Source: Bacillota bacterium | GTDB lineage: Bacteria > Bacillota > Peptococcia > Peptococcales > BICA1-8 | DNA: 64,000 bases | Assembly (NCBI GenBank): GCA_049323895.1 | Contig: JBMOKT010000017.1 | Location: 19,041-83,040, forward strand | Reading direction: 5' to 3' | Shown: positions 1 through 64,000 of the stretch, piece after piece | Position numbering within the stretch: position 1 is the stretch's first letter | How the letters are laid out: each line of letters starts with the position of its first letter | Notes under the pieces: generated by a model | What the model saw: only the letters and a program-made list of their open reading frames with translations | Databases searched by the model: none | What the model was told of the DNA's origin: nothing | Program-made: the position numbers and the translations under genes

Positions 1-551
1 TTTAACTCATCCTTTAAGATATCAGTATCAACAATGGTATTTTCGGTAAAAGGTGTAATATTGGACTCCGTTATGATTTTCGTAATTTCTTCGTCCTTTT
101 GAAAAGCAGTAAGCAGCTTGCCCGAAGCGCCGCAAAACAGGGGTAATAAATCACCAATGGATGATATTCTTCTTAAAACATTGAAGCCTTCAACCTGTTC
201 AATGCACACCCGGTAAAGATTCTTCTTAATGTAAAGATTAATGGTTTCACCGGTTTTATCCCTTAAGTCAGTCATTATGGGAAGCGCCACATCTTTCAAA
301 TCATAATTTTTTAAAGCGAAATTTGATATTTTTATCAATTTAAGCCCCAACTGGTACTTGCCGTTTAATTCATTTTGCTCAATAAACCCCTTTTTTTCTA
401 AGGTTGAAATCAACCTGTAAGCGGTACTTTTGGGCAAATCTAATTTTTTGCAGATTTCCGGCAGGGTAAGCTGGGGTTTTCCTTCAGTAAAAGCAAAAAC
501 AATGTCAATTGCTTTTTCAACTGATTTTACAGTATCTAACTTACTCTCCAT
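1..551 (-). CDS. IclR-family transcriptional regulator; the 3' end runs off the left edge of the window
   Basis: Absent from the ORF track because it is edge-truncated. Hand translation of the minus strand from the ATG at 551-549 gives MESKLDTVKSVEKAIDIVFAFTEGKPQLTLPEICKKLDLPKSTAYRLISTLEKKGFIEQNELNGKYQLGLKL... This is a winged-HTH followed by the start of an IclR effector domain. GGAGG lies 8 nt upstream and the frame stays open to position 1. Confidence 0.75.
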   Translation of the reverse strand, partial: MESKLDTVKSVEKAIDIVFAFTEGKPQLTLPEICKKLDLPKSTAYRLISTLEKKGFIEQNELNGKYQLGLKLIKISNFALKNYDLKDVALPIMTDLRDKTGETINLYIKKNLYRVCIEQVEGFNVLRRISSIGDLLPLFCGASGKLLTAFQKDEEITKIITESNITPFTENTIVDTDILKDEL

Positions 552-677
552 GTATAAAGCCTCCTTTTCTTTTACTCCCGCATTGCGGGACTCATCATCC
601 GTATTGCGAGTTTGATTTATAATATTCAATAAACATGCAGAAACTCCTCCTTTTTCGTAAAAGTATACAGTATTTTT

Positions 678-751
678 AGTGGCTAGTTGTTAGTTGGCTA
701 GTGGCAAATAAAAGAAGTGACTGGTTACTGATTACTGGAATTTGGTTAAGT
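678..751 (+). repeat. Copy A of a ~75-bp GTGGCTAG/GTGACTGG intergenic element
   Basis: AGTGGCTAGTTGTTAGTTGGCTAGTGGCAAATAAAAGAAGTGACTGGTTACTGATTACTGGAATTTGGTTAAGT. It aligns almost base for base with 4096-4168 (reverse strand) and 34569-34642. Confidence 0.8.
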
Positions 752-803
752 ATGAAAGTTTGTGAGTGTGTTAGATTATGCTAAACTAGGTTATTAATTA
801 ACA

Positions 804-870
804 TTAAAGATTACGCTGCGCTAGATTAAGGCTTTTTAATCTAGTGCAACTTGTTGCACGAAATCTTTAA
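804..870. other. Nested inverted repeats able to form a three-way junction; function unknown
   Basis: An outer stem TTAAAGATT (804-812) / AATCTTTAA (862-870) encloses two hairpins. One is CTAGATTAA-ggcttt-TTAATCTAG (821-844). The other is GTGCAA-cttg-TTGCAC (844-859). A second hairpin follows, GAAATAC...GTATTTC (882-927). Confidence 0.5.
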
Positions 871-960
871 TCTAACAAAGTGAAATACTATTTTCTGCAG
901 CACTGTAGCATGGACATGCAGTATTTCCCTTAAGCTTAAGCAGGTAGAACTGTAGAAATA

Positions 961-990
961 AAAAATCAGCCCGCGTAGGACTGATTTTTA
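961..990 (-). terminator. Intrinsic terminator downstream of the synthase-like gene
   Basis: Minus strand reads AAAAATCAGTCC-tacgc-GGGCTGATTTTTATTT: a 9-bp stem with one G-U pair plus a T-run, about 70 nt after the stop at 1060. Confidence 0.75.
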
Positions 991-1059
991 TAATTTATAA
1001 TTTTTCCCTTAACCTTATCCTGTCATGCCGTATAACTCTGGGGCTTGCCTAGCCTTGGG

Positions 1060-2184
1060 CTATTTCCCTTCCAGGTATTCTGCATAAAGTAGAATAAGTT
1101 CCTTATCAAAAAGAGCACGCTTTAAAGAGACAGTCGTCTCCCTTATTTTACTTAAAAATTTTTGTGCATCTTCATCACTGATTTCAGTGCCGTATTCCCG
1201 GAACTTCTGTTTAACGGCGGCGGCACTGGAATGTTTGCCTATAATTATCTGCCTTTCCAGGCCAACTTCTTTAGGATCAAATATGTCATAGGCGTGAGGG
1301 CTCTTGGAGATGCCATCACTGTACCGACCCGAGTGGGTAAACATATTGGAGCCTACAACAGCTTTCCAGGAAGGAACTTCCCGGTTGGAGGCTTGGGCAA
1401 CATAATCGGAGATTTCCCTAAAACGAGTTGTATTGAGGCTTACTTTGTAATCCAAAACATATTTAAGGGCCATGGCAACTTCTTCTAAGGCAGCATTTCC
1501 TGCCCTTTCACCTAAACCATTAACGGTAACATTAACGTGGGTGGCACCTGCTGCCACACCAGCCACAGCATTGGCAGTAGCCATTCCAAAATTATTATGA
1601 GTATGCATCTCAATATCAATATCCACAGCTTGGATAAGGGTTTTTATTCTCTCAAATGTAGTAATAGGGTCTAATAATCCGACAGTATCACAGTAACGAA
1701 GCCTGTCAGCCCCTGCTTCTTTCGCGGCTTTGGTAAATCTCACCAAAAAATCCATATCTGTTCGGGAGGCATCCTCGGCACTAACTGATATGTATAAACC
1801 ATATGACTTGGCATGGCTGGTTGCAGCTACCATATCATGGACTACCTGGGATGGAGTGGACCCAAGCTTGTTAGCTATATGGATATGGGAGGTGGGTATA
1901 GAGATTGCAACAGCATCTACACCAGATCTGATAGATGCTTCAATATCCTCGATATTAGGTCTATTCCAGGCCATGATGCTGGCCCGATGATTGGATTCAA
2001 CCACCTGTTTAATGGCCTCTAATTCATCTCCGCCCATAACAGGAATACCTACCTCAATCTGGTCAACTCCAATTTCATCCAGCATTTTGGCAATCTGCAC
2101 CTTTTCCCGCAGGGCAAAAACTACGCCTGCAGTTTCTTCTCCATCCCTCAGAGTAGAATCTACAAAAGTGATTTTCCTTTTCAT
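1060..2184 (-). CDS. Homocitrate synthase / 2-isopropylmalate synthase family protein (HMGL-like aldolase, NifV/LeuA-like)
   Basis: Contains TFVDSTLRDGEE, EVGIP, the HTHNNFGMATANAVAGVAAGA motif and GLGERAGNAALEE. The start was moved to the ATG at 2184 (MKRKITF) because AAAGGAGG lies 7 nt upstream. The track ORF begins at 2211. Confidence 0.75.
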   Translation of the reverse strand: MKRKITFVDSTLRDGEETAGVVFALREKVQIAKMLDEIGVDQIEVGIPVMGGDELEAIKQVVESNHRASIMAWNRPNIEDIEASIRSGVDAVAISIPTSHIHIANKLGSTPSQVVHDMVAATSHAKSYGLYISVSAEDASRTDMDFLVRFTKAAKEAGADRLRYCDTVGLLDPITTFERIKTLIQAVDIDIEMHTHNNFGMATANAVAGVAAGATHVNVTVNGLGERAGNAALEEVAMALKYVLDYKVSLNTTRFREISDYVAQASNREVPSWKAVVGSNMFTHSGRYSDGISKSPHAYDIFDPKEVGLERQIIIGKHSSAAAVKQKFREYGTEISDEDAQKFLSKIRETTVSLKRALFDKELILLYAEYLEGK

Positions 2185-2307
2185 AATTATCCTCCTTTCT
2201 TTCCTAAACATGCTTAGTATTTCTATTATATAACAAACAATATTTTTTTGAAATAATTTCTAATCAAGGATGTTTTTGAAAAAAGTTAGGCCGGCAGTAT
2301 ACCGGCC

Positions 2308-2559
2308 CTACATTATTTCCAAAGGTACTAAGATATGTTTTTCATGGTCACATCCCCCGCAATTAAAGAGATGAATGCAGTTATCGTCGGACTCTTGCAA
2401 AATCGGAATATCATCCTGTTCCTCATAAGGGCTGTAGGGTGCATAATAATCCTCAATTCTCCCTAAATCATCCATTACCTGTTCACAATTATCACATATT
2501 TCCCCAATGCTTACAAAGCCGTTACAAACAGGACAGCCAAACTCCATAAAGCTTTTCAT
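2308..2559 (-). CDS. Small Cys-rich (zinc-ribbon-like) hypothetical protein
   Basis: 83-aa ORF with CPVC...CDNC...C...CGGC cysteine pairs. A GGGAGG lies at the start and a hairpin GGCCGG-cagtata-CCGGCC lies immediately after the stop. Confidence 0.5.
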   Translation of the reverse strand: MKSFMEFGCPVCNGFVSIGEICDNCEQVMDDLGRIEDYYAPYSPYEEQDDIPILQESDDNCIHLFNCGGCDHEKHILVPLEIM

Positions 2560-2629
2560 CCTCCCTAAGGTTATGATAGCTTAAGTGTTCCATAATTAGG
2601 CAAAGTATATCCAGACAAATATTTCTATT

Positions 2630-3463
2630 TTAATCGTCCTTTAACATAATTAGTCCGGCCAGCCTACCTGTTTTTCCGCTATAGTAACGATAAGAAAAGA
2701 GTAGTTGAGGATTGCAAAAAGTACAAATTTGGGCAACACTAATATTCGCGTCCGTTAAGCCTGCCTCCAGTAATTGCAAACGGTTTGCTTCCCATAGATT
2801 TAATTGGGCCTTGCCCTCCCCGGTGAAATTTAGAATTTTGGTCCATAGTAAGTGGCTCTCCTGAATTTTTTCTATAACCGGTTGGTCAACTTCATAATGA
2901 CAAGGTCCGATGGAAGGACATATGCCTGCTAAAATATTACCAGGATTGGAGTTAAAAGACTCCTTCATTTTTTCTACTGTTTTTGAGGCAATTTTTGCAG
3001 CAGTGCCCTTCCAACCGGCATGAATCACAGCAATGGCCTTTTGTACCGGATCCAGGAGCATAATAGGGACGCAGTCGGCATAAAAAGCAATTAAGGCTAC
3101 ACCCGGTTCATTTGTTATCAATGCATCTGTCTCCTTAATAACAGTTTCCTGTTCTAATGCGCCTTTACCACGGTCCAGCTTGCCTGCATTATAAATATTA
3201 TCCCCGTGAATCTGGTCAGCGGCAACTATATTTTCTGAAGGGATGCCAACGGCTTGGGCAAAAATTTTTCTGTTTTCCTTCACCTTCTCAAAATTATCCC
3301 CGCAATGGAAAGCAAGATTTAAGGAATCATAGGGTGTGTCACTCCTTCCCCCAATACGGGTGCTGAATCCATGCTTTACCAAGCCTGTTTCTGCAAAGGT
3401 AGGAACAATATAATATTTAACTCCGTTTTTTTCCACTAATTGAAAAGCTCCGATTATGAACAC
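2630..3463 (-). CDS. pgeF: Peptidoglycan editing factor PgeF (YfiH/YlmD, DUF152 laccase-domain family)
   Basis: Contains HGFSTRIGG, QIHG, DALIT, ADCVP and HAGWKGT motifs. The start is uncertain: the GTG at 3463 overlaps its own GGAGG, and an internal GTG about 27 nt downstream is possible. Confidence 0.85.
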   Translation of the reverse strand: MFIIGAFQLVEKNGVKYYIVPTFAETGLVKHGFSTRIGGRSDTPYDSLNLAFHCGDNFEKVKENRKIFAQAVGIPSENIVAADQIHGDNIYNAGKLDRGKGALEQETVIKETDALITNEPGVALIAFYADCVPIMLLDPVQKAIAVIHAGWKGTAAKIASKTVEKMKESFNSNPGNILAGICPSIGPCHYEVDQPVIEKIQESHLLWTKILNFTGEGKAQLNLWEANRLQLLEAGLTDANISVAQICTFCNPQLLFSYRYYSGKTGRLAGLIMLKDD

Positions 3464-3480
3464 CTCCCAATTTCCCTGCT

Positions 3481-3508
3481 TTAATACTATACTATAGTAT
3501 AGTATTAA
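3481..3508. repeat. Perfect 28-bp palindrome in the pgeF promoter region
   Basis: TTAATACTATACTA|TAGTATAGTATTAA. I checked both halves as exact reverse complements. Confidence 0.9.
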
Positions 3509-3525
3509 ATTTGCTAAATAATTAG

Positions 3526-3551
3526 GGAGGTAAAAATTTCCATTTACCTCC
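3526..3551 (-). terminator. Hairpin after nrdG (probable terminator with a weak T-tract)
   Basis: GGAGGTAAA-8 nt-TTTACCTCC, a 9-bp perfect stem 20 nt after the nrdG stop. The following tract CTAATTATTT is only moderately U-rich. Confidence 0.5.
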
Positions 3552-3570
3552 TCTAAACTTAGACCTATTG

Positions 3571-4080
3571 TTACGCATATTTAATTTGGTTATTGAAGGT
3601 TTTTAAAACAACGCTGTCCCCAGCAAAGGAGCCCGCTAAGTCTATAATGCGCTGGTTGAGGGAACCCTTGAAAAATAAGGAAATATCCTTTTGGGCTTCA
3701 ATATAGGGACCATCCACAAGGACATCCACCAGTTGAAGTATGGGCAAGTCCTTCACTTCCTCAAAAAGGTATCCTGTGTATAACCAAATATTAAGTTCCG
3801 GTCTTCGTTTTTTAAGATAAGTGATTACCTTCAGCAGGTTTTCATGCTGCAATAGGGGATCCCCCCCCGAAAACGTAATTCCGTTATGCCGGGGGGATAC
3901 TTTTCTTAATATTTCCTTGGCCAGATCCCGTTCTTCAATCTCCTTACCACCATAAGGGTCAAGAAGTTCTTGGTTATGGCAGCCTGGGCAAACTCTGGGG
4001 CAGCCCTGGAGAAAAGTCACTACCCTAATCCCCGGACCGTCAACTATAGAATCTGTCAATATATCAGCATATCGAATCAT
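3571..4080 (-). CDS. nrdG: Anaerobic ribonucleoside-triphosphate reductase activating protein (radical SAM)
   Basis: Contains DGPGIRVVTFLQGCPRVCPGCHN and GGDPL. The start was moved to the ATG at 4080 (MIRYADI) because GGAGG lies 9 nt upstream. Confidence 0.9.
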   Translation of the reverse strand: MIRYADILTDSIVDGPGIRVVTFLQGCPRVCPGCHNQELLDPYGGKEIEERDLAKEILRKVSPRHNGITFSGGDPLLQHENLLKVITYLKKRRPELNIWLYTGYLFEEVKDLPILQLVDVLVDGPYIEAQKDISLFFKGSLNQRIIDLAGSFAGDSVVLKTFNNQIKYA

Positions 4081-4095
4081 GTTAGTTTTCCTCCA

Positions 4096-4168
4096 ACTTA
4101 ACCAAATTCCAGTCACCCGTCACCAGTCACTTGTTTTACTAGCCACCAGCCACTAACAACTAGCCACT
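4096..4168 (-). repeat. Copy B of the GTGGCTAG/GTGACTGG element, in the nrdD-nrdG spacer
   Basis: The reverse complement reads AGTGGCTAGTTGTTAGTGGCTGGTGGCTAGTAAAACAAGTGACTGGTGACGGGTGACTGGAATTTGGTTAAGT. Confidence 0.8.
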
Positions 4169-4196
4169 GACCATAAAAATTAACCTATTAGGTTAG

Positions 4197-6305
4197 TCAC
4201 ATATGCTTAACCCTGTTTTTCTCTTCAGCCTTTTTAGCATCATTAAATAAGTCCAAAGTTGAAAGATAGCCCGTTATCCTTCTCACCCTACTTATCCTGC
4301 CCTCGGTTCCGCAGGCGGGACAAACTTCCGTATCAATGACCCCGTTGAAACCACATTCCTTGCAAACATCTACAGGGAAGTTAACGGCAGCATAACCCAT
4401 TTCCGCTTCATACATGGCATGGATAATATTTTCAAAGGCTTCTAAATTATTAGTAGGCGCAGAAGGCAACTCTACATAGGAAATATGCCCCGCATTGCAC
4501 ATTTGGTGATACGGTCCCTCAATGTTAATTTTTTCAATAGCACCAATTTTAAAATCTACCGGTATGTGAAAGGAGTTTGTATACCATTCCTTATCAGTAA
4601 TACCAGGGAGTTCTCCAAAAAGCTTTTTATCTTTTGCTACAAATTTCCCGCTTAAACCTTCAGCCGGGGTAGCCAGAAGGGAGAAGTTAAGTTTATATTT
4701 TTGAGTGGCTTCATCACATTTTCTGCGTAAATGTCCGACAATGGAGAGCCCCAAAGCTTGCGACTCCTTGCTTTCGCCGTGGTGTTTCCCCGTTAAGGCC
4801 TTCAATGCTTCCGCTAAGCCAATAAAGCCTAAGCTTAAGGTACCATGCTTGAGAGCTTCTTCAATACAGTCATCAGCAACTAAATTTTCACTGCCCATAT
4901 AAAGCTTTTGTCCCATTAAGAAAGGAAAGTCTTTTACTTTCAACCGCTTTTGAAAATCATAGCGGGTCAGGAGCTGCTTAATGGTCAGTTCTATTACTTT
5001 ATCCAAGCTGCTCCAGAATTCGGATAAATCTCCCTTGGATTTAATGGCTAAACGGGGCAGATTTATGGTAGTAAAAGAAAGGTTGCCTCTCCCATCGGTA
5101 ACTTCTGGTCCATTTACATTTCCGATGACACGGGTCCTGCAGCCCATATAAGCTACTTCATCTTCGTATACGGCATTGAAAGCGGAATCCTGGAAAGAAA
5201 AGTTAGGGAATAATCTTTTGCAGGCAACTTTCATGCTCAAAAGAAATAAGTCATAATTGGGGTCTTCAGGGTCATAATTTATACCGTCTTTAATTTTAAA
5301 ACAAATATTAGGGAAAATTGCAGCCTCCCCCTTGCCCAGACCCTTCTCGTAAGCTTTCAAAAGCTTCTTTGTTATCATTCTTCCGCCTCTGGACGTATCA
5401 GTACCAAGATTTATAGAGGAGAAGGGCACTTGGGCACCTGCCCGGGAATGCATTGTATTCAAGTTATAAATGAATCCTTCCATAGCCTGATAAACTTCAT
5501 CTTCTACCTGTTCCTGAACTATTTCACTTATTTTTCCATCATCACTTTCTAAACCAAGGGACGCTAAAGTATCCCTTAGCATTCTTTCCTGACGGATAAA
5601 CTCTTTTTCCACATACAAACCCATATCCCTGTCAAAGAAAGCAAAAGATTGCCCTCCATGGTGGTCATTCTGGTTGCTTTGCATTATTATGGCTGCTAAA
5701 GCCGCTGCGGTCTTAATGCCTTTAGGGGGTCGGATATAACCATGTCCGTTATTGAATCCCTCTTCCAAAAGTCTTCGCAAGGGAATCTGCAGGCAGGTGG
5801 TAGTTTTGCCATACCAGGCTAAATCATGTATGTAGATATCCCCATTAATATGGGCTTCTGCCTGTTCAGCAGGAATAACTCGTTTTAAGTAATAGTCTTT
5901 GGAGGCAATCTCCGATATCTGCAGGACCTTAGCCGAGGGGGAATTGCCTACATTAGCGTTTTCCCTGCTGGTTTCCCTAAGAACTTCTGCAACAGCGTCC
6001 ATTAGCTCCGATCTGGTTTCCCTAATTCTTGTCCGTCCATCCCTGTATAATATGTAAGCCTTTGCCGTTCTAGCATGCCCTTTCTCTATTAATACTTTTT
6101 CTACAGCATCCTGGACATCCTCCACAGTAAAGACATGACCATTGAACCTTTCCTTTAAATAACGCAAAACATCAATGGTCAATTCCATGGCTGTCTGCTT
6201 ATCTTCACCACCTACAGACTTAGCCGCCTTAAAGATGGCATCGGTTATCTTTCCTTCGTTGAAACCAACTTCCCGCCCATCCCTTTTGCGAATACTTGTA
6301 AACAT
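4197..6305 (-). CDS. nrdD: Anaerobic (class III) ribonucleoside-triphosphate reductase
   Basis: 702 aa. It has an N-terminal ATP-cone, a C-terminal Zn site CKECG...CPACG and the glycyl-radical motif RVRRITGYL. Confidence 0.95.
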   Translation of the reverse strand: MFTSIRKRDGREVGFNEGKITDAIFKAAKSVGGEDKQTAMELTIDVLRYLKERFNGHVFTVEDVQDAVEKVLIEKGHARTAKAYILYRDGRTRIRETRSELMDAVAEVLRETSRENANVGNSPSAKVLQISEIASKDYYLKRVIPAEQAEAHINGDIYIHDLAWYGKTTTCLQIPLRRLLEEGFNNGHGYIRPPKGIKTAAALAAIIMQSNQNDHHGGQSFAFFDRDMGLYVEKEFIRQERMLRDTLASLGLESDDGKISEIVQEQVEDEVYQAMEGFIYNLNTMHSRAGAQVPFSSINLGTDTSRGGRMITKKLLKAYEKGLGKGEAAIFPNICFKIKDGINYDPEDPNYDLFLLSMKVACKRLFPNFSFQDSAFNAVYEDEVAYMGCRTRVIGNVNGPEVTDGRGNLSFTTINLPRLAIKSKGDLSEFWSSLDKVIELTIKQLLTRYDFQKRLKVKDFPFLMGQKLYMGSENLVADDCIEEALKHGTLSLGFIGLAEALKALTGKHHGESKESQALGLSIVGHLRRKCDEATQKYKLNFSLLATPAEGLSGKFVAKDKKLFGELPGITDKEWYTNSFHIPVDFKIGAIEKINIEGPYHQMCNAGHISYVELPSAPTNNLEAFENIIHAMYEAEMGYAAVNFPVDVCKECGFNGVIDTEVCPACGTEGRISRVRRITGYLSTLDLFNDAKKAEEKNRVKHM

Positions 6306-6308
6306 CTT

Positions 6309-6776
6309 CTATTCCCTCCTATTACCTGTCCGTAAGAGACCTTCAATCTCTTTTATAAACGTATTAATATCCTTAAACTCCCTGTATACGGAAGCAAATC
6401 TAACATAAGAAACCTCATCCAATTCCTTTAGCTTGTCCATAACTAATTCACCAATCAAGGAAGAACTCACTTCCCTTTCCATACGGTTTCTAATATCCCT
6501 TTCAATTTCCTCAGTAACCCTTTCTAAAGCACGAGAAGAAACAGGCCTTTTCTCACACGCCTTAATTAAGCCATTTAAGATTTTGGTGGTTTCGAAAACT
6601 TCCCTCTTGCCATCTTTTTTAACTACTAATAAAGGTACATCTTCAATCTTTTCGTAGGTAGTAAACCTTTTAGAGCATTCCCCACATTCCCTGCGACGCC
6701 TAATGGAATTTCCTTCGTCTGCAGAACGTGTATCCAAAACTTTGGTGTCAAAAAAACCGCAAAATGGACAACGCAT
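6309..6776 (-). CDS. nrdR: Transcriptional repressor NrdR
   Basis: MRCPFCG...[12 protein letters not shown] zinc ribbon plus an ATP-cone. It lies 3 nt upstream of nrdD. Confidence 0.95.
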
Positions 6777-6919
6777 TTTGTTTCACTCCCATTAATAAAA
6801 TTAGGGGCAAGTAAACTTTGGGTAGATTTTTTGGAAAAGTTTTTTAGAAATCTTAGAGGGTTTTTCTGCCTGCAGCTAGAACATAGATTGTATGTATATA
6901 GAGTAAAAACACACAAATG

Positions 6920-6967
6920 TCACTATATTTAGTGACATTTACTATTTTATACTACTATATTTAGTAT
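6920..6967 (-). promoter_or_regulatory. Two tandem NrdR boxes overlapping the nrdR-nrdD-nrdG promoter
   Basis: tCACTATATTTAGTGa (6920-6935) and tACTATATTTAGTAt (6952-6967) share the core CTATATTTAG. Centre-to-centre spacing is 32 bp. Both fit the published NrdR-box palindrome acaCwAtATaTwGtgt. TATAAAAT lies between them on the coding strand. Confidence 0.7.
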
Positions 6968-7000
6968 GTCAAACCATAATTTTACAGAAACCAAAAACAA

Positions 7001-7025
7001 AAAAGCGCCTCATGGCGCTTTTTTC
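7001..7025. terminator. Bidirectional intrinsic terminator separating ylmC from the nrd operon
   Basis: AAAAAAGCGCC-tcat-GGCGCTTTTTT. Confidence 0.8.
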
Positions 7026-7122
7026 TCAGAAGCAGATGCATCCCTATATGTTCACCTTCATTGAATGCTTGCCTTATCCTAAGCCTCAACCTAGACCTTA
7101 ACCTAAAACCGCCTTGGCGGTT

Positions 7123-7419
7123 TTAGAGTTCCGCCTTTCTAACCCACTCTTCATTTTTATCCCTTCTAGGTAATTCAGTAAATTGTATTGCTTCTACCAG
7201 GATAACATCTATCCCAATTCTGATTATTTTTTCCCAGGGCACAATATAATCTTCTTTTTTATTGAAAATATTAAGGAACCTGCTGGCACCAGGAAGAATT
7301 AAAGCGGTTATTCTGCCTGTCTCCACATCAATATCGATATCCTTAATTGGTCCTAAACGTCTCCCATCAATTACATTAATTATTTCCCGTTCTTGCAAAT
7401 CCGAAACTTTAGCAAGCAT
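7123..7419 (-). CDS. ylmC: YlmC/YmxH-family sporulation protein (PRC-barrel)
   Basis: SDLQEREIINVIDGRRLGPIKDIDIDVETGRITALILPG matches the YlmC/YmxH signature. A hairpin AAAACCGCC-ttgg-GGCGGTTTT lies at the stop. Confidence 0.8.
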   Translation of the reverse strand: MLAKVSDLQEREIINVIDGRRLGPIKDIDIDVETGRITALILPGASRFLNIFNKKEDYIVPWEKIIRIGIDVILVEAIQFTELPRRDKNEEWVRKAEL

Positions 7420-7527
7420 GAGTACCCCTCCTTATAGATGGACAATATATGTATATGTGCAGTTGCAGTTTTAATGACAAAAAAATAAACCAGGCGAAAG
7501 AACCTGGTTGTATATGCAGTCAATTAT

Positions 7528-8154
7528 CTAAATTATTCTCCAAACCCCGGAAAAAAGTTGGAGGAAATTATGCCAAATCCGTTTAGGGGCGCCTAATGGT
7601 TCATTACTTTTTTCCTTAGATATTTTTGAATTTAAAGTTGGTACCGTCTTCTCATCTAAAACTAAAGACTTTTCAACTTTTTTTACCCAATCGCCATGAC
7701 AGATTGGAGGATAAAGAACACACCACCAATTGCCTCCTTTTCCTTCTCCAATTATTATCTTTAAAGCCATGTATTCACCAGCAGGCAAGACCAGTGAGTT
7801 ACTATATCTGCGCGCAGGAAACCTGCTTTTTCCCAATTCAATTTTTACTTTGTAGTTAAAGCCTTTATTTTCAATGTATTTTTCGATATGTTTTTTTTGC
7901 GCTCTGCTATTTTTGTTAATATAAGAGGAGACCTGATTTATGTTTTTAAGCTCCTTTAATTCAGCCATCTCCCTGAGTACTAAGTCCCTTATTTCTAATT
8001 TAAGGTTTTGATCTTCAGGACTGTCAGAATTTGCAATTATATGTAGGCGAATGATATCCTTCTCGACTTCATCGGCAATCAAGGGCTGATTTAAGCTCAA
8101 ACTCAAAAATATCAAAAAAACAATTGCGCTAAGCTTTAACTTCAAATTCAACAC
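7528..8154 (-). CDS. spoIIR: Stage II sporulation protein R (signal for pro-sigma-E processing)
   Basis: It has a signal/TM segment and then IRLHIIANSDSPEDQNLKLEIRDLVL, the SpoIIR family signature. Confidence 0.85.
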   Translation of the reverse strand: MLNLKLKLSAIVFLIFLSLSLNQPLIADEVEKDIIRLHIIANSDSPEDQNLKLEIRDLVLREMAELKELKNINQVSSYINKNSRAQKKHIEKYIENKGFNYKVKIELGKSRFPARRYSNSLVLPAGEYMALKIIIGEGKGGNWWCVLYPPICHGDWVKKVEKSLVLDEKTVPTLNSKISKEKSNEPLGAPKRIWHNFLQLFSGVWRII

Positions 8155-8158
8155 CCCT

Positions 8159-8935
8159 TTACATATGCTTTCGCATATGGGTTAGGGCTGCCTTTTCTAA
8201 TCTGCTGACCTGAGCCTGAGAAATACCGATTTCATCAGCTACTTCCATTTGGGTTTTGCCGTCAAAAAATCTTAAAGTCAATATCAGCCTTTCCCGTTCA
8301 TTAAGCTTACGCAAGGCCTCTTTGACAGCAATACTCTCCAGCCAGCTTAGATCTGAGTTTTTTTCGTCTCCTACTTGATCCATTACAAAAATAGGGTCTC
8401 CCCCGTCATGATAAATAGGCTCAAATAATGATACCGGCTCCTGGATAGCATCTAAGGCAAATACAATTTCCTCCCTGGGCAGTTTTAGCTCCTCGGCAAT
8501 TTCAGTTATGGTGGGTTCTTTAGAATGTTTATTGACTAGGGAATCCCTGACCTGCAATGCCTTATAGGCAATATCCCTTAAGGATCTGCTTACCCTAATG
8601 GGGTTGTTATCACGCAGATATCTCCTTATTTCACCAATAATCATAGGGACCGCATATGTTGAAAACTTAACATTTTGGCTTAAGTCAAAATTGTCTATAG
8701 CTTTCATCAAACCTATACACCCTACCTGAAATAAGTCATCCACATATTCACCCCTATTGGTAAACCTCTGGATGACGCTTAATACCAAACGTAAGTTTCC
8801 TTGGATTAACTTTTCTCTGGCTTCCTCATCATTGTTAGCTTGAAGGTTTTTAAACAATTCTCTCATTTTCACGTTAGATAATACGGGTAATTTTGCAGTG
8901 TCAACTCCACAAATTTCTACTTTGTTTATTATCAA
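8159..8935 (-). CDS. sigG: RNA polymerase sporulation sigma factor SigG
   Basis: NKVEICGVDTAKLPVL...GNLRLVLSVIQRFTNRGEYVDDLFQVGCIGLMKAIDNFD is near-identical in pattern to B. subtilis SigG. The start is TTG with GGGGG 8 nt upstream. Confidence 0.92.
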   Translation of the reverse strand: MIINKVEICGVDTAKLPVLSNVKMRELFKNLQANNDEEAREKLIQGNLRLVLSVIQRFTNRGEYVDDLFQVGCIGLMKAIDNFDLSQNVKFSTYAVPMIIGEIRRYLRDNNPIRVSRSLRDIAYKALQVRDSLVNKHSKEPTITEIAEELKLPREEIVFALDAIQEPVSLFEPIYHDGGDPIFVMDQVGDEKNSDLSWLESIAVKEALRKLNERERLILTLRFFDGKTQMEVADEIGISQAQVSRLEKAALTHMRKHM

Positions 8936-8967
8936 GCCATTTACCCCCTAAGTTCAGAGCTTATTTT

Positions 8968-8997
8968 AGTTATTGCCTTGGGAAGGGTTGATTATTC
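8968..8997 (-). promoter_or_regulatory. Candidate forespore (sigma-F/G type) promoter of sigG
   Basis: The coding strand reads GAATA-15 nt-GGCAATAACT. This resembles GywTA-N15-GGnrAnAnTw with one mismatch in each element. It lies about 30 nt upstream of the sigG RBS. Confidence 0.35.
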
Positions 8998-9099
8998 CAG
9001 GCAAAGGATAAAAATGGCTAAAATGGTTAAAGTCCTTTCATTCGGAGATTTGTGAATTTAGTAAAAAAACTTCAAATTGAATTTCTTTAGTGCCCAGTG

Positions 9100-9174
9100 G
9101 GGGGTGTCAGGGGACGGTTCTCTGTCACGGCTTGCGCCGAAGGGCGTGACAGAGAACCGTCCCCTGACACCCCC
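9100..9174. repeat. 30-bp perfect GC-rich inverted repeat with a 15-nt loop, between sigE and sigG
   Basis: GGGGGTGTCAGGGGACGGTTCTCTGTCACG (9100-9129) pairs perfectly with CGTGACAGAGAACCGTCCCCTGACACCCCC (9145-9174). The loop is GCTTGCGCCGAAGGG. Confidence 0.9.
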
Positions 9175-9195
9175 GACACCATAAATAAATACGAC

Positions 9196-9217
9196 AAAAC
9201 GGGCTTACGCCCGTTTT
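9196..9217 (-). terminator. Intrinsic terminator overlapping the sigE stop codon
   Basis: Minus strand reads TAA-AACGGGC-gtaa-GCCCGTTTTGTCGTATTT. Confidence 0.8.
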
Positions 9218-9950
9218 ACTCCATCCTTTGTATTTCTTTTTTCAGTCGTTTAATTATCCTTTTCTCCAATCTTGATATATATGACTGGGATATTCCTAGA
9301 AAATCAGCAACCTCCTTTTGTGTCTTTTCCTGCCCCCCCACCAGTCCGAACCTTAACTCCATTATTTTCTTCTCCCGGGGATTTAATTTTTTCATAGCTG
9401 AATTTAAAAGTTTCTTATCTACTTCCTCCTCTAAGGATTTATAAATAATATCATTCTCTGTACCAAGCACATCACTAAGCAGGAGTTCATTTCCATCCCA
9501 ATCAATATTTAACGGCTCATCAAAACTGACCTCTGATTTCGTTTTGTTGCTTCTTCGCAAATGCATTAAAATTTCATTTTCAATACACCGGGATGCATAG
9601 GTAGCCAATTTGATTCTTTTTACAGGGTCAAAGGTATTAACAGCCTTAATTAGACCAATAGTTCCTATGGAAACCAGGTCTTCTATGCCGATTCCTGTAT
9701 TTTCAAATTTGCGGGCTATATAAACCACTAAACGTAAATTTCTTTCGATTAGGATACTTTTAACGTTAGCATCGCCTGCCTCCAGGCGCTCTAACAAAAG
9801 TCCTTCCTCATCCTGGGTCAGAGGTGGCGGCAGAGCCTCGCTGCTGCCCACATAAAAAATGTCTTCAGAAAGTCCTAGTTTCTTTAAAAGCCTTAAAAAA
9901 ATAATTTTAAAATTTATCTTCCATCTTATTAATTGACCTTCTTGAATCAA
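9216..9950 (-). CDS. sigE: Pro-sigma-E, sporulation sigma factor SigE
   Basis: It has a pro-sequence followed by [17 protein letters not shown] and [37 protein letters not shown]. The start was moved to the TTG at 9950 because GGAGGTG lies 7 nt upstream. The track ORF begins at 9995. Confidence 0.9.
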
Positions 9951-9997
9951 AGATGTCCACCTCCGTTTATTTTGTCTTACAAAATTTCGCTGCAATA

Positions 9998-10924
9998 CTA
10001 TTCACCATTAAGCATATCCGGATGAATTAAAGCTTGGTAAGAACCCTGGGAGCACAACCTTAAATGATATATCCCTACAACAATCTTGGTATTGATAATT
10101 CGGTTTTCACCATCCCTAATCATTACTTTATCAGGCTTAAATCCAATCAACATTCCATTTTGATTCCCTAACGAGGAAAAGGGAATCAGTCTTAGCCTGG
10201 TTTGCCATTTATCATCCGAAAAAACACTTAACTGTTGGTCCAAAGGGGGTATTTCCTTCCTGCCCAGTATTTTCTCTAGTACCGGAGGCAAAACTGCGGC
10301 TAATTTTTTATACTCAATAACCATTACAGGTTCTTTACTGATAGGGTCAACTAACTGATTGCCTGTATCCACTAATGCATCAAAATCTATTAATTCACCA
10401 AAAATTTCTAAAGTACCTTTGACCAGCCAAGGTCCTTGATGTAAATTACGCCTTACGTAGCTGGCACCCCAAATTCCTAATATTATGGCAACTGCCAGCC
10501 CGACTAAGAGCCAGGCAGTCCTAAAATCAATTACATTCACCGCAATACCGTTCCACGTTTCAATAATATTTGGATTTGTATCAAACAGATACATGGATCC
10601 TAAAACCGCCCCACCCATGATGAATGAAACTAAATAAAAATAGGCGGCAGATTTTAAGAACCGCCTAAAATTGTAAAATCCATAAGCTGCCAGGAGCATT
10701 AGTATAGAACAGAATATTTTGGCAAAAACGGTACTTAACATAGTAAGTTGCGGTAAAAATATAAGTACAGCGTAACCAGCACCAATAAATGCACCAAAAC
10801 ACAATCTGGTGAAGGTTGTCCCTAACTTTCCAAGTTTTGCTGCCGCCCAGAGAATAAAGAAATCCATAGTGAAATTTATAAGAAAAACTAAATCAATGTA
10901 TACGTTAACATCGGGCGACACCAA
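9998..10924 (-). CDS. spoIIGA: Sigma-E processing peptidase SpoIIGA
   Basis: It has five N-terminal TM segments and then a C-terminal aspartic-protease region with [12 protein letters not shown]. It sits immediately upstream of sigE. Confidence 0.85.
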
Positions 10925-10968
10925 ACCACCCCCGCTTCAATTTTTTCAGGGAGAAGCTTCCTCTTAAC

Positions 10969-11012
10969 ATTATAAACCATCTTCTTCCAGAAACATGTCA
11001 TTTTTTGCGAAA
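10969..11012 (-). promoter_or_regulatory. Candidate spoIIG promoter with an over-long spacer and an adjacent 0A-box-like site
   Basis: The coding strand reads TTTCGCAAAA-a-ATGACA-21 nt-TATAAT. The -10 is at 10969-10974 and the -35-like element is at 10996-11001. Confidence 0.3.
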
Positions 11013-11051
11013 TTTAACTTTAGTTCAATTTATTTCCATTTGGGGCTAAAG

Positions 11052-11077
11052 AATTACACCCTCTAGGGGGTGTAATT
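11052..11077 (-). terminator. Hairpin after the MCP-like gene
   Basis: AATTACACCC-6 nt-GGGTGTAATT, a 10-bp perfect stem with a weak T-tract. Confidence 0.5.
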
Positions 11078-11083
11078 TGCCGA

Positions 11084-11941
11084 CTACTTATAAGTAATAT
11101 TGACATTTGTATACTCAAACAAATCAACAGCCATAGCAGCTAACTCTTGGCTTGATGATGAGATTTCCTGACAGGATTTCACTTGTTCTCGGACATTATT
11201 ATCCATACCTATGCAGCTGGATTCTACGGTCTTTACAGTTTGCTGAATTTGTTGGATAATTTCAGATATTTTCTTTACTGCTATGTTGCTGTCCGCGGCT
11301 AATTTCCTCACTTCATCAGCAACCACTCCAAAACCTCTGCCATTTTCACCAGCCCGTGCCGCTTCAATGGCTGCATTTAATCCTAAAAGATTGGTTTGAT
11401 TGGCAACTTTTTGAATAAAGCTAATTATTTGATCAGTTTCTGCGACCATTTGGCTGGCCTTTATTGTCAGTTGGGTCAGCTCTTGAGCAATAACCGACAA
11501 TTCATATGATTGGGCATTAAGGTTTTGAATTGATGCAGATATTTGCTGGCTGGAACTGCTTAGATCGTTGGCAGCTTGGCGGATAAAATCTTTTTCATCG
11601 GTTGTTTCCAGGGTAACTACCGCACCCACGGCATTACCACTTTCATCCAGCACAGGACAAGCGGTGGCAATGTAGGGTATACCAAAGGGAGAGGTCTCTT
11701 TGGTAAATTCATTAACTATCCTTCTTTTCTCTTTAATACATTTAGAGACTGCAGTTCCTTCAGCAATCTTTTCCCCAGCCTGTCGCTTTAAGTCAAGTTT
11801 CTTACTGGGAATATATGCTAAATAACGGTCATCTTCTACTACCGCTATTCCCATATCAGCAGAAGTAATATCATTTAAGTGGGGAGCAATGGCAAGAAAA
11901 TTCCTTAGTAATTCACGACCCTTACTTTTACTTTGGTCCAA
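11084..11941 (-). CDS. Soluble sensor protein: a PAS/Cache-like N-domain fused to a short methyl-accepting-chemotaxis signalling (hairpin tip) domain
   Basis: Contains [37 protein letters not shown]. No TM segment is present. The start is TTG with AAGGGGG upstream. Confidence 0.8.
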
Positions 11942-11984
11942 CCCTTGATACCCCCTTTACAGTTTTACTAAAAGATACCAATGT

Positions 11985-12050
11985 TTAGAAAAACACGGCT
12001 TGCGCCAAGCCTTTGGCGGCTGCGGAAAAGTTATGCTCCCTTATAAGTAT
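11985..12050 (+). repeat. Copy 1 of a ~60-bp TTAGAAAACACGGCTTGCGCC element
   Basis: TTAGAAAAACACGGCTTGCGCCAAGCCTTTGGCGGCTGCGGAAAAGTTATG... It aligns with 26430-, 56112- and 58193- (reverse strand). Confidence 0.75.
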
Positions 12051-12109
12051 TAAAAAGCCGAAACTGCAGCCATTAAAGCCACACCTCGGCTAAAGCAGTA
12101 TATTTGCTT

Positions 12110-12853
12110 CTATAGAACAGCTCCACCATCAACACATAATACCTCTCCGGTAACAAATGCCGCTTCATCAGAAGCCAGATACAAATACGCATTAGCTATA
12201 TCTTCAGAGGAACCCAGCCTTCCCAATGGAGATTTTGCCTTTAGCATATCAATTACTTTTTCCGGTACACTGTCCAGCATGGGAGTCATTGTATATCCAG
12301 GAGCAACCGCATTAACTCTGATACCTTTTCTGCCCAGTTCTTTTGCCCAGGTTTTAGTCATGCCAATCACGCCCCACTTAGTTGCAGCATAATTGGTCTG
12401 TCCAAAGTTGCCATAAACTCCTACGATGGAACTGGCATTAAGAATAACTCCGCCTTTTTCCTGTTCTGCCATTACCTTGGCCGCAGCCTGTCCGCAATTG
12501 TATACACCCTTTAAGTTTACGGCGATAACCTTATCAAATTGTTCTTCAGTCATTTTCAGAAGCTGGGCGTCTGCAGTGATGCCTGCGTTGTTAACCAAAA
12601 TATCAATTTTCCCAAATTTATCCAGAGTTTTTCGAATCATTTCATCCACATTTTCCCCATTTGTTACGTCTACAATCAGACCTAAAGCTTCCTGTCCCAA
12701 TGCCTGAATTTTTTGAGTAACTTCCGCAATATTCTGCTCATTGACGTCTGCTACAACAACATTAGCCCCCTCCTGGGCAAACCTAACAGCTGTAGCCTCA
12801 CCAATTCCTCTTCCACCACCCGTTACTATTGCAACCTTATCCTTTAACCGCAT
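12110..12853 (-). CDS. Short-chain dehydrogenase/reductase (FabG-like; candidate 3-hydroxybutyrate/3-oxoacyl reductase)
   Basis: Contains TGGGRGIG, NNAG and the catalytic triad context S...YAATK. Confidence 0.85.
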   Translation of the reverse strand: MRLKDKVAIVTGGGRGIGEATAVRFAQEGANVVVADVNEQNIAEVTQKIQALGQEALGLIVDVTNGENVDEMIRKTLDKFGKIDILVNNAGITADAQLLKMTEEQFDKVIAVNLKGVYNCGQAAAKVMAEQEKGGVILNASSIVGVYGNFGQTNYAATKWGVIGMTKTWAKELGRKGIRVNAVAPGYTMTPMLDSVPEKVIDMLKAKSPLGRLGSSEDIANAYLYLASDEAAFVTGEVLCVDGGAVL

Positions 12854-12876
12854 GTTGTACCCTCCTTTTTATGTTA

Positions 12877-14052
12877 TTATCTTTCAAATAAGGCAGCCAC
12901 ACCTTGCCCCCCGCCTATACAAAGGGTGGCCAATCCTTTCTTTGCATCCCTTTTTTGCATTTCATACAAAAGGGTTACCAGGATTCTTGCCCCGCTGGCA
13001 CCAATGGGGTGACCTAGTGCAATAGCGCCACCATTGACGTTAACCTTATCCATATCAAACTCTAGTTCTTTGGCTACCGCCAGAGACTGGGCAGCAAAAG
13101 CTTCGTTAGCTTCAACAAGATCCAAATCGGAAATTTGCCAGCCTGCCTTTTTCAAGGCCTTACGGGAGGCATCCACAGGTCCAATGCCCATAATTGCAGG
13201 GGCAACTCCAGCCGATGCTCCTGCCACAAAACGGGCTAGGGGCTCAACTCCCAGTTCCTTTGCTTTTTGAGCCGTGGAGACAATTAATACAGCAGCGCCA
13301 TCATTTATTCCCGATGCATTTCCTGCAGTAACCGTTCCATCCTTTTTAAAAGCCGGTCTTAGTTTCGATAGTGCTTCCACAGTAACTCCAGCCCTTGGAA
13401 ATTCATCGACGGAAAAATCTTCAAAGGATTTTTTAACTGGGACTTTAACCGGAATAATTTCCTGGGCAAAACGGTTCTCCACCATAGCCTTTTCAGCCTT
13501 ATTCTGGCTGCTGACAGCAAAGGCATCTTGTTCCTCCCTGGTGATTGCCCATTTTTCAGCGATATTCTCGGCAGTAATACCCATGTGATAGTCCTCCATG
13601 GCACACCATAATCCGTCTGTAATCATCTCATCTACTACTTCACCACTGCCCATCCTATATCCGAAACGCGCCTTTGGTAAAACATACGGTGCTTGAGACA
13701 TGTTTTCCGTTCCTCCGGCAACCACAATCTCTGCGTCTCCCAATGCCACAGCCTGCGCCGCCATCATTACAGCCTTCAAGCCAGAACCGCAAACTTTGTT
13801 TATAGTCAAGGCAGGAACGTTAATGGGAAGCCCCGCCGCTAATGCCGCTTGACGGGCAACGTTCTGCCCTAGGCCTGCCTGCAAAACACAACCCATTATT
13901 ACTTCGTCAACTTGCTCTTTGGCCACATTTCCCCGTTTTAGAGCCTCTTCAATTACTATACTCCCCAGGGTTGAGGCTGTAACACCTGCCAATCCCCCGC
14001 CAAAACTGCCTATGGGGGTCCTAACTCCGCTTAAAATAACAACTTCAACCAC
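12877..14052 (-). CDS. Acetyl-CoA C-acetyltransferase (thiolase II)
   Basis: Contains the VCGSGLKAV active-site Cys, [15 protein letters not shown] and the CIGGGQG tail. Confidence 0.9.
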
Positions 14053-14056
14053 TTCA

Positions 14057-15604
14057 CTAACCCCCTAATTCCATAGTTTCAGGTCTAAAAATCCGTGCAT
14101 CCATGAGTTTAGGATGCCCATCCATCTTTGGCATGAACTTCATTAAATCCAGAATTTCCTTCTGTAAATCTATCCCTGGAGCAATTTCTGTTAAATACAA
14201 GCCATCTCCACGCAGTTCAAAGACTGCCCGCTCAGTAATATACATAACCTGCTGCTTAGTTTCCCGGGCATAATTTCCGCTAAAGGTTATTTGACCAACA
14301 GCATCTACAAACTTACTTACCTTTCCTTCCTGTTTTATGGTAAGTTTTTCATTAACCTCAATTTCCAGTCCCCCTGCAGTAAATGTACCGCAAAAAATTA
14401 CTTTTTTAGCGTTTTGTGTTATATTGATAAAACCACCACAACCAACAACCCGCGAACCCAATTTGCTAACATTTACGTTTCCATCTTTATCAGCCTCTGC
14501 CATTCCCAGGAAGGCAATATCCAGACCGCCCCCATCATAAAAATCAAATTGGGAAGGCTGATCCAGGATGGACTCAGGGTTTATGGCGGCGCCAAAGCTT
14601 AAACCACCGGCAGGAATCCCCCCTACAGGACCCGATTCTACTGTTAGAGTCATATACTCTCCGATTCCTTCCTCATTGGCGACATTGGCTACTGTCTCAG
14701 GAATACCTATACCTAAGTTAACTATTGTGTTGGGTGTTAACTCCATAGCAGCCCTGCGGCCAATTACCTTTCGCTCATCCAGCTTTAGACTTTTAAGTTC
14801 ACGTACCGGAATTTTTATTTCTCCCGTATAGGAAGGATTATATTGTTCACCAAAAGTCTGCATATGTTTCGCAGCTTCTGCGACTACAACAGCATCTACA
14901 TAAATTCCCGGAATTTTAACCAATTTAGGGTCAAGTGTCCCGCCCTTAACTACCCGCTCTACCTGGACAATAACTTTCCCTCCGCTGTTTTTAACGGCTT
15001 GGGCTATTGCTGTAACTTCCAGGGACACCGCCTCTTTTTCCATGGTGATGTTACCTTTTTCATCAGCAGTAGTTCCTCGTACCAAAGCAGCATTAATAGG
15101 GAATGTCTTATAGAGAAGCCTTTCTTGTCCTGCAATATTTATTACTTCAACAATATCTTCAGTTGTTTTGGCGTTTAATTTCCCTCCCTCAACCCGAGGA
15201 TCGCAAAAAGTTTTCAATCCAACATGGGTAATAGTTCCCAGCTTTCCGGCGGCAATATCTCGAAACATATGAGTAATAACACCTTGTGGCAAATTATAGG
15301 CTTCAATAAGGTTATCAGCCGCCAGCTTGCCTAACTTAGGAGCAAGATTCCAATGACCGCCAATCACCCTGCCTACCAATCCCGGATGACCTAGATGATT
15401 AAGACCTTTTTCTTTTCCATCCCCTTGGCCTGCTGCATAAATCAGTCCGATATTTTGGGGAGTCCCCGTTTCTAAAAATCTCTCTTCCAAAGCTGAAGTC
15501 AAGGCTTCCGGATGGCAATTACCCACAAAACCGCCGGTTGCTACCATGTCACCATCTTTAATTAGTTCTACCGCTTCCCTGGCTGATAAAAATTTAGGTG
15601 CCAT
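14057..15604 (-). CDS. Family I acyl-CoA:acetate/3-ketoacid CoA-transferase, fused alpha-beta (YdiF/propionate CoA-transferase type)
   Basis: About 515 aa with a GGF...GNCHPE N-domain and the ESGPVGG glutamate motif. The start was moved to the ATG at 15604 because AAGGAG lies 9 nt upstream. Confidence 0.85.
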
Positions 15605-15667
15605 ATGATACAACTCCTTACCAAGTTAATTATTATTTGTGATTACTTGAAAATATCCTGCTTCATT

Positions 15668-15699
15668 AAACAGCTTCCGGTTTTGGCCGGAAGCTGTTT
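15668..15699 (-). terminator. Hairpin after the permease gene
   Basis: AAACAGCTTCCGG-6 nt-CCGGAAGCTGTTT, a 13-bp perfect stem. Confidence 0.7.
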
Positions 15700-15705
15700 A
15701 TCAAC

Positions 15706-17097
15706 TTATACAATACCAGTTAAAGTTGCAAGGATAATTACAAAGATTGTTGCAGAGAACGGAATTACTACAGAAACCATCCCGATGTCAGGATAGGATG
15801 CCCTGTGATTCAAACCGCAAATTGCCAACAAGGTAATAACAGCACCGTTATGAGGCAGACTGTCAAAACCACCGGAGGAAAGGGAGGCAATCTTGTGCAG
15901 CAGTTCCGGGTTAAGACCGACAGCATTACCCCACTCAAGATACCTTTGTCCCATTGCCTCAAGGGCAATACTCATACCACCTGATGCAGAACCGGTAATA
16001 CCGGCCAGCACGTTAACAGTAATAGCTTCGGAAACTAGTGGAGTCCCAGGGTCAATACTCATCATGAATTCAGCAACACTCTTGAAACCTGGCAAGCTGC
16101 GGACAACGTTGCCGTAACCGACTTCAGAAGCAGTATTCATAATAGCTAATAAGGAACCAATAGCACCTGCATTAAGGGCTTTAGCCAAGTTAGCTTCAGA
16201 CTTAATTTGTTTCCAGCCAAAGATTACTGCTAATACTATACCAATTACCAGAGCAGCGATAAGTGCCCAGATAGCAACTACTCCGCTGATTGCCACTTTA
16301 ATTCCTACTGCTTCCAGCTTGGCAGTATCCCAAGTCAATATCATTTTTGTAAATACAAAATTTAGAACAAGTACTGAAAGCAAAGGCAAAATAGCAAGGG
16401 CTGGACTCATTAATTCCTGCTCTTCCTTGCTGGCTACAGGCTCATTGACAAAATCATGCTTGCTGCCGTAGTTTTCACCGGCGGCAATAAATTTCTTCTT
16501 GCGGTACTCCAACCACATAACACCGCCCACAGCCATGATAATACCAGCTATCAGACCTATAGTAGGTGCTGCATAACCTGTAGTTCCAAAATATTTACCA
16601 GGAATTAAGTTTTGAATTTGTGGTGTTCCCGGGAATGCAGTCATAGTAAAGGTAAAGGAACCTAAGGCAATACAGGCCGGTATTAAACGCTTGGGAATAT
16701 CTGCTTCCTTAAACAAAGCAGCAGCAAAAGGATAAACAGCAAATGCTACAACAAATAAGCTTACTCCGCCATAAGTTAATACCGCACAGGCAAGTACAAC
16801 TGCAGTGATGGCTTTGCCGGAACCCAGCTTCTTAATGATCCACTGGGCAATAGACTTTGCCGCACCGCTTTCTTCCATGACCTTACCAAAAACTGCCCCT
16901 AACAGGAATACAGGAAAATAGCTCTTGGCATAGTTCATTGCATTGGGCATAAATACTTCAGTATAAGTCCCTAAAATAGGATAGCCTGCTGTAACGGCAG
17001 CTAAAAGGGCACACACCGGTGCAAAAAGAATAACTGAATAACCGCGATAAGCAATAAACATCAATAAGGCAAGTGATAAAATAATTCCGAGAACCAT
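15706..17097 (-). CDS. GntP-family (gluconate/hydroxy-acid:H+) permease
   Basis: 463 aa with about 12 TM segments and a GntP-like N-terminus. AAGGAGG lies upstream. Confidence 0.85.
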   Translation of the reverse strand: MVLGIILSLALLMFIAYRGYSVILFAPVCALLAAVTAGYPILGTYTEVFMPNAMNYAKSYFPVFLLGAVFGKVMEESGAAKSIAQWIIKKLGSGKAITAVVLACAVLTYGGVSLFVVAFAVYPFAAALFKEADIPKRLIPACIALGSFTFTMTAFPGTPQIQNLIPGKYFGTTGYAAPTIGLIAGIIMAVGGVMWLEYRKKKFIAAGENYGSKHDFVNEPVASKEEQELMSPALAILPLLSVLVLNFVFTKMILTWDTAKLEAVGIKVAISGVVAIWALIAALVIGIVLAVIFGWKQIKSEANLAKALNAGAIGSLLAIMNTASEVGYGNVVRSLPGFKSVAEFMMSIDPGTPLVSEAITVNVLAGITGSASGGMSIALEAMGQRYLEWGNAVGLNPELLHKIASLSSGGFDSLPHNGAVITLLAICGLNHRASYPDIGMVSVVIPFSATIFVIILATLTGIV

Positions 17098-17185
17098 ATA
17101 ACTCCTCCTTAAATATTATTTCTTTTAAAAAGGGAACCTTTAAAATTCACCTCCTTGAAAAAATAATTGCTTCAGGAAATAATAT

Positions 17186-17201
17186 TGCAAAAAACGTGCC
17201 A
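17186..17201 (-). promoter_or_regulatory. Sigma-54 (-24/-12) promoter of the permease / CoA-transferase / thiolase / SDR operon
   Basis: The coding strand reads TGGCACGTTTTTTGCA, an exact fit to TGGCAC-N5-TTGCW. It lies about 90 nt upstream of the start codon. Confidence 0.8.
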
Positions 17202-17253
17202 AGTTCTTTAAAGCGAGTAAACCAACAGAAGACATTCCCTAACCAATAAATAG

Positions 17254-17338
17254 TGTCTAAAATTATGGAATTGTATATAAAATTACTGACTTTTCAAACA
17301 AATACAAGGGGTTTTGGCTGTGTCTAAAATTTTAGAAA
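17254..17338. promoter_or_regulatory. Two candidate enhancer (UAS) sites for the sigma-54 activator
   Basis: GTCTAAAATTATGGA (about 17255) and GTCTAAAATTTTAGA (17322-17336) lie 55-135 bp upstream of the -24/-12 element. The second contains the perfect palindrome TCTAAAATTTTAGA. Confidence 0.5.
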
Positions 17339-17350
17339 CTTTCTATATTT

Positions 17351-18556
17351 CTAGACATCCCTGGTCCATAATGATGCCATAGCAGGTCCTCCCCCTACAC
17401 AAAGGGATGCTCCGCCAGTGTTTAAGCCCAGCCTTTCCATTTCATAATATAAGCTTACAATTATCCTCAGCCCTGTACACCCCACTGGATGTCCCAAGGC
17501 TATTCCAGAACCATTATGGTTAACCCGCTCCAAGTCCAGCTTCATATTAAACTCCTCTGCCAACATCCGTCCTACTCCCAGCCACTGGGCAGCAAAGGCT
17601 TCATTTACCTCCCAGTACTGAATGTCCTCAAAAACCATACCTGCTTGTTTTAAACATTTCGGTATTGCTAAAGCAGGACCTAGACCCATAATCTTGGGAT
17701 CCATACCTTCGGTGCAGATGTTGATTAGCTTCATCAGCGGCAATAAGCCTAATTCACCAGCCTTATCCCTGGACATGATGATTACCGCAGCAGCCCCGTC
17801 ATTAATACCCGAGGCGTTACCTGCAGTAACTACACCATCTTTTTTAAAGACAGGTTTCAGTTTGGTTAGATCTTCCATAGCAGCGTCCCTAATAGGATGC
17901 TCATCAACTTCAAAAAGACTTACACCTTTTTTGGTTTTAATTTCCACCGGTATTATTTCCCTGGTAAATCTTCCTTCTTTGAGGGCCTGATTTGCTCTGG
18001 TATGGCTGATTAATGCCAACTCATCGCATTCTTCCCTGGTAATTCCATATTTGACCGCAACATTTTCGGCGGTAAGCCCCATATGACCAGGCACAAGCTC
18101 ATCAATTAACCCGTCATGAAGCATGGCATCCTCTAAAGTGCCGTGGTTCATCTTATAACCCATTCGACCCTGGGGAAGGAGATAAGGCACATTAGTCATG
18201 CTTTCTACCCCTACTACCAGGGCAATTTCCGTCTTGCCCAGGATAATGTTGTGGGCAGCGATTTCCAAGGCTCTCATGCTGGAAGAACAATTTTGGTTCA
18301 CACTTACTGCACTGCTGCGATGAGGCAAACCTACCCTTATCCCTATCTGACGGGCAGGCAGAGAACCCTGCATTCCTGTATACAGTTGTCCAACCACTAT
18401 TTCATCAACCATTTCAGCTGAAATTCCCGCCCTCCGTACTGCTTCTTTACCGGCGATTATTGCCAATTCACGGGCACTGACATTTTGCAAGCCGCCCATA
18501 AATTTACCAATCGGCGTACGGCAGGCACTCATCATTACAACCTCATTTAACTTCAT
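17351..18556 (-). CDS. Acetyl-CoA C-acetyltransferase (second thiolase paralogue)
   Basis: Contains NQNCSSSMRAL, NGSGIALGHPVGCTG and the CVGGGPA tail. The start was moved to the ATG at 18556 because GGAGGAGG lies 5 nt upstream. Confidence 0.9.
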   Translation of the reverse strand: MKLNEVVMMSACRTPIGKFMGGLQNVSARELAIIAGKEAVRRAGISAEMVDEIVVGQLYTGMQGSLPARQIGIRVGLPHRSSAVSVNQNCSSSMRALEIAAHNIILGKTEIALVVGVESMTNVPYLLPQGRMGYKMNHGTLEDAMLHDGLIDELVPGHMGLTAENVAVKYGITREECDELALISHTRANQALKEGRFTREIIPVEIKTKKGVSLFEVDEHPIRDAAMEDLTKLKPVFKKDGVVTAGNASGINDGAAAVIIMSRDKAGELGLLPLMKLINICTEGMDPKIMGLGPALAIPKCLKQAGMVFEDIQYWEVNEAFAAQWLGVGRMLAEEFNMKLDLERVNHNGSGIALGHPVGCTGLRIIVSLYYEMERLGLNTGGASLCVGGGPAMASLWTRDV

Positions 18557-18595
18557 AGGTACCTCCTCCAAGAGTTATTCTGACAAAAATACTAT

Positions 18596-18611
18596 TGCAA
18601 GAAATATGCCT
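18596..18611 (-). promoter_or_regulatory. Second sigma-54 promoter, in front of the thiolase paralogue
   Basis: The coding strand reads AGGCATATTTCTTGCA. The GG and GC are 12 nt apart as in the consensus. It lies 40 nt upstream of the ATG. Confidence 0.7.
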
Positions 18612-18696
18612 AACCTAAATAGGTAAAATAAAAACCGCCTCGCCTAAAATCATAACGGGGAAAACCCCCAATAAATTATGAAAATCAGGCAAAGCA

Positions 18697-18730
18697 GTCT
18701 AAATAAATAGAAAAAGTCTAGAATTTTAGA
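18697..18730. promoter_or_regulatory. Two further copies of the candidate UAS
   Basis: GTCTAAATAAATAGA (18697-18711) and GTCTAGAATTTTAGA (18716-18730) lie 85-120 bp upstream of the 18596 promoter, abutting the activator gene stop. Confidence 0.45.
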
Positions 18731-18735
18731 AAAAT

Positions 18736-20802
18736 TTAGTCCAGCTTATATTTTTCAATTTTTTGATAGATATTGGCCCGGCTTATTCCCAGTTTCTTGG
18801 CAGCCTGGATCCTGTTGCCCTGGCAGATTTGCAGGGCATTGACTATGGTTATGCGCTCAGTTTCTTCGATAGCTTCCTTTAATAATTGTACTTCACCGCT
18901 CTTAGAGCTTATATCACTGTTCTTAATATGGTAGGGTAAATTAGCCGCTTTAATCACACCGCCGTCCAGGAAATTAAGGCATCTTTCCAAAATATTTTCC
19001 AGTTCCCTGATATTACCCGGCCAGTAATAGTTAACCATAATCTCCAATGCACACGGCTCAACGCTGGGAATAGTGCAGCCCATATTATTTGCTAGTTTAG
19101 CCAGAAGGTGGTTAATCAATTGGGGAATATCTTCTTTTCTGAACCTTAAGGGTGGAATTTTTAATTCTACAACATTCAGCCGATAATATAAATCAAGTCT
19201 AAACTTGTCTTCTTTGACCAAATCCTCTAAAGGTCTGTTAGTGGCCGCAATGACCCTCACATCAACAGGGATTGTTTTGGTTCCCCCAACCCTTTCAATT
19301 TCTTTCTCCTGCAAAACCCTTAAAAGCTTTACCTGCATATTCTGCGGCATGTCACCGATTTCATCCAGAAAAATAGTACCTCCATTTGCCAGTTCAAACT
19401 TACCGTATTTTCCGCCTTTTTTCGCACCTGTAAAAGCTCCTTCTTCATAACCAAACAACTCAGATTCCATTAGGCTTTCCGGTATGGCAGAACAATTTAC
19501 TTTAATAAATGGTTTATATTTACGGGTACTTTCATAATGGATAGCATGGGCAAAAAGTTCCTTCCCTGTACCGCTTTCCCCTCTAATGAGAACAGTGGAA
19601 TTGCTTTGGGCCAATTTTAAGGCCATAGCTTTTATTTCAGCTATCTCCGGACTGGAGCCTATAATGTTTTCAAAGGTGTAATGAGCACCCTGTATTTTTT
19701 TAACAACATCCTTATAATATTCTAATTCATTCTGTAAAGATTCTACCCTGTCCACTAAAGCGGTAAGTTCTTTGACATCTTTAAACATGGTTTTGCCTAC
19801 GGCACCCCAAATTTTTCCGCCTTTTTTGATGGGTATGCGGTTGCAAATCATTTCCCGCCCGCATATTTTTTGGAGATCCGCCATTTCAGCTTTACCAGTC
19901 TTGGCCACGATATGCATACGGGTATTTTCAATAATTTCAGTAACATGTCTTCCTATAGCCTTTTCACGAGGTACTCCTATGAATTTCTCATATGCTTTAT
20001 TAAACATGGTAATGATTCCGTCGGCATCTACTACTACAATACAATCATAGTCATTATCTACTACCGTTTCCAATAAGTCCTTGTACTGCTTGACATTAGT
20101 CAACTCTTCCATAATGCTTTGCAGTTCGGTTATATCCTGAAAAATTGCTACAGCCCCTACAACCTTGCCATTTTGAATAACGGGAGTCCGGTTGGTAATA
20201 AAGGTTTTTCCTCCATGGGTAAAATGCTGTCCAATTTCCGCTTTGCCGGAACGGGCAATTTCCGGCAGCCTGGTATTGGGAATGAATTTCTCTATATGAT
20301 GCCCCAAAACCTGTTCAGCATCGGTCTGGAGCAAATTTGCAGCGGATTTATTCAAATAAGAAATGTTACCCTGGCTATTGATACTGATAATACAGCTATT
20401 GCTGGTATCCATGATGGCATTCAAATTCTCACTGGCATTATCCCGCTGCTTCAAAAGGTGGTGGGCGACCTTATTTTGGGAAACTACCCCTAGAAAAGCC
20501 TGATTTGCATCAACTATAACAATTTTGTTGAGAGGATAATCCAAAATAGTTGTCAAAGTTACTTTTTCATTGATTATTATTGCTTCCTCAATAAATTTCT
20601 CAATAGCAGAATCCAAACCAAACCCTTGGTCCAGAGCCCTAATAAAGCCTTTCACAGTAAAAATACCCACAATCCTGTTGTCACAATCAACAACAGGAAC
20701 GGCACTCCCCCCCAATAAGGTAATATTATTAAGGGCTTCCCAGAGGGTATTTTTTACGGTACATGTTATCTTTTTAGAGGAAATCAGCTGATTTATCAGC
20801 AT
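18736..20802 (-). CDS. Sigma-54-dependent transcriptional activator (CBS pair, two PAS domains, AAA+ domain, Fis-type HTH)
   Basis: Contains GESGTGKELFAHAIH, the GAFTGA loop, DEIG, YYWPGNIRELEN and a C-terminal HTH QAAKKLGISRANIYQKI. Confidence 0.9.
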   Translation of the reverse strand: MLINQLISSKKITCTVKNTLWEALNNITLLGGSAVPVVDCDNRIVGIFTVKGFIRALDQGFGLDSAIEKFIEEAIIINEKVTLTTILDYPLNKIVIVDANQAFLGVVSQNKVAHHLLKQRDNASENLNAIMDTSNSCIISINSQGNISYLNKSAANLLQTDAEQVLGHHIEKFIPNTRLPEIARSGKAEIGQHFTHGGKTFITNRTPVIQNGKVVGAVAIFQDITELQSIMEELTNVKQYKDLLETVVDNDYDCIVVVDADGIITMFNKAYEKFIGVPREKAIGRHVTEIIENTRMHIVAKTGKAEMADLQKICGREMICNRIPIKKGGKIWGAVGKTMFKDVKELTALVDRVESLQNELEYYKDVVKKIQGAHYTFENIIGSSPEIAEIKAMALKLAQSNSTVLIRGESGTGKELFAHAIHYESTRKYKPFIKVNCSAIPESLMESELFGYEEGAFTGAKKGGKYGKFELANGGTIFLDEIGDMPQNMQVKLLRVLQEKEIERVGGTKTIPVDVRVIAATNRPLEDLVKEDKFRLDLYYRLNVVELKIPPLRFRKEDIPQLINHLLAKLANNMGCTIPSVEPCALEIMVNYYWPGNIRELENILERCLNFLDGGVIKAANLPYHIKNSDISSKSGEVQLLKEAIEETERITIVNALQICQGNRIQAAKKLGISRANIYQKIEKYKLD

Positions 20803-20917
20803 CTGCAGACCCCCAAACTACCAAAACTTATCTTGAATTAATTATACTTTTTTTCTTAGATTCCTTTTTTGTCCAAGTTGCCAATTCCAGTAAGGTATGT
20901 AATATTAAACCTTTTAG

Positions 20918-21694
20918 TTATACACCTTTAAAGTCAGGTTTTCTTTTATCCAAGAAAGCCGCCATTCCTTCCTTTTGTTCCTCCAAGGAGAAACATAAGC
21001 CAAAAATCTCCGCCTCATGATTATAAGCCGAAACATCATCCATGTTTAAGCCATTGTTAATTGCCGATTTGGCCAGCTTTACCGCCCAGGGTCCACGGCT
21101 CATTATTTTTTCTGCCATTTTCCTAGCCTCGTCCATCAATTGCTCCGGTTCAAAAATCTTATTAACCAAACCAATACGGTAAGCCTCTTGGGCATCAACC
21201 ATATCCCCCGTTACTATCATTTCCTTGGCAATTCCCTTGCCTACCAATCTGGGAAGCCGTTGTGTACCTCCGAAACCGGGAATTACTCCAAGATTTACCT
21301 CTGGCTGTGCGAATTTAGCCTTTGTAGAAGCAAGTCTAACATCACAGGCTAAGGCCAACTCACATCCCCCACCCAGGGCAAAGCCGTTTACCGCCGCAAT
21401 AACAATTTGCGGCAGGCTTTCAAGCTCTAGGAAAACCCTTTGTCCTAGTCGGCCAAATTCCCGCCCCTCAACTGAGTTTTTATCCCTCATTTCCGAAATA
21501 TCAGCACCTGCCACAAAAGCCTTTTCTCCTGCCCCGGTAACAATGACAACCCTTACCTCTTTGTTTTCAGAAAGCTGACCTACTACCTCCCTTAACTCAT
21601 TTAAAGTTTGACTGTTCAAAGCATTTAAAGCCTTAGGACGGTTTATAACTATTTCTGCAATACTTCCGTTAATCCTAAAAAGTATATTTTCCAT
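20918..21694 (-). CDS. Enoyl-CoA hydratase (crotonase family)
   Basis: Contains AFVAGADI and AAVNGFALGGGCELALACD. Confidence 0.9.
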   Translation of the reverse strand: MENILFRINGSIAEIVINRPKALNALNSQTLNELREVVGQLSENKEVRVVIVTGAGEKAFVAGADISEMRDKNSVEGREFGRLGQRVFLELESLPQIVIAAVNGFALGGGCELALACDVRLASTKAKFAQPEVNLGVIPGFGGTQRLPRLVGKGIAKEMIVTGDMVDAQEAYRIGLVNKIFEPEQLMDEARKMAEKIMSRGPWAVKLAKSAINNGLNMDDVSAYNHEAEIFGLCFSLEEQKEGMAAFLDKRKPDFKGV

Positions 21695-21779
21695 AACAAT
21701 CCTCCTGAATGTTTTATGATTTTATCTTAACAATTAATTGGTAAGCAGAAAAGCCTGTTTTTATACAGGCTTTTTTCCT

Positions 21780-22514
21780 TTATTGATTATTCAGCTTTTC
21801 TTGTAAAATTCCTCTAATTACCGAAAATTCCATACCATTTTCTACACAAAAATCCCTGACAGTCATCAAATTACCGGGAACCTTCTTTCCTATAATACCT
21901 TCTATTTCCTCCAAGGTCATACCCCATTCCAGCAGTTCTCCAAAGGTGGTTTTTCCTTTTATTGTTTTTTCCGGTTCCGTTACCTTTTCCCCCTCATCTG
22001 AATTAGATCGAACCAAAGCTTCAGGTGCTGCTTCTAAGATATGATCGCGCAAATAAGCAAGCTGCTCCCTGGTAATTTTACCTTTGTTTTCCAATATTTC
22101 CAGCGCAGGTTTAAGCAAAAAAACTTCTTCATCTAAACTATATGGCAGACCGTTATAAAATGCAGTAAACATCCGTACTGATCCAGTTCCAATTTCCTGT
22201 CCCGCAGCTTTTAGGTATTCATACATGCTTTCCAGCTCCTTTACCTGCATCACCTTAACCTTGTCAATATCAAGTAAATGGAAAGCCCGGGCAATATCCT
22301 CAAGGGGAATGCCAAATAAGCGGCTTACTTCATCAAAGGTATATGACCCTCTTATATCCGCAGGATTATAATTCCCGGCAAATTCCCCCTCTTTATAGCT
22401 AGCAGGAATTTTCGAAGATGTAGTAATCCATAAATCCAAAGCTTTGCTTACACCAATTCCACTAAACATCAATACAAATATAATTAGCCCCATTGCCCAC
22501 GGTTTTATTTTCAT
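21780..22514 (-). CDS. Hypothetical membrane-anchored/exported protein, translationally coupled to the upstream 4Fe-4S protein gene
   Basis: It has an N-terminal TM/signal segment and its start overlaps the upstream stop (ATGA). I recognise no family. A terminator hairpin AAAAGCCTGT-tttta-ACAGGCTTTT follows. Confidence 0.6.
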   Translation of the reverse strand: MKIKPWAMGLIIFVLMFSGIGVSKALDLWITTSSKIPASYKEGEFAGNYNPADIRGSYTFDEVSRLFGIPLEDIARAFHLLDIDKVKVMQVKELESMYEYLKAAGQEIGTGSVRMFTAFYNGLPYSLDEEVFLLKPALEILENKGKITREQLAYLRDHILEAAPEALVRSNSDEGEKVTEPEKTIKGKTTFGELLEWGMTLEEIEGIIGKKVPGNLMTVRDFCVENGMEFSVIRGILQEKLNNQ

Positions 22515-23344
22515 ATGCTTAAACCTCCTTTAGCAGTAAGTTCAACAGTATCAACTATGGGGCAGCTTTCATGGGAGGTACATCTCATACAACTAATACA
22601 CTGGTGGTTTCTAACAACTTCCTTTTGGGCTACGGTAATATTCATGGGGCATGTCCTGTTACAACTATTACAGTTAATGCACGTTGAAGCCTCCCGTCTA
22701 ATTTTAAAGACTCTAAAAAGGTTGGTTATACCTAATACTGCTCCATAGGGGCAGACATATTTACACCAGGGTCTTTCTACAAATAAGGAAAACCCTATTG
22801 TTAATCCTAGGATTACCAAGGCTGTGACAGCAACCTCACTAGTCCAGAAATTAAAGAGGGCAAAATATGGGTCATATTCCTGAAACAGCAGTTTTCCCGT
22901 TGAGCCAATTGCATATAAAACCCAGACAAGAATGAGGTAGCGGGTATGTCTCAGGTAATTATCAATTTTTTGAGGCATAAAATTATTGTACTTTTTGCCA
23001 AAAATCCTCCTCCCTATTTTGCCAAACCATTCTTGTACAGACCCCAGAGGGCAGATCCAACTGCAAAAAACGGGACCAAACAAAACAGCCAAAAGGAAAA
23101 CAATTATCATTAAGATAAAAGCAGATTGATGGATTTTCTGCACAAAAGTACCTACTGTTGCAAACTGATAGATAGAAACAACTCCGCCAAAGGGACACAA
23201 CCCGTGTAATGATGCAGAGGATAAAAAGGCTAAACCTTTGCTTCCTGCCTCAATTGCATACTTGTTAATGGATGTTAATAAAATAAGAAGAAAAAAGAAT
23301 AGCTGAACCATAAAACGGGGACTTGTTTTTGTATTTTTGCTCAT
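22511..23344 (-). CDS. Polytopic 4Fe-4S-binding membrane protein (NapH/MauN-like)
   Basis: It has CPFGG and CPLG motifs in TM loops, and a C-terminal CINCNSCNRTCP...CISCMRCTSHESCP. Confidence 0.8.
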   Translation of the reverse strand: MSKNTKTSPRFMVQLFFFLLILLTSINKYAIEAGSKGLAFLSSASLHGLCPFGGVVSIYQFATVGTFVQKIHQSAFILMIIVFLLAVLFGPVFCSWICPLGSVQEWFGKIGRRIFGKKYNNFMPQKIDNYLRHTRYLILVWVLYAIGSTGKLLFQEYDPYFALFNFWTSEVAVTALVILGLTIGFSLFVERPWCKYVCPYGAVLGITNLFRVFKIRREASTCINCNSCNRTCPMNITVAQKEVVRNHQCISCMRCTSHESCPIVDTVELTAKGGLSI

Positions 23345-23540
23345 TTAAATCAACCTTTCCTGAAATTAATAACTTTAGTATTATGTTAATAAATTTTTTT
23401 CAGGAAATTATTTGATAAATATTAAGATATTATTAAGAATAAGACGCCCTTAAAGGCGTCTCTGTCTTTAACTCATCTATTCATCTTTTCGCTAACTCGT
23501 CATTTAGTCAGTTCGTCATCTCTTCTTTTTCTGAGAAAGG

Positions 23541-23921
23541 TTAAATATATTTTTCCAATGAGGCTCCCAGCCATACGGCAAATAGTCCAATAATAACGCT
23601 AACTCCTATATATATTAAGGCAGTTTTTAGATTGTTTGACTTAATGAGATTCAGGATTTCCAGGCTAAAAGTTGAGAATGTAGTAAATGCACCCAGAAAA
23701 CCTATAGTAATGAATACTCTAAGATAATCGTGTAAAACATTCCTCTCCAGTGTGTAGGAATAAAAAAAGCCTAATAAAAAACAGCCTGTAATGTTAACAA
23801 CTAATGTTCCATAAGGGAAAAAATGCTGGAATCTATTAGTTACCCATCCGGAGACCAGATAACGGCTTAAGGCACCTAAAGCTCCCCCCAAGCCAATAAA
23901 TAAAATATTTAAATGTCCCAA
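23541..23921 (-). CDS. crcB: Fluoride ion channel CrcB/FluC
   Basis: Contains GGALGALSRY, GTLVVNITGCFLLG and GFLGAFTTFSTFS. Confidence 0.9.
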   Translation of the reverse strand: MGHLNILFIGLGGALGALSRYLVSGWVTNRFQHFFPYGTLVVNITGCFLLGFFYSYTLERNVLHDYLRVFITIGFLGAFTTFSTFSLEILNLIKSNNLKTALIYIGVSVIIGLFAVWLGASLEKYI

Positions 23922-23954
23922 TTCCCCCCACCCCTTTCAGTTATTAATATTAAA

Positions 23955-24350
23955 TTAAACAAGTCTAAAATATTTCTTGAGTTTTTCAACCAGCGGAATA
24001 TCTGCAGGGGCAAAAGAATATTTATTTAAATCCTGTACAGGAATAAACTTAATCTCTTTATGAACATGGGGCGTTAGCTGTCCCCCTTCCAGTACAGTCC
24101 AATAAGCAAGAAGCCTGACGGAGGCATGACTGTAATGGTAAATACTTTCCGCAAAGAAATTACCTACACTTACCTCCACATTAAACTCTTCCTTCATCTC
24201 CCGCACCAAGCATTGCTGGGGTGTTTCCCCTTCTTCAACTTTTCCGCCGGGGAATTCCCATAGGTTGGCTAAAAAATCTTCATCATCCCTCTTGGCAATC
24301 AGTATTAAATTATCCTTGATTAATATGGCTGCCGAAACATCAATCATCAA
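23955..24350 (-). CDS. Nudix hydrolase (MutT-like nucleoside triphosphate pyrophosphohydrolase)
   Basis: Nudix box GGKVEEGETPQQCLVREMKEEFNV. Confidence 0.85.
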   Translation of the reverse strand: MMIDVSAAILIKDNLILIAKRDDEDFLANLWEFPGGKVEEGETPQQCLVREMKEEFNVEVSVGNFFAESIYHYSHASVRLLAYWTVLEGGQLTPHVHKEIKFIPVQDLNKYSFAPADIPLVEKLKKYFRLV

Positions 24351-24433
24351 AAATATCCCCTATTTTTACTTTTTAGTATGATACCCTTTAATAATACTTT
24401 TAACCTTTATCCTTAATTTTTAACCGCCATACC

Positions 24434-24458
24434 AAAAACGGCCCCATGGGCCGTTTTA
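24434..24458 (-). terminator. Intrinsic terminator after ftsZ
   Basis: Minus strand reads AAAACGGCCC-atg-GGGCCGTTTTTGG. Confidence 0.85.
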
Positions 24459-24470
24459 CCTTTTATTTCC

Positions 24471-25508
24471 TTATCTTCTTCTGAGAAATTCAGGTATTGT
24501 CCAATCCTCAGCCTGATAATTCTTAAGGGTTATTTTTTCTTCAGGCTTGGGCGGATTTTGGTCAAAACCAGTTGCTATAACGGTTACCCTTATCTCGTCT
24601 TCTAATTTTTCATCTATAACTGCCCCAAAGATAATATTTGCCTCAGGGTCAGCAGCTTCAGCAATAATCTCCGCAGCTTCATTGACTTCAAACAGACCCA
24701 AACCTGAACCGCCCGTGATATTTAGGAGCACTCCCTTGGCCCCTTCAATTGAAGTTTCTAAGAGGGGAGAAGAAATAGCATTACGGGCAGCAGTAACAGC
24801 CCTGTTTTCGCCGGCAGCAGTGCCAATACCCATCAAAGCTGAACCGGTATTATGCATTATGGTTTTAACATCGGCAAAATCAAGGTTAATCAAACCAGGA
24901 ACGGCAATCAAATCAGAAATACCCTGTACCCCTTGCCTTAAAACATCATCTGCAATACGGAAAGCTTCATTGATCGAAGTATTTTTGTCGACTACTTGTA
25001 ATAAACGGTCATTAGGAATAGTAATCAAGGTGTCGACCTTTTCTTTTAAGCTGCCTATTCCGGTAAGCGCCTGCTGGGAACGTTTTCTGCCTTCAAAGGT
25101 AAATGGCTTAGTTACTACACCTACGGTTAATGCGCCCACCTCTTTGGCCACAGCCGCCACTACCGGTGCAGCTCCAGTGCCTGTCCCACCGCCCATACCG
25201 GCGGTAACAAAAACCATATCGGCACCTTTCAGTGCTTTTATTAGTTCATCGCGGCTTTCTTCAGCAGCATTTTTCCCTATTTCTGGATTAGCTCCAGCAC
25301 CAAGACCTCTTGTTAATTTTGTTCCAATCTGTATCTTCACTTCCGCTTGGGAAAGATATAAAGCTTGAGCATCAGTATTAATTGCAATAAATTCTACACC
25401 TTTTAGACCGGCTGCAATCATTCGGTTTACAGCGTTGCTTCCTCCGCCACCTACACCAATAACCTTTATCTGAGCAAATTGGTGAATATCCACATCAAAT
25501 TCCAGCAT
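24471..25508 (-). CDS. ftsZ: Cell division GTPase FtsZ
   Basis: MLEFDVD...[17 protein letters not shown] and [11 protein letters not shown]. The start was chosen at MLEF (25508) by analogy with FtsZ N-termini. The track ORF begins 12 nt earlier, at 25520. Confidence 0.95.
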
Positions 25509-25624
25509 GAAGCCATACAACCCCTTTCATCCTACTCTGCAATAATCATATATAATAACAAATACTACAAATCACTTACCATAAATTCCACATGATGAAT
25601 AAAATTCCCTTTTTTAAAAACCAA

Positions 25625-26413
25625 TTATTTTTTGCTTTTTATTACAGGCGGACCATTAAAACGAAGGTCAATATACTCAATGCTTTCGCTATCAACTCCC
25701 CTTTTTTGGAAATCGCCAAGGATTTCCCGCAAATTAGTCATTTTTTCTTTAATATTCTCAAAAGAACCTATTCTAATTTCTACTCCGGTTTCAGTATAAG
25801 CCAGTATATGTTTTTCATTGGCAATATTAATTTCCACCAGGTTGTGTAATAGTTCAGGCTCACTTTCATCTATGATACTGAGAGCCATTGTTAGAGCCTG
25901 ATTCTTAATTAGCTGCCCCGGACCAGGTATTTGTTCTAAACCGATTCCACTAATGACAGGCAGGGAATATTCTCCGATATCATTTACCAGTGTTAGAAAA
26001 TGACCTTCTGCACTAACCTGGATAAAACCGTCTGGAGACACCAAAAGACATACAGGCTTTCGTTCCTCAATAATAATTTCTAAGGTATTGGGAAGTTTGC
26101 GTTTAATATTTACTTCTTTTATTAAAGGATGGACAGATACCCTTTCTACTACTGCATCTCCGTTAATTTTCATTAAGTTTTGACCTGGTTTTAGCTGGCT
26201 TAAGGTTAATATCTTTTCTGTCTCTAATGAACTATTGCCTACGACAGTAATTTTTTTCAAAGCAAAAAAGGGTGAATGTATGAAAAAGTATAAACCCACT
26301 GCCAATAGTAATAAATAAATGACAGGGGTCGGTATTTTAACATTCTTTTTATTGTTTTTCTTCCTTCTCCTCTGATAATCATCCAGATAGGATACATCCA
26401 TTATAAATTTCAC
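25625..26413 (-). CDS. ftsQ: Cell division protein FtsQ/DivIB (POTRA domain)
   Basis: It has a basic N-terminus, a single TM segment, then KKITVVGNSSL, the start of a POTRA domain. It occupies the ftsQ position between murA and ftsZ. Confidence 0.8.
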   Translation of the reverse strand: MKFIMDVSYLDDYQRRRKKNNKKNVKIPTPVIYLLLLAVGLYFFIHSPFFALKKITVVGNSSLETEKILTLSQLKPGQNLMKINGDAVVERVSVHPLIKEVNIKRKLPNTLEIIIEERKPVCLLVSPDGFIQVSAEGHFLTLVNDIGEYSLPVISGIGLEQIPGPGQLIKNQALTMALSIIDESEPELLHNLVEINIANEKHILAYTETGVEIRIGSFENIKEKMTNLREILGDFQKRGVDSESIEYIDLRFNGPPVIKSKK

Positions 26414-26429
26414 CTATTTCGGCCAGAAA

Positions 26430-26480
26430 TTAGAAAACACGGCTTGTGCCGAGCCTTTGGCGAGTTCTCATAAATATAAA
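26430..26480 (+). repeat. Copy 2 of the TTAGAAAACACGGCTTGCGCC element
   Basis: TTAGAAAACACGGCTTGTGCCGAGCCTTTGGCGAGTTCTCATAAATAT. Confidence 0.75.
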
Positions 26481-26574
26481 AAATCCCTCGCCACTAATTA
26501 TAGCAAGCAGGCTATAAGTTGTCCAAGGTTTTCCTTTTCGAAAACGCAAACCAGGTTTGCGCTCCCAAATAAAT

Positions 26575-27864
26575 TTATTTTTCCAACCCACGCTGGGTGG
26601 TTTCAGTCACTCTAATAATCTTAGCCCCTAATCCTCGTAACTTTTGCTCAAAATTTTCATATCCTCGGTCAATATGATAGATGGAATCAATAATAGTTGC
26701 ATCTTCAGCAATTAAGCCGGCCAGGACTAACGCAGCACCTGCTCTGAGGTCTGTAGCATTTACAAAGGTTCCGCTTAAGGCGTTCTTATCCTTGCCCTTA
26801 ATGATGGCAATCCTTCCTTCCACTTTGATATCCGCTCCCATTCTACGCAGCTCATCTACATGTTTATATCTATTTTCAAAAATGTTTTCACTAATGACGC
26901 TGGTCCCTTTTACTGAGGCTAATAGTGCCATAATTTGTGGCTGCATATCTGTCGGAAATCCAGGATACGGCATAGTTTTTATATCAGCCGGTTTTATGTT
27001 ATCACTACCCACTACTTTGAGCGCACCATCCTCATCAAAAATATGCACTCCCATTTCTTTTAGCTTGGAAACAATGGCTTCCACATGTCTAGTATGAACA
27101 TTCTCAATTTTTATTGTACTTTTTGTAATTGCCGCAGCAACCATAAAGGTTCCGGCCTCAATCCGGTCGGGGATGACAGTATGTTCAGCAGGCACAAGTT
27201 GTTCAACACCTTGTATTGTTATTACATCTGTTCCTGCTCCTGATATTTGCGCCCCCATATTATTTAAAAACCGTTCCAAATCAACAATTTCTGGTTCTTT
27301 AGCTGCATTGGAAATCACCGTTTTACCCTTAGCCATGGTAGCCGCCATCATAATGTTCTCAGTAGCCCCTACACTAGGGAAATCCAGACATATTTCAGTC
27401 CCTCTTAATACTCCGCCTTCTGCTATGGCCTCAATAAAACCAAATTTTTCCTCAATCTTTGCACCCATAGCCTGTAAACCTTTAAGGTGAAGATCCATAG
27501 GACGGGAACCAATGGCACAGCCTCCCGGGAAGCTTAGTTTAGCAAACCCAAACTTAGCGAGGAGGGGACCCATTACCAGATTTGATGCCCGCATTTTACG
27601 CATTAAAAAGTCCGAAATTTCTATGGAATTTACTTTTGAACTGTCAATTTTCATAGTTGAGCCAGACCAGTCCACCGTACACCCCAAAAACTCTAAAACC
27701 TCTTTCATTACATGAACATCCCGTAGTCTGGGAACATCATAAATTACTGAGGTTTTTGGCGATAGTAGTGAAGCAGCCAGAATGGGTAAAACAGCATTTT
27801 TTGCACCGCTAATTCTTACGGAACCAGCAAGAGGATTTCCGCCCATAATAATATACTTTTCCAT
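26575..27864 (-). CDS. murA: UDP-N-acetylglucosamine 1-carboxyvinyltransferase
   Basis: Contains ISGAKNAVLPILAASLL and the active-site region PGGCAIGSRPMDLH. Confidence 0.95.
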   Translation of the reverse strand: MEKYIIMGGNPLAGSVRISGAKNAVLPILAASLLSPKTSVIYDVPRLRDVHVMKEVLEFLGCTVDWSGSTMKIDSSKVNSIEISDFLMRKMRASNLVMGPLLAKFGFAKLSFPGGCAIGSRPMDLHLKGLQAMGAKIEEKFGFIEAIAEGGVLRGTEICLDFPSVGATENIMMAATMAKGKTVISNAAKEPEIVDLERFLNNMGAQISGAGTDVITIQGVEQLVPAEHTVIPDRIEAGTFMVAAAITKSTIKIENVHTRHVEAIVSKLKEMGVHIFDEDGALKVVGSDNIKPADIKTMPYPGFPTDMQPQIMALLASVKGTSVISENIFENRYKHVDELRRMGADIKVEGRIAIIKGKDKNALSGTFVNATDLRAGAALVLAGLIAEDATIIDSIYHIDRGYENFEQKLRGLGAKIIRVTETTQRGLEK

Positions 27865-28772
27865 TAATATCCCCCCAAAACAAGTATCTCTGGTTCTAGT
27901 AAAATGTTATACTGATTCTTTACTTGGTATTGAATTTTTTCAATTAAATTTAATACATCGCAGCTGGAAGCACCACCTAAATTTATAATAAAATTAGCAT
28001 GTTTTTCCGATACCTGTGCCCTGCCAATCTGCCAGCCCTTAGCCCCAATAGATTCTATTAGGCGTCCTGCAGAATCTCCGGGAGGATTTTTGAAAACACT
28101 CCCAGCGTTAGGATATTCCCAAGGCTGCCCTGCTTTACGACGATTCAAATTATTAGCCATAATGCTTTTTATTTCCGAAACATCACCACTTTTCAATTTT
28201 AGGTGTATTTCAACAACAATTCCTTTAAAATGCTGCAGCTTACTTGACCGGTAGGAAAATTGTAAATCTTCTTTATTAAAATGCATTGTTTGCCCTGACA
28301 AATCCATAACAGTAACACCTTCTACAATATCACTGATGCTGCCGCTAAAAGCACCGGCATTCATTACTACTGCTCCACCAACGGTTCCGGGAATGCCTGA
28401 GGCAAATTCCAAACCCCTCAATCCCCTGTCTGCCGCCTGGCGAGCCAGATAAGGAAGTTTAACACCTCCTTGGACTGTTACCTCTGCACCATTAAATTTC
28501 AGTTTCCTTAAACCGCACAGGCTTATAACTAAACCTCTTATCCCTTCATCTTTAATTAATAAATTGGAACCACCACCGATAATTGTAACCGGCAGGTTAT
28601 GTTTTGAAGAGAAATTAAGAGCTTTTTCCAAATCGATTATATCTAGGGGAGTAAAGAATAAATCAGCCGGCCCCCCTATCTGCCATGTGGTATGCCGGCT
28701 CATGGACTCGGAAATTTTCACATCACCTTCAACAACGCTCCGAAGTAAAGTTGCTAAACTTGGAAAATCCAT
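27864..28772 (-). CDS. murB: UDP-N-acetylenolpyruvoylglucosamine reductase
   Basis: It has an FAD-binding domain (IIGGGSNLL) and GSVFKNP. Its TAA stop overlaps the murA ATG (TAATG). Confidence 0.92.
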   Translation of the reverse strand: MDFPSLATLLRSVVEGDVKISESMSRHTTWQIGGPADLFFTPLDIIDLEKALNFSSKHNLPVTIIGGGSNLLIKDEGIRGLVISLCGLRKLKFNGAEVTVQGGVKLPYLARQAADRGLRGLEFASGIPGTVGGAVVMNAGAFSGSISDIVEGVTVMDLSGQTMHFNKEDLQFSYRSSKLQHFKGIVVEIHLKLKSGDVSEIKSIMANNLNRRKAGQPWEYPNAGSVFKNPPGDSAGRLIESIGAKGWQIGRAQVSEKHANFIINLGGASSCDVLNLIEKIQYQVKNQYNILLEPEILVLGGY

Positions 28773-28785
28773 TTTTCATCCTCCA

Positions 28786-30186
28786 CTAAACAGATGCTAA
28801 GGTTTCCCGTTTTGCTAAAACATCTGCCAAATCAGCGCCAACCTTCCATATGTTCCCTGCCCCTAAGGTTAGAATTAAATCACCTGACCTTGCTACCTCA
28901 GCTAAATAATTTTCCAGTGATTCCCTATTTTTAAAATAATTTAAATCTGTATGGGGGGGTATATGGTCTGCTATTAATTGGGTTGATACACCTGAAATAG
29001 GTTTTTCACCCGCTGAGTAAACCTCATCTAAAATCAGTTTGTCGGCTAAATCAAAGCTTTTTGCAAATTCCTTTGCTAAAAATTGGGTCCTTGTAAACCT
29101 ATGGGGTTGAAAAACAGCAATAATCCTGCCGGAATGACTACTCCTGGCTGCTTGGAGAGTTGCTTTAATTTCTGTTGGGTGATGGGCATAATCATCAACT
29201 ATTAAAATATCATTAATGTTTGCTATTATTTGGAAACGCCTTTGTACTCCACGGAAGTTAGAAAGTGCCTGGTTTATCTTTTCAAAGCTGATGCCAAATT
29301 CAAGACCAACGGCAACGGCAGCTAATGCGTTACTTATATTATGCTTTCCAGGCACATTTAGTTCCAATTGGCCTATAAATTTATCACCATAGAATATATC
29401 CGCCATACTTGTTAAACCGTTGTATATAATATTTTTCGCTGTATAGTCAGCATCTTCAGCTAAGCCATAAGTTATCAATTTTCCAGGAATATGGTCAGCA
29501 AGTTGCCTGACATAAAAATTATCGTTGCAAAGGACTGAAAATCCTTGAGGACTTCCAAGATCAACAAATTCATTAAATGCTTTTATTATATTCTCCAGGG
29601 AACCGTAATAATCCAAATGGTCATCTTCGATGTTTGTTATTACTGTAGACCATGGTTTAAGCTTGAGGAAGGAACCATCACTTTCGTCGGCTTCAGCAAC
29701 CAGATACTCACCTCTCCCTAACTTTGCATTTCCGCCGATATCATTTAGTTCTCCTCCTACAACTACCGTAGGATCAAATTCATTCTTTTCCAAAACCAAG
29801 GCAATCATTGAAGTTGTTGTGGTTTTTCCATGGGCTCCGGCAATACAAATCCCTTTCTGCCGCTCCATCAGCTGACTAAGCATCTCGGCCCTTTGTAAAA
29901 TAGGAATATTTAATTCCTTTGCCCGCTGAACCTCCTGGTTTTCTTCAGGGATTGCTGTGGAGACCACTACCTTATCCACTCCCTGCTGAATATTTATTGC
30001 CTTGTGCCCGGCATAGACAATCGCACCATTTTCTTCCAGTCTTTTTGTTGTTTCTGATACATTCAAATCTGACCCAGAAACCCTATAGCCTAAATCTAAT
30101 AAAACCTTGGCAATGCCACTCATTCCGGCACCACCAATTCCTACAAAATGTATCCATTCTTTTTTTGCTTTAGTCAAAACTTTCAA
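28786..30186 (-). CDS. murC: UDP-N-acetylmuramate--L-alanine ligase
   Basis: Contains HFVGIGGAGMSGIA, GAHGKTTTTSMI and DDYAHHP. Confidence 0.95.
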   Translation of the reverse strand: MKVLTKAKKEWIHFVGIGGAGMSGIAKVLLDLGYRVSGSDLNVSETTKRLEENGAIVYAGHKAINIQQGVDKVVVSTAIPEENQEVQRAKELNIPILQRAEMLSQLMERQKGICIAGAHGKTTTTSMIALVLEKNEFDPTVVVGGELNDIGGNAKLGRGEYLVAEADESDGSFLKLKPWSTVITNIEDDHLDYYGSLENIIKAFNEFVDLGSPQGFSVLCNDNFYVRQLADHIPGKLITYGLAEDADYTAKNIIYNGLTSMADIFYGDKFIGQLELNVPGKHNISNALAAVAVGLEFGISFEKINQALSNFRGVQRRFQIIANINDILIVDDYAHHPTEIKATLQAARSSHSGRIIAVFQPHRFTRTQFLAKEFAKSFDLADKLILDEVYSAGEKPISGVSTQLIADHIPPHTDLNYFKNRESLENYLAEVARSGDLILTLGAGNIWKVGADLADVLAKRETLASV

Positions 30187-30303
30187 CTCCTTCCAGCCAT
30201 TCTAGCACAACGCAAATATAAAGGCGGAGTATATTCTTTACTTTATATGCAGCATCATGAAAAGATGTTACAACTGCTCCCTTTAGAAGATAATCCTGGT
30301 GAC

Positions 30304-30332
30304 TATTATTGGCTTATGTATAGTATTGTCAA
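30304..30332 (-). promoter_or_regulatory. Candidate sigma-A promoter for murC, downstream of the repeat array
   Basis: The coding strand reads TTGACA-17 nt-ATAATA. Confidence 0.45.
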
Positions 30333-30447
30333 AAAAAAATTGTTCTACATAATGATAAAAAAAAATAAATAGGAACATTAGCAGGCCTGTCCATGCTTTC
30401 TTTAGAGCAAAACTCTTGAGACAGACATGCCAAGCAGCTGTCCTTTT

Positions 30448-30905
30448 GGGTCTGACAATACTAATAATGCGATACTTGGGGTCTGTCTTGGTCAGTTTAT
30501 TGCGTCTGATATACTTCTCGGTCAATTTATTGCGTCCGATATACTTGAGGGTCTAGCTGTTGCGTCTGACATGAACTTTTTGGTCAGTCTATTTCGTCTG
30601 ACATACTTAAGGGTTTAGCTGTTGCGTCTGACACAAGCATTGCATGTTAATCCAAAAGTAGTCAGACTAACAATCTTACTCTGAAGTATATCAGACTAAA
30701 AATGTCCACCCAGAAGCAATTGTCAGACTAGCAATGTTTACCCATTAGAATATCAGACTAACAATGTCACCCAAAAGTATATCAGACCAGTAATCTTCAC
30801 CTAAAAGCAAATCAGACTAGCAATGTTGACTATGAAGAATTGTCAGACGCTCAATCTTCACCCAGAAGTTTATCTGGCAAGCAATCTTCACCCTGAAGTA
30901 AGATC
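30448..30905. repeat. Head-to-head array of about 15 degenerate 28-33-bp units (locus 1)
   Basis: About 6 units of type GGTCAnTTTATTGCGTCTGATATACTT occupy 30448-30638. The centre (30639-30653) contains AAGCATTGCATG. About 8.5 units of type AAGTATATCAGACTAaCAATcTTCACCC occupy 30654-30905. Confidence 0.9.
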
Positions 30906-32000
30906 TTGAAGAACCTTCATTATTTTCTCCAAAGAATCGGGATTTCCTGCTTTTTTCATGTTTACAGACATTTCCTTAAGTTTGTTGGAATCATTAATTA
31001 GCCCTGCAATGGTATTATATAGATTATCCCTATTCAGGTCTTTTTCTAAAATCATGGCTGCACCTTTACTTGCAACTAGTGATCGGGCATTAAATTCTTG
31101 GTGGTTTTCGGCAGCAAAAGGATAAGGAATTAAAATTCCTGGAAGCCCCAGAGAAGTAATTTCTGCAATGAATGTGGCCCCTGCCCTGCCCACACATAAA
31201 TCAGCAGCATTTAGAGCATATTCCATTTCATATATGTATGGCTTAAGAATAATTTTTCCGTATTTTTCCAAATTTATACCCATTGTTGTCAATTTTTCTA
31301 CAATTTGAGTATACCCTTCCTCCCCGGTAGTATGGATCAACTGCAAATTAGGTATGGTTAAAAGTTGAGGATAAATTTCAACCATGGCATTATTGATGCT
31401 TTTTGCTCCCCTGCTGCCCCCGCTGACTAAAAGGGTAAATTTATCTTCCTGGAGACCAAAATATTGGCTAGCTTCTTTTTTGCCAATGTTAAAAATTTCC
31501 TCCCGAACAGGCAAACCTGTTAATATTGTTTTGTTAGGATTGGGGAAATATTTCTGCGAATCGGGAAAAGTTATCATTATTTTATTTACAATACGGGCTA
31601 AGGTTTTATTAGTAAGTCCCGGCAGAGCATTTTGTTCGTGAATAACGGCAGGAATTTGCAAAAGGGATGCAGCTAAAACTACAGGTCCGCACACATATCC
31701 CCCGGTTCCCATCACTACCTGGGGACGGAATTTCCTAATGATATTAAAGGCCTGGGTTCCACCCTGGACTGCTTTTAAACCAGCCCGAGCAGCCTGCCAG
31801 GAAAACTTTCTCTGCCATCCTTCAACTTCAATGGTTGCAAAAGCAATACCTGCCTCAGGTACTATTTTTGACTCTAAACCTCTTTTAGTCCCAACATAAA
31901 GAACTTCTGCCTGCGGATAATTATTTAAGATATGTTTGGCTACAGCCAGGGCAGGATATACATGCCCCCCGGTTCCCCCGCCTGTAAAAAGGATTCTCAT
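30888..32000 (-). CDS. murG: Undecaprenyldiphospho-muramoylpentapeptide beta-N-acetylglucosaminyltransferase
   Basis: Contains TGGGTGGHVYPALAVA and GGSRGA. Confidence 0.95.
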   Translation of the reverse strand: MRILFTGGGTGGHVYPALAVAKHILNNYPQAEVLYVGTKRGLESKIVPEAGIAFATIEVEGWQRKFSWQAARAGLKAVQGGTQAFNIIRKFRPQVVMGTGGYVCGPVVLAASLLQIPAVIHEQNALPGLTNKTLARIVNKIMITFPDSQKYFPNPNKTILTGLPVREEIFNIGKKEASQYFGLQEDKFTLLVSGGSRGAKSINNAMVEIYPQLLTIPNLQLIHTTGEEGYTQIVEKLTTMGINLEKYGKIILKPYIYEMEYALNAADLCVGRAGATFIAEITSLGLPGILIPYPFAAENHQEFNARSLVASKGAAMILEKDLNRDNLYNTIAGLINDSNKLKEMSVNMKKAGNPDSLEKIMKVLQDLTSG

Positions 32001-32088
32001 AAAAAAACCACCATCCCCAAATAGCTTTACGCCTTTTTGCTTTATGTTTAACTTTGGATAAACACAAAAACCAAAAGGCGTAACGAGA

Positions 32089-33186
32089 TTATTTATTGCA
32101 ATACCTGGAAATATTTAGAAGTATTCCCACGCCTACTAAAGAAAGTGTCAATGATGAACCCCCGTAGCTGACAAAAGGAAGGGTTATACCCGTTACTGGA
32201 AGGCTGCCAGTAACTACACCCATATTAATTACCGACTGAACTGCAACGATACTCGTAAGACCAACGGCTACCAGTGAGGCAAAGCGGTCAGGAGCATATA
32301 AGGCAATCCGATAACCCCTCCAGATAAACAAGAAAAACAGGAGAATTACTAAAAGAATTCCGATAAAACCTAACTCTTCACCAATAATCGCAAAAATAAA
32401 GTCAGTATGCCTTTCTGGCAGATAGAGGAATTTTTGCCGACTGTTCCCTAACCCGATGCCAAACAGCCAGCCTGAACCAAGTGCATATAAAGACTGTACA
32501 GTTTGGTAACCTTCATTGCTAGCCGTTTCAAAAGGTTTGAGGTATCCTACAATCCTTTTTAAGCGGTAAGGTTCCTGAATAATAAGAGCTACTACCCCCA
32601 TTATACCCGTTAAGGCCAAACCAAACAGGTGGGTAAACCGTGACCCGGCAGCAAGAAACATACAAAAAGCTGTACCGGCAACGGCAATGGTAGTACCTAA
32701 GTCAGGCTGCTTTAGTAAAAGGGCAGCTACTATTCCCAAAATCCCTAATAAATATAGAAATCCTTTAAAGTTCTTTATTTTTTCGGGTTCTAAACTCATA
32801 ATTCTGGCAAAGAAAAAAACTATGGCCAGTTTTACTATCTCTGAAGGTGCTAAATTAAGAGGACCCAGTACAATCCATCTGCTGGAGCCGTTTACATTTT
32901 TACCTATCCCGGGAATTAAGACCATCACCAAGAGAATAAGCGTTATAACAAATCCTGTTACAATCAGCCTTCTGGTTTTATAATAATCAAAGTTCATAAA
33001 GAAAAACATGGCAGCTATGCCTAGACCGGCCCACATCATTTGCCTTTTTAAAAAATGGTATGGGTCATCATAAAATAACATGGCATGATAAGAACTGGCA
33101 CTTAAAACCATAATCACACCAATGCTCAATAAGAGGAAGGTTGTTAAGAATAGAACGATATCGGGCTGCTTTCTTTTAAAGCTCAC
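32089..33186 (-). CDS. ftsW: SEDS-family peptidoglycan glycosyltransferase FtsW/SpoVE
   Basis: It has 10 TM segments and contains QPDLGT, SNEGYQ and PFVSYGGSS. Confidence 0.9.
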   Translation of the reverse strand: MSFKRKQPDIVLFLTTFLLLSIGVIMVLSASSYHAMLFYDDPYHFLKRQMMWAGLGIAAMFFFMNFDYYKTRRLIVTGFVITLILLVMVLIPGIGKNVNGSSRWIVLGPLNLAPSEIVKLAIVFFFARIMSLEPEKIKNFKGFLYLLGILGIVAALLLKQPDLGTTIAVAGTAFCMFLAAGSRFTHLFGLALTGIMGVVALIIQEPYRLKRIVGYLKPFETASNEGYQTVQSLYALGSGWLFGIGLGNSRQKFLYLPERHTDFIFAIIGEELGFIGILLVILLFFLFIWRGYRIALYAPDRFASLVAVGLTSIVAVQSVINMGVVTGSLPVTGITLPFVSYGGSSLTLSLVGVGILLNISRYCNK

Positions 33187-33190
33187 CCAC

Positions 33191-34549
33191 TCACCCCCTT
33201 AACTGGAAAACCAGTTCCTTAAATACATCGCCCCGATGCTCAAAATTATTGAACATATCATAACTGGAACAGGCAGGAGATAAGAGAACCAAATCCCCTT
33301 TTTGTGCAAAATGGTAAGCAGTCTGAACAGCATCTGCAAAGCTTTCTGCTAAATAAATATTTTTAAAGCCCTCATCCGCCATCGCTTTTTTCAATTCTGC
33401 CGCAGCTTCCCCAACCAAAATTACCTGTTTTACACTTTCTTTGATTTTAGCCGCTAATTCCCGAAAATCACTACCCTTGTTTTTACCGCCGGCTATTAAA
33501 ATTATGGGGTCATTATAAGCTTCCAAAGCTTTAATACTAGCATCGGGATTGGTCCCCTTGGAATCATTGACAAACTTGACTCCATTTATTTCCGCAACTA
33601 ATTCCAAACGATGGGGTACTCCGGGAAAATTAATCAAAGAGGTACTGATTTCTTCTGGTTCAAGCCCTAATAAATAACCGGCTGCCACTGCCGCCATAGC
33701 ATTTTCCAGATTATGGTTTCCTTTGATGCTCACCTGGTCACGGCTGCAAATAACAACGGGTCCTTCTCCAATATCAATTACTATCTGATTATCTGCTAAA
33801 TATACCCCTTCTTCTAACTTATTCCGCCTAGAAAAAAATATCACATGACTTTTAGCTCCGTGAGCTAATTCTTTAACTAAAGGATCGTCAAAATTAAGAA
33901 TAAGAAAATCTTCTTCAGTCTGATTCTTAAAAATCCTTGCTTTGACTGCCCGGTAATTATCCATAGTACCGTGCCTGTCTAAATGGTCAGGAGTTAAATT
34001 AAGGAATACTGCCACCCTGGGTTTGAATTTATCAATGGTTTCCAATTGAAAACTGCTGACCTCTGCAACTATCAGGTCCTTAGCAGTAATATCTTCTACA
34101 TAGTTTATGAGGGGCAATCCAATATTCCCCCCAATTATCACCTTTTTTTGAGCATCTTTAAAAATCTGTCCTATTAGGGCTGTTGTAGTAGTTTTCCCAT
34201 TAGTTCCTGTTACAGCAATAAAAGGAGCTGAAGAATATCTGTAAGCCAGTTCAATTTCACCAATGACAGGAATGCCTTTTATATTTGCTTCAACCAAGGG
34301 TCTAATATTTATTGGAATGCCGGGACTGACAATAATTAAATCGGGTAATAATTGGTTAATTTCCGGCTGTACTCCCCACAAGGTTTGAATACCCAAAGAT
34401 GTAATTTCCTGCTCTACCTGCTTCATAGCCGATGGCTCTTTTATATCAGTTAAGGTGACTTTGGCACCTTTATTTGCTAAAAATTTACTTGCGGCAATGC
34501 CGCTGCGCGCAGCACCCATTATTAATACCTTTTTTCCGGCTGCTTCCAT
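33191..34549 (-). CDS. murD: UDP-N-acetylmuramoylalanine--D-glutamate ligase
   Basis: Contains GAARSGIAASKFL, VTGTNGKTTTTALI and DSKGTNP. Confidence 0.95.
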   Translation of the reverse strand: MEAAGKKVLIMGAARSGIAASKFLANKGAKVTLTDIKEPSAMKQVEQEITSLGIQTLWGVQPEINQLLPDLIIVSPGIPINIRPLVEANIKGIPVIGEIELAYRYSSAPFIAVTGTNGKTTTTALIGQIFKDAQKKVIIGGNIGLPLINYVEDITAKDLIVAEVSSFQLETIDKFKPRVAVFLNLTPDHLDRHGTMDNYRAVKARIFKNQTEEDFLILNFDDPLVKELAHGAKSHVIFFSRRNKLEEGVYLADNQIVIDIGEGPVVICSRDQVSIKGNHNLENAMAAVAAGYLLGLEPEEISTSLINFPGVPHRLELVAEINGVKFVNDSKGTNPDASIKALEAYNDPIILIAGGKNKGSDFRELAAKIKESVKQVILVGEAAAELKKAMADEGFKNIYLAESFADAVQTAYHFAQKGDLVLLSPACSSYDMFNNFEHRGDVFKELVFQLRG

Positions 34550-34568
34550 GGCTACACACTCCTTCTTA

Positions 34569-34642
34569 AGTGGCTAGTTGTTAGTGGCTAGTGGCTAGAA
34601 AAATAAGTGACTGGTGCACTAGTTTGATAGTTTGATAGTTGG
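34569..34642 (+). repeat. Copy C of the GTGGCTAG/GTGACTGG element
   Basis: AGTGGCTAGTTGTTAGTGGCTAGTGGCTAGAAAAATAAGTGACTGGTGCACTAGTTTGATAGTTTGATAG. Confidence 0.8.
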
Positions 34643-34800
34643 CATCTGCTTCTGGGTGAAAATTGTTAGTCCGATTACCTTTAGGAGTAGCTTGCAATGC
34701 TTGTGTCAGACGCAATAAATTGACCAAGAAGTATTCAGACTAAAAAGCTAGACCCTTAAGTACATCAGACCCAACAGCTAAACCCTTAAGTATAATTATA
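34643..34800. repeat. Short head-to-head array of the ~30-bp unit family (locus 2)
   Basis: One unit CTGGGTGAAAATTGTTAGTCCGATTACC is followed by the centre GCTTGCAATGCTT, which is the reverse complement of the locus-1 centre. Three to four opposite units follow: GTGTCAGACGCAATAAATTGACC, AAGTATTCAGACTAAAAAGCTAGACCC, TTAAGTACATCAGACCCAACAGCTAAACCC. Confidence 0.85.
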
Positions 34801-35745
34801 ACTCATCAGCCCTGCTACAACTAATAACGCGGCGGCGGTCCAGAAGGTAAGAACTACCCTTTCTTCCGACCATCCCTTAAGTTCAAAATGGTGATGGAGG
34901 GGACTCATCAAGAATATCCTTTGCCCAGTTAGCTTAAAGGAAATTACTTGCATGATTACCGACAGGGCTTCTAGTACATAAACTCCGCCGATAATGGGCA
35001 GAAACAACTCGGTTTTCGTGAAAACAGCCAGGGCTGCTATTGCGCCACCTAATGCCAAAGAACCAGTATCCCCCATAAAGACTTTGGCAGGATGGATATT
35101 AAAAAACAGAAAACCTAAACAGCTCCCTACTAAAGCTGCACTAAAAACTGTAATACTGAAAAGCTCCTCAGAAAATCCCAATAAAACATAACCTAAGGAA
35201 ACAAAAAGGGTGATTCCGGCAGCCAACCCATCCAAACCGTCTGTCAGATTAACAGCATTGGTAGTGCCTATGGCAACAAATACTACGAAAGGAATGTAAA
35301 ATACACCCAAATCAAAGGTGTTGCCAATAAAAGGAACAAGCAATTGGGTTCCCCTGCCTAGGTAATTTACCGCAGACCACGCCAAGAGCACCGACAATAT
35401 CAACTGACCTATCAGCTTATCCCTGGCTTTTAACCCCAGAGACCTTTTTTTAATAATTTTAATATAATCATCAATAAAACCAATGAGTCCATAACCCAAG
35501 GTAAAAATAAGCAGAACATAAGTAATAAGGCTTTCCTGTGCCACGAATACAGTTCCCAAGGTTAAGCTGAAAAGAAACATAACACCTCCCATGGTGGGAG
35601 TGCCTTGCTTTTGCAAATGTCTTTTGGGGCCATCATCCCTTACACTTTGTCCAAACTTGAGCCGCCTCAGGGCAGGAATTAAGAATGGTCCTAGTACCAG
35701 GCACGCGCCTGTGCTTACAAAAAATGCTATTAAAATATCTTTCAC
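34786..35745 (-). CDS. mraY: Phospho-N-acetylmuramoyl-pentapeptide transferase
   Basis: Contains PTMGG, NAVNLTDGLDGLA and MGDTGSLALGG. Confidence 0.95.
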   Translation of the reverse strand: MKDILIAFFVSTGACLVLGPFLIPALRRLKFGQSVRDDGPKRHLQKQGTPTMGGVMFLFSLTLGTVFVAQESLITYVLLIFTLGYGLIGFIDDYIKIIKKRSLGLKARDKLIGQLILSVLLAWSAVNYLGRGTQLLVPFIGNTFDLGVFYIPFVVFVAIGTTNAVNLTDGLDGLAAGITLFVSLGYVLLGFSEELFSITVFSAALVGSCLGFLFFNIHPAKVFMGDTGSLALGGAIAALAVFTKTELFLPIIGGVYVLEALSVIMQVISFKLTGQRIFLMSPLHHHFELKGWSEERVVLTFWTAAALLVVAGLMSYNYT

Positions 35746-35752
35746 CTGGTTA

Positions 35753-37132
35753 TCACCCCACTAATCCCTGCACAATATTCTCCATTTTCATACCCCTGCT
35801 GCCTTTCACTAGTACAACGTCACCTTTGCTAATATTTTTTTGCAGATATTCCAATGCATCATCATTAGTTTGAGCCAGGATAACACTTTCCTGCCTCATT
35901 CCGGCATCCATCGCTCCCATACCGATGAGCATTCCTAAATCTCCAACAGCTACAATTATATCGATTTTTTCCTTATAAGCCACTGCCCCCATTCTTTTGT
36001 GACCCTCTTCCTGGTATCTTCCCAGTTCATACATATCACCTAAAACAGCTATTTTCCTTTGGCCAGACATCCCGGCAAGGACCTTAAGGGCGGCTTCCAT
36101 AGAGGTAGGATTTGCATTATATGTATCATTGACAATTTGCGCTCCCCCTTTACCCTTGACTATCTGTAAACGCATATCCGTTAATTTTACTTCAGCTAAA
36201 CCTTGCTTTATTTCTGCCCAGGAAAGGTTAAGGCTTCTGGCAACCCCTATGGCCGCCAAAGCATTACTGATATTATGTTCTCCCGGGATATTTAAAGTAA
36301 TAACCTCGGTCTGGTCTAGATAATGCACTCTAAATTGGCTCCCGGCTTCCCCCATAATTTTAATTTGGGAGGCAAAAATATCGCTGGGTCCGTGCAACGA
36401 ATACCATTGGACCTCTGCTTTACATTCCTTAAGCCAAGGTTCTATCAACTTTCTATCCTGCAAGTTTAAAAAGGCAGTACCTTCCTGGGGAAGGTTTTTT
36501 AATAGCTCTGCTTTAGCCTGGGCAATTTTTTCCTGGGACCCCAAGAGTTCGGCATGAACCTCACCAATGTTTGTAATGATTCCATGGGTTGGTTTGGCTA
36601 GTTGACACAAGAAATCAATCTGACCCAACCCCCTCATTCCCATTTCCAAGACAACTGCTTCATGGGATTTATTCAGCCCGCACAGGGTAAGGGGCATTCC
36701 CAGTTCATTGTTATAATTTCCTTGGGTATTAAGGGTATTATATCTTTGGGAAAGGAGATGGGAAACCAAATCTTTGGTTGTTGTTTTTCCGGTGCTGCCG
36801 GTAATACCTATAACCGGAATACTTAAATTTTGTCTAACCAATTTTGCTAAATCCTGCAAAAACCTTAAGGGATCCTCGCAAATAATAAGATTTTTGGATT
36901 CAGGATTTGCTACTGCTTTTAAATTATTGATAACGGCACCCACTGCTCCCTGCTGAAGGGCATTTTCCACAAATTCATGTCCATCAACCCTGTGTCCAGG
37001 GAGAGCAAAAAATAAATCTCCGGGCTGGGCTGTTCTGCTGTCTATAATAGCCCTTTGAGGGTAAATATTTGAGTTGCCCTGGTAACGTGCACCTAAAAGT
37101 TTGGCTAGATTTTGCAGATTCAAATCCAACAT
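35753..37132 (-). CDS. murF: UDP-N-acetylmuramoyl-tripeptide--D-alanyl-D-alanine ligase
   Basis: Contains ITGSTGKTTTKDL and DTYNANP. Confidence 0.92.
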   Translation of the reverse strand: MLDLNLQNLAKLLGARYQGNSNIYPQRAIIDSRTAQPGDLFFALPGHRVDGHEFVENALQQGAVGAVINNLKAVANPESKNLIICEDPLRFLQDLAKLVRQNLSIPVIGITGSTGKTTTKDLVSHLLSQRYNTLNTQGNYNNELGMPLTLCGLNKSHEAVVLEMGMRGLGQIDFLCQLAKPTHGIITNIGEVHAELLGSQEKIAQAKAELLKNLPQEGTAFLNLQDRKLIEPWLKECKAEVQWYSLHGPSDIFASQIKIMGEAGSQFRVHYLDQTEVITLNIPGEHNISNALAAIGVARSLNLSWAEIKQGLAEVKLTDMRLQIVKGKGGAQIVNDTYNANPTSMEAALKVLAGMSGQRKIAVLGDMYELGRYQEEGHKRMGAVAYKEKIDIIVAVGDLGMLIGMGAMDAGMRQESVILAQTNDDALEYLQKNISKGDVVLVKGSRGMKMENIVQGLVG

Positions 37133-37134
37133 TT

Positions 37135-38616
37135 TTACACCTTCTTTGATAAAACTTTTAATATTTCTTCGGCAACTTCCTTATCATCAAAGGGATATTT
37201 CTGCCCTTTTATTTCTTGGTATGTTTCATGTCCTTTGCCGGCAATGATTACAATGTCTCCCCTGTCTGCCATATTGAGAGCCTCTTCAATAGCCTTTTTC
37301 CTGTCAATTACTACCTTATACTTCTCCTGAGTGGAAATCTCCTGCAAGCCGGGCAGAATATCACCTATTATCCTTTCAGGTTCCTCTGACCTAGGATTAT
37401 CCGATGTAACAATACAAAAATCACTATATTGGGCTGCAGCTTTGCCCATGATGGGTCTCTTAGTCCTATCACGGTCACCGCCACAGCCAAAAACAGTTAT
37501 TATTCTTCCTTGTACAAACTCCTGAGCAGTGGCCAAAATATTTATCAGGCTGTCAGGGGTATGGGCATAGTCAACAATCACTGCAAAATCATCAGTACCT
37601 TCTACCAGTTGGAAACGACCGGAAACTGCCATTTGCTTTAGGCTCTGGGCAGCAGCCTGCAGAGGTATGCCAAGGTTAGCTACTACAGCTAGGGCAGCTA
37701 AGGAGTTATATACATTAAATTTCCCTGTCAGCTGCAACTGAACCAAACTATCATTTACTGAATAAGAGACACCAGTGGAAGCTATTTGAATATCTTCTGC
37801 TTTAAAATCAACTGTACTATTAATGCCATAGGTTACGGTTTTGACTTTTGTATCTTTGAGAAGTTTTTGACCCCAGGGGTCGTCACCATTGATCACAGCT
37901 AATTTTTCCCTTGCTTTTGGTGACTTACTCCCTAGTAAACGGGTAAATAAAGCTGCCTTCGCCTGGTAATATTTTTCCATAGTATGGTGATAATCCAGAT
38001 GGTCCTGGGTTAAATTAGTGAAAACAGCAACATCAAAATCGCTGCCCCGTACCCTATGTAAATCTAAAGCATGGGAACTTACTTCCATAATAACACTATC
38101 TACTTTGTTTTCTACCATTTCCTTAAACAGCTGCTGTAAATCTAATGATTCAGGTGTTGTTCGCTCAACCGGAATTATCTTATTACCAATTCTATTATGA
38201 ATAGTTCCTATTAATCCTACCTTATGTCCTTGATCCTCTAAAACTTTTGCAATAAGGTTAGTAGTGGTGGTTTTGCCATTGGTTCCTGTTACACCAATTA
38301 ACAAAAACTCCCGAGAAGGATGGTCATTAAAAGCTGCACTCAAATCGGCAAGAACCTCTCGGCTTGAATTTACTAAAAGCCAGGGGTATCTATCTGAACG
38401 ATAAGCAGCATCCTCGATTACAACTGCACACGCACCATTTGCAATAGCTTTTTCTATATATTTATGACCGTCAGTCTTAAAACCTCTTATTGCAACAAAT
38501 AAGTCATCCTTAGTAACCTGCCTGGAATCATATTTTATACCTTTAATAGCTAAGCCTTCTATCCTGGAAATACTATTTAACTCTATCCCTTCCAGCAGTG
38601 ATGACAACAAAACCAT
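37135..38616 (-). CDS. murE: UDP-N-acetylmuramoyl-L-alanyl-D-glutamate--2,6-diaminopimelate ligase
   Basis: Contains GVTGTNGKTTTTNLI, DYAHTPD, GCGGDRD and the DNPRSE motif. Confidence 0.95.
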   Translation of the reverse strand: MVLLSSLLEGIELNSISRIEGLAIKGIKYDSRQVTKDDLFVAIRGFKTDGHKYIEKAIANGACAVVIEDAAYRSDRYPWLLVNSSREVLADLSAAFNDHPSREFLLIGVTGTNGKTTTTNLIAKVLEDQGHKVGLIGTIHNRIGNKIIPVERTTPESLDLQQLFKEMVENKVDSVIMEVSSHALDLHRVRGSDFDVAVFTNLTQDHLDYHHTMEKYYQAKAALFTRLLGSKSPKAREKLAVINGDDPWGQKLLKDTKVKTVTYGINSTVDFKAEDIQIASTGVSYSVNDSLVQLQLTGKFNVYNSLAALAVVANLGIPLQAAAQSLKQMAVSGRFQLVEGTDDFAVIVDYAHTPDSLINILATAQEFVQGRIITVFGCGGDRDRTKRPIMGKAAAQYSDFCIVTSDNPRSEEPERIIGDILPGLQEISTQEKYKVVIDRKKAIEEALNMADRGDIVIIAGKGHETYQEIKGQKYPFDDKEVAEEILKVLSKKV

Positions 38617-38690
38617 TAGATTTGACCTCCATCCTATATTTTCCTATAAGTAATATTATAGCCCAACAATACAATGGTTAGAACAATATT

Positions 38691-38734
38691 AATACAAAAG
38701 AGGAAACAGGTCCTTAAGGACCAATTGTTTCCTC
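38691..38734 (-). terminator. Intrinsic terminator overlapping the PBP stop codon, inside the dcw cluster
   Basis: Minus strand reads GAGGAAACAATTGGTCC-TTAA-GGACCTGTTTCCTC-TTTTGTATT. The loop TTAA contains the stop codon. Confidence 0.6.
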
Positions 38735-40837
38735 ATGGGGTTCCTCGTTTGGCGAGGAAAATTGCACTTTTACAATGGTACCCTGCTCCACCTCTGTGCC
38801 TGGATAAGGTTCCTGCAGGGCAGCCAAACCACTTCCTTGAGGAGCCATGCGCAAACCAATATCATTTAATATTTTACTGGCTTCCTTAATAGTTCTGCCT
38901 GTTAAATCCGGTACCACAATTTGTTGGGACTCATTCAACTGGGAATACAATACTACTAAACTGCCTTTTTGAACTGGAGTGCCCGCCGGCGGCAACTGGC
39001 TGATTATCTTATCGCCGTTCCCTTCAACTTTTACTTCAAGTTTTAGGGCTTTTAGTTCTTTGACAGCTGCCTCAGTGTTTTTGTCCTTGACATCTGGCAC
39101 AGTTATTTGCCCACTGGCAGTTTGCGGTTTTTGCTCTAATTCCGGTGGTATCTGCAAATACCGTAATGTATCCAGTATAATATTTCTAAATACAGGTCCG
39201 GCTACCTGTCCCCCATAATATATACCCTGAGGTGAATCAACAATTACCAATGCAGCAATTCGGGGATTGTCGGCAGGTGCAAAGCCGGCGAAAGACGCTA
39301 TATACTCACTGGTAGAATATCCTCCACCGGGAAGTATTTTTTGTGCAGTACCCGTTTTGCCCGCAACCTTATAACCCTCAATATACGCCTTAGAACCAGT
39401 TCCATCACTTACCACTGTCTCTAAAATAGCCCTTAGTTCTTCTGATGTTGTTTTAGAAATTACCTGTCTCTGCGGCTCTGGGTCATTTTTTCTAACCAAT
39501 TTACCTTCATAATCCCTTATTTCCTTTACCAACTGGGGCTTCATCAGCCATCCATCATTGGCAATAGCAGCGACGGCTCTTGTTAACTGAATAGGTGTAA
39601 CTGCATTGGCCTGCCCTATTGACATGGTTGCCAAGTCAATATCCTTAGCCCTAGTCTTGGGTACCAATATCCCATTAGCTTCACCGGGAAGTTCTATGCC
39701 GGTCTTTTGACCAAACCCGAATCCCTCCAAATACTTATAAAAACGGTCCTTCCCCTGCCGTAAGCCTACAGTTACAAAAACAGGGTTGCAAGAATTCTGC
39801 ACCCCCTCTATAAAAGATTGGCTGCCATGGGGGGTCCGGGACCAGCATTTGATAGTTTCCTTTCCTACTTTTATATAGCCCGGGTCATAGAACCTATCAT
39901 TGGGCTTTACAACATTTTCTTCCATAGCTCCCGCAGCGGTTACCGTTTTAAAGGTTGAACCCGGTTCATATGCATCAGATATAGCAAAATTCCGCCAGGT
40001 GCCTTTGTCATAGTCGGCGTAATTATTAGGATCAAAAACAGGTCTATTCGCCAAGGCCAGAATCTCTCCTGTTTTTACATCCAGTACGAGGATAGCACCC
40101 CTTTTTGCCTGCTTAATCTTCATGACCTGGTCCAATTCACGCTCAATTATGTATTGAATAGTCTCATCAATAGTTAAATAAATACTGTTTCCATCAATAG
40201 GAGGAATATATTGGTGCATAGCATTGGGGATTTCCCGGCCCGCTGCATCGTACTCGATCATGATTTTCCCGGAAACGCCCCTCAGTTCCTTATCATATGT
40301 AAGTTCAATACCGTTAAGTCCCTGGTTGTCAATGCCTGCAAAGCCCAAGATATGGGCTCCCAGGGTGCCTTTAGGGTAATAACGCTGGTTTTCCTCTACA
40401 AAATTGATGCCCGGCAAATCCAGTTCCTTTAATTCCTTAACTTTTTCATCAGGCACCCTGCGTTTTATCCATTCAAAAGCTACCTTTTTATTTATCTTTG
40501 CCAGTATTTCTTCTTTATCCAGTTCTAAAACCTTGCTTAAAGTTTCGGCAATTTCATCTGCCCTTTGGGATCGGCGTATTTGGGACGGGACTGCATAAAC
40601 AGAATCAGCACTTACACTAATTGCTAATGGACTACCATTTCGGTCATAAATAATGCCTCGCTTTGCCTTTACGTCGATATTTCTTAATCGACTATCAATG
40701 GCTTTGGCCTGGAGTTCCTTTCCCATTATTAACTGAATCCAGGCAGCCCTAGCCACTAAAAGGCCTAACAGCAAGGCTGAAATTAAAAAGATAAAGCTGA
40801 TTCTTTTTTTCATAGTTAAACTAACCAAGTTGCCCAC
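38714..40837 (-). CDS. Class B penicillin-binding protein (FtsI/PBP2B/SpoVD type) with two C-terminal PASTA domains
   Basis: It has an N-terminal TM segment, a dimerisation domain, transpeptidase motifs STFK, SCN and KTGT, then two PASTA repeats (VPDV..., VPDLTGRT...). Confidence 0.92.
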   Translation of the reverse strand: MGNLVSLTMKKRISFIFLISALLLGLLVARAAWIQLIMGKELQAKAIDSRLRNIDVKAKRGIIYDRNGSPLAISVSADSVYAVPSQIRRSQRADEIAETLSKVLELDKEEILAKINKKVAFEWIKRRVPDEKVKELKELDLPGINFVEENQRYYPKGTLGAHILGFAGIDNQGLNGIELTYDKELRGVSGKIMIEYDAAGREIPNAMHQYIPPIDGNSIYLTIDETIQYIIERELDQVMKIKQAKRGAILVLDVKTGEILALANRPVFDPNNYADYDKGTWRNFAISDAYEPGSTFKTVTAAGAMEENVVKPNDRFYDPGYIKVGKETIKCWSRTPHGSQSFIEGVQNSCNPVFVTVGLRQGKDRFYKYLEGFGFGQKTGIELPGEANGILVPKTRAKDIDLATMSIGQANAVTPIQLTRAVAAIANDGWLMKPQLVKEIRDYEGKLVRKNDPEPQRQVISKTTSEELRAILETVVSDGTGSKAYIEGYKVAGKTGTAQKILPGGGYSTSEYIASFAGFAPADNPRIAALVIVDSPQGIYYGGQVAGPVFRNIILDTLRYLQIPPELEQKPQTASGQITVPDVKDKNTEAAVKELKALKLEVKVEGNGDKIISQLPPAGTPVQKGSLVVLYSQLNESQQIVVPDLTGRTIKEASKILNDIGLRMAPQGSGLAALQEPYPGTEVEQGTIVKVQFSSPNEEPHEETIGP

Positions 40838-40839
40838 TC

Positions 40840-41379
40840 CTAGTTTTTACTTTTCCCCAATAACCAGTGATAAAAAAAATCCTGTACTGTACCCAACCAA
40901 GCCTGTTGTGCAGCAATATTGCCAGTTTGGGAAGACATTGTGTTATTGTCCGGCGCAACAAGCCCTGTTATTTGCACAATGGATGTTTCATTATTTCTAT
41001 GGTTATTTTGTGAAAAAATATAATGAATGGATTGGTTTTGGGGATAGACCATGCCCATCTTCAGTGCAGATTCCTCTATTTTTTCCAAGGAACCAAAACT
41101 TGCTATCTTTAATTTTAACTTCTCATTATTTACTTGTATATTATTAATATTTTTATTCAATTGGGCAATTTGATAGCCTAAAAAATTGATCCAAACATGC
41201 TGAGCAACAAATGCCATCCCCGTTATGAATATTAAGACAATTAAGACCATTGCCGGCGTAGCTTTAAAGAGCCACCATGACTTTTTGGAGGTTGGAACCT
41301 TGTTTGCATTTTTTTTGCTATCTGAGTAGTTCTCCGGTACATAATCTGTACCCACTACCTTTTTATATGCCATTACCAA
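40840..41379 (-). CDS. ftsL: Cell division protein FtsL (longer than usual, 179 aa)
   Basis: It has a single TM segment and then a coiled coil LNKNINNIQVNNEKLKLKIASFGSLEKIEESALKMGMVYP. It occupies the ftsL position between rsmH and the PBP gene. Confidence 0.65.
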   Translation of the reverse strand: MVMAYKKVVGTDYVPENYSDSKKNANKVPTSKKSWWLFKATPAMVLIVLIFITGMAFVAQHVWINFLGYQIAQLNKNINNIQVNNEKLKLKIASFGSLEKIEESALKMGMVYPQNQSIHYIFSQNNHRNNETSIVQITGLVAPDNNTMSSQTGNIAAQQAWLGTVQDFFYHWLLGKSKN

Positions 41380-41606
41380 GGTATTCTCCCTCCTTCAAAT
41401 TTAGAACAAAATTCGTTGATTGGTCTGTTCGTCAAGTCGTCTTTTCGCTCTATATCTGTACTAAAAATAGTTATTGGTGACTGGTGACTAATAAAAATAA
41501 TTAATATATCTGTGTCCACCCGTGTGTGAAAGTCATCCGTGGCTAAATTTTCTCTTTCGACTGGTGCTTGCAACATGTGGGTCTGTGGCCCTGGATCATT
41601 CTCATG

Positions 41607-42542
41607 TCAGAGTTTCAGTGCTGCGCGGAATTTGGCACTCCTTGATCTGGGATTTTTTTTCAATTCAGCTTGAGAGGCTGTTACCGGCTTTCTTGTGAGA
41701 ATCTTTATTTCGGATTGTTTTACACATTGACAAATGGGCAGCTCCGGCGGACAAATACAATCTAATGCTATGTGCTTAAATTTTTCCTTTACAATACGAT
41801 CTTCCAAAGAGTGAAAAGAAATAACACCTATTCTCCCTCCTTTTTTTAACCACTTTACTGCTGTATCTAAAGTATTTTCCAATACTTCTAATTCTCTGTT
41901 AACAGCAATTCTTATGGCCTGAAAGGTTCTTTTAGCTGGATGGGGTCCTTCTTTTCTAGCACCTGCGGGAATCGCGGCCTTTATTATGTCTACTAATTGA
42001 CCGGTAGTTTCAATAGGGGTTTCCTTTCTTCTTGCAACAATAAATTCCACAATACGTTTTGCCCATTTTTCTTCACCGTAATCCTGGATTATTTCAGTTA
42101 ATTGTGTCGGAGAAAAATTATTAATTATGTCATGGGCCGTTAAACTGCCCTCTTGATTCATGCGCATATCAAGGGGTGCATCTTGCATATAGCTAAATCC
42201 CCTCTCCCCTTCATCCAACTGATGGGAGGAAACACCTAAATCAAATAATATTCCGTTAACACCCTGGGGACAGTGTATTTTTAAAACATCGCCCAATCTT
42301 TCATAATTACTGTGCACAAAAATGACATTTTCTTTATACTCCTCAAGGTTTTTTTCCGCAGCTTGCAGGGCGTTGCTGTCCTGATCAATACCAATTAATA
42401 CCCCGCCGGGTTTTAATCTTTTAACAAACTCTTTGCTGTGTCCCCCGCCCCCCAAGGTGCAGTCAACAAAAACTTCACCTGGTTGAGGATCCATTATTTC
42501 AACTATTTCATCCAATAAAACCGGTACGTGTTCGAAATTCAT
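41607..42542 (-). CDS. rsmH: 16S rRNA (cytosine1402-N4)-methyltransferase
   Basis: Contains HVPVLLDEIVE, DCTLGGGGHS and SFHSLEDRIVK. Confidence 0.95.
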   Translation of the reverse strand: MNFEHVPVLLDEIVEIMDPQPGEVFVDCTLGGGGHSKEFVKRLKPGGVLIGIDQDSNALQAAEKNLEEYKENVIFVHSNYERLGDVLKIHCPQGVNGILFDLGVSSHQLDEGERGFSYMQDAPLDMRMNQEGSLTAHDIINNFSPTQLTEIIQDYGEEKWAKRIVEFIVARRKETPIETTGQLVDIIKAAIPAGARKEGPHPAKRTFQAIRIAVNRELEVLENTLDTAVKWLKKGGRIGVISFHSLEDRIVKEKFKHIALDCICPPELPICQCVKQSEIKILTRKPVTASQAELKKNPRSRSAKFRAALKL

Positions 42543-42555
42543 TGTTTACACTTCC

Positions 42556-42993
42556 TTACAGTCCTATATCAAAATCAACCATTTTCTCTGCCAGTTCCTC
42601 ATAAGAGGATTCAGCTTTATTGCTATAGTCTTCCCAAACTTCCTTGCTCCATATTTCTAATCTGGAAGAAACTCCAATAATAAATGTATCTTTTATTAAC
42701 TGGGCATGCTCCCGTAAATTTGTAGGCAGTAATATTCTGCCCTGTTTATCAAGTTCACACTCGGTAGCACCCGAGAAAAAGAAACGGGCAAATGCCCTGG
42801 CGTCAGCTTTTGTAAAGGGAAGGTTGCGCAGTTTGCTTTCCAAGACCTTCCACTCCTCCATAGGATAAACAAACAAACATCCGTCCAAACCTTTAGTTAC
42901 TATAAATTTATCCCCTAAATCATCCCTAAACTTAGCAGGCATGATAAGACGACCTTTATCATCAATTGTATGCTGATATTCACCCATAAACAT
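42556..42993 (-). CDS. mraZ: Transcriptional regulator MraZ
   Basis: [23 protein letters not shown], followed by a second SpoVT-AbrB repeat DKQGRILLP. The start was moved to 42993 because AAAGGTGGTG lies upstream. Confidence 0.92.
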
Positions 42994-43013
42994 GCCGTCC
43001 CACCACCTTTCCC

Positions 43014-43059
43014 CCACTTCAATCCACTTTAAACCATTTTATACCACTTGTACCCACTT
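43014..43059 (-). promoter_or_regulatory. Four phased MraZ boxes around the dcw promoter
   Basis: The coding strand carries AAGTGG at 43059, 43049, 43029 and 43019, giving spacings of 10, 20 and 10 bp. An extended -10, TGGTATAAA, lies at about 43038-43046 between boxes 2 and 3. Confidence 0.6.
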
Positions 43060-43167
43060 TATTCGCTGTCCAAGTTAATTTCCCTGCAAAATTATTAAAA
43101 ATTTTTTTTCAAAAAAATTTCGAAAAAAAAACCGGTTTAATCCGGGTAAAAAATGAAACCAATTATT

Positions 43168-43743
43168 CTATTTTTTAGACTTTTTCAGTATAATGTTTTT
43201 TTCTTCATCATTTTTTTTGATAAGGATTTTTTTGGAGACCGGCAAAGGCTTAAAGCGGGCAATCCCTTGATTTGGCACTTTCTCTTGCTCAGTTCTGCAG
43301 ACCAGTTTAGTAAAGAAGGCTAGGGCAAAACCATAACCAAAATGGGCGACGATAGTCACAAATATTCCAGATACATTTTGGGGTATCTTTGCTGCTACTG
43401 ACTGTCCCAGCAAACTCCCGAAGAGCACAACCCAAACGAAAAGCCCAAAGCCTATTCCCTTAATCCATAAATCCCTGTTGCCAAAAATATAAATGAAATA
43501 GACAAACGCTACCCCTAAACCTGCTGATACAGTAATATCGGCAACAGCACCTACTATCAAAGCCGGTGTACCAAATAAATACTCCTTAGCTAGAAAACGG
43601 GAAGCAGTAATTTGCCAAAATACTACGTCGGTATATCCCAGAAGAAAAGACATGAAATTAATGGTAAGTTTTACTGCATCTGCCAGCAATCCCACCGCTA
43701 TTCCCTGTAAAATTTTGTCTTTAATCATTTTATCTTTAATCAT
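43168..43743 (-). CDS. Hypothetical 4-TM membrane protein with a Lys-rich tail
   Basis: The start was moved to the ATG at 43743 because AAGGAG lies 9 nt upstream. The first 30 nt are a 15-bp tandem duplication (MIKDK MIKDK). Confidence 0.6.
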   Translation of the reverse strand: MIKDKMIKDKILQGIAVGLLADAVKLTINFMSFLLGYTDVVFWQITASRFLAKEYLFGTPALIVGAVADITVSAGLGVAFVYFIYIFGNRDLWIKGIGFGLFVWVVLFGSLLGQSVAAKIPQNVSGIFVTIVAHFGYGFALAFFTKLVCRTEQEKVPNQGIARFKPLPVSKKILIKKNDEEKNIILKKSKK

Positions 43744-43923
43744 TTGATTTTTCTCCTTAAGTACTTTTGACAATAGTTTTTCCAGGATAATAAAAAATAT
43801 TAAACTGACCTAGCTCAGTTTGGTCAATAGTCCATGGTCGAAAGCTATTGTTATTTTGAAAAAATAAAAAGCCCCCTTCCAACGATTCACTACGTCAGAA
43901 AAGGGCTTAAAATAATTATCGTT

Positions 43924-45261
43924 TTACAAGGAATGGATTGGTTTGTGAAACACGGCATGGGCGGCTTCCAGCATAGCTTCAGAAAGAGTGGGATGGGCAT
44001 GTATCGTTTCCGCAACCTGCTCAACAGTAAGGCCCCAGCGGACAGCTAAAGTCAGTTCATGAATTAACTCAGAAGCATTGGGTCCTAAGATATGACCGCC
44101 TAGTATGCGCCCCGTTTCTTCCTGGGCAATAATCTTTACCATACCGTAAGCAGCATCCTGGGTTAATGCCCTGCCGTTTGCACTAAAGGGAAATTTACCT
44201 GCTTTATAGTTTAATCCCTGTATTTTTGCTTGGTTTTCATCTATCCCAACCCCTGCTAATTCAGGATGTGTATACACACATGAAGGTATTGCGCTATAAT
44301 TTGCCTGTGCTTCTAATCCACAAACTACCTTCATTGCAACTTCCCCTTCATAGGAGGCAACATGTGCCAGCATGGGGCTCTTTACCAAATCTCCTATGGC
44401 AAAAACATTGGAAAGATTAGTCTGCATTTTTTCATCAACTTCTATAAACTTCCCATCCATTGCCAAACCCAGTTCTTGGGGATCGATTCCCTGCAAGTTG
44501 GGTTCTCTGCCTGCAGCAGACAGGACTAAATCCGCCTCCAGAATTTCTTCCTTTTTGCCTGACACTTTTACAAAAAAGACACCATCCTTATCTTCCAATT
44601 CCATTACCCTGGTCCCTGTTAATATCTCAATTCCTTGTTTCTTCAAAACAGGCTGCAGCCGGCGTACTAATTCTTCATCCAGGTTGGCTAATATTTTAGG
44701 AAGCATTTCTACAATAGTAACCTTAGAACCTAAACCGGCAAATATCTGGGCAAATTCCAGCCCTATTACTCCACCACCAATTATTAAAAGACTTTGGGGG
44801 ATTTCCTCCAACTCCAAAATACCTTTGCTGTCCACTACCCTTGGGGCATCAATACCTTTAATAGGTAAATTAATACTGCGGGAACCTGTTGCCAATATCA
44901 AAACATCATTTTCCACTAACCTTTTTGTGCCGTCAGAAAGCATTACTTCCACCTGACGAGGTGAAATGACCCGGCCTTCACCCCTGATAAACTCAACCTT
45001 GTTTTTATGTATTAAGGTCTCTACTCCCCCCACCAGTTGTGCTACAATATTATCTTTTTTATTTTTCAATTCCTTTAAATTTTTTGGATACCCTGCAACC
45101 CCTTCGATGTATGATTTGGTAGGAATACAGCCCCAATTCAGACAGGTTCCCCCTACCGATGTTTTTTCTATCAATGTGACCTGGGCACCGGCCTGGGCCC
45201 CCCTGATAGCTGCTGTATACCCTCCTGGTCCACCGCCTAACACTGTTATTCGCTTATTCAT
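43924..45261 (-). CDS. lpd: Dihydrolipoyl dehydrogenase (no adjacent E1/E2 or glycine-cleavage genes)
   Basis: Contains VLGGGPGGYTAA, the redox-active GGTCLNWGCIPTK and a C-terminal HAHPTLSE. The start was moved to 45261 because GGAAAGGAGAG lies upstream. Confidence 0.9.
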   Translation of the reverse strand: MNKRITVLGGGPGGYTAAIRGAQAGAQVTLIEKTSVGGTCLNWGCIPTKSYIEGVAGYPKNLKELKNKKDNIVAQLVGGVETLIHKNKVEFIRGEGRVISPRQVEVMLSDGTKRLVENDVLILATGSRSINLPIKGIDAPRVVDSKGILELEEIPQSLLIIGGGVIGLEFAQIFAGLGSKVTIVEMLPKILANLDEELVRRLQPVLKKQGIEILTGTRVMELEDKDGVFFVKVSGKKEEILEADLVLSAAGREPNLQGIDPQELGLAMDGKFIEVDEKMQTNLSNVFAIGDLVKSPMLAHVASYEGEVAMKVVCGLEAQANYSAIPSCVYTHPELAGVGIDENQAKIQGLNYKAGKFPFSANGRALTQDAAYGMVKIIAQEETGRILGGHILGPNASELIHELTLAVRWGLTVEQVAETIHAHPTLSEAMLEAAHAVFHKPIHSL

Positions 45262-45300
45262 CTCAACTCTCCTTTCCACAACCTTAAAAAAGCAGCCATA

Positions 45301-45474
45301 TTAATCTTGGCTGCCCCCTTTCTTTTCTCCTTCTAAATTGAAAAAAAATTTGTTTTTATTTAACTTTTTTAAATCTGTGACTAAGGCTTCACTTGCCTCA
45401 TTTTCTTCCCTACCCAAACCTATGGTTGACATTTTTTCACGCAGTCTTTGGTGCTCTTTATTGCTACCTTGCAA
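45301..45474 (-). CDS. Candidate 57-aa ORF below the track threshold; weak resemblance to Spo0E-like phosphatases
   Basis: GGAGGTGG lies 6 nt before a TTG start. Translation: MQGSNKEHQRLREKMSTIGLGREENEASEALVTDLKKLNKNKFFFNLEGEKKGGSQD. Confidence 0.3.
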   Translation of the reverse strand: MQGSNKEHQRLREKMSTIGLGREENEASEALVTDLKKLNKNKFFFNLEGEKKGGSQD

Positions 45475-45509
45475 AATACCACCTCCCTAGAGGTAGTTTT
45501 TACTGTTAG

Positions 45510-46058
45510 CTATTTCTTATGCCTCTTCTTTTTAACGAAGTAAATAATGATAATTAATAATACCACTAATAAAAATAATTCAAAATCATATAGGTAGCCA
45601 GCCAATTCTTTTGCCCCTGCACTGGCTAAGGTAACTAACAATCCTGCCAACAGCATGCCCAAGGTTAAAGCTGCAAAAGCAAACCTAAACCGGATGCCAA
45701 ATAGAAAAGCTAATATTGCTCCTGAATAGATACCTGTACCTGGTAGAGGAACAGCCACAAAAAGGAGAAGCCCTAATGCGCCATATTTTTCAACTTGGGC
45801 TCCTTTGGTACGGGTTCTATTTATTATTTTGAAATAGATATTATTTATAAGAGGAATCCTGGCAATAAAACTGCTGAGGGGTTCCAAAAGCAGCAAAACC
45901 GGTGCAATTGGTATAAAATTGCCAATACAAGCGAGAAGGTAACTTTTTAAAGGACTCATTCCCATGGCAAATGCAATAGGAATTGATAATCTTAATTCAG
46001 TTAAAGGCAAAGCCGATAAGAAAATTATCTGTAGTTCTTGGGAATCAAAAAATACCAT
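45510..46058 (-). CDS. Small integral membrane protein of the putative small multidrug export family (COG2426-like)
   Basis: LPLTELRLSIPIA...VAVPLPGTGIYSGA pattern. Confidence 0.65.
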   Translation of the reverse strand: MVFFDSQELQIIFLSALPLTELRLSIPIAFAMGMSPLKSYLLACIGNFIPIAPVLLLLEPLSSFIARIPLINNIYFKIINRTRTKGAQVEKYGALGLLLFVAVPLPGTGIYSGAILAFLFGIRFRFAFAALTLGMLLAGLLVTLASAGAKELAGYLYDFELFLLVVLLIIIIYFVKKKRHKK

Positions 46059-46098
46059 ACAATCCTCCTTTGGGCTGCCTTAACATTGGGGTTTGCTC

Positions 46099-47121
46099 CT
46101 AACGGTTACTTTCCAGGAGATTCACTATATCTTCAGAAGTTAAGTAATCTATCAGGTTTTTGGCAAGAAAGAATATCTTGTCGTAATTAATCAGCACTTG
46201 GTTATCCAATGAAGTATGGTTTTTGTTTAACCAGTTGGCAGCTAGAATGGTAATTGCGGGAATTTGTGCCTGGGAGAAGGGCTTGTGATCACTGGAATTT
46301 TGGGTTGTATTTTCTAAGACAAATTCTCCACCCTCAAGTTCTTGTAAGTGGGAGTAAATTCCTTGCACAATCTTGCCGGCATCCCCGTTCCAGATTATAA
46401 AGTCATTATCTGCACCGGAACCTATGCTGTCCAAGTTTATTACCATTCTTACCTGTGCAGGGTCCACAACAGGATTTTCAACAAAGTAGCTGGAACCTAA
46501 CAGCCCCATTTCCTCACCACCCCAAAAAGCAATAATTACTGAGTAGGGCAGATGCTCCTTAGATTTTAAAACCCGTGCCATTTCTAAAACTGCTGCTACA
46601 CCTGATGCATTGTCATTAGCCCCTGGATAAAGCTGGTTGTCAAGGCTTCCCAAATGATCATGATGAGCCGAGATAATTATGTATTCACCAGGTCTTACCG
46701 GACTCTCCAGCAAAGCCAAAACATTATCTGTGAGAAGTTTTGATTTCTCATTTATTAGATAGTAGACTAACCGATTATCTTCCCATTTCAGACCGGTTAA
46801 GGGCAGATGAAAGGTTTGAAAGTAAGTAGTATTCTTTCCTAATGGTTTTAAATTCATTTTTTTTAACTCTTGAGCTAAATATAGTACAGTCTCCCCATCC
46901 CCTGAAGTACCAGCCCTGCGCCCCTCAAGTTCTTTGGAGGTCAATATCTTTATATGCTTCTTAATATTTTCCTTTTCTAAGACAGTCTGGGGCTTAAGTC
47001 CCTTTTCTTCTTGGGTTAATTGTTTCCTCGCCGGTTGGCACCCTATAAACAGCCCTAAACCGATTACAAGTATAACTATCAGGCTGTAAACTGATCCGGT
47101 AAGTATTTTTGATTTATTCAC
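46099..47121 (-). CDS. M28-family aminopeptidase, membrane-anchored or lipoprotein
   Basis: Contains HHDHLG, PGANDNASGVAAVLE and WGGEEMGLLGS. Confidence 0.8.
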   Translation of the reverse strand: MNKSKILTGSVYSLIVILVIGLGLFIGCQPARKQLTQEEKGLKPQTVLEKENIKKHIKILTSKELEGRRAGTSGDGETVLYLAQELKKMNLKPLGKNTTYFQTFHLPLTGLKWEDNRLVYYLINEKSKLLTDNVLALLESPVRPGEYIIISAHHDHLGSLDNQLYPGANDNASGVAAVLEMARVLKSKEHLPYSVIIAFWGGEEMGLLGSSYFVENPVVDPAQVRMVINLDSIGSGADNDFIIWNGDAGKIVQGIYSHLQELEGGEFVLENTTQNSSDHKPFSQAQIPAITILAANWLNKNHTSLDNQVLINYDKIFFLAKNLIDYLTSEDIVNLLESNR

Positions 47122-47223
47122 ATTCTACCTCCTAGGCAGAAACAACGTTGAAAGAATAATGACTTCCCTGGTCCATTATATTCCTATTTAAGTATTATTA
47201 TAATCGTAACTATATTTTAGCTG

Positions 47224-48186
47224 CTAGTTATTCCTTTGTCCCTGCATATTTTTCCTTTTTAGTATCTCTCTGATACTCATTTCACTCTCGAAAACAAAGA
47301 TATCAGTTTTAGCGATTATCCTATCGGTCAGCCTTTGCCCATAGTTTCTTTGCAGCTCCGAAATACTTAAATTGCTGTTAATAATCCAAGGTTTGCTTAG
47401 ATTGTTTCTTTCATCAATTAGTATCCTAATTTGGTTTTCCGCAAAAGGAGTAATATTTTCAGAGCCTAAGTCATCAATAATTAATAAATCAACATTCTTT
47501 AATAGGTTTAACTGGTTATCATTGGGATTATTTTCGCCTTCCCTCTGGAATTTATTATCCCTGATGATATCTAACAGTTCTTCAATCCTTTTATAAACAA
47601 CAGTAATCCCTCGCTTTAGGGATTCATTGGCAATGGCTGCAGAAAGATGGGTTTTTCCCCGACCCACATCACCTAAAAATAAAAGGTTGTTTTGTTTTTC
47701 TCCCGCTGCTAAATTCTCCAGGAATTTTTTACACCGTCGTAATTTTTCCTCTATCACCAAGGGGTCTTTATAATAGGATGTATCAAAGGAGGCAAAGGTT
47801 TGGTTTTCCATATCCCCTTTTATGCCGCTCTGCCGGAAAAAGGCATCCAAGCGTTCCTGTTTATAACACTCACAAAGAATTCCGGGAGTAGTATAACCCC
47901 TATCCTTGCATTTAGGACAGTCCCATTCCGGTTCATAAATGTTATCAGCAATAGAATTAGCTTTTAAAATAAACTCTTTTTCCTTAATTAATAATTTTAC
48001 CTGTCGATCTATTTCATTTACCCTGCTGTTATTTTTTTTAAGTATGCCGTTATTTATCCTTTCATAGCTTAGGCGGCTGATTTCATCAGCAATTTCCTTT
48101 AGTCTAGGAAAGCTTTCATGAAGTCTCTCTATTTTTTTTTCACAGTCACTTATTTTTCTTTGGATTAATATTTCCCTGTTTAGCAT
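47224..48186 (-). CDS. dnaI: Helicase loader DnaI/DnaC-like AAA+ protein
   Basis: It has an N-terminal Zn motif CPKCKDRGY...CEC, Walker A GDVGRGKTH and Walker B LLIIDDLG. Confidence 0.85.
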   Translation of the reverse strand: MLNREILIQRKISDCEKKIERLHESFPRLKEIADEISRLSYERINNGILKKNNSRVNEIDRQVKLLIKEKEFILKANSIADNIYEPEWDCPKCKDRGYTTPGILCECYKQERLDAFFRQSGIKGDMENQTFASFDTSYYKDPLVIEEKLRRCKKFLENLAAGEKQNNLLFLGDVGRGKTHLSAAIANESLKRGITVVYKRIEELLDIIRDNKFQREGENNPNDNQLNLLKNVDLLIIDDLGSENITPFAENQIRILIDERNNLSKPWIINSNLSISELQRNYGQRLTDRIIAKTDIFVFESEMSIREILKRKNMQGQRNN

Positions 48187-48197
48187 GGGTGCAACTC

Positions 48198-49124
48198 CTA
48201 TTCTACCAAATCGTTTAAATCCCTAATATAGCTGTTTACATATTGTTTTTTGCTGCTTTGCCCCCCACCATCTGTCCCTCGATTCTGTTTTTTATAATTT
48301 TTTCTCTTTTCCAGATAGGGTGTTAAGGCATCAGGGGTTTTAACACCGGCTTGATGCCAGTTTTCCAGAATTTTATCTATGTAGCTGAAGGAGGGATCTG
48401 TGGCATGGATAGTCTGTTCCACAGCCAATAAAATCATTTCATGGGAAAACTTCCATTCATTGAACCATTTTTGGTAGCACTCTTTTTCTACCTCTGTAGG
48501 ATTATTTTTTTGACCCAGTCTTCTTTTTACCTCGATAACCTTGTAAAGGGTATAGTTAAGCTTTTCAATGAACAGCCCCAAACTCTCCCGATCTTGTACC
48601 TTAGCCCCAAAAGCCATTTGAGCAAAAAAGGCAAAGGCGTAATGTCGTCTAAAGCTGCTCTGGAAAAAAATATACATATCCAAAAGCAGGTCATAGGACC
48701 AGTTGTATTGCTGAACTACTTTTTGCAGCTCTACCTTTTCTTTGACAGATAAGAACCTGGCCAGTTTTTTTTCTAAGCTTTTAATAAATTGTGAATAATT
48801 CATTTCATCTTGAGTAACAGCAGTTTCAATAATAGCAGGATGAGCGCCCAGGTTATTGGCAATTAGATCAAACATGGGTGAAAAATCGACTTTGCCAATG
48901 TCTGGGTGCCAAAATACCAGGTTTTTCTTATGCAAACTCCTAATGGCTTCCATGGCATAAGAATCATTTTTATTGATTTGGTCACAGCCACAGTATAATA
49001 AATAAACGATCTTGCCTAAATCATCAAAGGTTAATCCTAATGGTTCCATTAATCCTAAGAGATTTTTGGGGATGCCTACAAATCCGCTCTCCATGAACCA
49101 TGCCGTCATGTTTTGGTTTGCCAT
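48198..49124 (-). CDS. DnaD-domain replication initiation protein (B. subtilis DnaB/DnaD type)
   Basis: It has the C-terminal DnaB_2/DnaD signature FSYIDKILENWHQAGVKT and sits immediately upstream of dnaI. Confidence 0.8.
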   Translation of the reverse strand: MANQNMTAWFMESGFVGIPKNLLGLMEPLGLTFDDLGKIVYLLYCGCDQINKNDSYAMEAIRSLHKKNLVFWHPDIGKVDFSPMFDLIANNLGAHPAIIETAVTQDEMNYSQFIKSLEKKLARFLSVKEKVELQKVVQQYNWSYDLLLDMYIFFQSSFRRHYAFAFFAQMAFGAKVQDRESLGLFIEKLNYTLYKVIEVKRRLGQKNNPTEVEKECYQKWFNEWKFSHEMILLAVEQTIHATDPSFSYIDKILENWHQAGVKTPDALTPYLEKRKNYKKQNRGTDGGGQSSKKQYVNSYIRDLNDLVE

Positions 49125-49156
49125 ATCATCACTCCTGAATCTTATGAAGCTTTACT

Positions 49157-49975
49157 CTAATCTACATGCAGGCTCTTGATGCGTACATCCACCCGCAGGA
49201 CATTTAACCCTGTCAAGTTTTCAATCAGTTCAATAGTTGCTTTTTGATATCTTTCTCCAACCATTTTTAGTACTGCGCCATATCTGGCAGTTACCTCAGC
49301 AGAAATAGAAACTCCGTCTTCATCCATAGCCACTTGAACTTTTAAAACCTGCTTTATTGACTCCTGCTTTTCAGCCGCAGCCTTGGCAAGCTGTTCAATA
49401 ACATTTTCTGAAATCAGGAGCTTCCCTAACATATTGAATCTAGGACGGATAATTGATTTCTCGCCCACCTTCCTCAGGTCCTTTTTTTTAAAGAAAAACT
49501 GTAAGGGGTCTATTAAGTAATTAGGAAAATCTTTTTTTACTTCAATGGTGGGTAGGGGAATTACATGCTTGCCAAAGTCATTCCTCATTTTTTTAGCCTT
49601 AATAATATCCAGTTCTGAAGAAATTTCCTCAATAAATATAAGGTTTTGTGCTGGGGGCAAATCCAAGGCTTGGGTAATTTTTTCGATCATTTTCACCGAT
49701 GTTCCCAAAATCAGTATTCTTTCAGGATTTACCCTTTCTATCTCCTTTTTAACAACCTCCGCGTGCTCAGGTTCCATAAATATGGCCCTTTTAACAGCCT
49801 GAATAGAGGTTAACTCTCGTTTTGCTGAGAAACCCGCCAATTTTCGACCATCTTTAATTAAGAGACCATCATCGATAATAGTGTCAATTCCTTTTTCTGC
49901 AGCCACCAACATAGCCTTATGGCTTTTACCGGTTCCGCTCTCACCAATCAAGGCATAAATTTCTATTATAATCAC
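49157..49975 (-). CDS. Uncharacterised fusion of a P-loop NTPase N-domain and an Asp23/Gls24-like C-domain
   Basis: Walker A GESGTGKS is at residues 11-18. The C-terminal roughly 100 aa (GKLLISENVIEQLAKAAA...GVSISAEVTARYGAVLKMVGERYQKATIELIENLTGLNVLRVDVRIKSL) has the Asp23 pattern. Confidence 0.6.
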   Translation of the reverse strand: MIIIEIYALIGESGTGKSHKAMLVAAEKGIDTIIDDGLLIKDGRKLAGFSAKRELTSIQAVKRAIFMEPEHAEVVKKEIERVNPERILILGTSVKMIEKITQALDLPPAQNLIFIEEISSELDIIKAKKMRNDFGKHVIPLPTIEVKKDFPNYLIDPLQFFFKKKDLRKVGEKSIIRPRFNMLGKLLISENVIEQLAKAAAEKQESIKQVLKVQVAMDEDGVSISAEVTARYGAVLKMVGERYQKATIELIENLTGLNVLRVDVRIKSLHVD

Positions 49976-50274
49976 CCCCGGAAACCTAGCACCTATCTCT
50001 ATAGTATTTTCTATTCGTAAATTTCGCTTTAATTTGACAAAATTCCTTCAACAAAACACTTATCTTTGGTTTCAGATTAGACATCTTCTATTAGTTTACC
50101 AAATAAATAGTCCATTTTAGTCCTATCCCACCTAATTGGCAACATATTACACAGCTGTATTTGTTATAATAATACCATATAATTTGTAAACTTTTTTTCC
50201 TCATTATCACAAGGGAGGAATAGATTAGAGAATTGAGAATTAAAATCTTCATAGCGAAAGGGATGATAATTAAT

Positions 50275-51345
50275 ATGGATAGATTAAAATTAATTCAAGA
50301 ACTGACTGAGCTCCATGGGGTATCAGGCTTTGAAGAAGAGGTAAGGCATTACATAAAGGACAGAATGGAAAAGATTTCCGAAATATCTTATGACAATCTG
50401 GGAAGCATCATCTGCCGCAAACAAGGTACAGATGAGAATCCCCGCATTATGCTGCCCGGGCATATGGATGAAATTGGCTTCTTAGTAAGTGCTATTACCA
50501 AGGACGGGTATCTTAAATTTATACCCCTAGGCGGCTGGTGGGACCAGGTTTTATTAGCCCATAAAGTAATAGTTAAAACTTCCAAAGGAAAAATACCCGG
50601 TATAATCGGTTCTACCCCTCCGCATCTCTTGGATGCAAAAGAGCGGGAAAAGATTGTAGAAAAAAAGGTTATGTTTATTGACGTTGGTGCGGAAAGCAAG
50701 GAAGAAGCCATGGAAAAATTCGGAATTAGACCGGGAGATGTGGTAATCCCAGAGAGTTCTTTCACCCTCATGCATAACCCTAGATACATAATGTCGAAGG
50801 CCTTGGATGACCGCTTGGGGGTAGCTTTATTTATGGAAACCATTGAGGAATTAAGCAAAATAGAACATCCCAATACGGTTTATGGGGTGGGAACAGTTCA
50901 AGAAGAAGTGGGACTGCGGGGTGCACAAACTTCTACAGACTTAATTAAACCCGACATCACCTTTGTCTTGGATGTGGGCATAGCAGGTGATACCCCCGGC
51001 TTAGAGAGCCTGCACATAGATGTCAAGTTAGGAAAAGGTCCCATTCTTCTACTGGCCGACGCTTCCATGATACCTAACAGGACACTTCGGGATTTTGTAA
51101 TAGATACGGCAGCAAGCCAAGGTATTCCCTTGCAATTTACCACCATGATGGGTGGGGGTACTGACGGAGGAGCTATCCACAAGTATGGGGCAGGTGTACC
51201 TTCCGTTGCTTTTGGCATTCCAACCCGTTATATCCATAGCCATAGCAGTCTTTTCCACCGGGAGGATTATGAAAATCTTCTCAGGCTTTTGATTGAAATG
51301 ATAAAAAAACTAGACGCCAGCACTGCAGATTTAATTAGAAAGTAA
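50275..51345 (+). CDS. M42-family glutamyl aminopeptidase (FrvX/CelM type)
   Basis: Contains LTELHGVSGFEE, HMDEIG, DDRLG and QEEVGLRGA. The start was chosen at MDRLKL (50275). The track ORF begins at a TTG at 50233. Confidence 0.88.
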   Translation: MDRLKLIQELTELHGVSGFEEEVRHYIKDRMEKISEISYDNLGSIICRKQGTDENPRIMLPGHMDEIGFLVSAITKDGYLKFIPLGGWWDQVLLAHKVIVKTSKGKIPGIIGSTPPHLLDAKEREKIVEKKVMFIDVGAESKEEAMEKFGIRPGDVVIPESSFTLMHNPRYIMSKALDDRLGVALFMETIEELSKIEHPNTVYGVGTVQEEVGLRGAQTSTDLIKPDITFVLDVGIAGDTPGLESLHIDVKLGKGPILLLADASMIPNRTLRDFVIDTAASQGIPLQFTTMMGGGTDGGAIHKYGAGVPSVAFGIPTRYIHSHSSLFHREDYENLLRLLIEMIKKLDASTADLIRK

Positions 51346-51391
51346 AAATTTAGATAAAACCATTTTTAAGAAGGAAAAACATAATATCTTA

Positions 51392-51423
51392 AAGAAATAA
51401 GTCGAAAGCTTATTTCTTTTTTT
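51392..51423 (+). terminator. Intrinsic terminator after the M42 peptidase gene
   Basis: AAGAAATAAG-tcgaaag-CTTATTTCTT-TTTTT. Confidence 0.8.
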
Positions 51424-51471
51424 GTACTTACAAGAAAACTTTTACAAGATAAAGGAAACGGGGGCAGTTAT

Positions 51472-52320
51472 ATGTCTTGGATTCACCAAATACCAAAAGA
51501 TTTAGCTGAAAAGGTTGTTCAAATGCTGCATGAGGTTACTGGGAGCAATGTGCATGTCCAAGGGGAAGAGGGTGAAATCATCGCAACTACCCAACCCCAC
51601 AGATTAGGATTCAAACACCCGGCGGCAAAAGCTGTAATGGAAGGCAGCAAACCCTTTGTTGCTATTACGGATGAAGAAGCCGCAAAAATGGAAGGAGTTT
51701 TGGCAGGTTATACCGGTCCCATTATAATGAACGGTAAAAGAATTGCATGTGTAGGTATCACCGGTAACCCTAATTTTGTGGCTCCCCTGCAAAAATTAGC
51801 AGCTGTAATTGTTACCGAAGAAATCCAAAAAGCTGAAATTAATACGGCAAAACAATTGATTATTGATAAGGTTGCTGCAAGGGTTCAGGAAATATCAGCT
51901 GCAGTCCAAGAAATTTCTGCAGGAGCGGAAGAAATTGCCGGTACTAGCAGTTCCTTGGAAAATGTAGCAAAAACTCTGGAAAACCAGGTTAATGATATTA
52001 ATAAAGTTCTAGAACTTATTAGAAACATTGCAGGTCAAACCAACCTGTTGGGTTTGAATGCTGCTATTGAGGCTGCCAGGGCCGGTGAACAAGGGCGTGG
52101 CTTTGCAGTTGTTGCCGACGAAGTGAGAAAATTATCCAGCCATTCAACAAATTCTTTAAAAGACATAAACCAGGTTCTGAATGAAATAAAATCGCTGATC
52201 TTTGATATAACAACTGGTGTCCAGCAAAATGCTACTACAACAAATGAACAAGCTTTAGCACTGCAACAGGTTACCAAAAGCATTTTGGAAATCCAGCAGG
52301 AAATAATGGGATTAACGTAA
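51472..52320 (+). CDS. Soluble fusion of a sugar-diacid-recognition (CdaR N-terminal type) domain and a short MCP signalling tip
   Basis: The N-domain ([23 protein letters not shown]...[30 protein letters not shown]) matches the Diacid_rec pattern. The C-terminal part carries [37 protein letters not shown]. Confidence 0.8.
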
Positions 52321-52322
52321 AA

Positions 52323-52353
52323 AACCGGGCAGTTTTAATTGAACTGCCCGGTT
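52323..52353. terminator. Bidirectional terminator between convergent genes
   Basis: AACCGGGCAGTT-7 nt-AACTGCCCGGTT, a 12-bp perfect stem. Confidence 0.8.
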
Positions 52354-52355
52354 CC

Positions 52356-53228
52356 TTATTCCCCTGCTAAATACCTTACTATCTCCTTATAAATATCGGG
52401 ACTGTATTGGTCTTCTAATCCGGCATCAATATTAGGGTTATCATTAACCTCAATTACATAATAGTCACCATCTACCTCTTTTATATCAATGCCATAAAGG
52501 CTGTTGCCAATTGCCTTAGCTGCTTTGACGGCTGTCTCCAAAAGCATGGGACTTGCATTTTCTGCTCGTAAACCTTGCACAGAGCAATGCTCACCATCCT
52601 GGGACCTATCCATCAACCGCCAGGTATTCCTGGCAAAAATATATTTTACCACGGCCAGGACTTTTCCATTAAGGACCAGTATTCTCCAATCAAAATCACT
52701 GGGCATATACTGCTGTACAATAATCCTATCGGCCCTGCGCAAAAATCTCTTGCCCACCTTGATAAATTCATCTACCGATTTTACTTTTTCAACATAGGCA
52801 GAAAAACTGGAATTAGGAGCTTTTAATACTAAAGGTATCCCTAACGTCTCAAATAGCTCCTTGGCATTTTCTTTAGTAACTTCTTTGGTATCTAAAAAAG
52901 CTGTTTGTGGTATGGGGACTTCCTTGGCAATCAGTCTTTTGTACATGTTTGCTTTGTCACAACATATTCTAATGCTTTCGGGCTCATCAATTACTCTTAG
53001 TCCTTTCATTTGCGCCATCCTGGCGACAACATAGCTGGTATTCAGCGGGTCAGTCAATGCCCTGATAAATACCGCATCATAATTTCCCAGGTATTTTAAC
53101 TCACTGCGGAAAAGAAAATCCAGTTGGTGTCCCAATTCAAATGCCGCAAGGCGGTAATTGGTCAAAGCGGCAAGTTCCACAGAGCTTCTGATAGTGTACC
53201 GTTCAGTAAAAATTGCTATTTTTGCCAT
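52356..53228 (-). CDS. rimK: RimK-family ATP-grasp alpha-L-glutamate ligase
   Basis: It has the ATP-grasp fold pattern (PLVLKAPNSSFS...IVQQYMPSDFDWRILVLNGK...YVIEVNDNP). Confidence 0.85.
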   Translation of the reverse strand: MAKIAIFTERYTIRSSVELAALTNYRLAAFELGHQLDFLFRSELKYLGNYDAVFIRALTDPLNTSYVVARMAQMKGLRVIDEPESIRICCDKANMYKRLIAKEVPIPQTAFLDTKEVTKENAKELFETLGIPLVLKAPNSSFSAYVEKVKSVDEFIKVGKRFLRRADRIIVQQYMPSDFDWRILVLNGKVLAVVKYIFARNTWRLMDRSQDGEHCSVQGLRAENASPMLLETAVKAAKAIGNSLYGIDIKEVDGDYYVIEVNDNPNIDAGLEDQYSPDIYKEIVRYLAGE

Positions 53229-53824
53229 GTCCCTGACTCCTCAATGATTTTTTTCTCTTTTAATGTAAGCTCATCAAATAACAGCGGCTCTATTGCAGAA
53301 AACAAATAGCGGGAGGTTGTAACAATAACCCTGATTTTCATTAAAGGAATCCTAAAGACCTGGAAGACCGCCTGGGTAAACTCCTCATATTCCTTGACCA
53401 AGGTCTTGCCTAAAACACACCGGACAATATCAATACGGTAGTCTTCCGGCAATCTTTGGCATAGGGTGGCATATTTACCGCTCATGGTGACGGTATTAAG
53501 TTTTTGTTTGAGGTTGTCACTATCTGTAATAACCTCAAACTTGGAAGTATAGGGGTTTATAGGATAGGCTAAAACCGGCGGCACAATTTTTTCGGTAACA
53601 ATCTCATATTCCGGGGTAAAAATATTGTTTAACTTGGCTTTTTCCATTGCAAGGGGTACTACATAAGCGTCCAATGCTTCTTCTGTTGTGGGCATTATCT
53701 TCTCATCCGCCAATTCGGCATCTAACGAAATGTAATACCCAGCAGTGAGATAGGTATAGTCACCAAACATATTTAGAAAAAAATCACCATCATTTTTTAG
53801 CTTAAAAAGAATGGCATTACTCAT
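53216..53824 (-). CDS. RimK-like ATP-grasp N-terminal (RLAN) domain protein, encoded as a separate ORF
   Basis: TYLTAGYYISLDAELADEKIMPT resembles the RLAN motif. Its 3' end overlaps the rimK start by 13 nt. The start was moved to 53824 because GGGGG lies 6 nt upstream. Confidence 0.55.
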   Translation of the reverse strand: MSNAILFKLKNDGDFFLNMFGDYTYLTAGYYISLDAELADEKIMPTTEEALDAYVVPLAMEKAKLNNIFTPEYEIVTEKIVPPVLAYPINPYTSKFEVITDSDNLKQKLNTVTMSGKYATLCQRLPEDYRIDIVRCVLGKTLVKEYEEFTQAVFQVFRIPLMKIRVIVTTSRYLFSAIEPLLFDELTLKEKKIIEESGTWQK

Positions 53825-53861
53825 TTTCTGCCCCCATTCCACACAATAATCTACGTTCTAT

Positions 53862-55187
53862 TTATAATCCTTTTTCGATAAGTTTACAAGGCAAAAAATT
53901 GGCATTTTCTAAATTACTATCCGACTTCATACTGTAACATTTTTGCAGAAAAAGTTTATATTCACTGACAGCTACCTCTTGGGCCAGAAGAGTACGCCTG
54001 TTAATTTCTTCATAATTTATTAATAACAAGTCAACTACATTTTTATCCAACGCCATATTATCAACCATTTTTTTTAGTATATTTATTACTTGGCTTTTGG
54101 GCATACCTTTTCTATATGGCCGGTCTTCCGTCAAAGCTGTAAAGACATCTGCAACAGCCATAATGCGGGAGCCCAAGGAAAGGCTGTCTTCGTTCAAATT
54201 AAATGGATAACCGCTTCCATCCAGTTTTTCATGGTGTAATGATGCCCAATTATTAATTACATTTAATTCTTTGATAGGAAAAAGAGTCCGGTATGTATAA
54301 AAAGTATGGGTTTTAATAATATTAAATTCGTCTTTTGTCAACTGCCCTGGTTTCTCCAAAATTTCACCAGGCACAGCCAGTTTGCCAATATCATGAAGGA
54401 AACCAGCCACTCTCATCATCTTTTGTTCTACAATGGAAAAGGATGACAACTGTGCCAGGCTTTCCGCTGCAGAGGCAACACCGCTGGAATGGCGGGCGGT
54501 AAAAGCTGACCTGAAATCAATAAGATGGGAGAATACTTTGGTAACTGATAACAACTCATCTATGGAAATAGTAAAGTCCCCTAGATTAACCTTGTCTTTT
54601 AATATGGGAACAGTATAATGGGATGCAGCTTCCAGCCAAATATATACCTTGGGGAGCAAATCCTGAAATAGGTGAACTAAATCAGGCATAAACATTTTGC
54701 CTTTTTGTTGGGAAATGGTCTGATATATTCTATCCATTTGGTTTAATATATCTTTTTGAGGATTAATCAAAACTGCAATACGATCGGCTAAATGAACTAT
54801 ATAGCTGCCCAGGGGAATTTCCTGGTTTTCACGGGATTTTTCCCACCAGCAGTGGTGATGCCTAATAATCTCCGCAGCCTTAGCAAAAGGCTGATGTTTG
54901 CTAAGCAGGAGAAACCCATTTATACTATGGTCCGAATCCTTTAATTCAAACTCCAAGGCATCGATTCTTTCCTTTAAAGTTAATCCCCCTATATCATGCA
55001 AAGCAGCAGCCAGGAAAATATCATTTCTTTCTTCCCTGGAAAGTCCCAATTCTTCTGCAAAGCAGTAGGAAAGATAGGCTACCCGCTTATGGTGGTCAAC
55101 TAAAGTAGGGCTGATTAGATCTACTGTATTAGTAATACTCATTACCAGGTCAAACAAAGGTATATTTAAGTTTTTCATAGAATGCAT
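53862..55187 (-). CDS. Tandem HD / HD-GYP domain protein (candidate c-di-GMP phosphodiesterase)
   Basis: The first HD domain carries HHKRV...ALHDIGG. The second carries HSSGV...FLHDIGK...HHEKLDGSGYP. Confidence 0.85.
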   Translation of the reverse strand: MHSMKNLNIPLFDLVMSITNTVDLISPTLVDHHKRVAYLSYCFAEELGLSREERNDIFLAAALHDIGGLTLKERIDALEFELKDSDHSINGFLLLSKHQPFAKAAEIIRHHHCWWEKSRENQEIPLGSYIVHLADRIAVLINPQKDILNQMDRIYQTISQQKGKMFMPDLVHLFQDLLPKVYIWLEAASHYTVPILKDKVNLGDFTISIDELLSVTKVFSHLIDFRSAFTARHSSGVASAAESLAQLSSFSIVEQKMMRVAGFLHDIGKLAVPGEILEKPGQLTKDEFNIIKTHTFYTYRTLFPIKELNVINNWASLHHEKLDGSGYPFNLNEDSLSLGSRIMAVADVFTALTEDRPYRKGMPKSQVINILKKMVDNMALDKNVVDLLLINYEEINRRTLLAQEVAVSEYKLFLQKCYSMKSDSNLENANFLPCKLIEKGL

Positions 55188-55221
55188 CTAACTCCGTTCT
55201 AAACTATATTCAATCCTTAAA

Positions 55222-56055
55222 CTAGGATACTTCCGATATATTTATTGAATTCTTACCGCTGTCTTTTGCCGAATACATTACCCTGTCAGCTGTCTTTACA
55301 AGCTCATTAACATCATTAGGTGCAGTGTTATATACTACTACACCAATACTGAAAGTAATAAACCAGACATTTTGTTTCATGGCATTTAATAAATCCTGCT
55401 GTATCCTTTTGAGAATCAGTTCAGCTTGTTGGCAGCCGCTTTCGGGCATTAGTATTGCAAACTCATCCCCTCCTAATCTGGCAACAAGATCTGTTTTTCT
55501 AATATTTTTCTCAATAACTGAGCCTACTACCGTTAATACCCTATCTCCTACCTCGTGACCTAAAATATCATTCACTGCTTTAAAATTATCTAAATCAAGA
55601 TAAGCAACTGACAGGGGACGCTTATTCCTGCGCAAACGTTCCATTTCCACTTCTGCCCGCTCATAGAAAGCCCTCCGGTTCGCAATCCCAGTTAAGGAAT
55701 CCTCCCGGGCAAAGTTTTTTTCTGAATCCAAAGTACTTCTTAGCATATACAAAGCTAAAACAATAATCATCAGAAAGGAAAATCTTAAGGCGGAGTTGAT
55801 ATAGAAAATACCTGAAGAGAAATTTTCAGGAATTAAGAAGATTTCAATAACGGTCCAAATTATTCCGCTTAAAATTGACATAAATAGACCCGCACCTTCA
55901 CCCACATACCAAGTAACGTAAGAGATAGGAATAAAGTAAAAATAGGAGAAATGGATATCTTTTCCTAGAAAAAAGTCAATAGTGGCAATAAATAGTATTT
56001 GCACAAGCCCGGTGCTAACATAAAATTTATTTGTATGAATACTGTTCGGATTCAA
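55222..56055 (-). CDS. Membrane-bound diguanylate cyclase (GGDEF)
   Basis: Four N-terminal TM segments are followed by DSLTGIANRR and the RLGGDEFAIL active site. No RxxD I-site is evident upstream of GGDEF. Confidence 0.88.
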   Translation of the reverse strand: MNPNSIHTNKFYVSTGLVQILFIATIDFFLGKDIHFSYFYFIPISYVTWYVGEGAGLFMSILSGIIWTVIEIFLIPENFSSGIFYINSALRFSFLMIIVLALYMLRSTLDSEKNFAREDSLTGIANRRAFYERAEVEMERLRRNKRPLSVAYLDLDNFKAVNDILGHEVGDRVLTVVGSVIEKNIRKTDLVARLGGDEFAILMPESGCQQAELILKRIQQDLLNAMKQNVWFITFSIGVVVYNTAPNDVNELVKTADRVMYSAKDSGKNSINISEVS

Positions 56056-56111
56056 TTTATTCCCTTCCTTCTACTTACATACCCTTCTCTACCAATAATT
56101 TCATTTACAAA

Positions 56112-56170
56112 TTAGAAAACAGGGCTTACACCGAACCTATGGCAACCGCGGAAGCCGATGTTGTACTTAT
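56112..56170 (+). repeat. Copy 3 of the TTAGAAAACACGGCTTGCGCC element
   Basis: TTAGAAAACAGGGCTTACACCGAACCTATGGCAACCGCGGAAGCCGATGTTGTACTTAT. Confidence 0.75.
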
Positions 56171-56210
56171 ATTTATTACCTTGCAAAAATTATACTTTCT
56201 AAATAAGTAT

Positions 56211-56238
56211 AAAAAATCCTGCTTTCGCAGGATTTTTT
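56211..56238 (-). terminator. Intrinsic terminator after the GH18 gene
   Basis: AAAAAATCCTGC-tttc-GCAGGATTTTTT. Confidence 0.85.
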
Positions 56239-56252
56239 ATTTTTTCAATTGT

Positions 56253-57932
56253 CTATCGTTTATTAATAAAATCAGTTATAACAGGCCAAAAGCCCTCCCG
56301 CTCAAAACCCCTCCGCCAACCGGAAATACCCGCCAAATGGTATTTTTTCATTAAATTTATCCTTTGCTCCATAGAAAACTCGTCTTCCAGCCATATGCTG
56401 TATTTAACCCCATCCTTTTCAAGTTCCACATAGTTTTGACCAGTCAGGGGATCCTGAATCGGCTGGAGTTTGTTTTCTTTAACCCAGGCTTCAGCCCTTG
56501 TCATAGAAATGGCTTTGGAGGTCAATTTCCTGTTGCCCTTTTCATCTGTACTCTCTTCCCAGAGCCTGGTGTAAAAGGGCACGCCTAAAATAATCTTCTC
56601 ATTTGGTATCTCTTTCAATATTTGACGTAAGCCTTCCTCAACCCAGGGCAGGGAGGCAACTGAACCTGGATAATTGCTGAAAGTACCATGTTCATCGTAG
56701 GCCATTACTGTCACATAATCCACTATTTCACCCAGGCTTTGGCGGTCATAGCACATAGACCAGTTTTCACTACGGGAAATAAAGGTGACATTTACTGAAA
56801 TGGAGCGGTCCTTCTCATGGAGAAGGGGTGCCAGTTCCCTGACAAATTGAACATAACCTTCTTTGTCTTTTAAATACATGTTTTCAAAATCCAGATTGAT
56901 GCCATCCAGTTGATAGAGATCAACATAAGTAAGTAATTGTTTAATGACCTTAATCCGCAATTCCGGACTGGACAGGAATTGATGGGTTAAATCTTTGTCA
57001 AAACTATTATCAAATAAGCCCCACACCTGGCGTCCTGTTTCATGAGCCCATTGCACATACCTTACGTCACCCTGATTTTTTACTAAACCATCCTTTTCCA
57101 GGCTAAACCATGTCGGTGATACAACATGTAGCCCGGAAAGGTTGGGCAAATTTTTAGGATCTACCGTCTTCCCCCATGCCCCTTCCCAAGTCATTATAAT
57201 TTTTTCTCCTAAGGGGTTCCAAGGCTGGTAGTATTCCCTTGCAATTTCTGCTGTTTTTATTCCTGTCAGCCGTACCATTTTTTTGTCAAGGTAACCCATT
57301 TGTCCACTGATAGTTTCCACCCAGTAGTGACCATTTTCTTCCCGCATAATATAAACATTTTCCCCTTGGCTTATTTCCTCCAGCCAGGGGGATCTATCCG
57401 CAGGATTTTGCCGCAGTTTTCCTGCAGTCAGGACAGTGCCCTCAGTTAAAGGGACCTGAAAATTATGAATTATTGCTACCGATTGTTCCTGCAGATATTG
57501 TATATTCAACTGGTAATATTCATCCAGGGGCTCCGCGGGCAGATAAATATTGCCCTGGTTTTTTACCACAGGGTAGCTGAAGGGATATGGCTCAAGATTC
57601 AGCATCCCCTCCCTTTTTCCCAAGGGAAGGTGGTACACCTCATTGGGTGTTGTAATAATTACCCTTTGTCCTTGTTCGTCCCATTGAATATTAGGGTCAA
57701 TTTTACTCTTGATAAAAGACAGAGGCAGGTATAACTGCTCCTCGTTCAAGAGGGCTGAATCAACTTTTTCCCCCAAATAGTAAATGTGGATATCTTCCGT
57801 TGAATTAAGGGGCACCTTCTTCATAGCAGGCAAATAGTAAACAAAAATTATGGCTAAAAGAACAGCGGCCACTACTACATAACCCAATGGGTTTGCTTTT
57901 GCTTCATGTACTTTTTTAATTTCCGTGGACAT
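56253..57932 (-). CDS. Glycoside hydrolase family 18 protein of the spore peptidoglycan hydrolase type (YaaH/YdhD-like), with N-terminal anchor and SH3-like region
   Basis: It has a TM anchor and the GH18 catalytic region GINLDFENM (DxxDxDxE type). Confidence 0.8.
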   Translation of the reverse strand: MSTEIKKVHEAKANPLGYVVVAAVLLAIIFVYYLPAMKKVPLNSTEDIHIYYLGEKVDSALLNEEQLYLPLSFIKSKIDPNIQWDEQGQRVIITTPNEVYHLPLGKREGMLNLEPYPFSYPVVKNQGNIYLPAEPLDEYYQLNIQYLQEQSVAIIHNFQVPLTEGTVLTAGKLRQNPADRSPWLEEISQGENVYIMREENGHYWVETISGQMGYLDKKMVRLTGIKTAEIAREYYQPWNPLGEKIIMTWEGAWGKTVDPKNLPNLSGLHVVSPTWFSLEKDGLVKNQGDVRYVQWAHETGRQVWGLFDNSFDKDLTHQFLSSPELRIKVIKQLLTYVDLYQLDGINLDFENMYLKDKEGYVQFVRELAPLLHEKDRSISVNVTFISRSENWSMCYDRQSLGEIVDYVTVMAYDEHGTFSNYPGSVASLPWVEEGLRQILKEIPNEKIILGVPFYTRLWEESTDEKGNRKLTSKAISMTRAEAWVKENKLQPIQDPLTGQNYVELEKDGVKYSIWLEDEFSMEQRINLMKKYHLAGISGWRRGFEREGFWPVITDFINKR

Positions 57933-58134
57933 ATTTCAACCCCTTATTGCTTTCTTTTTGACTCCTTTGCTTTATTCGCTAATAAGGCATACTATCCTTT
58001 TGTTAATTAATGCAAAAGAAAAAGCACCGGGGACAGGTACTTTTGCTTGTAAATTACAATAAAGGAACGACCCGAGGTCCATTCCTTATTTATACATATC
58101 AGAAGGTATAAAACCTCCCAAAAAGGTAATAAGC

Positions 58135-58193
58135 ATAAGTGCAACATCGGCTTCCGCAGTCGCCAAAGACTCGGCGCAAGCTATGTTTTCTAA
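58135..58193 (-). repeat. Copy 4 (inverted) of the TTAGAAAACACGGCTTGCGCC element
   Basis: The reverse complement reads TTAGAAAACATAGCTTGCGCCGAGTCTTTGGCGACTGCGGAAGCCGATGTTGCACTTAT. Confidence 0.75.
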
Positions 58194-58196
58194 TAC

Positions 58197-58634
58197 CTAT
58201 GTTATTTTCATTTTACTTAAAACCTCATTAATTTCCTTACGACCTTTCCCAACCTCTTGCAGTTTATCTTGCAATATGGCTTGGGCTGTTTCCAGAAGCT
58301 GATCAACAAAGTCCTGCGCCTCTGCAATAACCTTTTGGGCATTTTCCTCGTACCCATTACATGACTCCTGGTGGTTATTTTCCACTGCTGCTTCCACAGG
58401 ATTTGTTTCCTTTTGGCAAGTCAACGCCCCTTCCCCCTTCTCGTAGCTTTCATAAAGCTTTTTCATTTCTTTCATCTCTTTAGGAAGTTTGCTGCGCAAT
58501 TTGTCAAGATAGTCATAAACTATGTCTTTATCCACAATTACCTTATTGCTAAAAGGAATAGCTTTGCTTTCCATAATATATGTTTCTAAATCCATTATAA
58601 ACTTATATGTTTCTATCGCGGATTTGAACTCCAT
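58197..58634 (-). CDS. Hypothetical coiled-coil protein
   Basis: 145-aa ORF. The N-terminal IPFSNKVIVDKD pattern recurs in uncharacterised Firmicute proteins. I cannot assign a function. Confidence 0.55.
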   Translation of the reverse strand: MEFKSAIETYKFIMDLETYIMESKAIPFSNKVIVDKDIVYDYLDKLRSKLPKEMKEMKKLYESYEKGEGALTCQKETNPVEAAVENNHQESCNGYEENAQKVIAEAQDFVDQLLETAQAILQDKLQEVGKGRKEINEVLSKMKIT

Positions 58635-58816
58635 CCCTACCTGCCTCCATTTAAAAGTAGAATATTGTCGAACTATTACTATTTTACTACTTAAAGGAAA
58701 AATCAGCTAGTACTGGTTGGAAAGTGTTTTTATTGAAACAACTGTAACACAAAAGACCTCCCATTAATAATATGTTACGAAACAAAACAATATTTTTAAG
58801 GAGGCGACCGTTTGTA

Positions 58817-59821
58817 ATGAAAAAGTTTATATGTTGGACCTTAATTTTTTTCTTTAGTGTCCTGGCCATGTTTTCTTTTACCGGTTGTGGAGAAGAAAAG
58901 TTAACCAAAGTAAAATTAAATGAAGTAACCCATTCTGTTTTTTATGCACCCCTTTATGCAGCAATAAATAACGGATTTTTCCAGGAAGAGGGTATAGAAC
59001 TGGAGCTTACCACCGGTCAGGGTGCAGACAAAGTAATGACAGCAATCCTCTCCGGCCAAGCCGATATCGGTTTTATGGGACCTGAAGCAACTGTCTACGT
59101 ATTTAACGAAGGTAAAGAAGACTATGCAGTGAATTTTGCCCAGCTAACTAAGAGGGATGGCTCCTTCTTGGTTGCCAGGGAACCTGATCCAAATTTCACC
59201 TGGGAAAAAGTTAAAGGAAAAACCATTATCGGTGGACGCAAGGGCGGAATGCCGGAAATGACCCTGGAATATGTGCTGAAAAACAAAGGTATTATGCCCA
59301 ATAAGGATGTTGAGGTTTTGACTAATATCCAGTTTGCCTTAATGGCAGGAGCCTTTACCGGAGGAACAGGGGATTATGTCACATTATTCGAGCCCGTGGC
59401 AGCAACCCTTGAAAAACAAGGTGCGGGCTATGTAGTGGCTTCAGTTGGTCTAGACAGCGGTGAAATACCCTACACAGTCTTTTCCGCCAAGAAAAGCTAT
59501 CTGGAAAAGAACAAGGACATAATTCAAAAGTTCACTAATGCTATTTATAGAGGACAAAAGTGGATACAAGAAAAATCCCCCGAAGAAATAGCCAAAGCCA
59601 TTAAACCTTCTTTTCCTGATTCGGACGAAGCAGTCTTAACAGCTGTTGCCAAACGTTACAAGGAAATAGATGCCTGGGCTAAAGATCCTTTATTCAGCCC
59701 CGAAGCCTTTGAAAGAATGCAAGATGTGATGGAACTGGCCGGGGAGCTAAATAAAAGGGCTCCTTATGCTAAACTTGTCACTAATAGTTTTGCTGAGGAA
59801 GCAAAAAAACTGGCTAAATAA
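58817..59821 (+). CDS. ABC transporter substrate-binding lipoprotein (NMT1/THI5-like, nitrate/sulfonate/bicarbonate family)
   Basis: Lipobox FSFTGC is present. The start was moved to MKKFICW because AAGGAGG lies upstream. The track ORF begins at 58772. Confidence 0.85.
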   Translation: MKKFICWTLIFFFSVLAMFSFTGCGEEKLTKVKLNEVTHSVFYAPLYAAINNGFFQEEGIELELTTGQGADKVMTAILSGQADIGFMGPEATVYVFNEGKEDYAVNFAQLTKRDGSFLVAREPDPNFTWEKVKGKTIIGGRKGGMPEMTLEYVLKNKGIMPNKDVEVLTNIQFALMAGAFTGGTGDYVTLFEPVAATLEKQGAGYVVASVGLDSGEIPYTVFSAKKSYLEKNKDIIQKFTNAIYRGQKWIQEKSPEEIAKAIKPSFPDSDEAVLTAVAKRYKEIDAWAKDPLFSPEAFERMQDVMELAGELNKRAPYAKLVTNSFAEEAKKLAK

Positions 59822-59859
59822 GTCAATCCACATACAGTCTTAAGGGGAGATGATATTTA

Positions 59860-60633
59860 GTGGAGGCTAAACCTTTAGTAACAATTAGAAACATTTCAAT
59901 GAAATACCAGAGCCCGGAAGGTGAAATAGAAGCCTTACGAAACGTCTCTCTGGAAATTTTGGAGGGAGAATTCATCAGCATCGTAGGACCAAGCGGCTGC
60001 GGCAAATCTACCCTATTAAATATTATTGCCGGTCTGATTGAACCTTCCGACGGGGAAATACTTATAAATAATAAAATTGTAAAAAAGCCCACCGGAATGG
60101 TGGGCTATATGCCCCAAAGAGACCAACTGTTTGAATGGAGGAGCATCTGGAAAAACGTAGTCTTAGGCTTAGAAATTCAAGATAAAGTGAATGATACTAC
60201 AGCCGCATTTGCACACAAGCTTTTAAAGGACTATGGACTCGAGGAATTTAAATATAAGTTTCCTAACCAGCTTTCTGGAGGTATGCGCCAAAGGGTAGCC
60301 CTTATCCGTACCCTGGCAATTAATCCGGAAATCCTTCTGCTGGACGAGGCTTTTTCCGCCCTGGATTATCAGACCAGACTGGTAGTAACCGATGAGGTAA
60401 AGGAAATAATCAGGAAGGAAAACAAAACCGCGATTTTAGTAACCCATGACTTGTCTGAAGCAATAAGCATGGCTGACAGGGTTGTGGTTTTAACCCAAAG
60501 GCCAGGAACAGTTAAGAACATTCATAATATCCGATTGACCTGTGATATCCATACGCCTCTAGGCTGCCGGGAAGCACCGGAGTTTAAGGACTACTTTAAC
60601 AAGATATGGAGGGAGTTGGATGTCCGTGTCTAA
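59860..60633 (+). CDS. ABC transporter ATP-binding protein (SsuB/TauB type)
   Basis: Contains Walker A GPSGCGKST, the LSGGMRQRVALIR signature and LLLDEAFSALD. Confidence 0.92.
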   Translation: MEAKPLVTIRNISMKYQSPEGEIEALRNVSLEILEGEFISIVGPSGCGKSTLLNIIAGLIEPSDGEILINNKIVKKPTGMVGYMPQRDQLFEWRSIWKNVVLGLEIQDKVNDTTAAFAHKLLKDYGLEEFKYKFPNQLSGGMRQRVALIRTLAINPEILLLDEAFSALDYQTRLVVTDEVKEIIRKENKTAILVTHDLSEAISMADRVVVLTQRPGTVKNIHNIRLTCDIHTPLGCREAPEFKDYFNKIWRELDVRV

Positions 60634-61441
60634 TCAAAAACAAGTACAGGGTTTCTCACCCGAACATCTAGCCTATTTAAGGGAAAGAAGACAGTACCGT
60701 TGGAAGGTCTTGTCAACTCAAATACTTTTATTGGCAGGGATAATTGCACTGTGGGAAACAGCCGGTCAGCTTGGCTGGATTGATTCCTTTATTACCAGTC
60801 AGCCTACCCGTATATGGAAAACCCTAATTAACCTTCATCGGGAAGGTTCTCTATATTACCATATTGGAATTACTGTTTTTGAAACAGTAATTGGTTTTGT
60901 ATCTGGAACAATTCTGGGTACAATAATTGCAATTGTATTATGGTGGTCGGATTTTATTTCCGAAGTCCTTGACCCGTACTTAGTAGTATTAAATGCTTTG
61001 CCAAAAATTGCATTAGGACCAATCTTAATTGTATGGATTGGAAATGGGGCACCTGCTATCATTGCAATGGCCCTCTTTATCTCCCTAATTGTTACTATAT
61101 TAGGGGTATATTCAGGTTTTTCTCAGGTTGATAAAGATAAGATAAAACTTCTGAAGACCTTTGGAGCAACTAAGTTGCAAATACTTCAAAAAGCCATTTT
61201 ACCGGCAAGTGTTCCTACAATTATCTCTGCCCTTAAAATTAATGTAGGCTTATCATGGGTCGGTGTTATTGTTGGTGAATTTTTAGTCTCCAAAGCAGGC
61301 TTGGGCTATTTAATAGTATATGGGGGTCAAGTATTTAAACTGGATTTAGTAATGACTAGTGTGATTATACTTTCAATTGCAGCGGCAATTATGTATAAAG
61401 CCATTGTGCTTTTAGAGCAGTTATTCATGAAGTGGAGGTAA
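60620..61441 (+). CDS. ABC transporter permease (SsuC/TauC type)
   Basis: It has six TM segments and the EAA-like loop KLLKTFGATKLQILQKAILPAS. Its start overlaps the ATPase gene by 14 nt. Confidence 0.9.
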   Translation: MSVSNQKQVQGFSPEHLAYLRERRQYRWKVLSTQILLLAGIIALWETAGQLGWIDSFITSQPTRIWKTLINLHREGSLYYHIGITVFETVIGFVSGTILGTIIAIVLWWSDFISEVLDPYLVVLNALPKIALGPILIVWIGNGAPAIIAMALFISLIVTILGVYSGFSQVDKDKIKLLKTFGATKLQILQKAILPASVPTIISALKINVGLSWVGVIVGEFLVSKAGLGYLIVYGGQVFKLDLVMTSVIILSIAAAIMYKAIVLLEQLFMKWR

Positions 61442-61711
61442 AACGGCTAAGACCTTTTCAATACTCCGTACCCAGTAACCAGTGCCGATATCTTTATGGT
61501 AAGCATGCCATTTTCGGGATTAACATCAGCCATTTTTTCACCAAGTTTAAAATCAGTTGCCGTATTTCCTTATAATCTAAGTATAAATCAGGAATTCATT
61601 TAATTCTGTAAATTACTTCAATTTAAATAACTTTGGCAGGATTCTAAATATTCCGCAGCGAATTTAACTATTTTCAAAGCTGTTTATCTATGAAAAATGG
61701 AGGGATGGTTA

Positions 61712-62227
61712 ATGGATAAAAAGTTAGTCTTTTGCTTATGTGCTTTGCTTGTACTAATCTTCCTTTTAATTCCTGGTACAGTTTTTGCAGCCTTTGATGA
61801 GTATGGCTATAATGAAACAGCCTGTATTTTTAACGGTTCTTTTGAAAACTGGGAAAATTTCGTATACGGCTTACCTTCAGCACCAGTTGATTGGGAAACA
61901 AAAAATGTCCAGTTTTTAGTGAGAAAATGGAGCAAGGATTTTGACCAAGCTATGTTCCACGGGATGCCGTGGAAAGATGGCGCCTGGCAAATGGCTCATT
62001 TTTACCAGTATCTATCAGGGGAACAGGAAGGTTGGACCTGGAATTGGGACTTTAAAATAGTTTTCTCTGCGGTTCCTGTTGCAGGAGCAATAGATACCGG
62101 AGGGAACTTCTGGCTTATTCAAAGTAAAACCTGGCTTTTAGGTCCACAAGGTGAAGAAATTGAGGTGCCGGATATGTACACCTTAAAAGCAATTCCTCCC
62201 TCCTTAGGTGGAGGAACATACAGATAA
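61712..62227 (+). CDS. Secreted hypothetical protein
   Basis: Signal peptide MDKKLVFCLCALLVLIFLLIPGTVFA|AF. The start was moved to 61712 because GGAGGG lies 8 nt upstream. The mature part is Trp-rich and I recognise no family. Confidence 0.55.
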   Translation: MDKKLVFCLCALLVLIFLLIPGTVFAAFDEYGYNETACIFNGSFENWENFVYGLPSAPVDWETKNVQFLVRKWSKDFDQAMFHGMPWKDGAWQMAHFYQYLSGEQEGWTWNWDFKIVFSAVPVAGAIDTGGNFWLIQSKTWLLGPQGEEIEVPDMYTLKAIPPSLGGGTYR

Positions 62228-62434
62228 ATAAGCAATGCTCATTTATGTGTATGTTAGGTAAAGGTAAGCTGCTGGGTTAACATATTGGGACAGGTAAAGG
62301 TTAAGAAAATAAGTGAGCTGCTTTGTTAGTTAGATGTAATTCTTACTGATGCATACTAGCTGAATACAAAAAGTTTAAGATTTATTTAAGCCCTACCTTT
62401 TTTTAAAAAGACAGGGCTTTTAAATTAAGTTTAA

Positions 62435-63046
62435 TTAAAAAATGCTAGACCAGATGGCATAGACTCCAAAACCGGCAATAACAGTACCTGAGAACCTATT
62501 GATAAGTCTTAGGCCTCCTTCAGTGACTTTATTTTTGACCAAACCAACTCCCTGGCTCAGGATAAACCACCACAAGGCAGAACCCATAAATACCCCTGCA
62601 ACCAAAGTTGCCGCCGCAGCATAGCTGCTATCAACCATAGCAACACCCAGACCGGCAAAAACAGCAATATAATATATGATGGCAATAGGATTGGTAATGG
62701 CAACAATAAAGGAAGAAGCAAAAGCAGTCAATAAACCATAGCCTGTTGCTGAAGCGTCATCTACTGCAGGCTTAGTGATAAATATCTTATAGCCTAGATA
62801 GATGATAAAGGTTCCCCCAATAAGACGGAAAATATTTTGCTGACTAACCAGAAAATTAGAAATCATTGTCAAACCAAAGCCTCCTATGGAGGCATAAATT
62901 AAATCTGTGACTGCAGCACCCATTCCTGTCACAAAACCATATAATCTGCCCCCGGCTAAGGTTCTCCTGATGCACAAAACCCCTATGGGACCTACAGGTG
63001 CAGCTATTGACAAACCAATTATAAATCCTTGCAGCCAAATTTCCAT
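62435..63046 (-). CDS. LysE/RhtB-family amino-acid exporter
   Basis: Contains GLSIAAPVGPIGVLCIRRTL and about 6 TM segments. Confidence 0.85.
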   Translation of the reverse strand: MEIWLQGFIIGLSIAAPVGPIGVLCIRRTLAGGRLYGFVTGMGAAVTDLIYASIGGFGLTMISNFLVSQQNIFRLIGGTFIIYLGYKIFITKPAVDDASATGYGLLTAFASSFIVAITNPIAIIYYIAVFAGLGVAMVDSSYAAAATLVAGVFMGSALWWFILSQGVGLVKNKVTEGGLRLINRFSGTVIAGFGVYAIWSSIF

Positions 63047-63069
63047 AAAAACACCTTCTTATATTTTTT

Positions 63070-63430
63070 TAAGGAATTCATTCTATGTCAGTTATATCTA
63101 AAAGGATTCATTTTTGGTCAGTTTCTTGCTCACGGGATTCATTGTTGATTAGTTAGTTCTAGTGGGATTCATGCTTTGTCAGTTATTTCTTAAGGGATTC
63201 ATTTTGAGTCAGTTATATCTGTGTGATTCATTGTTTGTAAGTTACTTCTATTGTAATCTTCGATTGTCAGTTAAAAACTGACTAACAATGTTCACCTAGA
63301 AGCATCAACTGACTAACAATCTCAACCCTTAAGCATTGTCTGACTAGCAATCTACACCCATTAGCCTTATCTGACTAGCAATCTTCACCCAAAAGCATTA
63401 TCTGACCTACAATGTTTACCCATTAGCCTT
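63070..63430. repeat. Head-to-head array of about 12 units of the ~30-bp family (locus 3)
   Basis: About 7 units of type GGGATTCATTTTGAGTCAGTTATATCT occupy 63070-63262. The centre is ATTGTCAGTT-AAAA-ACTGACTAACAAT. About 5.5 opposite units of type TTAAGCATTGTCTGACTAGCAATCTTCACCC run to 63430. Confidence 0.9.
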
Positions 63431-64000
63431 GAGCCTTTCTGCTAACTTCGTATTCCGCTGGCTGACGGTGTTATTTTTCACTGCCATGGCAAGGGCTCTG
63501 GCTGAACCGACCAATACCAGCACTTTTTTGGCCCTGGTCACACATGTGTATAGGAGGTTTCTCTGCAGCATCATATAGTGCTGTGTAACCAAAGGAGCTA
63601 CTACAATCTTATACTCACTCCCCTGGCTTTTATGTACTGTAGTAGCATAGGCCAGTACAACTTCATCCAGTTCAGTCACATCATATTCTACGTCTACGTC
63701 ATCAAATCTGATTTTTACCTGTTTATCTTCCAGATCAATATGGGTTATCCGGCCGATATCACCATTAAAAACATTTTTCTCATAATTATTCTTAATCTGC
63801 ATTACTTTATCATAAAGCTTATACTTAACGCCCCCATTATTAAGAAATGTATTGTTGGGGTTTAACGCCTCCTGCAAAACTTCATTAAGGTTGCGTGCCC
63901 CTGCCTCCCCCCTCTGCATGGGGGTAATGACCTGTATATCACCTACTGGATCCACTCTGTAAAAGGCAGGTAGTCTTGTCTTGCAGAGGGATTTTATATG
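63416..64000 (-). CDS. recD2: RecD2-type SF1 DNA helicase, C-terminal part; the 5' end runs off the right edge
   Basis: Contains ATTVHKSQGSEYKIVV (helicase motif VI region) and LLYTCVTRAKK. The frame stays open to position 64000. Confidence 0.85.
   Translation of the reverse strand, partial: HIKSLCKTRLPAFYRVDPVGDIQVITPMQRGEAGARNLNEVLQEALNPNNTFLNNGGVKYKLYDKVMQIKNNYEKNVFNGDIGRITHIDLEDKQVKIRFDDVDVEYDVTELDEVVLAYATTVHKSQGSEYKIVVAPLVTQHYMMLQRNLLYTCVTRAKKVLVLVGSARALAMAVKNNTVSQRNTKLAERLKANG

What the first reader, a model, noticed from the sequence alone, without database searches (positions are those of the whole stretch)
52356..56055. Four-gene operon coupling a diguanylate cyclase and an HD-GYP phosphodiesterase to a split RLAN + RimK glutamate ligase
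The operon is bounded by strong terminators at 56211-56238 and 52323-52353. It encodes, in order, a membrane GGDEF protein, a tandem HD/HD-GYP protein, an RLAN-domain protein and RimK. The gaps between genes are 34 nt and 37 nt, and the last pair overlaps by 13 nt.

In Pseudomonas the rimABK operon couples RimK (glutamylation of ribosomal protein S6) to an EAL-type c-di-GMP phosphodiesterase, and RimK activity responds to c-di-GMP. This locus looks like an independently assembled Gram-positive analogue. It uses HD-GYP instead of EAL, adds its own cyclase, and encodes the RLAN domain (usually fused to the ATP-grasp domain) as a separate polypeptide.
Basis: partly seen in the sequence, partly recalled or inferred. 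Interest (0 to 1): 0.55.

Follow-up and report, generated by a model that had tools for sequence, protein, structure and literature searches.

The report
Conserved two-subunit ligase beside c-di-GMP genes
The four genes are real and probably co-transcribed here, but the "RimK" is a different, widely conserved and uncharacterised two-protein amide ligase whose usual partner is an acetyltransferase. Its adjacency to c-di-GMP enzymes is confined to one small clade, so it is not a demonstrated Gram-positive counterpart of the Pseudomonas RimABK system.

Summary
Observation confirmed. Four co-directional minus-strand genes encode a membrane GGDEF cyclase, a tandem HD/HD-GYP phosphodiesterase, an RLAN protein and a RimK-like ATP-grasp enzyme. 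Gaps are 34 and 37 nt and the last pair overlaps by 13 nt. Hairpin terminators flank the cluster.

Interpretation largely not supported.
- The ATP-grasp fails the RimK equivalog model (33 vs 331 bits) and the rimK_fam model (83.5 vs 143.4 bits).
- It belongs to a family always paired with a stand-alone RLAN gene (80/80 genome loci), so "split RLAN" is the norm.
- 75 of those 80 loci also carry a RimI-like GNAT. The module occurs in genuine archaeal contigs, which lack ribosomal protein bS6.
- c-di-GMP genes flank the pair only in one monophyletic clade of six lineages, all lacking the GNAT; only four of them have the GGDEF gene.
- An HD-GYP orthologue sits in the same chromosomal region without the ligase.
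- The closest relative has a terminator-like hairpin and a promoter-like element between the HD-GYP and RLAN genes.

New point: RLAN is predicted to be a degenerate ATP-grasp paralogue, probably a non-catalytic partner subunit.

Substrate unknown. Biochemical coupling to c-di-GMP is possible but unproven.

The parts
56209..56240 (.). Bidirectional hairpin terminator. It ends the upstream GH18 gene (56253-57932) and marks the 5' boundary of the cluster.
   Evidence: 14-pair stem followed by a T-run on both strands. Sequence read.
56189..56194 (-). A perfect TATAAT hexamer about 135 nt upstream of the GGDEF start. It is a candidate -10 element for the cluster, with low confidence because there is no good -35.
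   Evidence: Read from the sequence. The scan did not list it.
55222..56055 (-). Membrane diguanylate cyclase, 277 aa. It has 3-4 N-terminal transmembrane segments, a GGDEF domain, an intact GGDEF active site and an RxxD I-site.
   Evidence: ORF; PF00990, E 1.6e-44; TIGR00254, 158 bits; RKTDLVARLGGDEF at residue 186; hydropathy. The guanine-contacting N...D pair (NDILGHEVGD) was read.
53862..55187 (-). Tandem HD / HD-GYP phosphodiesterase, 441 aa. The N-terminal HD domain has no GYP motif. The C-terminal domain is a canonical HD-GYP. The last ~20 codons read through an ancestral intergenic region.
   Evidence: HD_5, two stretches; HD at 64; HD at 265 plus HHEKLDGSGYP at 318; best PDB relative is V-cGAP3 5z7c, E 1.7e-38; alignment with relatives.
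53861..53889 (-). Promoter-like element TTGTAA-N17-TATAAA. It overlaps the 3' end and stop codon of the HD-GYP gene and is a possible internal promoter for RLAN and the ATP-grasp gene.
   Evidence: Sequence. The same element (TTGTAA-N17-TATAAA) is conserved in the L006 intergenic region, just downstream of a terminator-like hairpin. Function is inferred, not shown.
53216..53824 (-). Stand-alone RLAN protein, 202 aa. It is predicted to be a degenerate ATP-grasp-fold paralogue in which Tyr87 replaces the ATP-binding Lys, and is the probable non-catalytic partner of the downstream ligase.
   Evidence: PF14401; AF2 model, pLDDT 90.4; Foldseek: all 50 listed top PDB hits are ATP-grasp-fold enzymes, TMq 0.48-0.63; hhalign against the partner ATP-grasp profile, probability 60-62%, E 8e-5.
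52356..53228 (-). RimK/LysX-superfamily ATP-grasp ligase, 290 aa, with catalytic residues intact. Its start overlaps the end of RLAN by 13 nt, consistent with translational coupling. It is not a RimK orthologue.
   Evidence: invariant K136, Q172-Q173-Y174, D180-W181-R182, D248, E260-V261-N262; 65-90% identity to homologues across phyla.
52319..52351 (-). Intrinsic terminator: a 10-bp G+C-rich stem, a 7-nt loop and T6 on the minus strand. It lies between the convergent ATP-grasp and MCP-like genes.
   Evidence: Sequence. Fold of -28.8 kcal/mol.

Best explanation
The locus is two modules placed side by side.

**Module 1: a c-di-GMP turnover pair.**
- A membrane GGDEF cyclase with intact A- and I-sites.
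- A V-cGAP3-like tandem HD/HD-GYP phosphodiesterase whose C-terminal domain is catalytic.

**Module 2: an ancient, horizontally spread two-gene ligase.**
- A catalytically competent ATP-grasp enzyme of the RimK/LysX superfamily.
- An RLAN protein encoded by a gene that overlaps the ligase gene.

RLAN is itself a degenerate ATP-grasp paralogue that has lost the ATP-binding lysine. Most likely it serves as a non-catalytic partner subunit, a scaffold or substrate adaptor, in a hetero-oligomer (inferred).

By family analogy, the ligase uses ATP to join an amino acid to a carboxylate on an acceptor that is still unknown (inferred). In most lineages a RimI-like GNAT acetyltransferase, sometimes fused to a DUF3335/C39-like peptidase, works with the pair. 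The window's clade lacks that GNAT at the locus and carries the HD-GYP gene, with or without the GGDEF gene, upstream instead.

In this particular genome the ancestral terminator between the HD-GYP and RLAN genes has eroded. All four genes are therefore probably transcribed together, and ligase expression is likely tied to the promoter of the c-di-GMP genes. Biochemical control of the ligase by c-di-GMP is neither shown nor required.
For: **The RLAN + ATP-grasp pair is the conserved unit.**
- It is present in 80 of 80 genome loci from Deinococcota, Bacillota, Spirochaetota, Planctomycetota and Methanomassiliicoccales.
- The ATP-grasp proteins in the family sample are 65-90% identical to the window's across Bacillota and Deinococcota.
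- The 13-nt overlap is widely conserved.

**GNAT is the usual third partner.**
- A GNAT lies nearby in 75 of those 80 loci and is RimI-like.
- In Deinococcota it is often fused to DUF3335.
- A GNAT-RLAN-ATP-grasp triple fusion exists in a distant branch (P0320).

**RLAN has an ATP-grasp fold.**
- AF2 model pLDDT is 90.
- Foldseek top hits include LysX/ArgX, Ddl and the 5i47 RimK-domain protein.
- hhalign to the partner profile aligns LAYPIN with VLKAPN, so Lys becomes Tyr.

**The ligase looks active.** Its ATP-grasp catalytic residues are invariant.

**The c-di-GMP association is narrow.**
- It is a single monophyletic clade of six lineages.
- The GGDEF gene is missing in two of them.
- An HD-GYP orthologue, 57% identical, lies in the same synteny block without the ligase (L100).
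- The tandem HD/HD-GYP family is very large and sits in unrelated contexts elsewhere.

**Transcription signals.**
- L006 has a terminator-like hairpin plus T8 between the HD-GYP and RLAN genes.
- A TTGTAA-N17-TATAAA element follows that hairpin in L006 and is conserved in the window.
- In the window the hairpin is eroded.

**No sign of a changed function.** There are no clade-specific substitutions at conserved sites of RLAN or the ATP-grasp.
Against: **Points in favour of some selection for linkage.**
- HD-GYP/RLAN/ATP-grasp adjacency survives local rearrangements in all six clade members. The GGDEF gene is lost in two, the GH18 gene is relocated and the downstream genes differ.
- Gain of the HD-GYP gene coincides exactly with loss of the GNAT, which could reflect functional replacement rather than coincidence.

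**Limits of the RLAN inference.**
- The heteromer and pseudo-enzyme roles rest on a predicted structure and a 60%-probability profile match. No complex was modelled.
- Only the Lys-to-Tyr change falls in the confidently aligned region. Loss of the Mg2+ ligands in the C-terminal half is my by-eye reading.

**Other gaps.**
- The substrate and product are unknown.
- The GNAT may simply be encoded elsewhere in this genome; only 64 kb was visible.
Confidence: 0.6

Rival explanations
1. A c-di-GMP-controlled ligase that does not act on S6. In this clade the tandem HD/HD-GYP protein has replaced the GNAT as the module's accessory factor. It acts either as a trigger phosphodiesterase that contacts the RLAN/ATP-grasp complex, as RimA does with RimK, or by setting a local c-di-GMP pool that RLAN or the ligase senses. 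The membrane cyclase, where present, supplies the signal.
For: - HD-GYP is retained directly upstream in 6 of 6 clade members despite rearrangements.
- HD-GYP gain and GNAT loss are strictly exclusive.
- The window has no internal terminator and only a 37-nt gap.
- There is a precedent: Pseudomonas RimK ATPase activity is stimulated by c-di-GMP and by RimA (PMC7343187, PMC10092738).
Against: - The association has a single evolutionary origin, so there is effectively one independent observation.
- Regional synteny of unrelated genes (GH18, MCP-like, M42, SfsA) is equally conserved in these genomes.
- An HD-GYP orthologue is present in the same region without the ligase.
- Relatives have a terminator-like hairpin and/or promoter-like elements between the HD-GYP and RLAN genes.
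- The HD-GYP proteins are only 50-57% identical across the clade, against 85-90% for the ligase.
- There are no clade-specific changes in RLAN or the ATP-grasp.
- Only 2 of the other 77 genome loci have any GGDEF or HD-GYP gene within 8 kb, and those lie 3.8-5 kb away on the opposite strand.
Confidence: 0.22
2. This is an independently assembled Gram-positive analogue of rimABK, in which the ATP-grasp is a RimK that poly-glutamylates ribosomal protein S6 under c-di-GMP control, with RLAN split off from the enzyme.
For: - The protein hits the Pfam RimK domain.
- GGDEF and HD-GYP genes are adjacent.
- RimABK provides a precedent (PMC4741518, PMC7343187).
Against: - The protein fails the RimK equivalog (33.2 vs 331 bits) and rimK_fam (83.5 vs 143.4 bits) models.
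- Its E-values to solved RimK structures are only 1e-9 to 1e-6, no better than to ArgX/LysX. True RimKs are about 65% identical to one another (PMC10092738).
- The same module, with an ATP-grasp scoring 412-422 bits against the window's, lies in archaeal contigs next to aNOP56 and MsvR. Archaea lack bS6.
- There is no RimB-like protease.
- The stand-alone RLAN is the family norm.
- The usual partner is a GNAT.
Confidence: 0.06
3. RLAN is the acceptor or carrier protein rather than a subunit. Its strictly conserved C-terminal G-x-W-[Q/R]-x-COOH tail would enter the ATP-grasp active site and be extended or loaded there, in the way LysW (C-terminal EDWGE) is used by LysX/ArgX.
For: - The Trp at position -3 from the C-terminus is invariant even where the two genes do not overlap.
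- ArgX/LysX are the closest solved relatives of the ligase.
Against: - In the AF2 model, residues 198-200 form a beta-strand that is part of the fold, not a free tail.
- In the distant fused relatives, RLAN is N-terminal to the ATP-grasp and has no free C-terminus.
- The last residue is variable.
- Comparison with the LysW tail is from memory and was not tested.
Confidence: 0.05

Closest known systems
RLAN / RimK-like ATP-grasp (+ GNAT, +/- DUF3335 papain-like peptidase) modules, predicted by comparative genomics (Iyer, Abhiman, Burroughs & Aravind 2009, cited in PMC10318531; Pfam PF14401)
   Same: - The RLAN domain scores above the Pfam threshold and is always next to a RimK-like ATP-grasp.
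- Relatives carry the GNAT or GNAT-DUF3335 partner.
- Fused RLAN-ATP-grasp and GNAT-RLAN-ATP-grasp proteins exist.
   Different: - The window's subfamily encodes RLAN as a separate ~200-aa protein. It matches the Pfam model at only 57 bits, against ~150 bits for the fused forms.
- The window's clade lacks the GNAT and has HD-GYP, with or without GGDEF, upstream.
- No member has been characterised experimentally, as far as the searchable literature shows.
RimK and the Pseudomonas RimABK system (S6 poly-glutamylation controlled by the EAL phosphodiesterase RimA, the protease RimB and c-di-GMP)
   Same: - Both have an ATP-grasp ligase of the same superfamily.
- Both have a c-di-GMP phosphodiesterase gene directly upstream and in the same orientation.
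   Different: - This ligase is not a RimK orthologue.
- The phosphodiesterase is HD-GYP, not EAL.
- There is no RimB-type protease.
- An extra RLAN subunit is present.
- The linkage is confined to one small clade.
- bS6 cannot be the family-wide substrate, because archaeal members exist.
LysX/ArgX amino-group carrier-protein ligases (PDB 3vpb, 3vpd, 5k2m)
   Same: - They are the closest solved sequence relative of the ligase (3vpb, E 9.6e-11).
- They are among the top structural matches of RLAN.
- Both work with a small partner protein.
   Different: - The LysX equivalog model is not passed (72.8 vs 275.6 bits).
- No LysW-like gene or lysine/arginine biosynthesis genes are nearby.
- RLAN is a 200-aa ATP-grasp-like protein, not a zinc-ribbon carrier.
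V-cGAP3 of Vibrio cholerae (PDB 5z7c), a tandem HD-GYP phosphodiesterase
   Same: - It is the best PDB match of the 441-aa protein (E 1.7e-38).
- Both have an N-terminal degenerate HD-type domain followed by a catalytic HD-GYP domain.
   Different: - The match covers only residues 118-375.
- Substrate preference (c-di-GMP or 3'3'-cGAMP) cannot be read from the sequence.
- The neighbouring cyclase has the canonical N...D guanine-contacting residues, read from then on the basis of family knowledge. This favours c-di-GMP.
GNAT + ATP-grasp dipeptide systems (Ngg N-acetylglutaminylglutamine synthetase; NAT8L + RIMKLA/B making N-acetyl-aspartyl-glutamate)
   Same: - A GNAT is combined with a RimK-like ATP-grasp.
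- Both the ligase and the relatives' GNAT give weak hits to TIGR03103.
   Different: - Scores are far below the cutoff (19 and 25 bits against 569).
- Those systems have no RLAN equivalent.
- The window itself lacks the GNAT.
- The nearby M42 peptidase is a generic glutamyl-aminopeptidase type, not the NAGGN-system M42 (62 vs 398 bits).

Membership tests
RimK (ribosomal protein S6--L-glutamate ligase) | Passes the curated equivalog or subfamily sequence models (NF007764/PRK10446; TIGR00768 rimK_fam) | tested here: not met
   33.2 bits against a 331-bit cutoff, and 83.5 bits against 143.4. E 1e-9 to 1e-6 to RimK structures, no closer than to ArgX. True RimKs are about 65% identical to each other (PMC10092738).
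RimK (ribosomal protein S6--L-glutamate ligase) | ATP-grasp catalytic apparatus: ATP-binding Lys, hinge and E-x-N Mg2+ ligands | tested here: met
   K136, Q172-Q173-Y174, D248 and E260-V261-N262 are invariant in 39 family members.
RimK (ribosomal protein S6--L-glutamate ligase) | The substrate is bacterial ribosomal protein S6 with a C-terminal Glu acceptor | not testable with these tools
   rpsF is not in the 64-kb window. There is indirect evidence against: the module occurs in archaeal contigs flanked by aNOP56, MsvR and Fae, and bS6 is bacteria-specific (established knowledge).
RimABK-type c-di-GMP-controlled ligase system | A c-di-GMP phosphodiesterase co-transcribed with the ligase | tested here: inconclusive
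   The window has a 37-nt gap and no terminator. However, a conserved promoter-like element overlaps the end of the HD-GYP gene, and L006 has a terminator-like hairpin there. No transcript data are available.
RimABK-type c-di-GMP-controlled ligase system | A dedicated polyglutamate protease (RimB, retropepsin-like) in the operon | tested here: not met
   there is no protease gene in the cluster. The nearest peptidase is a convergent, generic M42 aminopeptidase that is also present in L100 without the ligase.
RimABK-type c-di-GMP-controlled ligase system | The ligase binds c-di-GMP and is stimulated by it | not testable with these tools
   c-di-GMP sites cannot be predicted from sequence (PMC10092738 says this for RimK itself). 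There are no clade-specific substitutions in RLAN or the ATP-grasp.
RimABK-type c-di-GMP-controlled ligase system | The phosphodiesterase-ligase linkage recurs across genomes | tested here: not met
   Six lineages form one monophyletic clade among roughly 90 distinct loci examined. An HD-GYP orthologue is found without the ligase.
RLAN + RimK-like ATP-grasp module (PF14401 systems) | RLAN domain above the Pfam gathering score | tested here: met
   56.8 bits against a 25-bit cutoff.
RLAN + RimK-like ATP-grasp module (PF14401 systems) | RLAN is fused to, or directly adjacent to, a RimK-like ATP-grasp | tested here: met
   The window shows a 13-nt overlap. The arrangement holds in 80 of 80 genome loci. 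Fused forms exist.
RLAN + RimK-like ATP-grasp module (PF14401 systems) | An associated GNAT acetyltransferase, with or without a DUF3335 peptidase | tested here: not met
   There is no homologue anywhere in the 64-kb window or in L006-L008, L087 or L097. One is present in 75 of 80 genome loci. It may be encoded elsewhere in this genome.
HD-GYP c-di-GMP phosphodiesterase | HD metal-binding motif plus HHExxDGxGYP | tested here: met
   HD at residue 265 and HHEKLDGSGYP at residue 318. The N-terminal HD domain (HD at 64) lacks GYP. NosR-family phosphodiesterase model, E 5.8e-49.
GGDEF diguanylate cyclase | GG(D/E)EF active site and RxxD inhibitory site five residues upstream | tested here: met
   RKTDLVARLGGDEF. 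PF00990, E 1.6e-44.

The most novel reading that the evidence does not exclude
A widely distributed hetero-oligomeric amide ligase made of a catalytic ATP-grasp and a pseudo-ATP-grasp RLAN subunit has been rewired in one Peptococcaceae-like clade. Its usual GNAT partner has been replaced by a trigger-type tandem HD/HD-GYP phosphodiesterase, with or without a membrane cyclase. This would be a second, independently evolved case of c-di-GMP directly controlling an ATP-grasp amino-acid ligase, acting on a substrate other than ribosomal protein S6.
Probability: 0.15. Interest if true: 0.65.

Novelty: new variant of a known kind. Interest (0 to 1): 0.35.

Why it matters
The finding as posed, a Gram-positive RimABK analogue, does not hold up, so it should not be propagated as an annotation or a hypothesis about ribosome modification.

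What remains of interest is the core module. It is an uncharacterised ligase that is highly conserved: the ATP-grasp proteins are 65-90% identical between Bacillota and Deinococcota, and close homologues occur in Spirochaetota, Planctomycetota and methanogenic archaea. It is always paired with a protein that appears to be a dead copy of its own fold, and usually with a RimI-like acetyltransferase.

Identifying its product, whether a small N-acetylated peptide or a protein modification, would fill a gap left open since the 2009 comparative-genomics prediction.

The clade in this window, with HD-GYP in place of GNAT, offers a natural experiment. It can show whether the GNAT is dispensable and whether c-di-GMP feeds into the system.

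Tried and rejected
- **Riboswitch or other RNA element between the genes.** Rfam at gathering thresholds found nothing in the window or in five related loci.
- **Anti-phage defence system.** PADLOC gave no hits for the GGDEF, RLAN or ATP-grasp proteins. The HD-GYP protein gave only generic matches to Cas3/Cas10 models.
- **NAGGN-type trio (GNAT/ATP-grasp + M42 peptidase).** The nearby M42 peptidase is a generic glutamyl-aminopeptidase type (62 vs 398 bits for the NAGGN model). It stays in place in L100 without the ligase.
- **Recent horizontal acquisition of the cluster.** GC and GC3 of the four genes match their surroundings.
- **Neofunctionalisation of the ligase in the HD-GYP clade.** No clade-specific substitutions were found at conserved sites apart from one Leu-to-Val change.
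- **Original RLAN paper.** Iyer et al. 2009 is not held in the library. Its content is cited only through PMC10318531 and from memory.
- **Metagenome scan.** The scan with the single protein returned only 6 loci.
- **Neighbour clustering.** Single-linkage clustering of neighbouring ORFs was noisy in high-GC Trueperaceae genomes. I replaced it with targeted phmmer searches.
- **C-terminal half of RLAN.** hhalign did not confidently align it to the ATP-grasp, so loss of the Mg2+ ligands in RLAN remains a by-eye suggestion.

Full report
**1. The observation**

ORF listing shows four consecutive minus-strand ORFs:
- 55222-56055, 277 aa.
- 53862-55187, 441 aa.
- 53216-53842. This is best started at the ATG at 53824, giving 202 aa. 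That start follows a GGGGG ribosome-binding site and matches the conserved MSNA... start of relatives.
- 52356-53228, 290 aa.

Pfam assigns the four proteins as follows:
- GGDEF, E 1.6e-44.
- Two HD_5/HD stretches, E 4.8e-45.
- RLAN, E 2.6e-15.
- RimK-like ATP-grasp, E 2.7e-14.

Motifs:
- The cyclase has RKTD-x5-GGDEF, so both the I-site and the A-site are intact, and 3-4 N-terminal hydrophobic segments.
- The phosphodiesterase has an N-terminal HD domain without GYP and a canonical C-terminal HD...HHEKLDGSGYP.

Terminators:
- The upstream hairpin at 56209-56240 was found by the scan.
- The downstream hairpin at 52325-52351, followed by T6 on the minus strand, is visible in the sequence. It folds at -28.8 kcal/mol.

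No Rfam family matches anywhere in the window.

**2. The ligase is not RimK**

- Against NCBIfam, the ATP-grasp scores 33.2 bits where the S6--L-glutamate ligase equivalog needs 331.
- It scores 83.5 bits where rimK_fam needs 143.4.
- Against solved structures, its best match is Sulfolobus ArgX (3vpb, E 1e-10). Pseudomonas RimK follows at 1e-9 and E. coli RimK at 1e-6.
- Genuine RimKs are about 65% identical to one another (PMC10092738).

It is therefore a separate family inside the RimK/LysX superfamily. Its catalytic residues are invariant across 39 homologues: K136, the QQY hinge, D248 and E260-x-N262. It is presumably an active ligase.

**3. The conserved unit is RLAN + ATP-grasp, usually with a GNAT**

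The RLAN protein has hundreds of stand-alone homologues of about 200 aa. An exhaustive profile search finds about 80 clusters at 50% identity with E<1e-10, almost all 190-270 aa. The canonical fused RLAN-ATP-grasp proteins of about 490 aa appear only as weak hits.

I scanned one genome per GTDB species and obtained 80 loci. All 80 have the ATP-grasp gene immediately downstream of RLAN, mostly with the same 13-nt overlap.

The taxa include:
- Trueperaceae and other Deinococcota (the majority).
- Bacillota.
- Spirochaetota (Brevinematales).
- A Planctomycetota MAG.
- Methanomassiliicoccales.

The archaeal contigs are genuine. Their neighbours are aNOP56, the methanogen regulator MsvR and Fae. 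Because bS6 is bacteria-specific (established knowledge), S6 cannot be the family's general substrate.

A third component is nearly universal. In 75 of the 80 loci a GNAT acetyltransferase lies next to the pair.
- In Bacillota, Spirochaetota, the archaea and Planctomycetota it is a ~150-aa gene overlapping the end of the ATP-grasp gene.
- In Deinococcota it is a convergent gene, often fused to a DUF3335/C39-like papain-fold peptidase.

The GNAT is RimI-like, scoring 76.9 bits against the 86.4-bit cutoff of TIGR01575. A GNAT-RLAN-ATP-grasp triple fusion (P0320) and an RLAN-ATP-grasp-GCS2 fusion (P0353) exist in distant branches. The GNAT-DUF3335 fusion is noted in PMC10318531, which cites Iyer et al. 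2009. I could not read that paper.

**4. RLAN looks like a dead ATP-grasp**

- An AlphaFold2 model built from 41 homologues has mean pLDDT 90.4.
- Foldseek against the PDB returns 268 matches with E<=0.001. All 50 listed top hits are ATP-grasp-fold enzymes: LysX/ArgX, D-Ala-D-Ala ligases, the 5i47 RimK-domain protein, PsnB/PruB and PPIP5K/Asp1 kinases. TM-scores normalised to the query are 0.48-0.63.
- Profile-profile comparison of the RLAN family with its own partner ATP-grasp family gives 60-62% probability, E 8e-5. It aligns RLAN 27-136 with ATP-grasp 63-185.
- In that register the ATP-binding lysine strand VLK(136)APN corresponds to LAY(87)PIN, so the lysine is replaced by an invariant tyrosine.
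- By eye, the C-terminal LMKIRVIV...AIEPL resembles LYGIDIKE...VIEVN with two Mg2+ ligands lost. hhalign does not support that part confidently.

I infer that RLAN is a degenerate paralogue acting as a non-catalytic subunit. The conserved gene overlap is consistent with translational coupling and stoichiometric co-production. This is inference; no complex was modelled. No solved structure is detectably related by sequence.

**5. How far the c-di-GMP linkage goes**

Among all loci examined, the HD/HD-GYP gene lies directly upstream of RLAN only in six:
- The window.
- L006, Peptococcaceae Bins.048.
- L007, Peptococcaceae BICA1-8.
- L008/L089, Clostridiaceae BRH_c20a.
- L087/L088.
- L097.

(See.)

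A neighbour-joining tree of concatenated RLAN + ATP-grasp places these six in one clade nested among GNAT-type Bacillota. This points to a single evolutionary event. All six lack the GNAT. Relatives just outside the clade, with 73-76% RLAN identity (L090, L091, L098), have the GNAT and no HD-GYP gene. The membrane GGDEF gene is present in four of the six and absent from L087 and L097.

Several observations weaken a functional reading:

a) These genomes also conserve unrelated neighbours: GH18, the Diacid_rec-MCPsignal protein, the M42 peptidase and SfsA.

b) The HD-GYP orthologue P0393 is 57% identical, as close as the within-clade orthologues. In L100 it sits in the same synteny block (MCP-like, M42, SfsA, Asp23, DnaD-like, DnaI-like, M28) with no RLAN/ATP-grasp, GGDEF or GH18 gene.

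c) The ~420-aa tandem HD/HD-GYP family is very large and sits in unrelated contexts elsewhere.

d) Identity across the clade is 85-90% for the ligase and 76-80% for RLAN. It is only 50-57% for the HD-GYP protein and 61-64% for the cyclase.

e) Transcription signals separate the genes in relatives.
- L006 has a hairpin plus T8 right after the HD-GYP stop, followed by TTGTAA-N17-TATAAA.
- L007, L008 and L097 have TTGACG-N16-TATTAT.

f) RLAN and the ATP-grasp show no clade-specific substitutions at conserved positions.

g) Only 2 of the other 77 genome loci have any GGDEF or HD-GYP gene within 8 kb. Those lie 3.8-5 kb away on the opposite strand.

In the window itself the ancestral hairpin is eroded. 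The HD-GYP ORF runs about 20 codons further, through the conserved -35/-10-like element at 53889-53861. Read-through transcription of all four genes is therefore likely here.

**6. Best explanation and rivals**

Best explanation (confidence about 0.6): a lineage-specific juxtaposition of two modules.
- One is a c-di-GMP cyclase/phosphodiesterase pair.
- The other is a conserved two-subunit ligase, a catalytic ATP-grasp plus a pseudo-ATP-grasp RLAN, whose normal accessory is a RimI-like GNAT.
- The ligase most likely joins an amino acid to a carboxylate of an unknown acceptor, either an N-acetylated small molecule or peptide, or a protein.
- Co-expression with the c-di-GMP genes is probable in this genome. 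Biochemical coupling is unproven.

Rivals:
- c-di-GMP or HD-GYP control of a non-S6 ligase, about 0.22. It is supported by the retained adjacency and by the exact HD-GYP-for-GNAT exchange.
- RLAN as a LysW-like acceptor through its invariant G-x-W-[Q/R]-x C-terminus, about 0.05. The model places that Trp in a strand of the fold, and the fused relatives have no free RLAN C-terminus.

**7. Comparison with known systems and novelty**

- **RLAN/RimK-like ATP-grasp/GNAT/DUF3335 modules.** The module belongs to this group, predicted in 2009 and never characterised. No paper in the searchable library mentions PF14401 or RLAN.
- **RimABK.** It resembles this system only in having a phosphodiesterase gene upstream of a superfamily-related ligase. 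It fails the sequence, protease and recurrence criteria.
- **V-cGAP3.** The phosphodiesterase resembles it in architecture.
- **Defence systems.** It is not a known one.

I rate it a new variant of a known but uncharacterised kind. Overall interest is modest. The suggestion that RLAN is a dead ATP-grasp and the HD-GYP-for-GNAT exchange are the two points worth following up.

Noticed in passing
window 53861-53925 (minus strand); L006 7893-8001: The window's HD-GYP ORF is about 20 codons longer than its orthologues (441 aa against 415-426 aa). The ancestral stop and a terminator-like hairpin (GCTGAC-TTTT-GTCAGT plus T8 in L006) have eroded. The ORF now reads through a conserved TTGTAA-N17-TATAAA element, and its stop codon lies inside the -10-like hexamer.
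   Followed up: partly
window 53216-53230 (RLAN C-terminus); alignment A1: Stand-alone RLAN proteins end in a strictly conserved G-x-W-[Q/R]-x-COOH, with the Trp always at position -3. In overlapping gene pairs the Trp codon contains the ATG of the ATP-grasp gene. However, the Trp is also invariant in loci where the genes do not overlap (L003, L020, L048, L085), so the constraint acts on the protein.
   Followed up: partly
window 51472-52320 (+): A 282-aa soluble protein combines a CdaR-type 'sugar diacid recognition' domain with an MCP signalling domain. It has no transmembrane or HAMP region. It is a conserved neighbour in this clade (L001, L087, L100), and its function is unknown.
   Followed up: no
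window 50233-51345 (+): An M42 glutamyl-aminopeptidase-like gene lies about 1 kb from the putative amino-acid ligase and is kept in synteny across the clade. It remains in L100, where the ligase is absent, so it is probably unrelated. It is not the NAGGN-system M42 type (62 vs 398 bits).
   Followed up: yes
P0320 (651 aa), P0353 (975 aa), from the representative search: Natural fusions exist in distant branches of the RLAN family: GNAT-RLAN-ATP-grasp and RLAN-ATP-grasp-GCS2. They act as Rosetta-stone support that GNAT, RLAN and the ATP-grasp work together.
   Followed up: partly
L035 1383-3365 and L073 2283-4289 (Methanomassiliicoccales MAG contigs): The complete RLAN/ATP-grasp/GNAT trio lies in archaeal contigs, divergent from the aNOP56 gene and near MsvR and Fae. 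The ATP-grasp proteins score 412-422 bits against the window's, which points to inter-domain transfer.
   Followed up: partly
L059 5925-6785 (-), Trueperaceae Ww127: A 286-aa GGDEF protein that is unusually similar to the window's cyclase (E 4e-54, 182 bits) lies 3.8 kb downstream of that locus's RLAN/ATP-grasp/GNAT module, on the opposite strand. This is probably coincidental.
   Followed up: no
window ~24400-42600 (minus strand): By ORF order and N-terminal sequences this region appears to be a cell-division/cell-wall (dcw) cluster. It includes an FtsZ-like ORF at 24471-25520 and Mur/FtsW-like ORFs. The assignment is from inspection of ORF starts only and was not checked with profile searches.
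   Followed up: no
whole window 1-64000: No Rfam family reaches its gathering threshold anywhere in the 64 kb. There are no riboswitch, tRNA or sRNA matches.
   Followed up: yes

Follow-up and report, generated by a model that had tools for sequence, protein, structure and literature searches.

Families of intergenic repeats in bacteria, among them the REP/BIME, BOX, MIRU and Correia elements, have yielded tools for typing, have proved to be regulators of mRNA fate and have served as models for selfish DNA. BIMEs bind DNA gyrase and IHF, pneumococcal BOX elements contain boxA and boxC modules, and the STRRs of cyanobacteria are short tandemly repeated heptamers. At each end of a Tn7-, Mu- or IS21-type element, several sites of 20-30 bp for transposase binding follow one another in the same direction. 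The MIRUs (mycobacterial interspersed repetitive units) were reportedly described by Supply et al. (1997). REPINs have been described (PMC3116915), as have REPs tagged with GTAG or CGTC (PMC3733652), and direct repeats of TAACTGA are found in Beggiatoaceae, Cyanobacteria and Bacteroidetes (PMC4679880).

Here, a two-armed array that fills the gap between recD2 and a lysE-family exporter gene is compared with these systems. It belongs to a family that is apparently an undescribed kind of non-coding DNA, to be placed among the lineage-specific intergenic repeat families; literature searches by organism, topic and sequence motif (full text) found no description of such arrays. The architecture of the family is apparently new in that it combines unstructured polar units, strict head-to-head arms and orthologous persistence across what reads as saturated divergence, and its hosts are a few uncultured subsurface Bacillota.

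The recD2-lysE array and its sister loci

In the window, i.e. the whole 64-kb stretch of DNA that was analysed, two rows of ~30-base repeats that point apart (63066-63432) fill the spacer of ~360-369 nt between recD2 and lysE, reaching from the recD2 stop to within ~10 nt of the lysE ribosome-binding site. Both genes are on the minus strand: the upstream gene is the 3' part of recD2 (63416-64000; Pfam HHH_RecD2, AAA_30, SH3_13 and UvrD_C_2), which runs off the end of the window, and the downstream gene is the lysE-family exporter gene (62435-63046; LysE, PF01810). The recD2 gene ends in a TAA (63416-63418, minus strand) that belongs to GCTAATGGGTAA in the right arm's outermost unit, and a putative lysE ribosome-binding site read from the sequence, GAAGGTG (63052-63058, minus strand), lies just beyond the last left unit.

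The left, lysE-proximal arm (63066-63275, minus strand) comprises seven 30-bp units when read in register, with the minus-strand consensus TAACTGAC-N5-ATGAATCCC-N3-AGAA; its two innermost units (63216-63275) are degenerate. The right, recD2-proximal arm (63278-63432, plus strand) comprises five 31-bp units with the consensus CTGACTARCAATSTTCACCC-N3-AGC-N-TTAT. Tandem Repeats Finder reported the left arm at 63071-63250 (period 30, 6.0 copies, score 141) and the right arm at 63278-63427 (period 31, 4.8 copies, score 160). The sequence-only reading of this DNA had described an array of two facing arms between these genes, which is confirmed; its count of about seven left units also holds, and its 5.5 right units become five. 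The arms belong to different subtypes, GAATCCC and TTCACCC (subtype strings ATGAATCCC, period 30, and CAATSTTCACCC, period 31), and because both subtype and period differ they are not copies of each other. At the centre (63263-63289) the innermost units of the two arms meet head to head as GTCAGTT (63266-63272), AAA and AACTGAC (63276-63282). The symmetric core has 7 bp on each side of AAA, and the near-perfect centre that had been proposed is an overstatement: symmetry beyond 7 bp requires a 2-nt bulge, and 20-nt arms are only 70% complementary.

An independent Logan assembly (L001) is 100% identical to the window across 5862 nt, array included, which shows that the array is no assembly artefact. 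With up to three mismatches, the right-arm consensus CTGACTARCAATSTTCACCC has nine matches in the window, all within three array loci, where 0.01 matches would be expected by chance (shuffles). The three sense frames of the recD2|lysE gap (369 nt) hold 41 stop codons, with a longest open stretch of 30 codons; the arrays in general have many stop codons and all six frames closed, and a coding repeat was rejected on these grounds. No Rfam covariance model matched anywhere in the window at the gathering threshold, or in 62950-63550 at E <= 1.

A unit-profile search of the 64-kb window gave significant matches only at 30486-30900, 34647-34793 and 63068-63427, and no solo units or doublets. Two of these three loci lie inside the dcw (division and cell-wall) operon. 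In the murG|murC gap, the first (30486-30900) has ~5 minus-orientation and 8 plus-orientation units, with the murG stop codon inside the last unit, and both the conserved leader motif of murC and its own promoter-like site lie downstream of the array. In the mraY|murD gap, the second (34647-34793) has 1 minus-orientation and 3 plus-orientation units, the mraY stop codon again lies inside the last unit, and heptamer repeats adjoin at 34569-34640.

Two other features of the window were recorded. The motif GCATATAAAGTA(A/G)(A/G)GA(A/G)CA is found ~50-150 nt upstream of murC in the window (30232-30250, minus strand) and in all relatives (L002 ~11290, L005 ~11445 and L006 ~6880; also L249, L250 and L251), and may be a leader or regulatory element of murC. 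In the window it is preceded by a good promoter-like site, TTGACA-16-AATAAT (30332-30305), which does not occur at such a distance in the relatives. At 9097-9177 there is an inverted repeat with 40-nt arms, 90% complementary and 1 nt apart (GTGGGGGGTGTCAGGGGACGGTTCTCTGTCACG...), in a 280-nt gap (gap z -8.4) just downstream of a terminator-like hairpin; its sequence is unrelated to the 30-mer family.

All convincing arrays in the window and its relatives are intergenic. They generally begin overlapping or within ~10 nt of the upstream stop codon, and their far ends lie 10-60 nt ahead of the downstream start codon. Both neighbours could be called for 22 arrays (simple longest-ORF calls in the fetched loci), and 18 of these lie between co-directional, 2 between divergent and 2 between convergent genes, which is roughly what a gene-dense Firmicute chromosome offers. 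The neighbours are varied (dcw genes, recD2/lysE, alr and, by eye, a probable nucleotidyltransferase/HEPN-like pair) and there is no link between the arrays and neighbour gene function. In arrays 1 and 3 and their surroundings, sites resembling promoters or terminators are no more frequent than in shuffles, so arrays of promoters or terminators were rejected. Separately, in L124 a one-armed array is directly duplicated ~1.07 kb apart (6600-6800 and 7690-7880; = L194), each copy with a conserved 60-nt upstream segment and downstream heptamers; the copies flank two small minus-strand ORFs that by eye resemble a nucleotidyltransferase/HEPN-like pair.

Unit skeleton, spread and age

The units have a polar skeleton in common, (G/A)TCWGAC-N5-A-N2-T-N2-ACCC-N3-AG-N-A. 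Across 82 distinct units from at least four genomes, C3, G5, A6, C7, A13, T16, C20, A26, G27 and A29 are invariant or nearly so and the positions between skeleton bases vary freely, a degree of conservation inflated by ascertainment since units were detected with a profile and the pattern GTCAGACGCAA. The sole palindromic part of the unit is the 7-nt palindrome GTCWGAC, and the difference between CTGAC and CAGAC cores that had been noticed between loci is the central W of this palindrome. Unit length is 30-32 bp in all arrays, near three helical turns, and some arms alternate two unit subtypes, giving a period of 61-62 bp.

Units are direct tandem repeats within an arm and each array has one orientation switch. 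Every arm junction is minus-then-plus (20 minus-to-plus and 0 plus-to-minus; 19 when one duplicated locus is discounted), and thus the TCWGAC ends always face the centre; further arm pairs have centres of 150-220 nt between them. Centres range from 5 to >200 nt. They are frequently asymmetric, with ACAAGCWTTG and CACGATTTTA on opposite sides, and frequently contain heptamer repeats. When centres were read by hand, their orientation relative to transcription was mixed in both ++ and -- contexts. Neither a common terminus nor a target-site duplication was found at the outer ends and flanks of 45 arm ends. Unit quality has no gradient outward from the centre such as polar growth would produce (mean scores of 18.6 for inner, 17.6 for middle and 17.9 for outer units).

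The architecture also accounts for an orientation effect that the sequence-only reading had put down to function or insertion bias. In mRNA sense, GGGT...GTCWGA is indeed what the arm beside the upstream gene shows at all three loci, but this is a consequence of the architecture: because the minus arm is always on the left and the plus arm on the right, the arm at a gene end reads antisense whichever way the gene points, and two-armed arrays cannot separate gene-relative orientation from intrinsic symmetry. The narrower claim, that the ...CAAT.TTCACCC subtype is gene-proximal at all three loci, breaks down at locus 2, where the distal side is one TTCACCC-type unit (34647-34675, minus strand) and units of the AGCTARACCC type make up the arm nearest mraY. 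Arm-length asymmetry, for which a test of correlation with transcription had been suggested, has no such bias; by a hand tally the upstream side had more units in 9 arrays, fewer in 6 and an equal number in 3.

The nearest relatives of the window, with MurG 69-73% identical, are Peptococcaceae-type MAGs, and the family is present in at least two further genus-level relatives. In GCA_049366715.1 the mraY|murD gap holds a large homogeneous array with assembly gaps (L005 6700-7410, with two N runs inside, >10 units in one arm and >6 in the other). The family is also carried by 'Clostridiaceae bacterium BRH_c20a', which comes from Opalinus Clay and has housekeeping proteins 60-70% identical to those of the window, and by ~20 metagenome loci, although one organism (BRH_c20a / Ga0209643) is the source of many of the array loci. 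Orthologous loci across samples are all 100% identical, and the presence or absence of an array at mraY|murD and at murG|murC differs among relatives.

In the genome collection, a first pattern (CWGACTARCAATSTTYACCC) had no match. A second, with TCWGAC three times at a spacing of 30-32 bp, gave at least 120 matches, mostly chance, and among the matches listed for it only two BRH_c20a contigs are real; the known taxonomic range is therefore a lower bound. The phage, plasmid and viral collections gave no matches to the family, three viral pattern matches being unrelated repeats with periods of 15, 19 and 42, and a phage, plasmid or viral origin was rejected. Array calls in L153, L227 and L165 (56-58% G+C), in L191 (43%) and in L156 and L199 (25-bp repeat) were set aside as false positives. 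L156 and L199, termite-gut-type metagenome contigs to judge by their Ga01233xx names, carry long unidirectional arrays of TATATTGYGTCTGAACACTGT; this repeat has GCGTCTGA in common with the family, is otherwise different and was treated as unrelated.

The synteny of recD2 and lysE is kept in three relatives. In L246 (GCA_049366715.1), whose LysE and RecD2 have 74% and 72% amino-acid identity to those of the window, the recD2|lysE gap is 172 nt long and contains a shorter array with a largely degenerate proximal arm. This array has the subtype of the window locus, CTGAC-N3-7-ATGAATC, which is multi-copy only at the two orthologous recD2|lysE gaps in the 1.7 Mb searched. At roughly fourfold-degenerate third positions the window and L246 are 35-41% identical, which is read as near saturation, and from the persistence of the orthologous subtype across such synonymous sites it follows that the array predates the species split. 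Furthermore, GCTAATGGGTRA at the recD2 stop is conserved in the window and L246 yet is read in different frames, which shows that the units are constrained as nucleotide sequence. On this comparison the recD2|lysE array is both old and sequence-constrained.

Arrays also lengthen gene 3' ends or take their place. An array unit supplies the final codons of recD2 (window 63416-63432, L246 9815-9835), and a 1-nt indel in the common string makes the gene stop as GCT AAT GGG TAA in the window and as AGC TAA TGGGTGA in L246. Where arrays abut them, murG and mraY also differ in their C-terminal tails from relative to relative.

Arrays at different loci are at most ~80-90% identical across 2-5 units, in agreement with the earlier view that the loci are diverged subfamilies and not recent copies. 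The sole match of 97.6% between arrays is an 82-nt centre segment in two neighbouring arrays. With between-array likeness of 80-90%, no target-site duplications and no conserved termini, there is no sign of recent transposition. Within arms, blocks of 2-3 units recur as higher-order repeats and identical units occur in runs, from which it follows that arms grow by local tandem duplication; arrays of this kind break short-read assemblies, as with the N gaps in L005. In L189, two arrays (2778-3271 and 6101-6410) flank one 2.75-kb gene, with the 82-nt centre segment inverted.

Elsewhere the same gaps are filled differently. The recD2|lysE gap of L247 and L248 holds heptamer repeats instead of 30-mers, and the dcw gaps of further relatives hold tandem repeats of 7-10 nt and no 30-mers. 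At the loci compared, arrays are lacking from the sisters GCA_030446105.1, BICA1-8 (GCA_000802045.1) and a JGI SAHD metagenome contig. Tandem heptamer and 8-mer repeats reminiscent of STRRs (AGTGGCT, CCAGTCA, TGGTGAC, TAGTTTGA and others) occur in many intergenic gaps of the clade, for example at 677-705, 4109-4130, 34569-34640 and 41475-41489 in the window and at L006 2530-2560 and 2870-2900, L247 9830-10000, L248 9850-10000 and L249 2978-3052 in relatives. Those of L006 make up a pair of inverted arms bracketing the mraY|murD gap (fold z -5.0).

Explanations of the arrays

The arrays are quite possibly, if short of probably, rows of binding sites on duplex DNA for a sequence-specific protein. 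Binding to duplex DNA is favoured because it is the skeleton and its polarity that are conserved across loci and species, and not pairing: a ~28-bp polar skeleton recurs every 30-32 bp, alike in both arms, across loci, genus-level lineages and an orthologous site, which fits recognition of duplex DNA better than an RNA structure or a purely neutral satellite. Under this proposal a putative sequence-specific protein of the lineage would occupy one putative site per ~three helical turns, in two oppositely oriented sets, and transcripts would owe their hairpin potential to this arrangement as a by-product. The array is an old resident of its gap, with a copy number that shifts via local tandem duplication, and it might serve to organise or insulate transcription units or might be a domesticated transposon-end-like element. 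A more ambitious version holds that the arrays are cis-acting platforms for a lineage-specific DNA-binding protein that mark or insulate gene boundaries, including those of the dcw operon, and that selection has maintained them since before the genus-level split. This version is rather doubtful; if true, the arrays would be a new class of bacterial chromosomal element and not a REP- or MITE-type parasite.

Several observations weigh against the binding model. Sister genomes fill the same gaps with heterogeneous tandem repeats of 7-10 nt, which cannot all be the sites of one protein and therefore point to a tendency of the lineage as a whole towards repeats. In the L246 ortholog the proximal arm has largely degenerated, and a weak trend in strand stability (below) favours a role in RNA. 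Arms with at least 10 sites and near-identical neighbours, as in L193 and L005, look more like satellite dynamics than a tuned binding array. Should a cognate protein exist, it would represent a new DNA-recognition system at gene boundaries; should there be none, the arrays would be a clean case of satellite-like evolution in a compact genome.

The main rival is a selfish or neutral minisatellite, which is somewhat unlikely. A mobile head-to-head doublet, MITE- or REPIN-like, would have seeded each locus and its halves would then have been expanded by slippage or unequal exchange. The resulting array would have no host function and would be tolerated nowhere but in the space separating a stop codon from the next ribosome-binding site. 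The higher-order repeats of 2-3 units, the runs of identical units and the assembly gaps inside arrays are as such a history would predict, and a fixed doublet would explain the invariant polarity. Arrays that come and go among relatives at mraY|murD and murG|murC, that run into gene 3' ends and provide the stop codon, and that have unit subtypes in common between different loci are equally in keeping with it, as is a clade that accumulates short tandem repeats in such gaps; even the unlikeness of partner arms fits a survival bias against long perfect palindromes. Against it, target-site duplications and conserved termini are absent from 45 arm ends, near-identical copies are absent from different loci, the 64-kb window has no solo units or doublets, and no parent element was found, with no matches in the phage, plasmid and viral collections. 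The ortholog, moreover, keeps its unit subtype despite saturated synonymous sites, which is unexpected for neutral DNA.

An RNA element in the operon mRNA is unlikely. It would be either a long imperfect hairpin from the stop codon to the ribosome-binding site, with a role in processing, stability or translational coupling, or a sense arm that acts as a platform for an RNA-binding protein. The placement would suit it, as arrays abut stop codons and end 10-60 nt before the starts of mostly co-directional genes, and by architecture sense units precede every gene start and antisense units follow every gene end. Compared with shuffles, whole arrays have fold z values of -4.2 at recD2|lysE and -6.0 at locus 1, whereas single arms fold no better and frequently worse (z up to +2.8), and the inverted heptamer arms of L006 point the same way. 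Of 17 arrays, 12 fold more stably as the sense strand than as the antisense strand, a trend that is not significant (p = 0.065).

The folding of whole arrays nevertheless follows from the common skeleton of inverted units. Single units form no hairpin (eight representatives, 0 to -0.4 kcal/mol as DNA, no better than shuffles), and a hairpin within each unit was rejected. On average, units of one arm are 78% identical to each other and 69% identical to those of the partner arm, while arms taken from other arrays are 71-74% alike, above the value for partners (permutation p about 1e-4, in a test controlled for the manner of array detection). Partner arms are less complementary than random pairs, and the pairing energy is -32.9 kcal/mol for real partners and -35.5 kcal/mol for chimeric ones. 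The L246 ortholog has kept its units, yet it folds no better than shuffles (z +1.2). Since partners are less alike, chimeras fold as well and the ortholog lacks hairpin potential, arm pairing does not look selected, and the emphasis that the sequence-only reading had placed on cruciforms and hairpins is not borne out. In addition, a hairpin needs no skeleton common to different loci, arrays occur between divergent and convergent genes too, array 1 lies upstream of murC's own promoter-like site, and Rfam is without a match at the recD2|lysE array even at E <= 1.

A DNA cruciform, in which the two arms extrude and act as a structural signal, is highly improbable. The inverted arrangement and the short palindromic centre (63266-63282) bring it to mind, but with arms 69% alike on average and unequal periods (30 vs 31) a cruciform would be full of mismatches, the centres of 5 to >200 nt are frequently asymmetric, and partner arms avoid similarity. 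Still less credible is another class of array, be it a degenerate CRISPR, the iterons or centromere of a plasmid or phage, or a type III antitoxin RNA array, for although the tandem units of ~30 nt and the 61-62-bp period of some arms recall these, the units are contiguous and all related and so leave no spacers, the neighbours are housekeeping genes and not cas, rep, par or toxin genes, 64 kb of chromosome hold several arrays, and the phage and plasmid collections hold no matches.

Comparison with known systems

Some repeat classes resemble the arrays only in outline. CRISPR arrays differ in that the units here are contiguous and of one family, and the periods of 61-62 bp are alternating subtypes. 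Unlike iteron, centromere or origin arrays, the arrays are flanked by recD2, lysE and dcw genes, three occur in 64 kb, and there is no plasmid or phage match. MITEs have inverted ends as the arrays have inverted arms, but conserved termini and target-site duplications are absent (45 arm ends), as are near-identical dispersed copies, the best matches between loci being 80-90%. With STRRs and TAACTGA repeats the arrays have in common that they are intergenic tandem fill, frequently near start codons and with a patchy phylogenetic spread; the units of those repeats are 7 nt and not 30-32 nt long, and heptamers vary by locus whereas the 30-mers keep one skeleton.

Among longer-unit minisatellites, BrickBuilt of Porphyromonas gingivalis (PMC4596501) and pneumococcal BOX are alike in being spacer-less and intergenic, with 23-45-bp units, variable copies and restriction to one lineage. 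Each of those is one unidirectional array between leader and tail modules (boxA/boxC) with inverted ends, whereas the arrays have two opposed arms and no conserved outer modules. MIRUs likewise consist of tandem units of tens of bp in intercistronic operon gaps, abut or overlap the upstream stop and vary in copy number, but their units all point one way with respect to transcription and contain small ORFs that run into the stop and start codons on either side, while the arrays are two-armed and closed in all six frames.

The ends of Tn7-, Mu- and IS21-type elements, and IR/DR elements, match the arrays in having several direct-orientation sites per end, ends that are inverted and non-identical, and a fixed polarity. 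The arrays have no transposase gene, target-site duplication, conserved terminal nucleotides or recent copies; they can, unlike such ends, run to at least 10 contiguous units, and they persist at orthologous loci.

Like REPs, BIMEs and REPINs, the arrays are lineage-specific, non-coding and intergenic, and are frequently found just past stop codons inside operons. As with REPs and BIMEs, they form clusters with inverted members whose position can persist between related species. REPs, however, are hairpin-forming palindromes and the array units are unstructured; REP orientation alternates within clusters, while array units are direct tandem repeats with a single switch per array. REPs go with a RAYT gene (an IS200-like Y1 transposase), and the array family is not known to have one. 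The REP tag CGTC is present in the reverse strand of GCAA-type units (TTGCGTCTGAC) and absent from the recD2|lysE units (CTGACTA / CTGAC-N5-ATGAATC). BIMEs are protein-binding DNA sites, and in this they are like the rows of binding sites that the arrays are proposed here to be.
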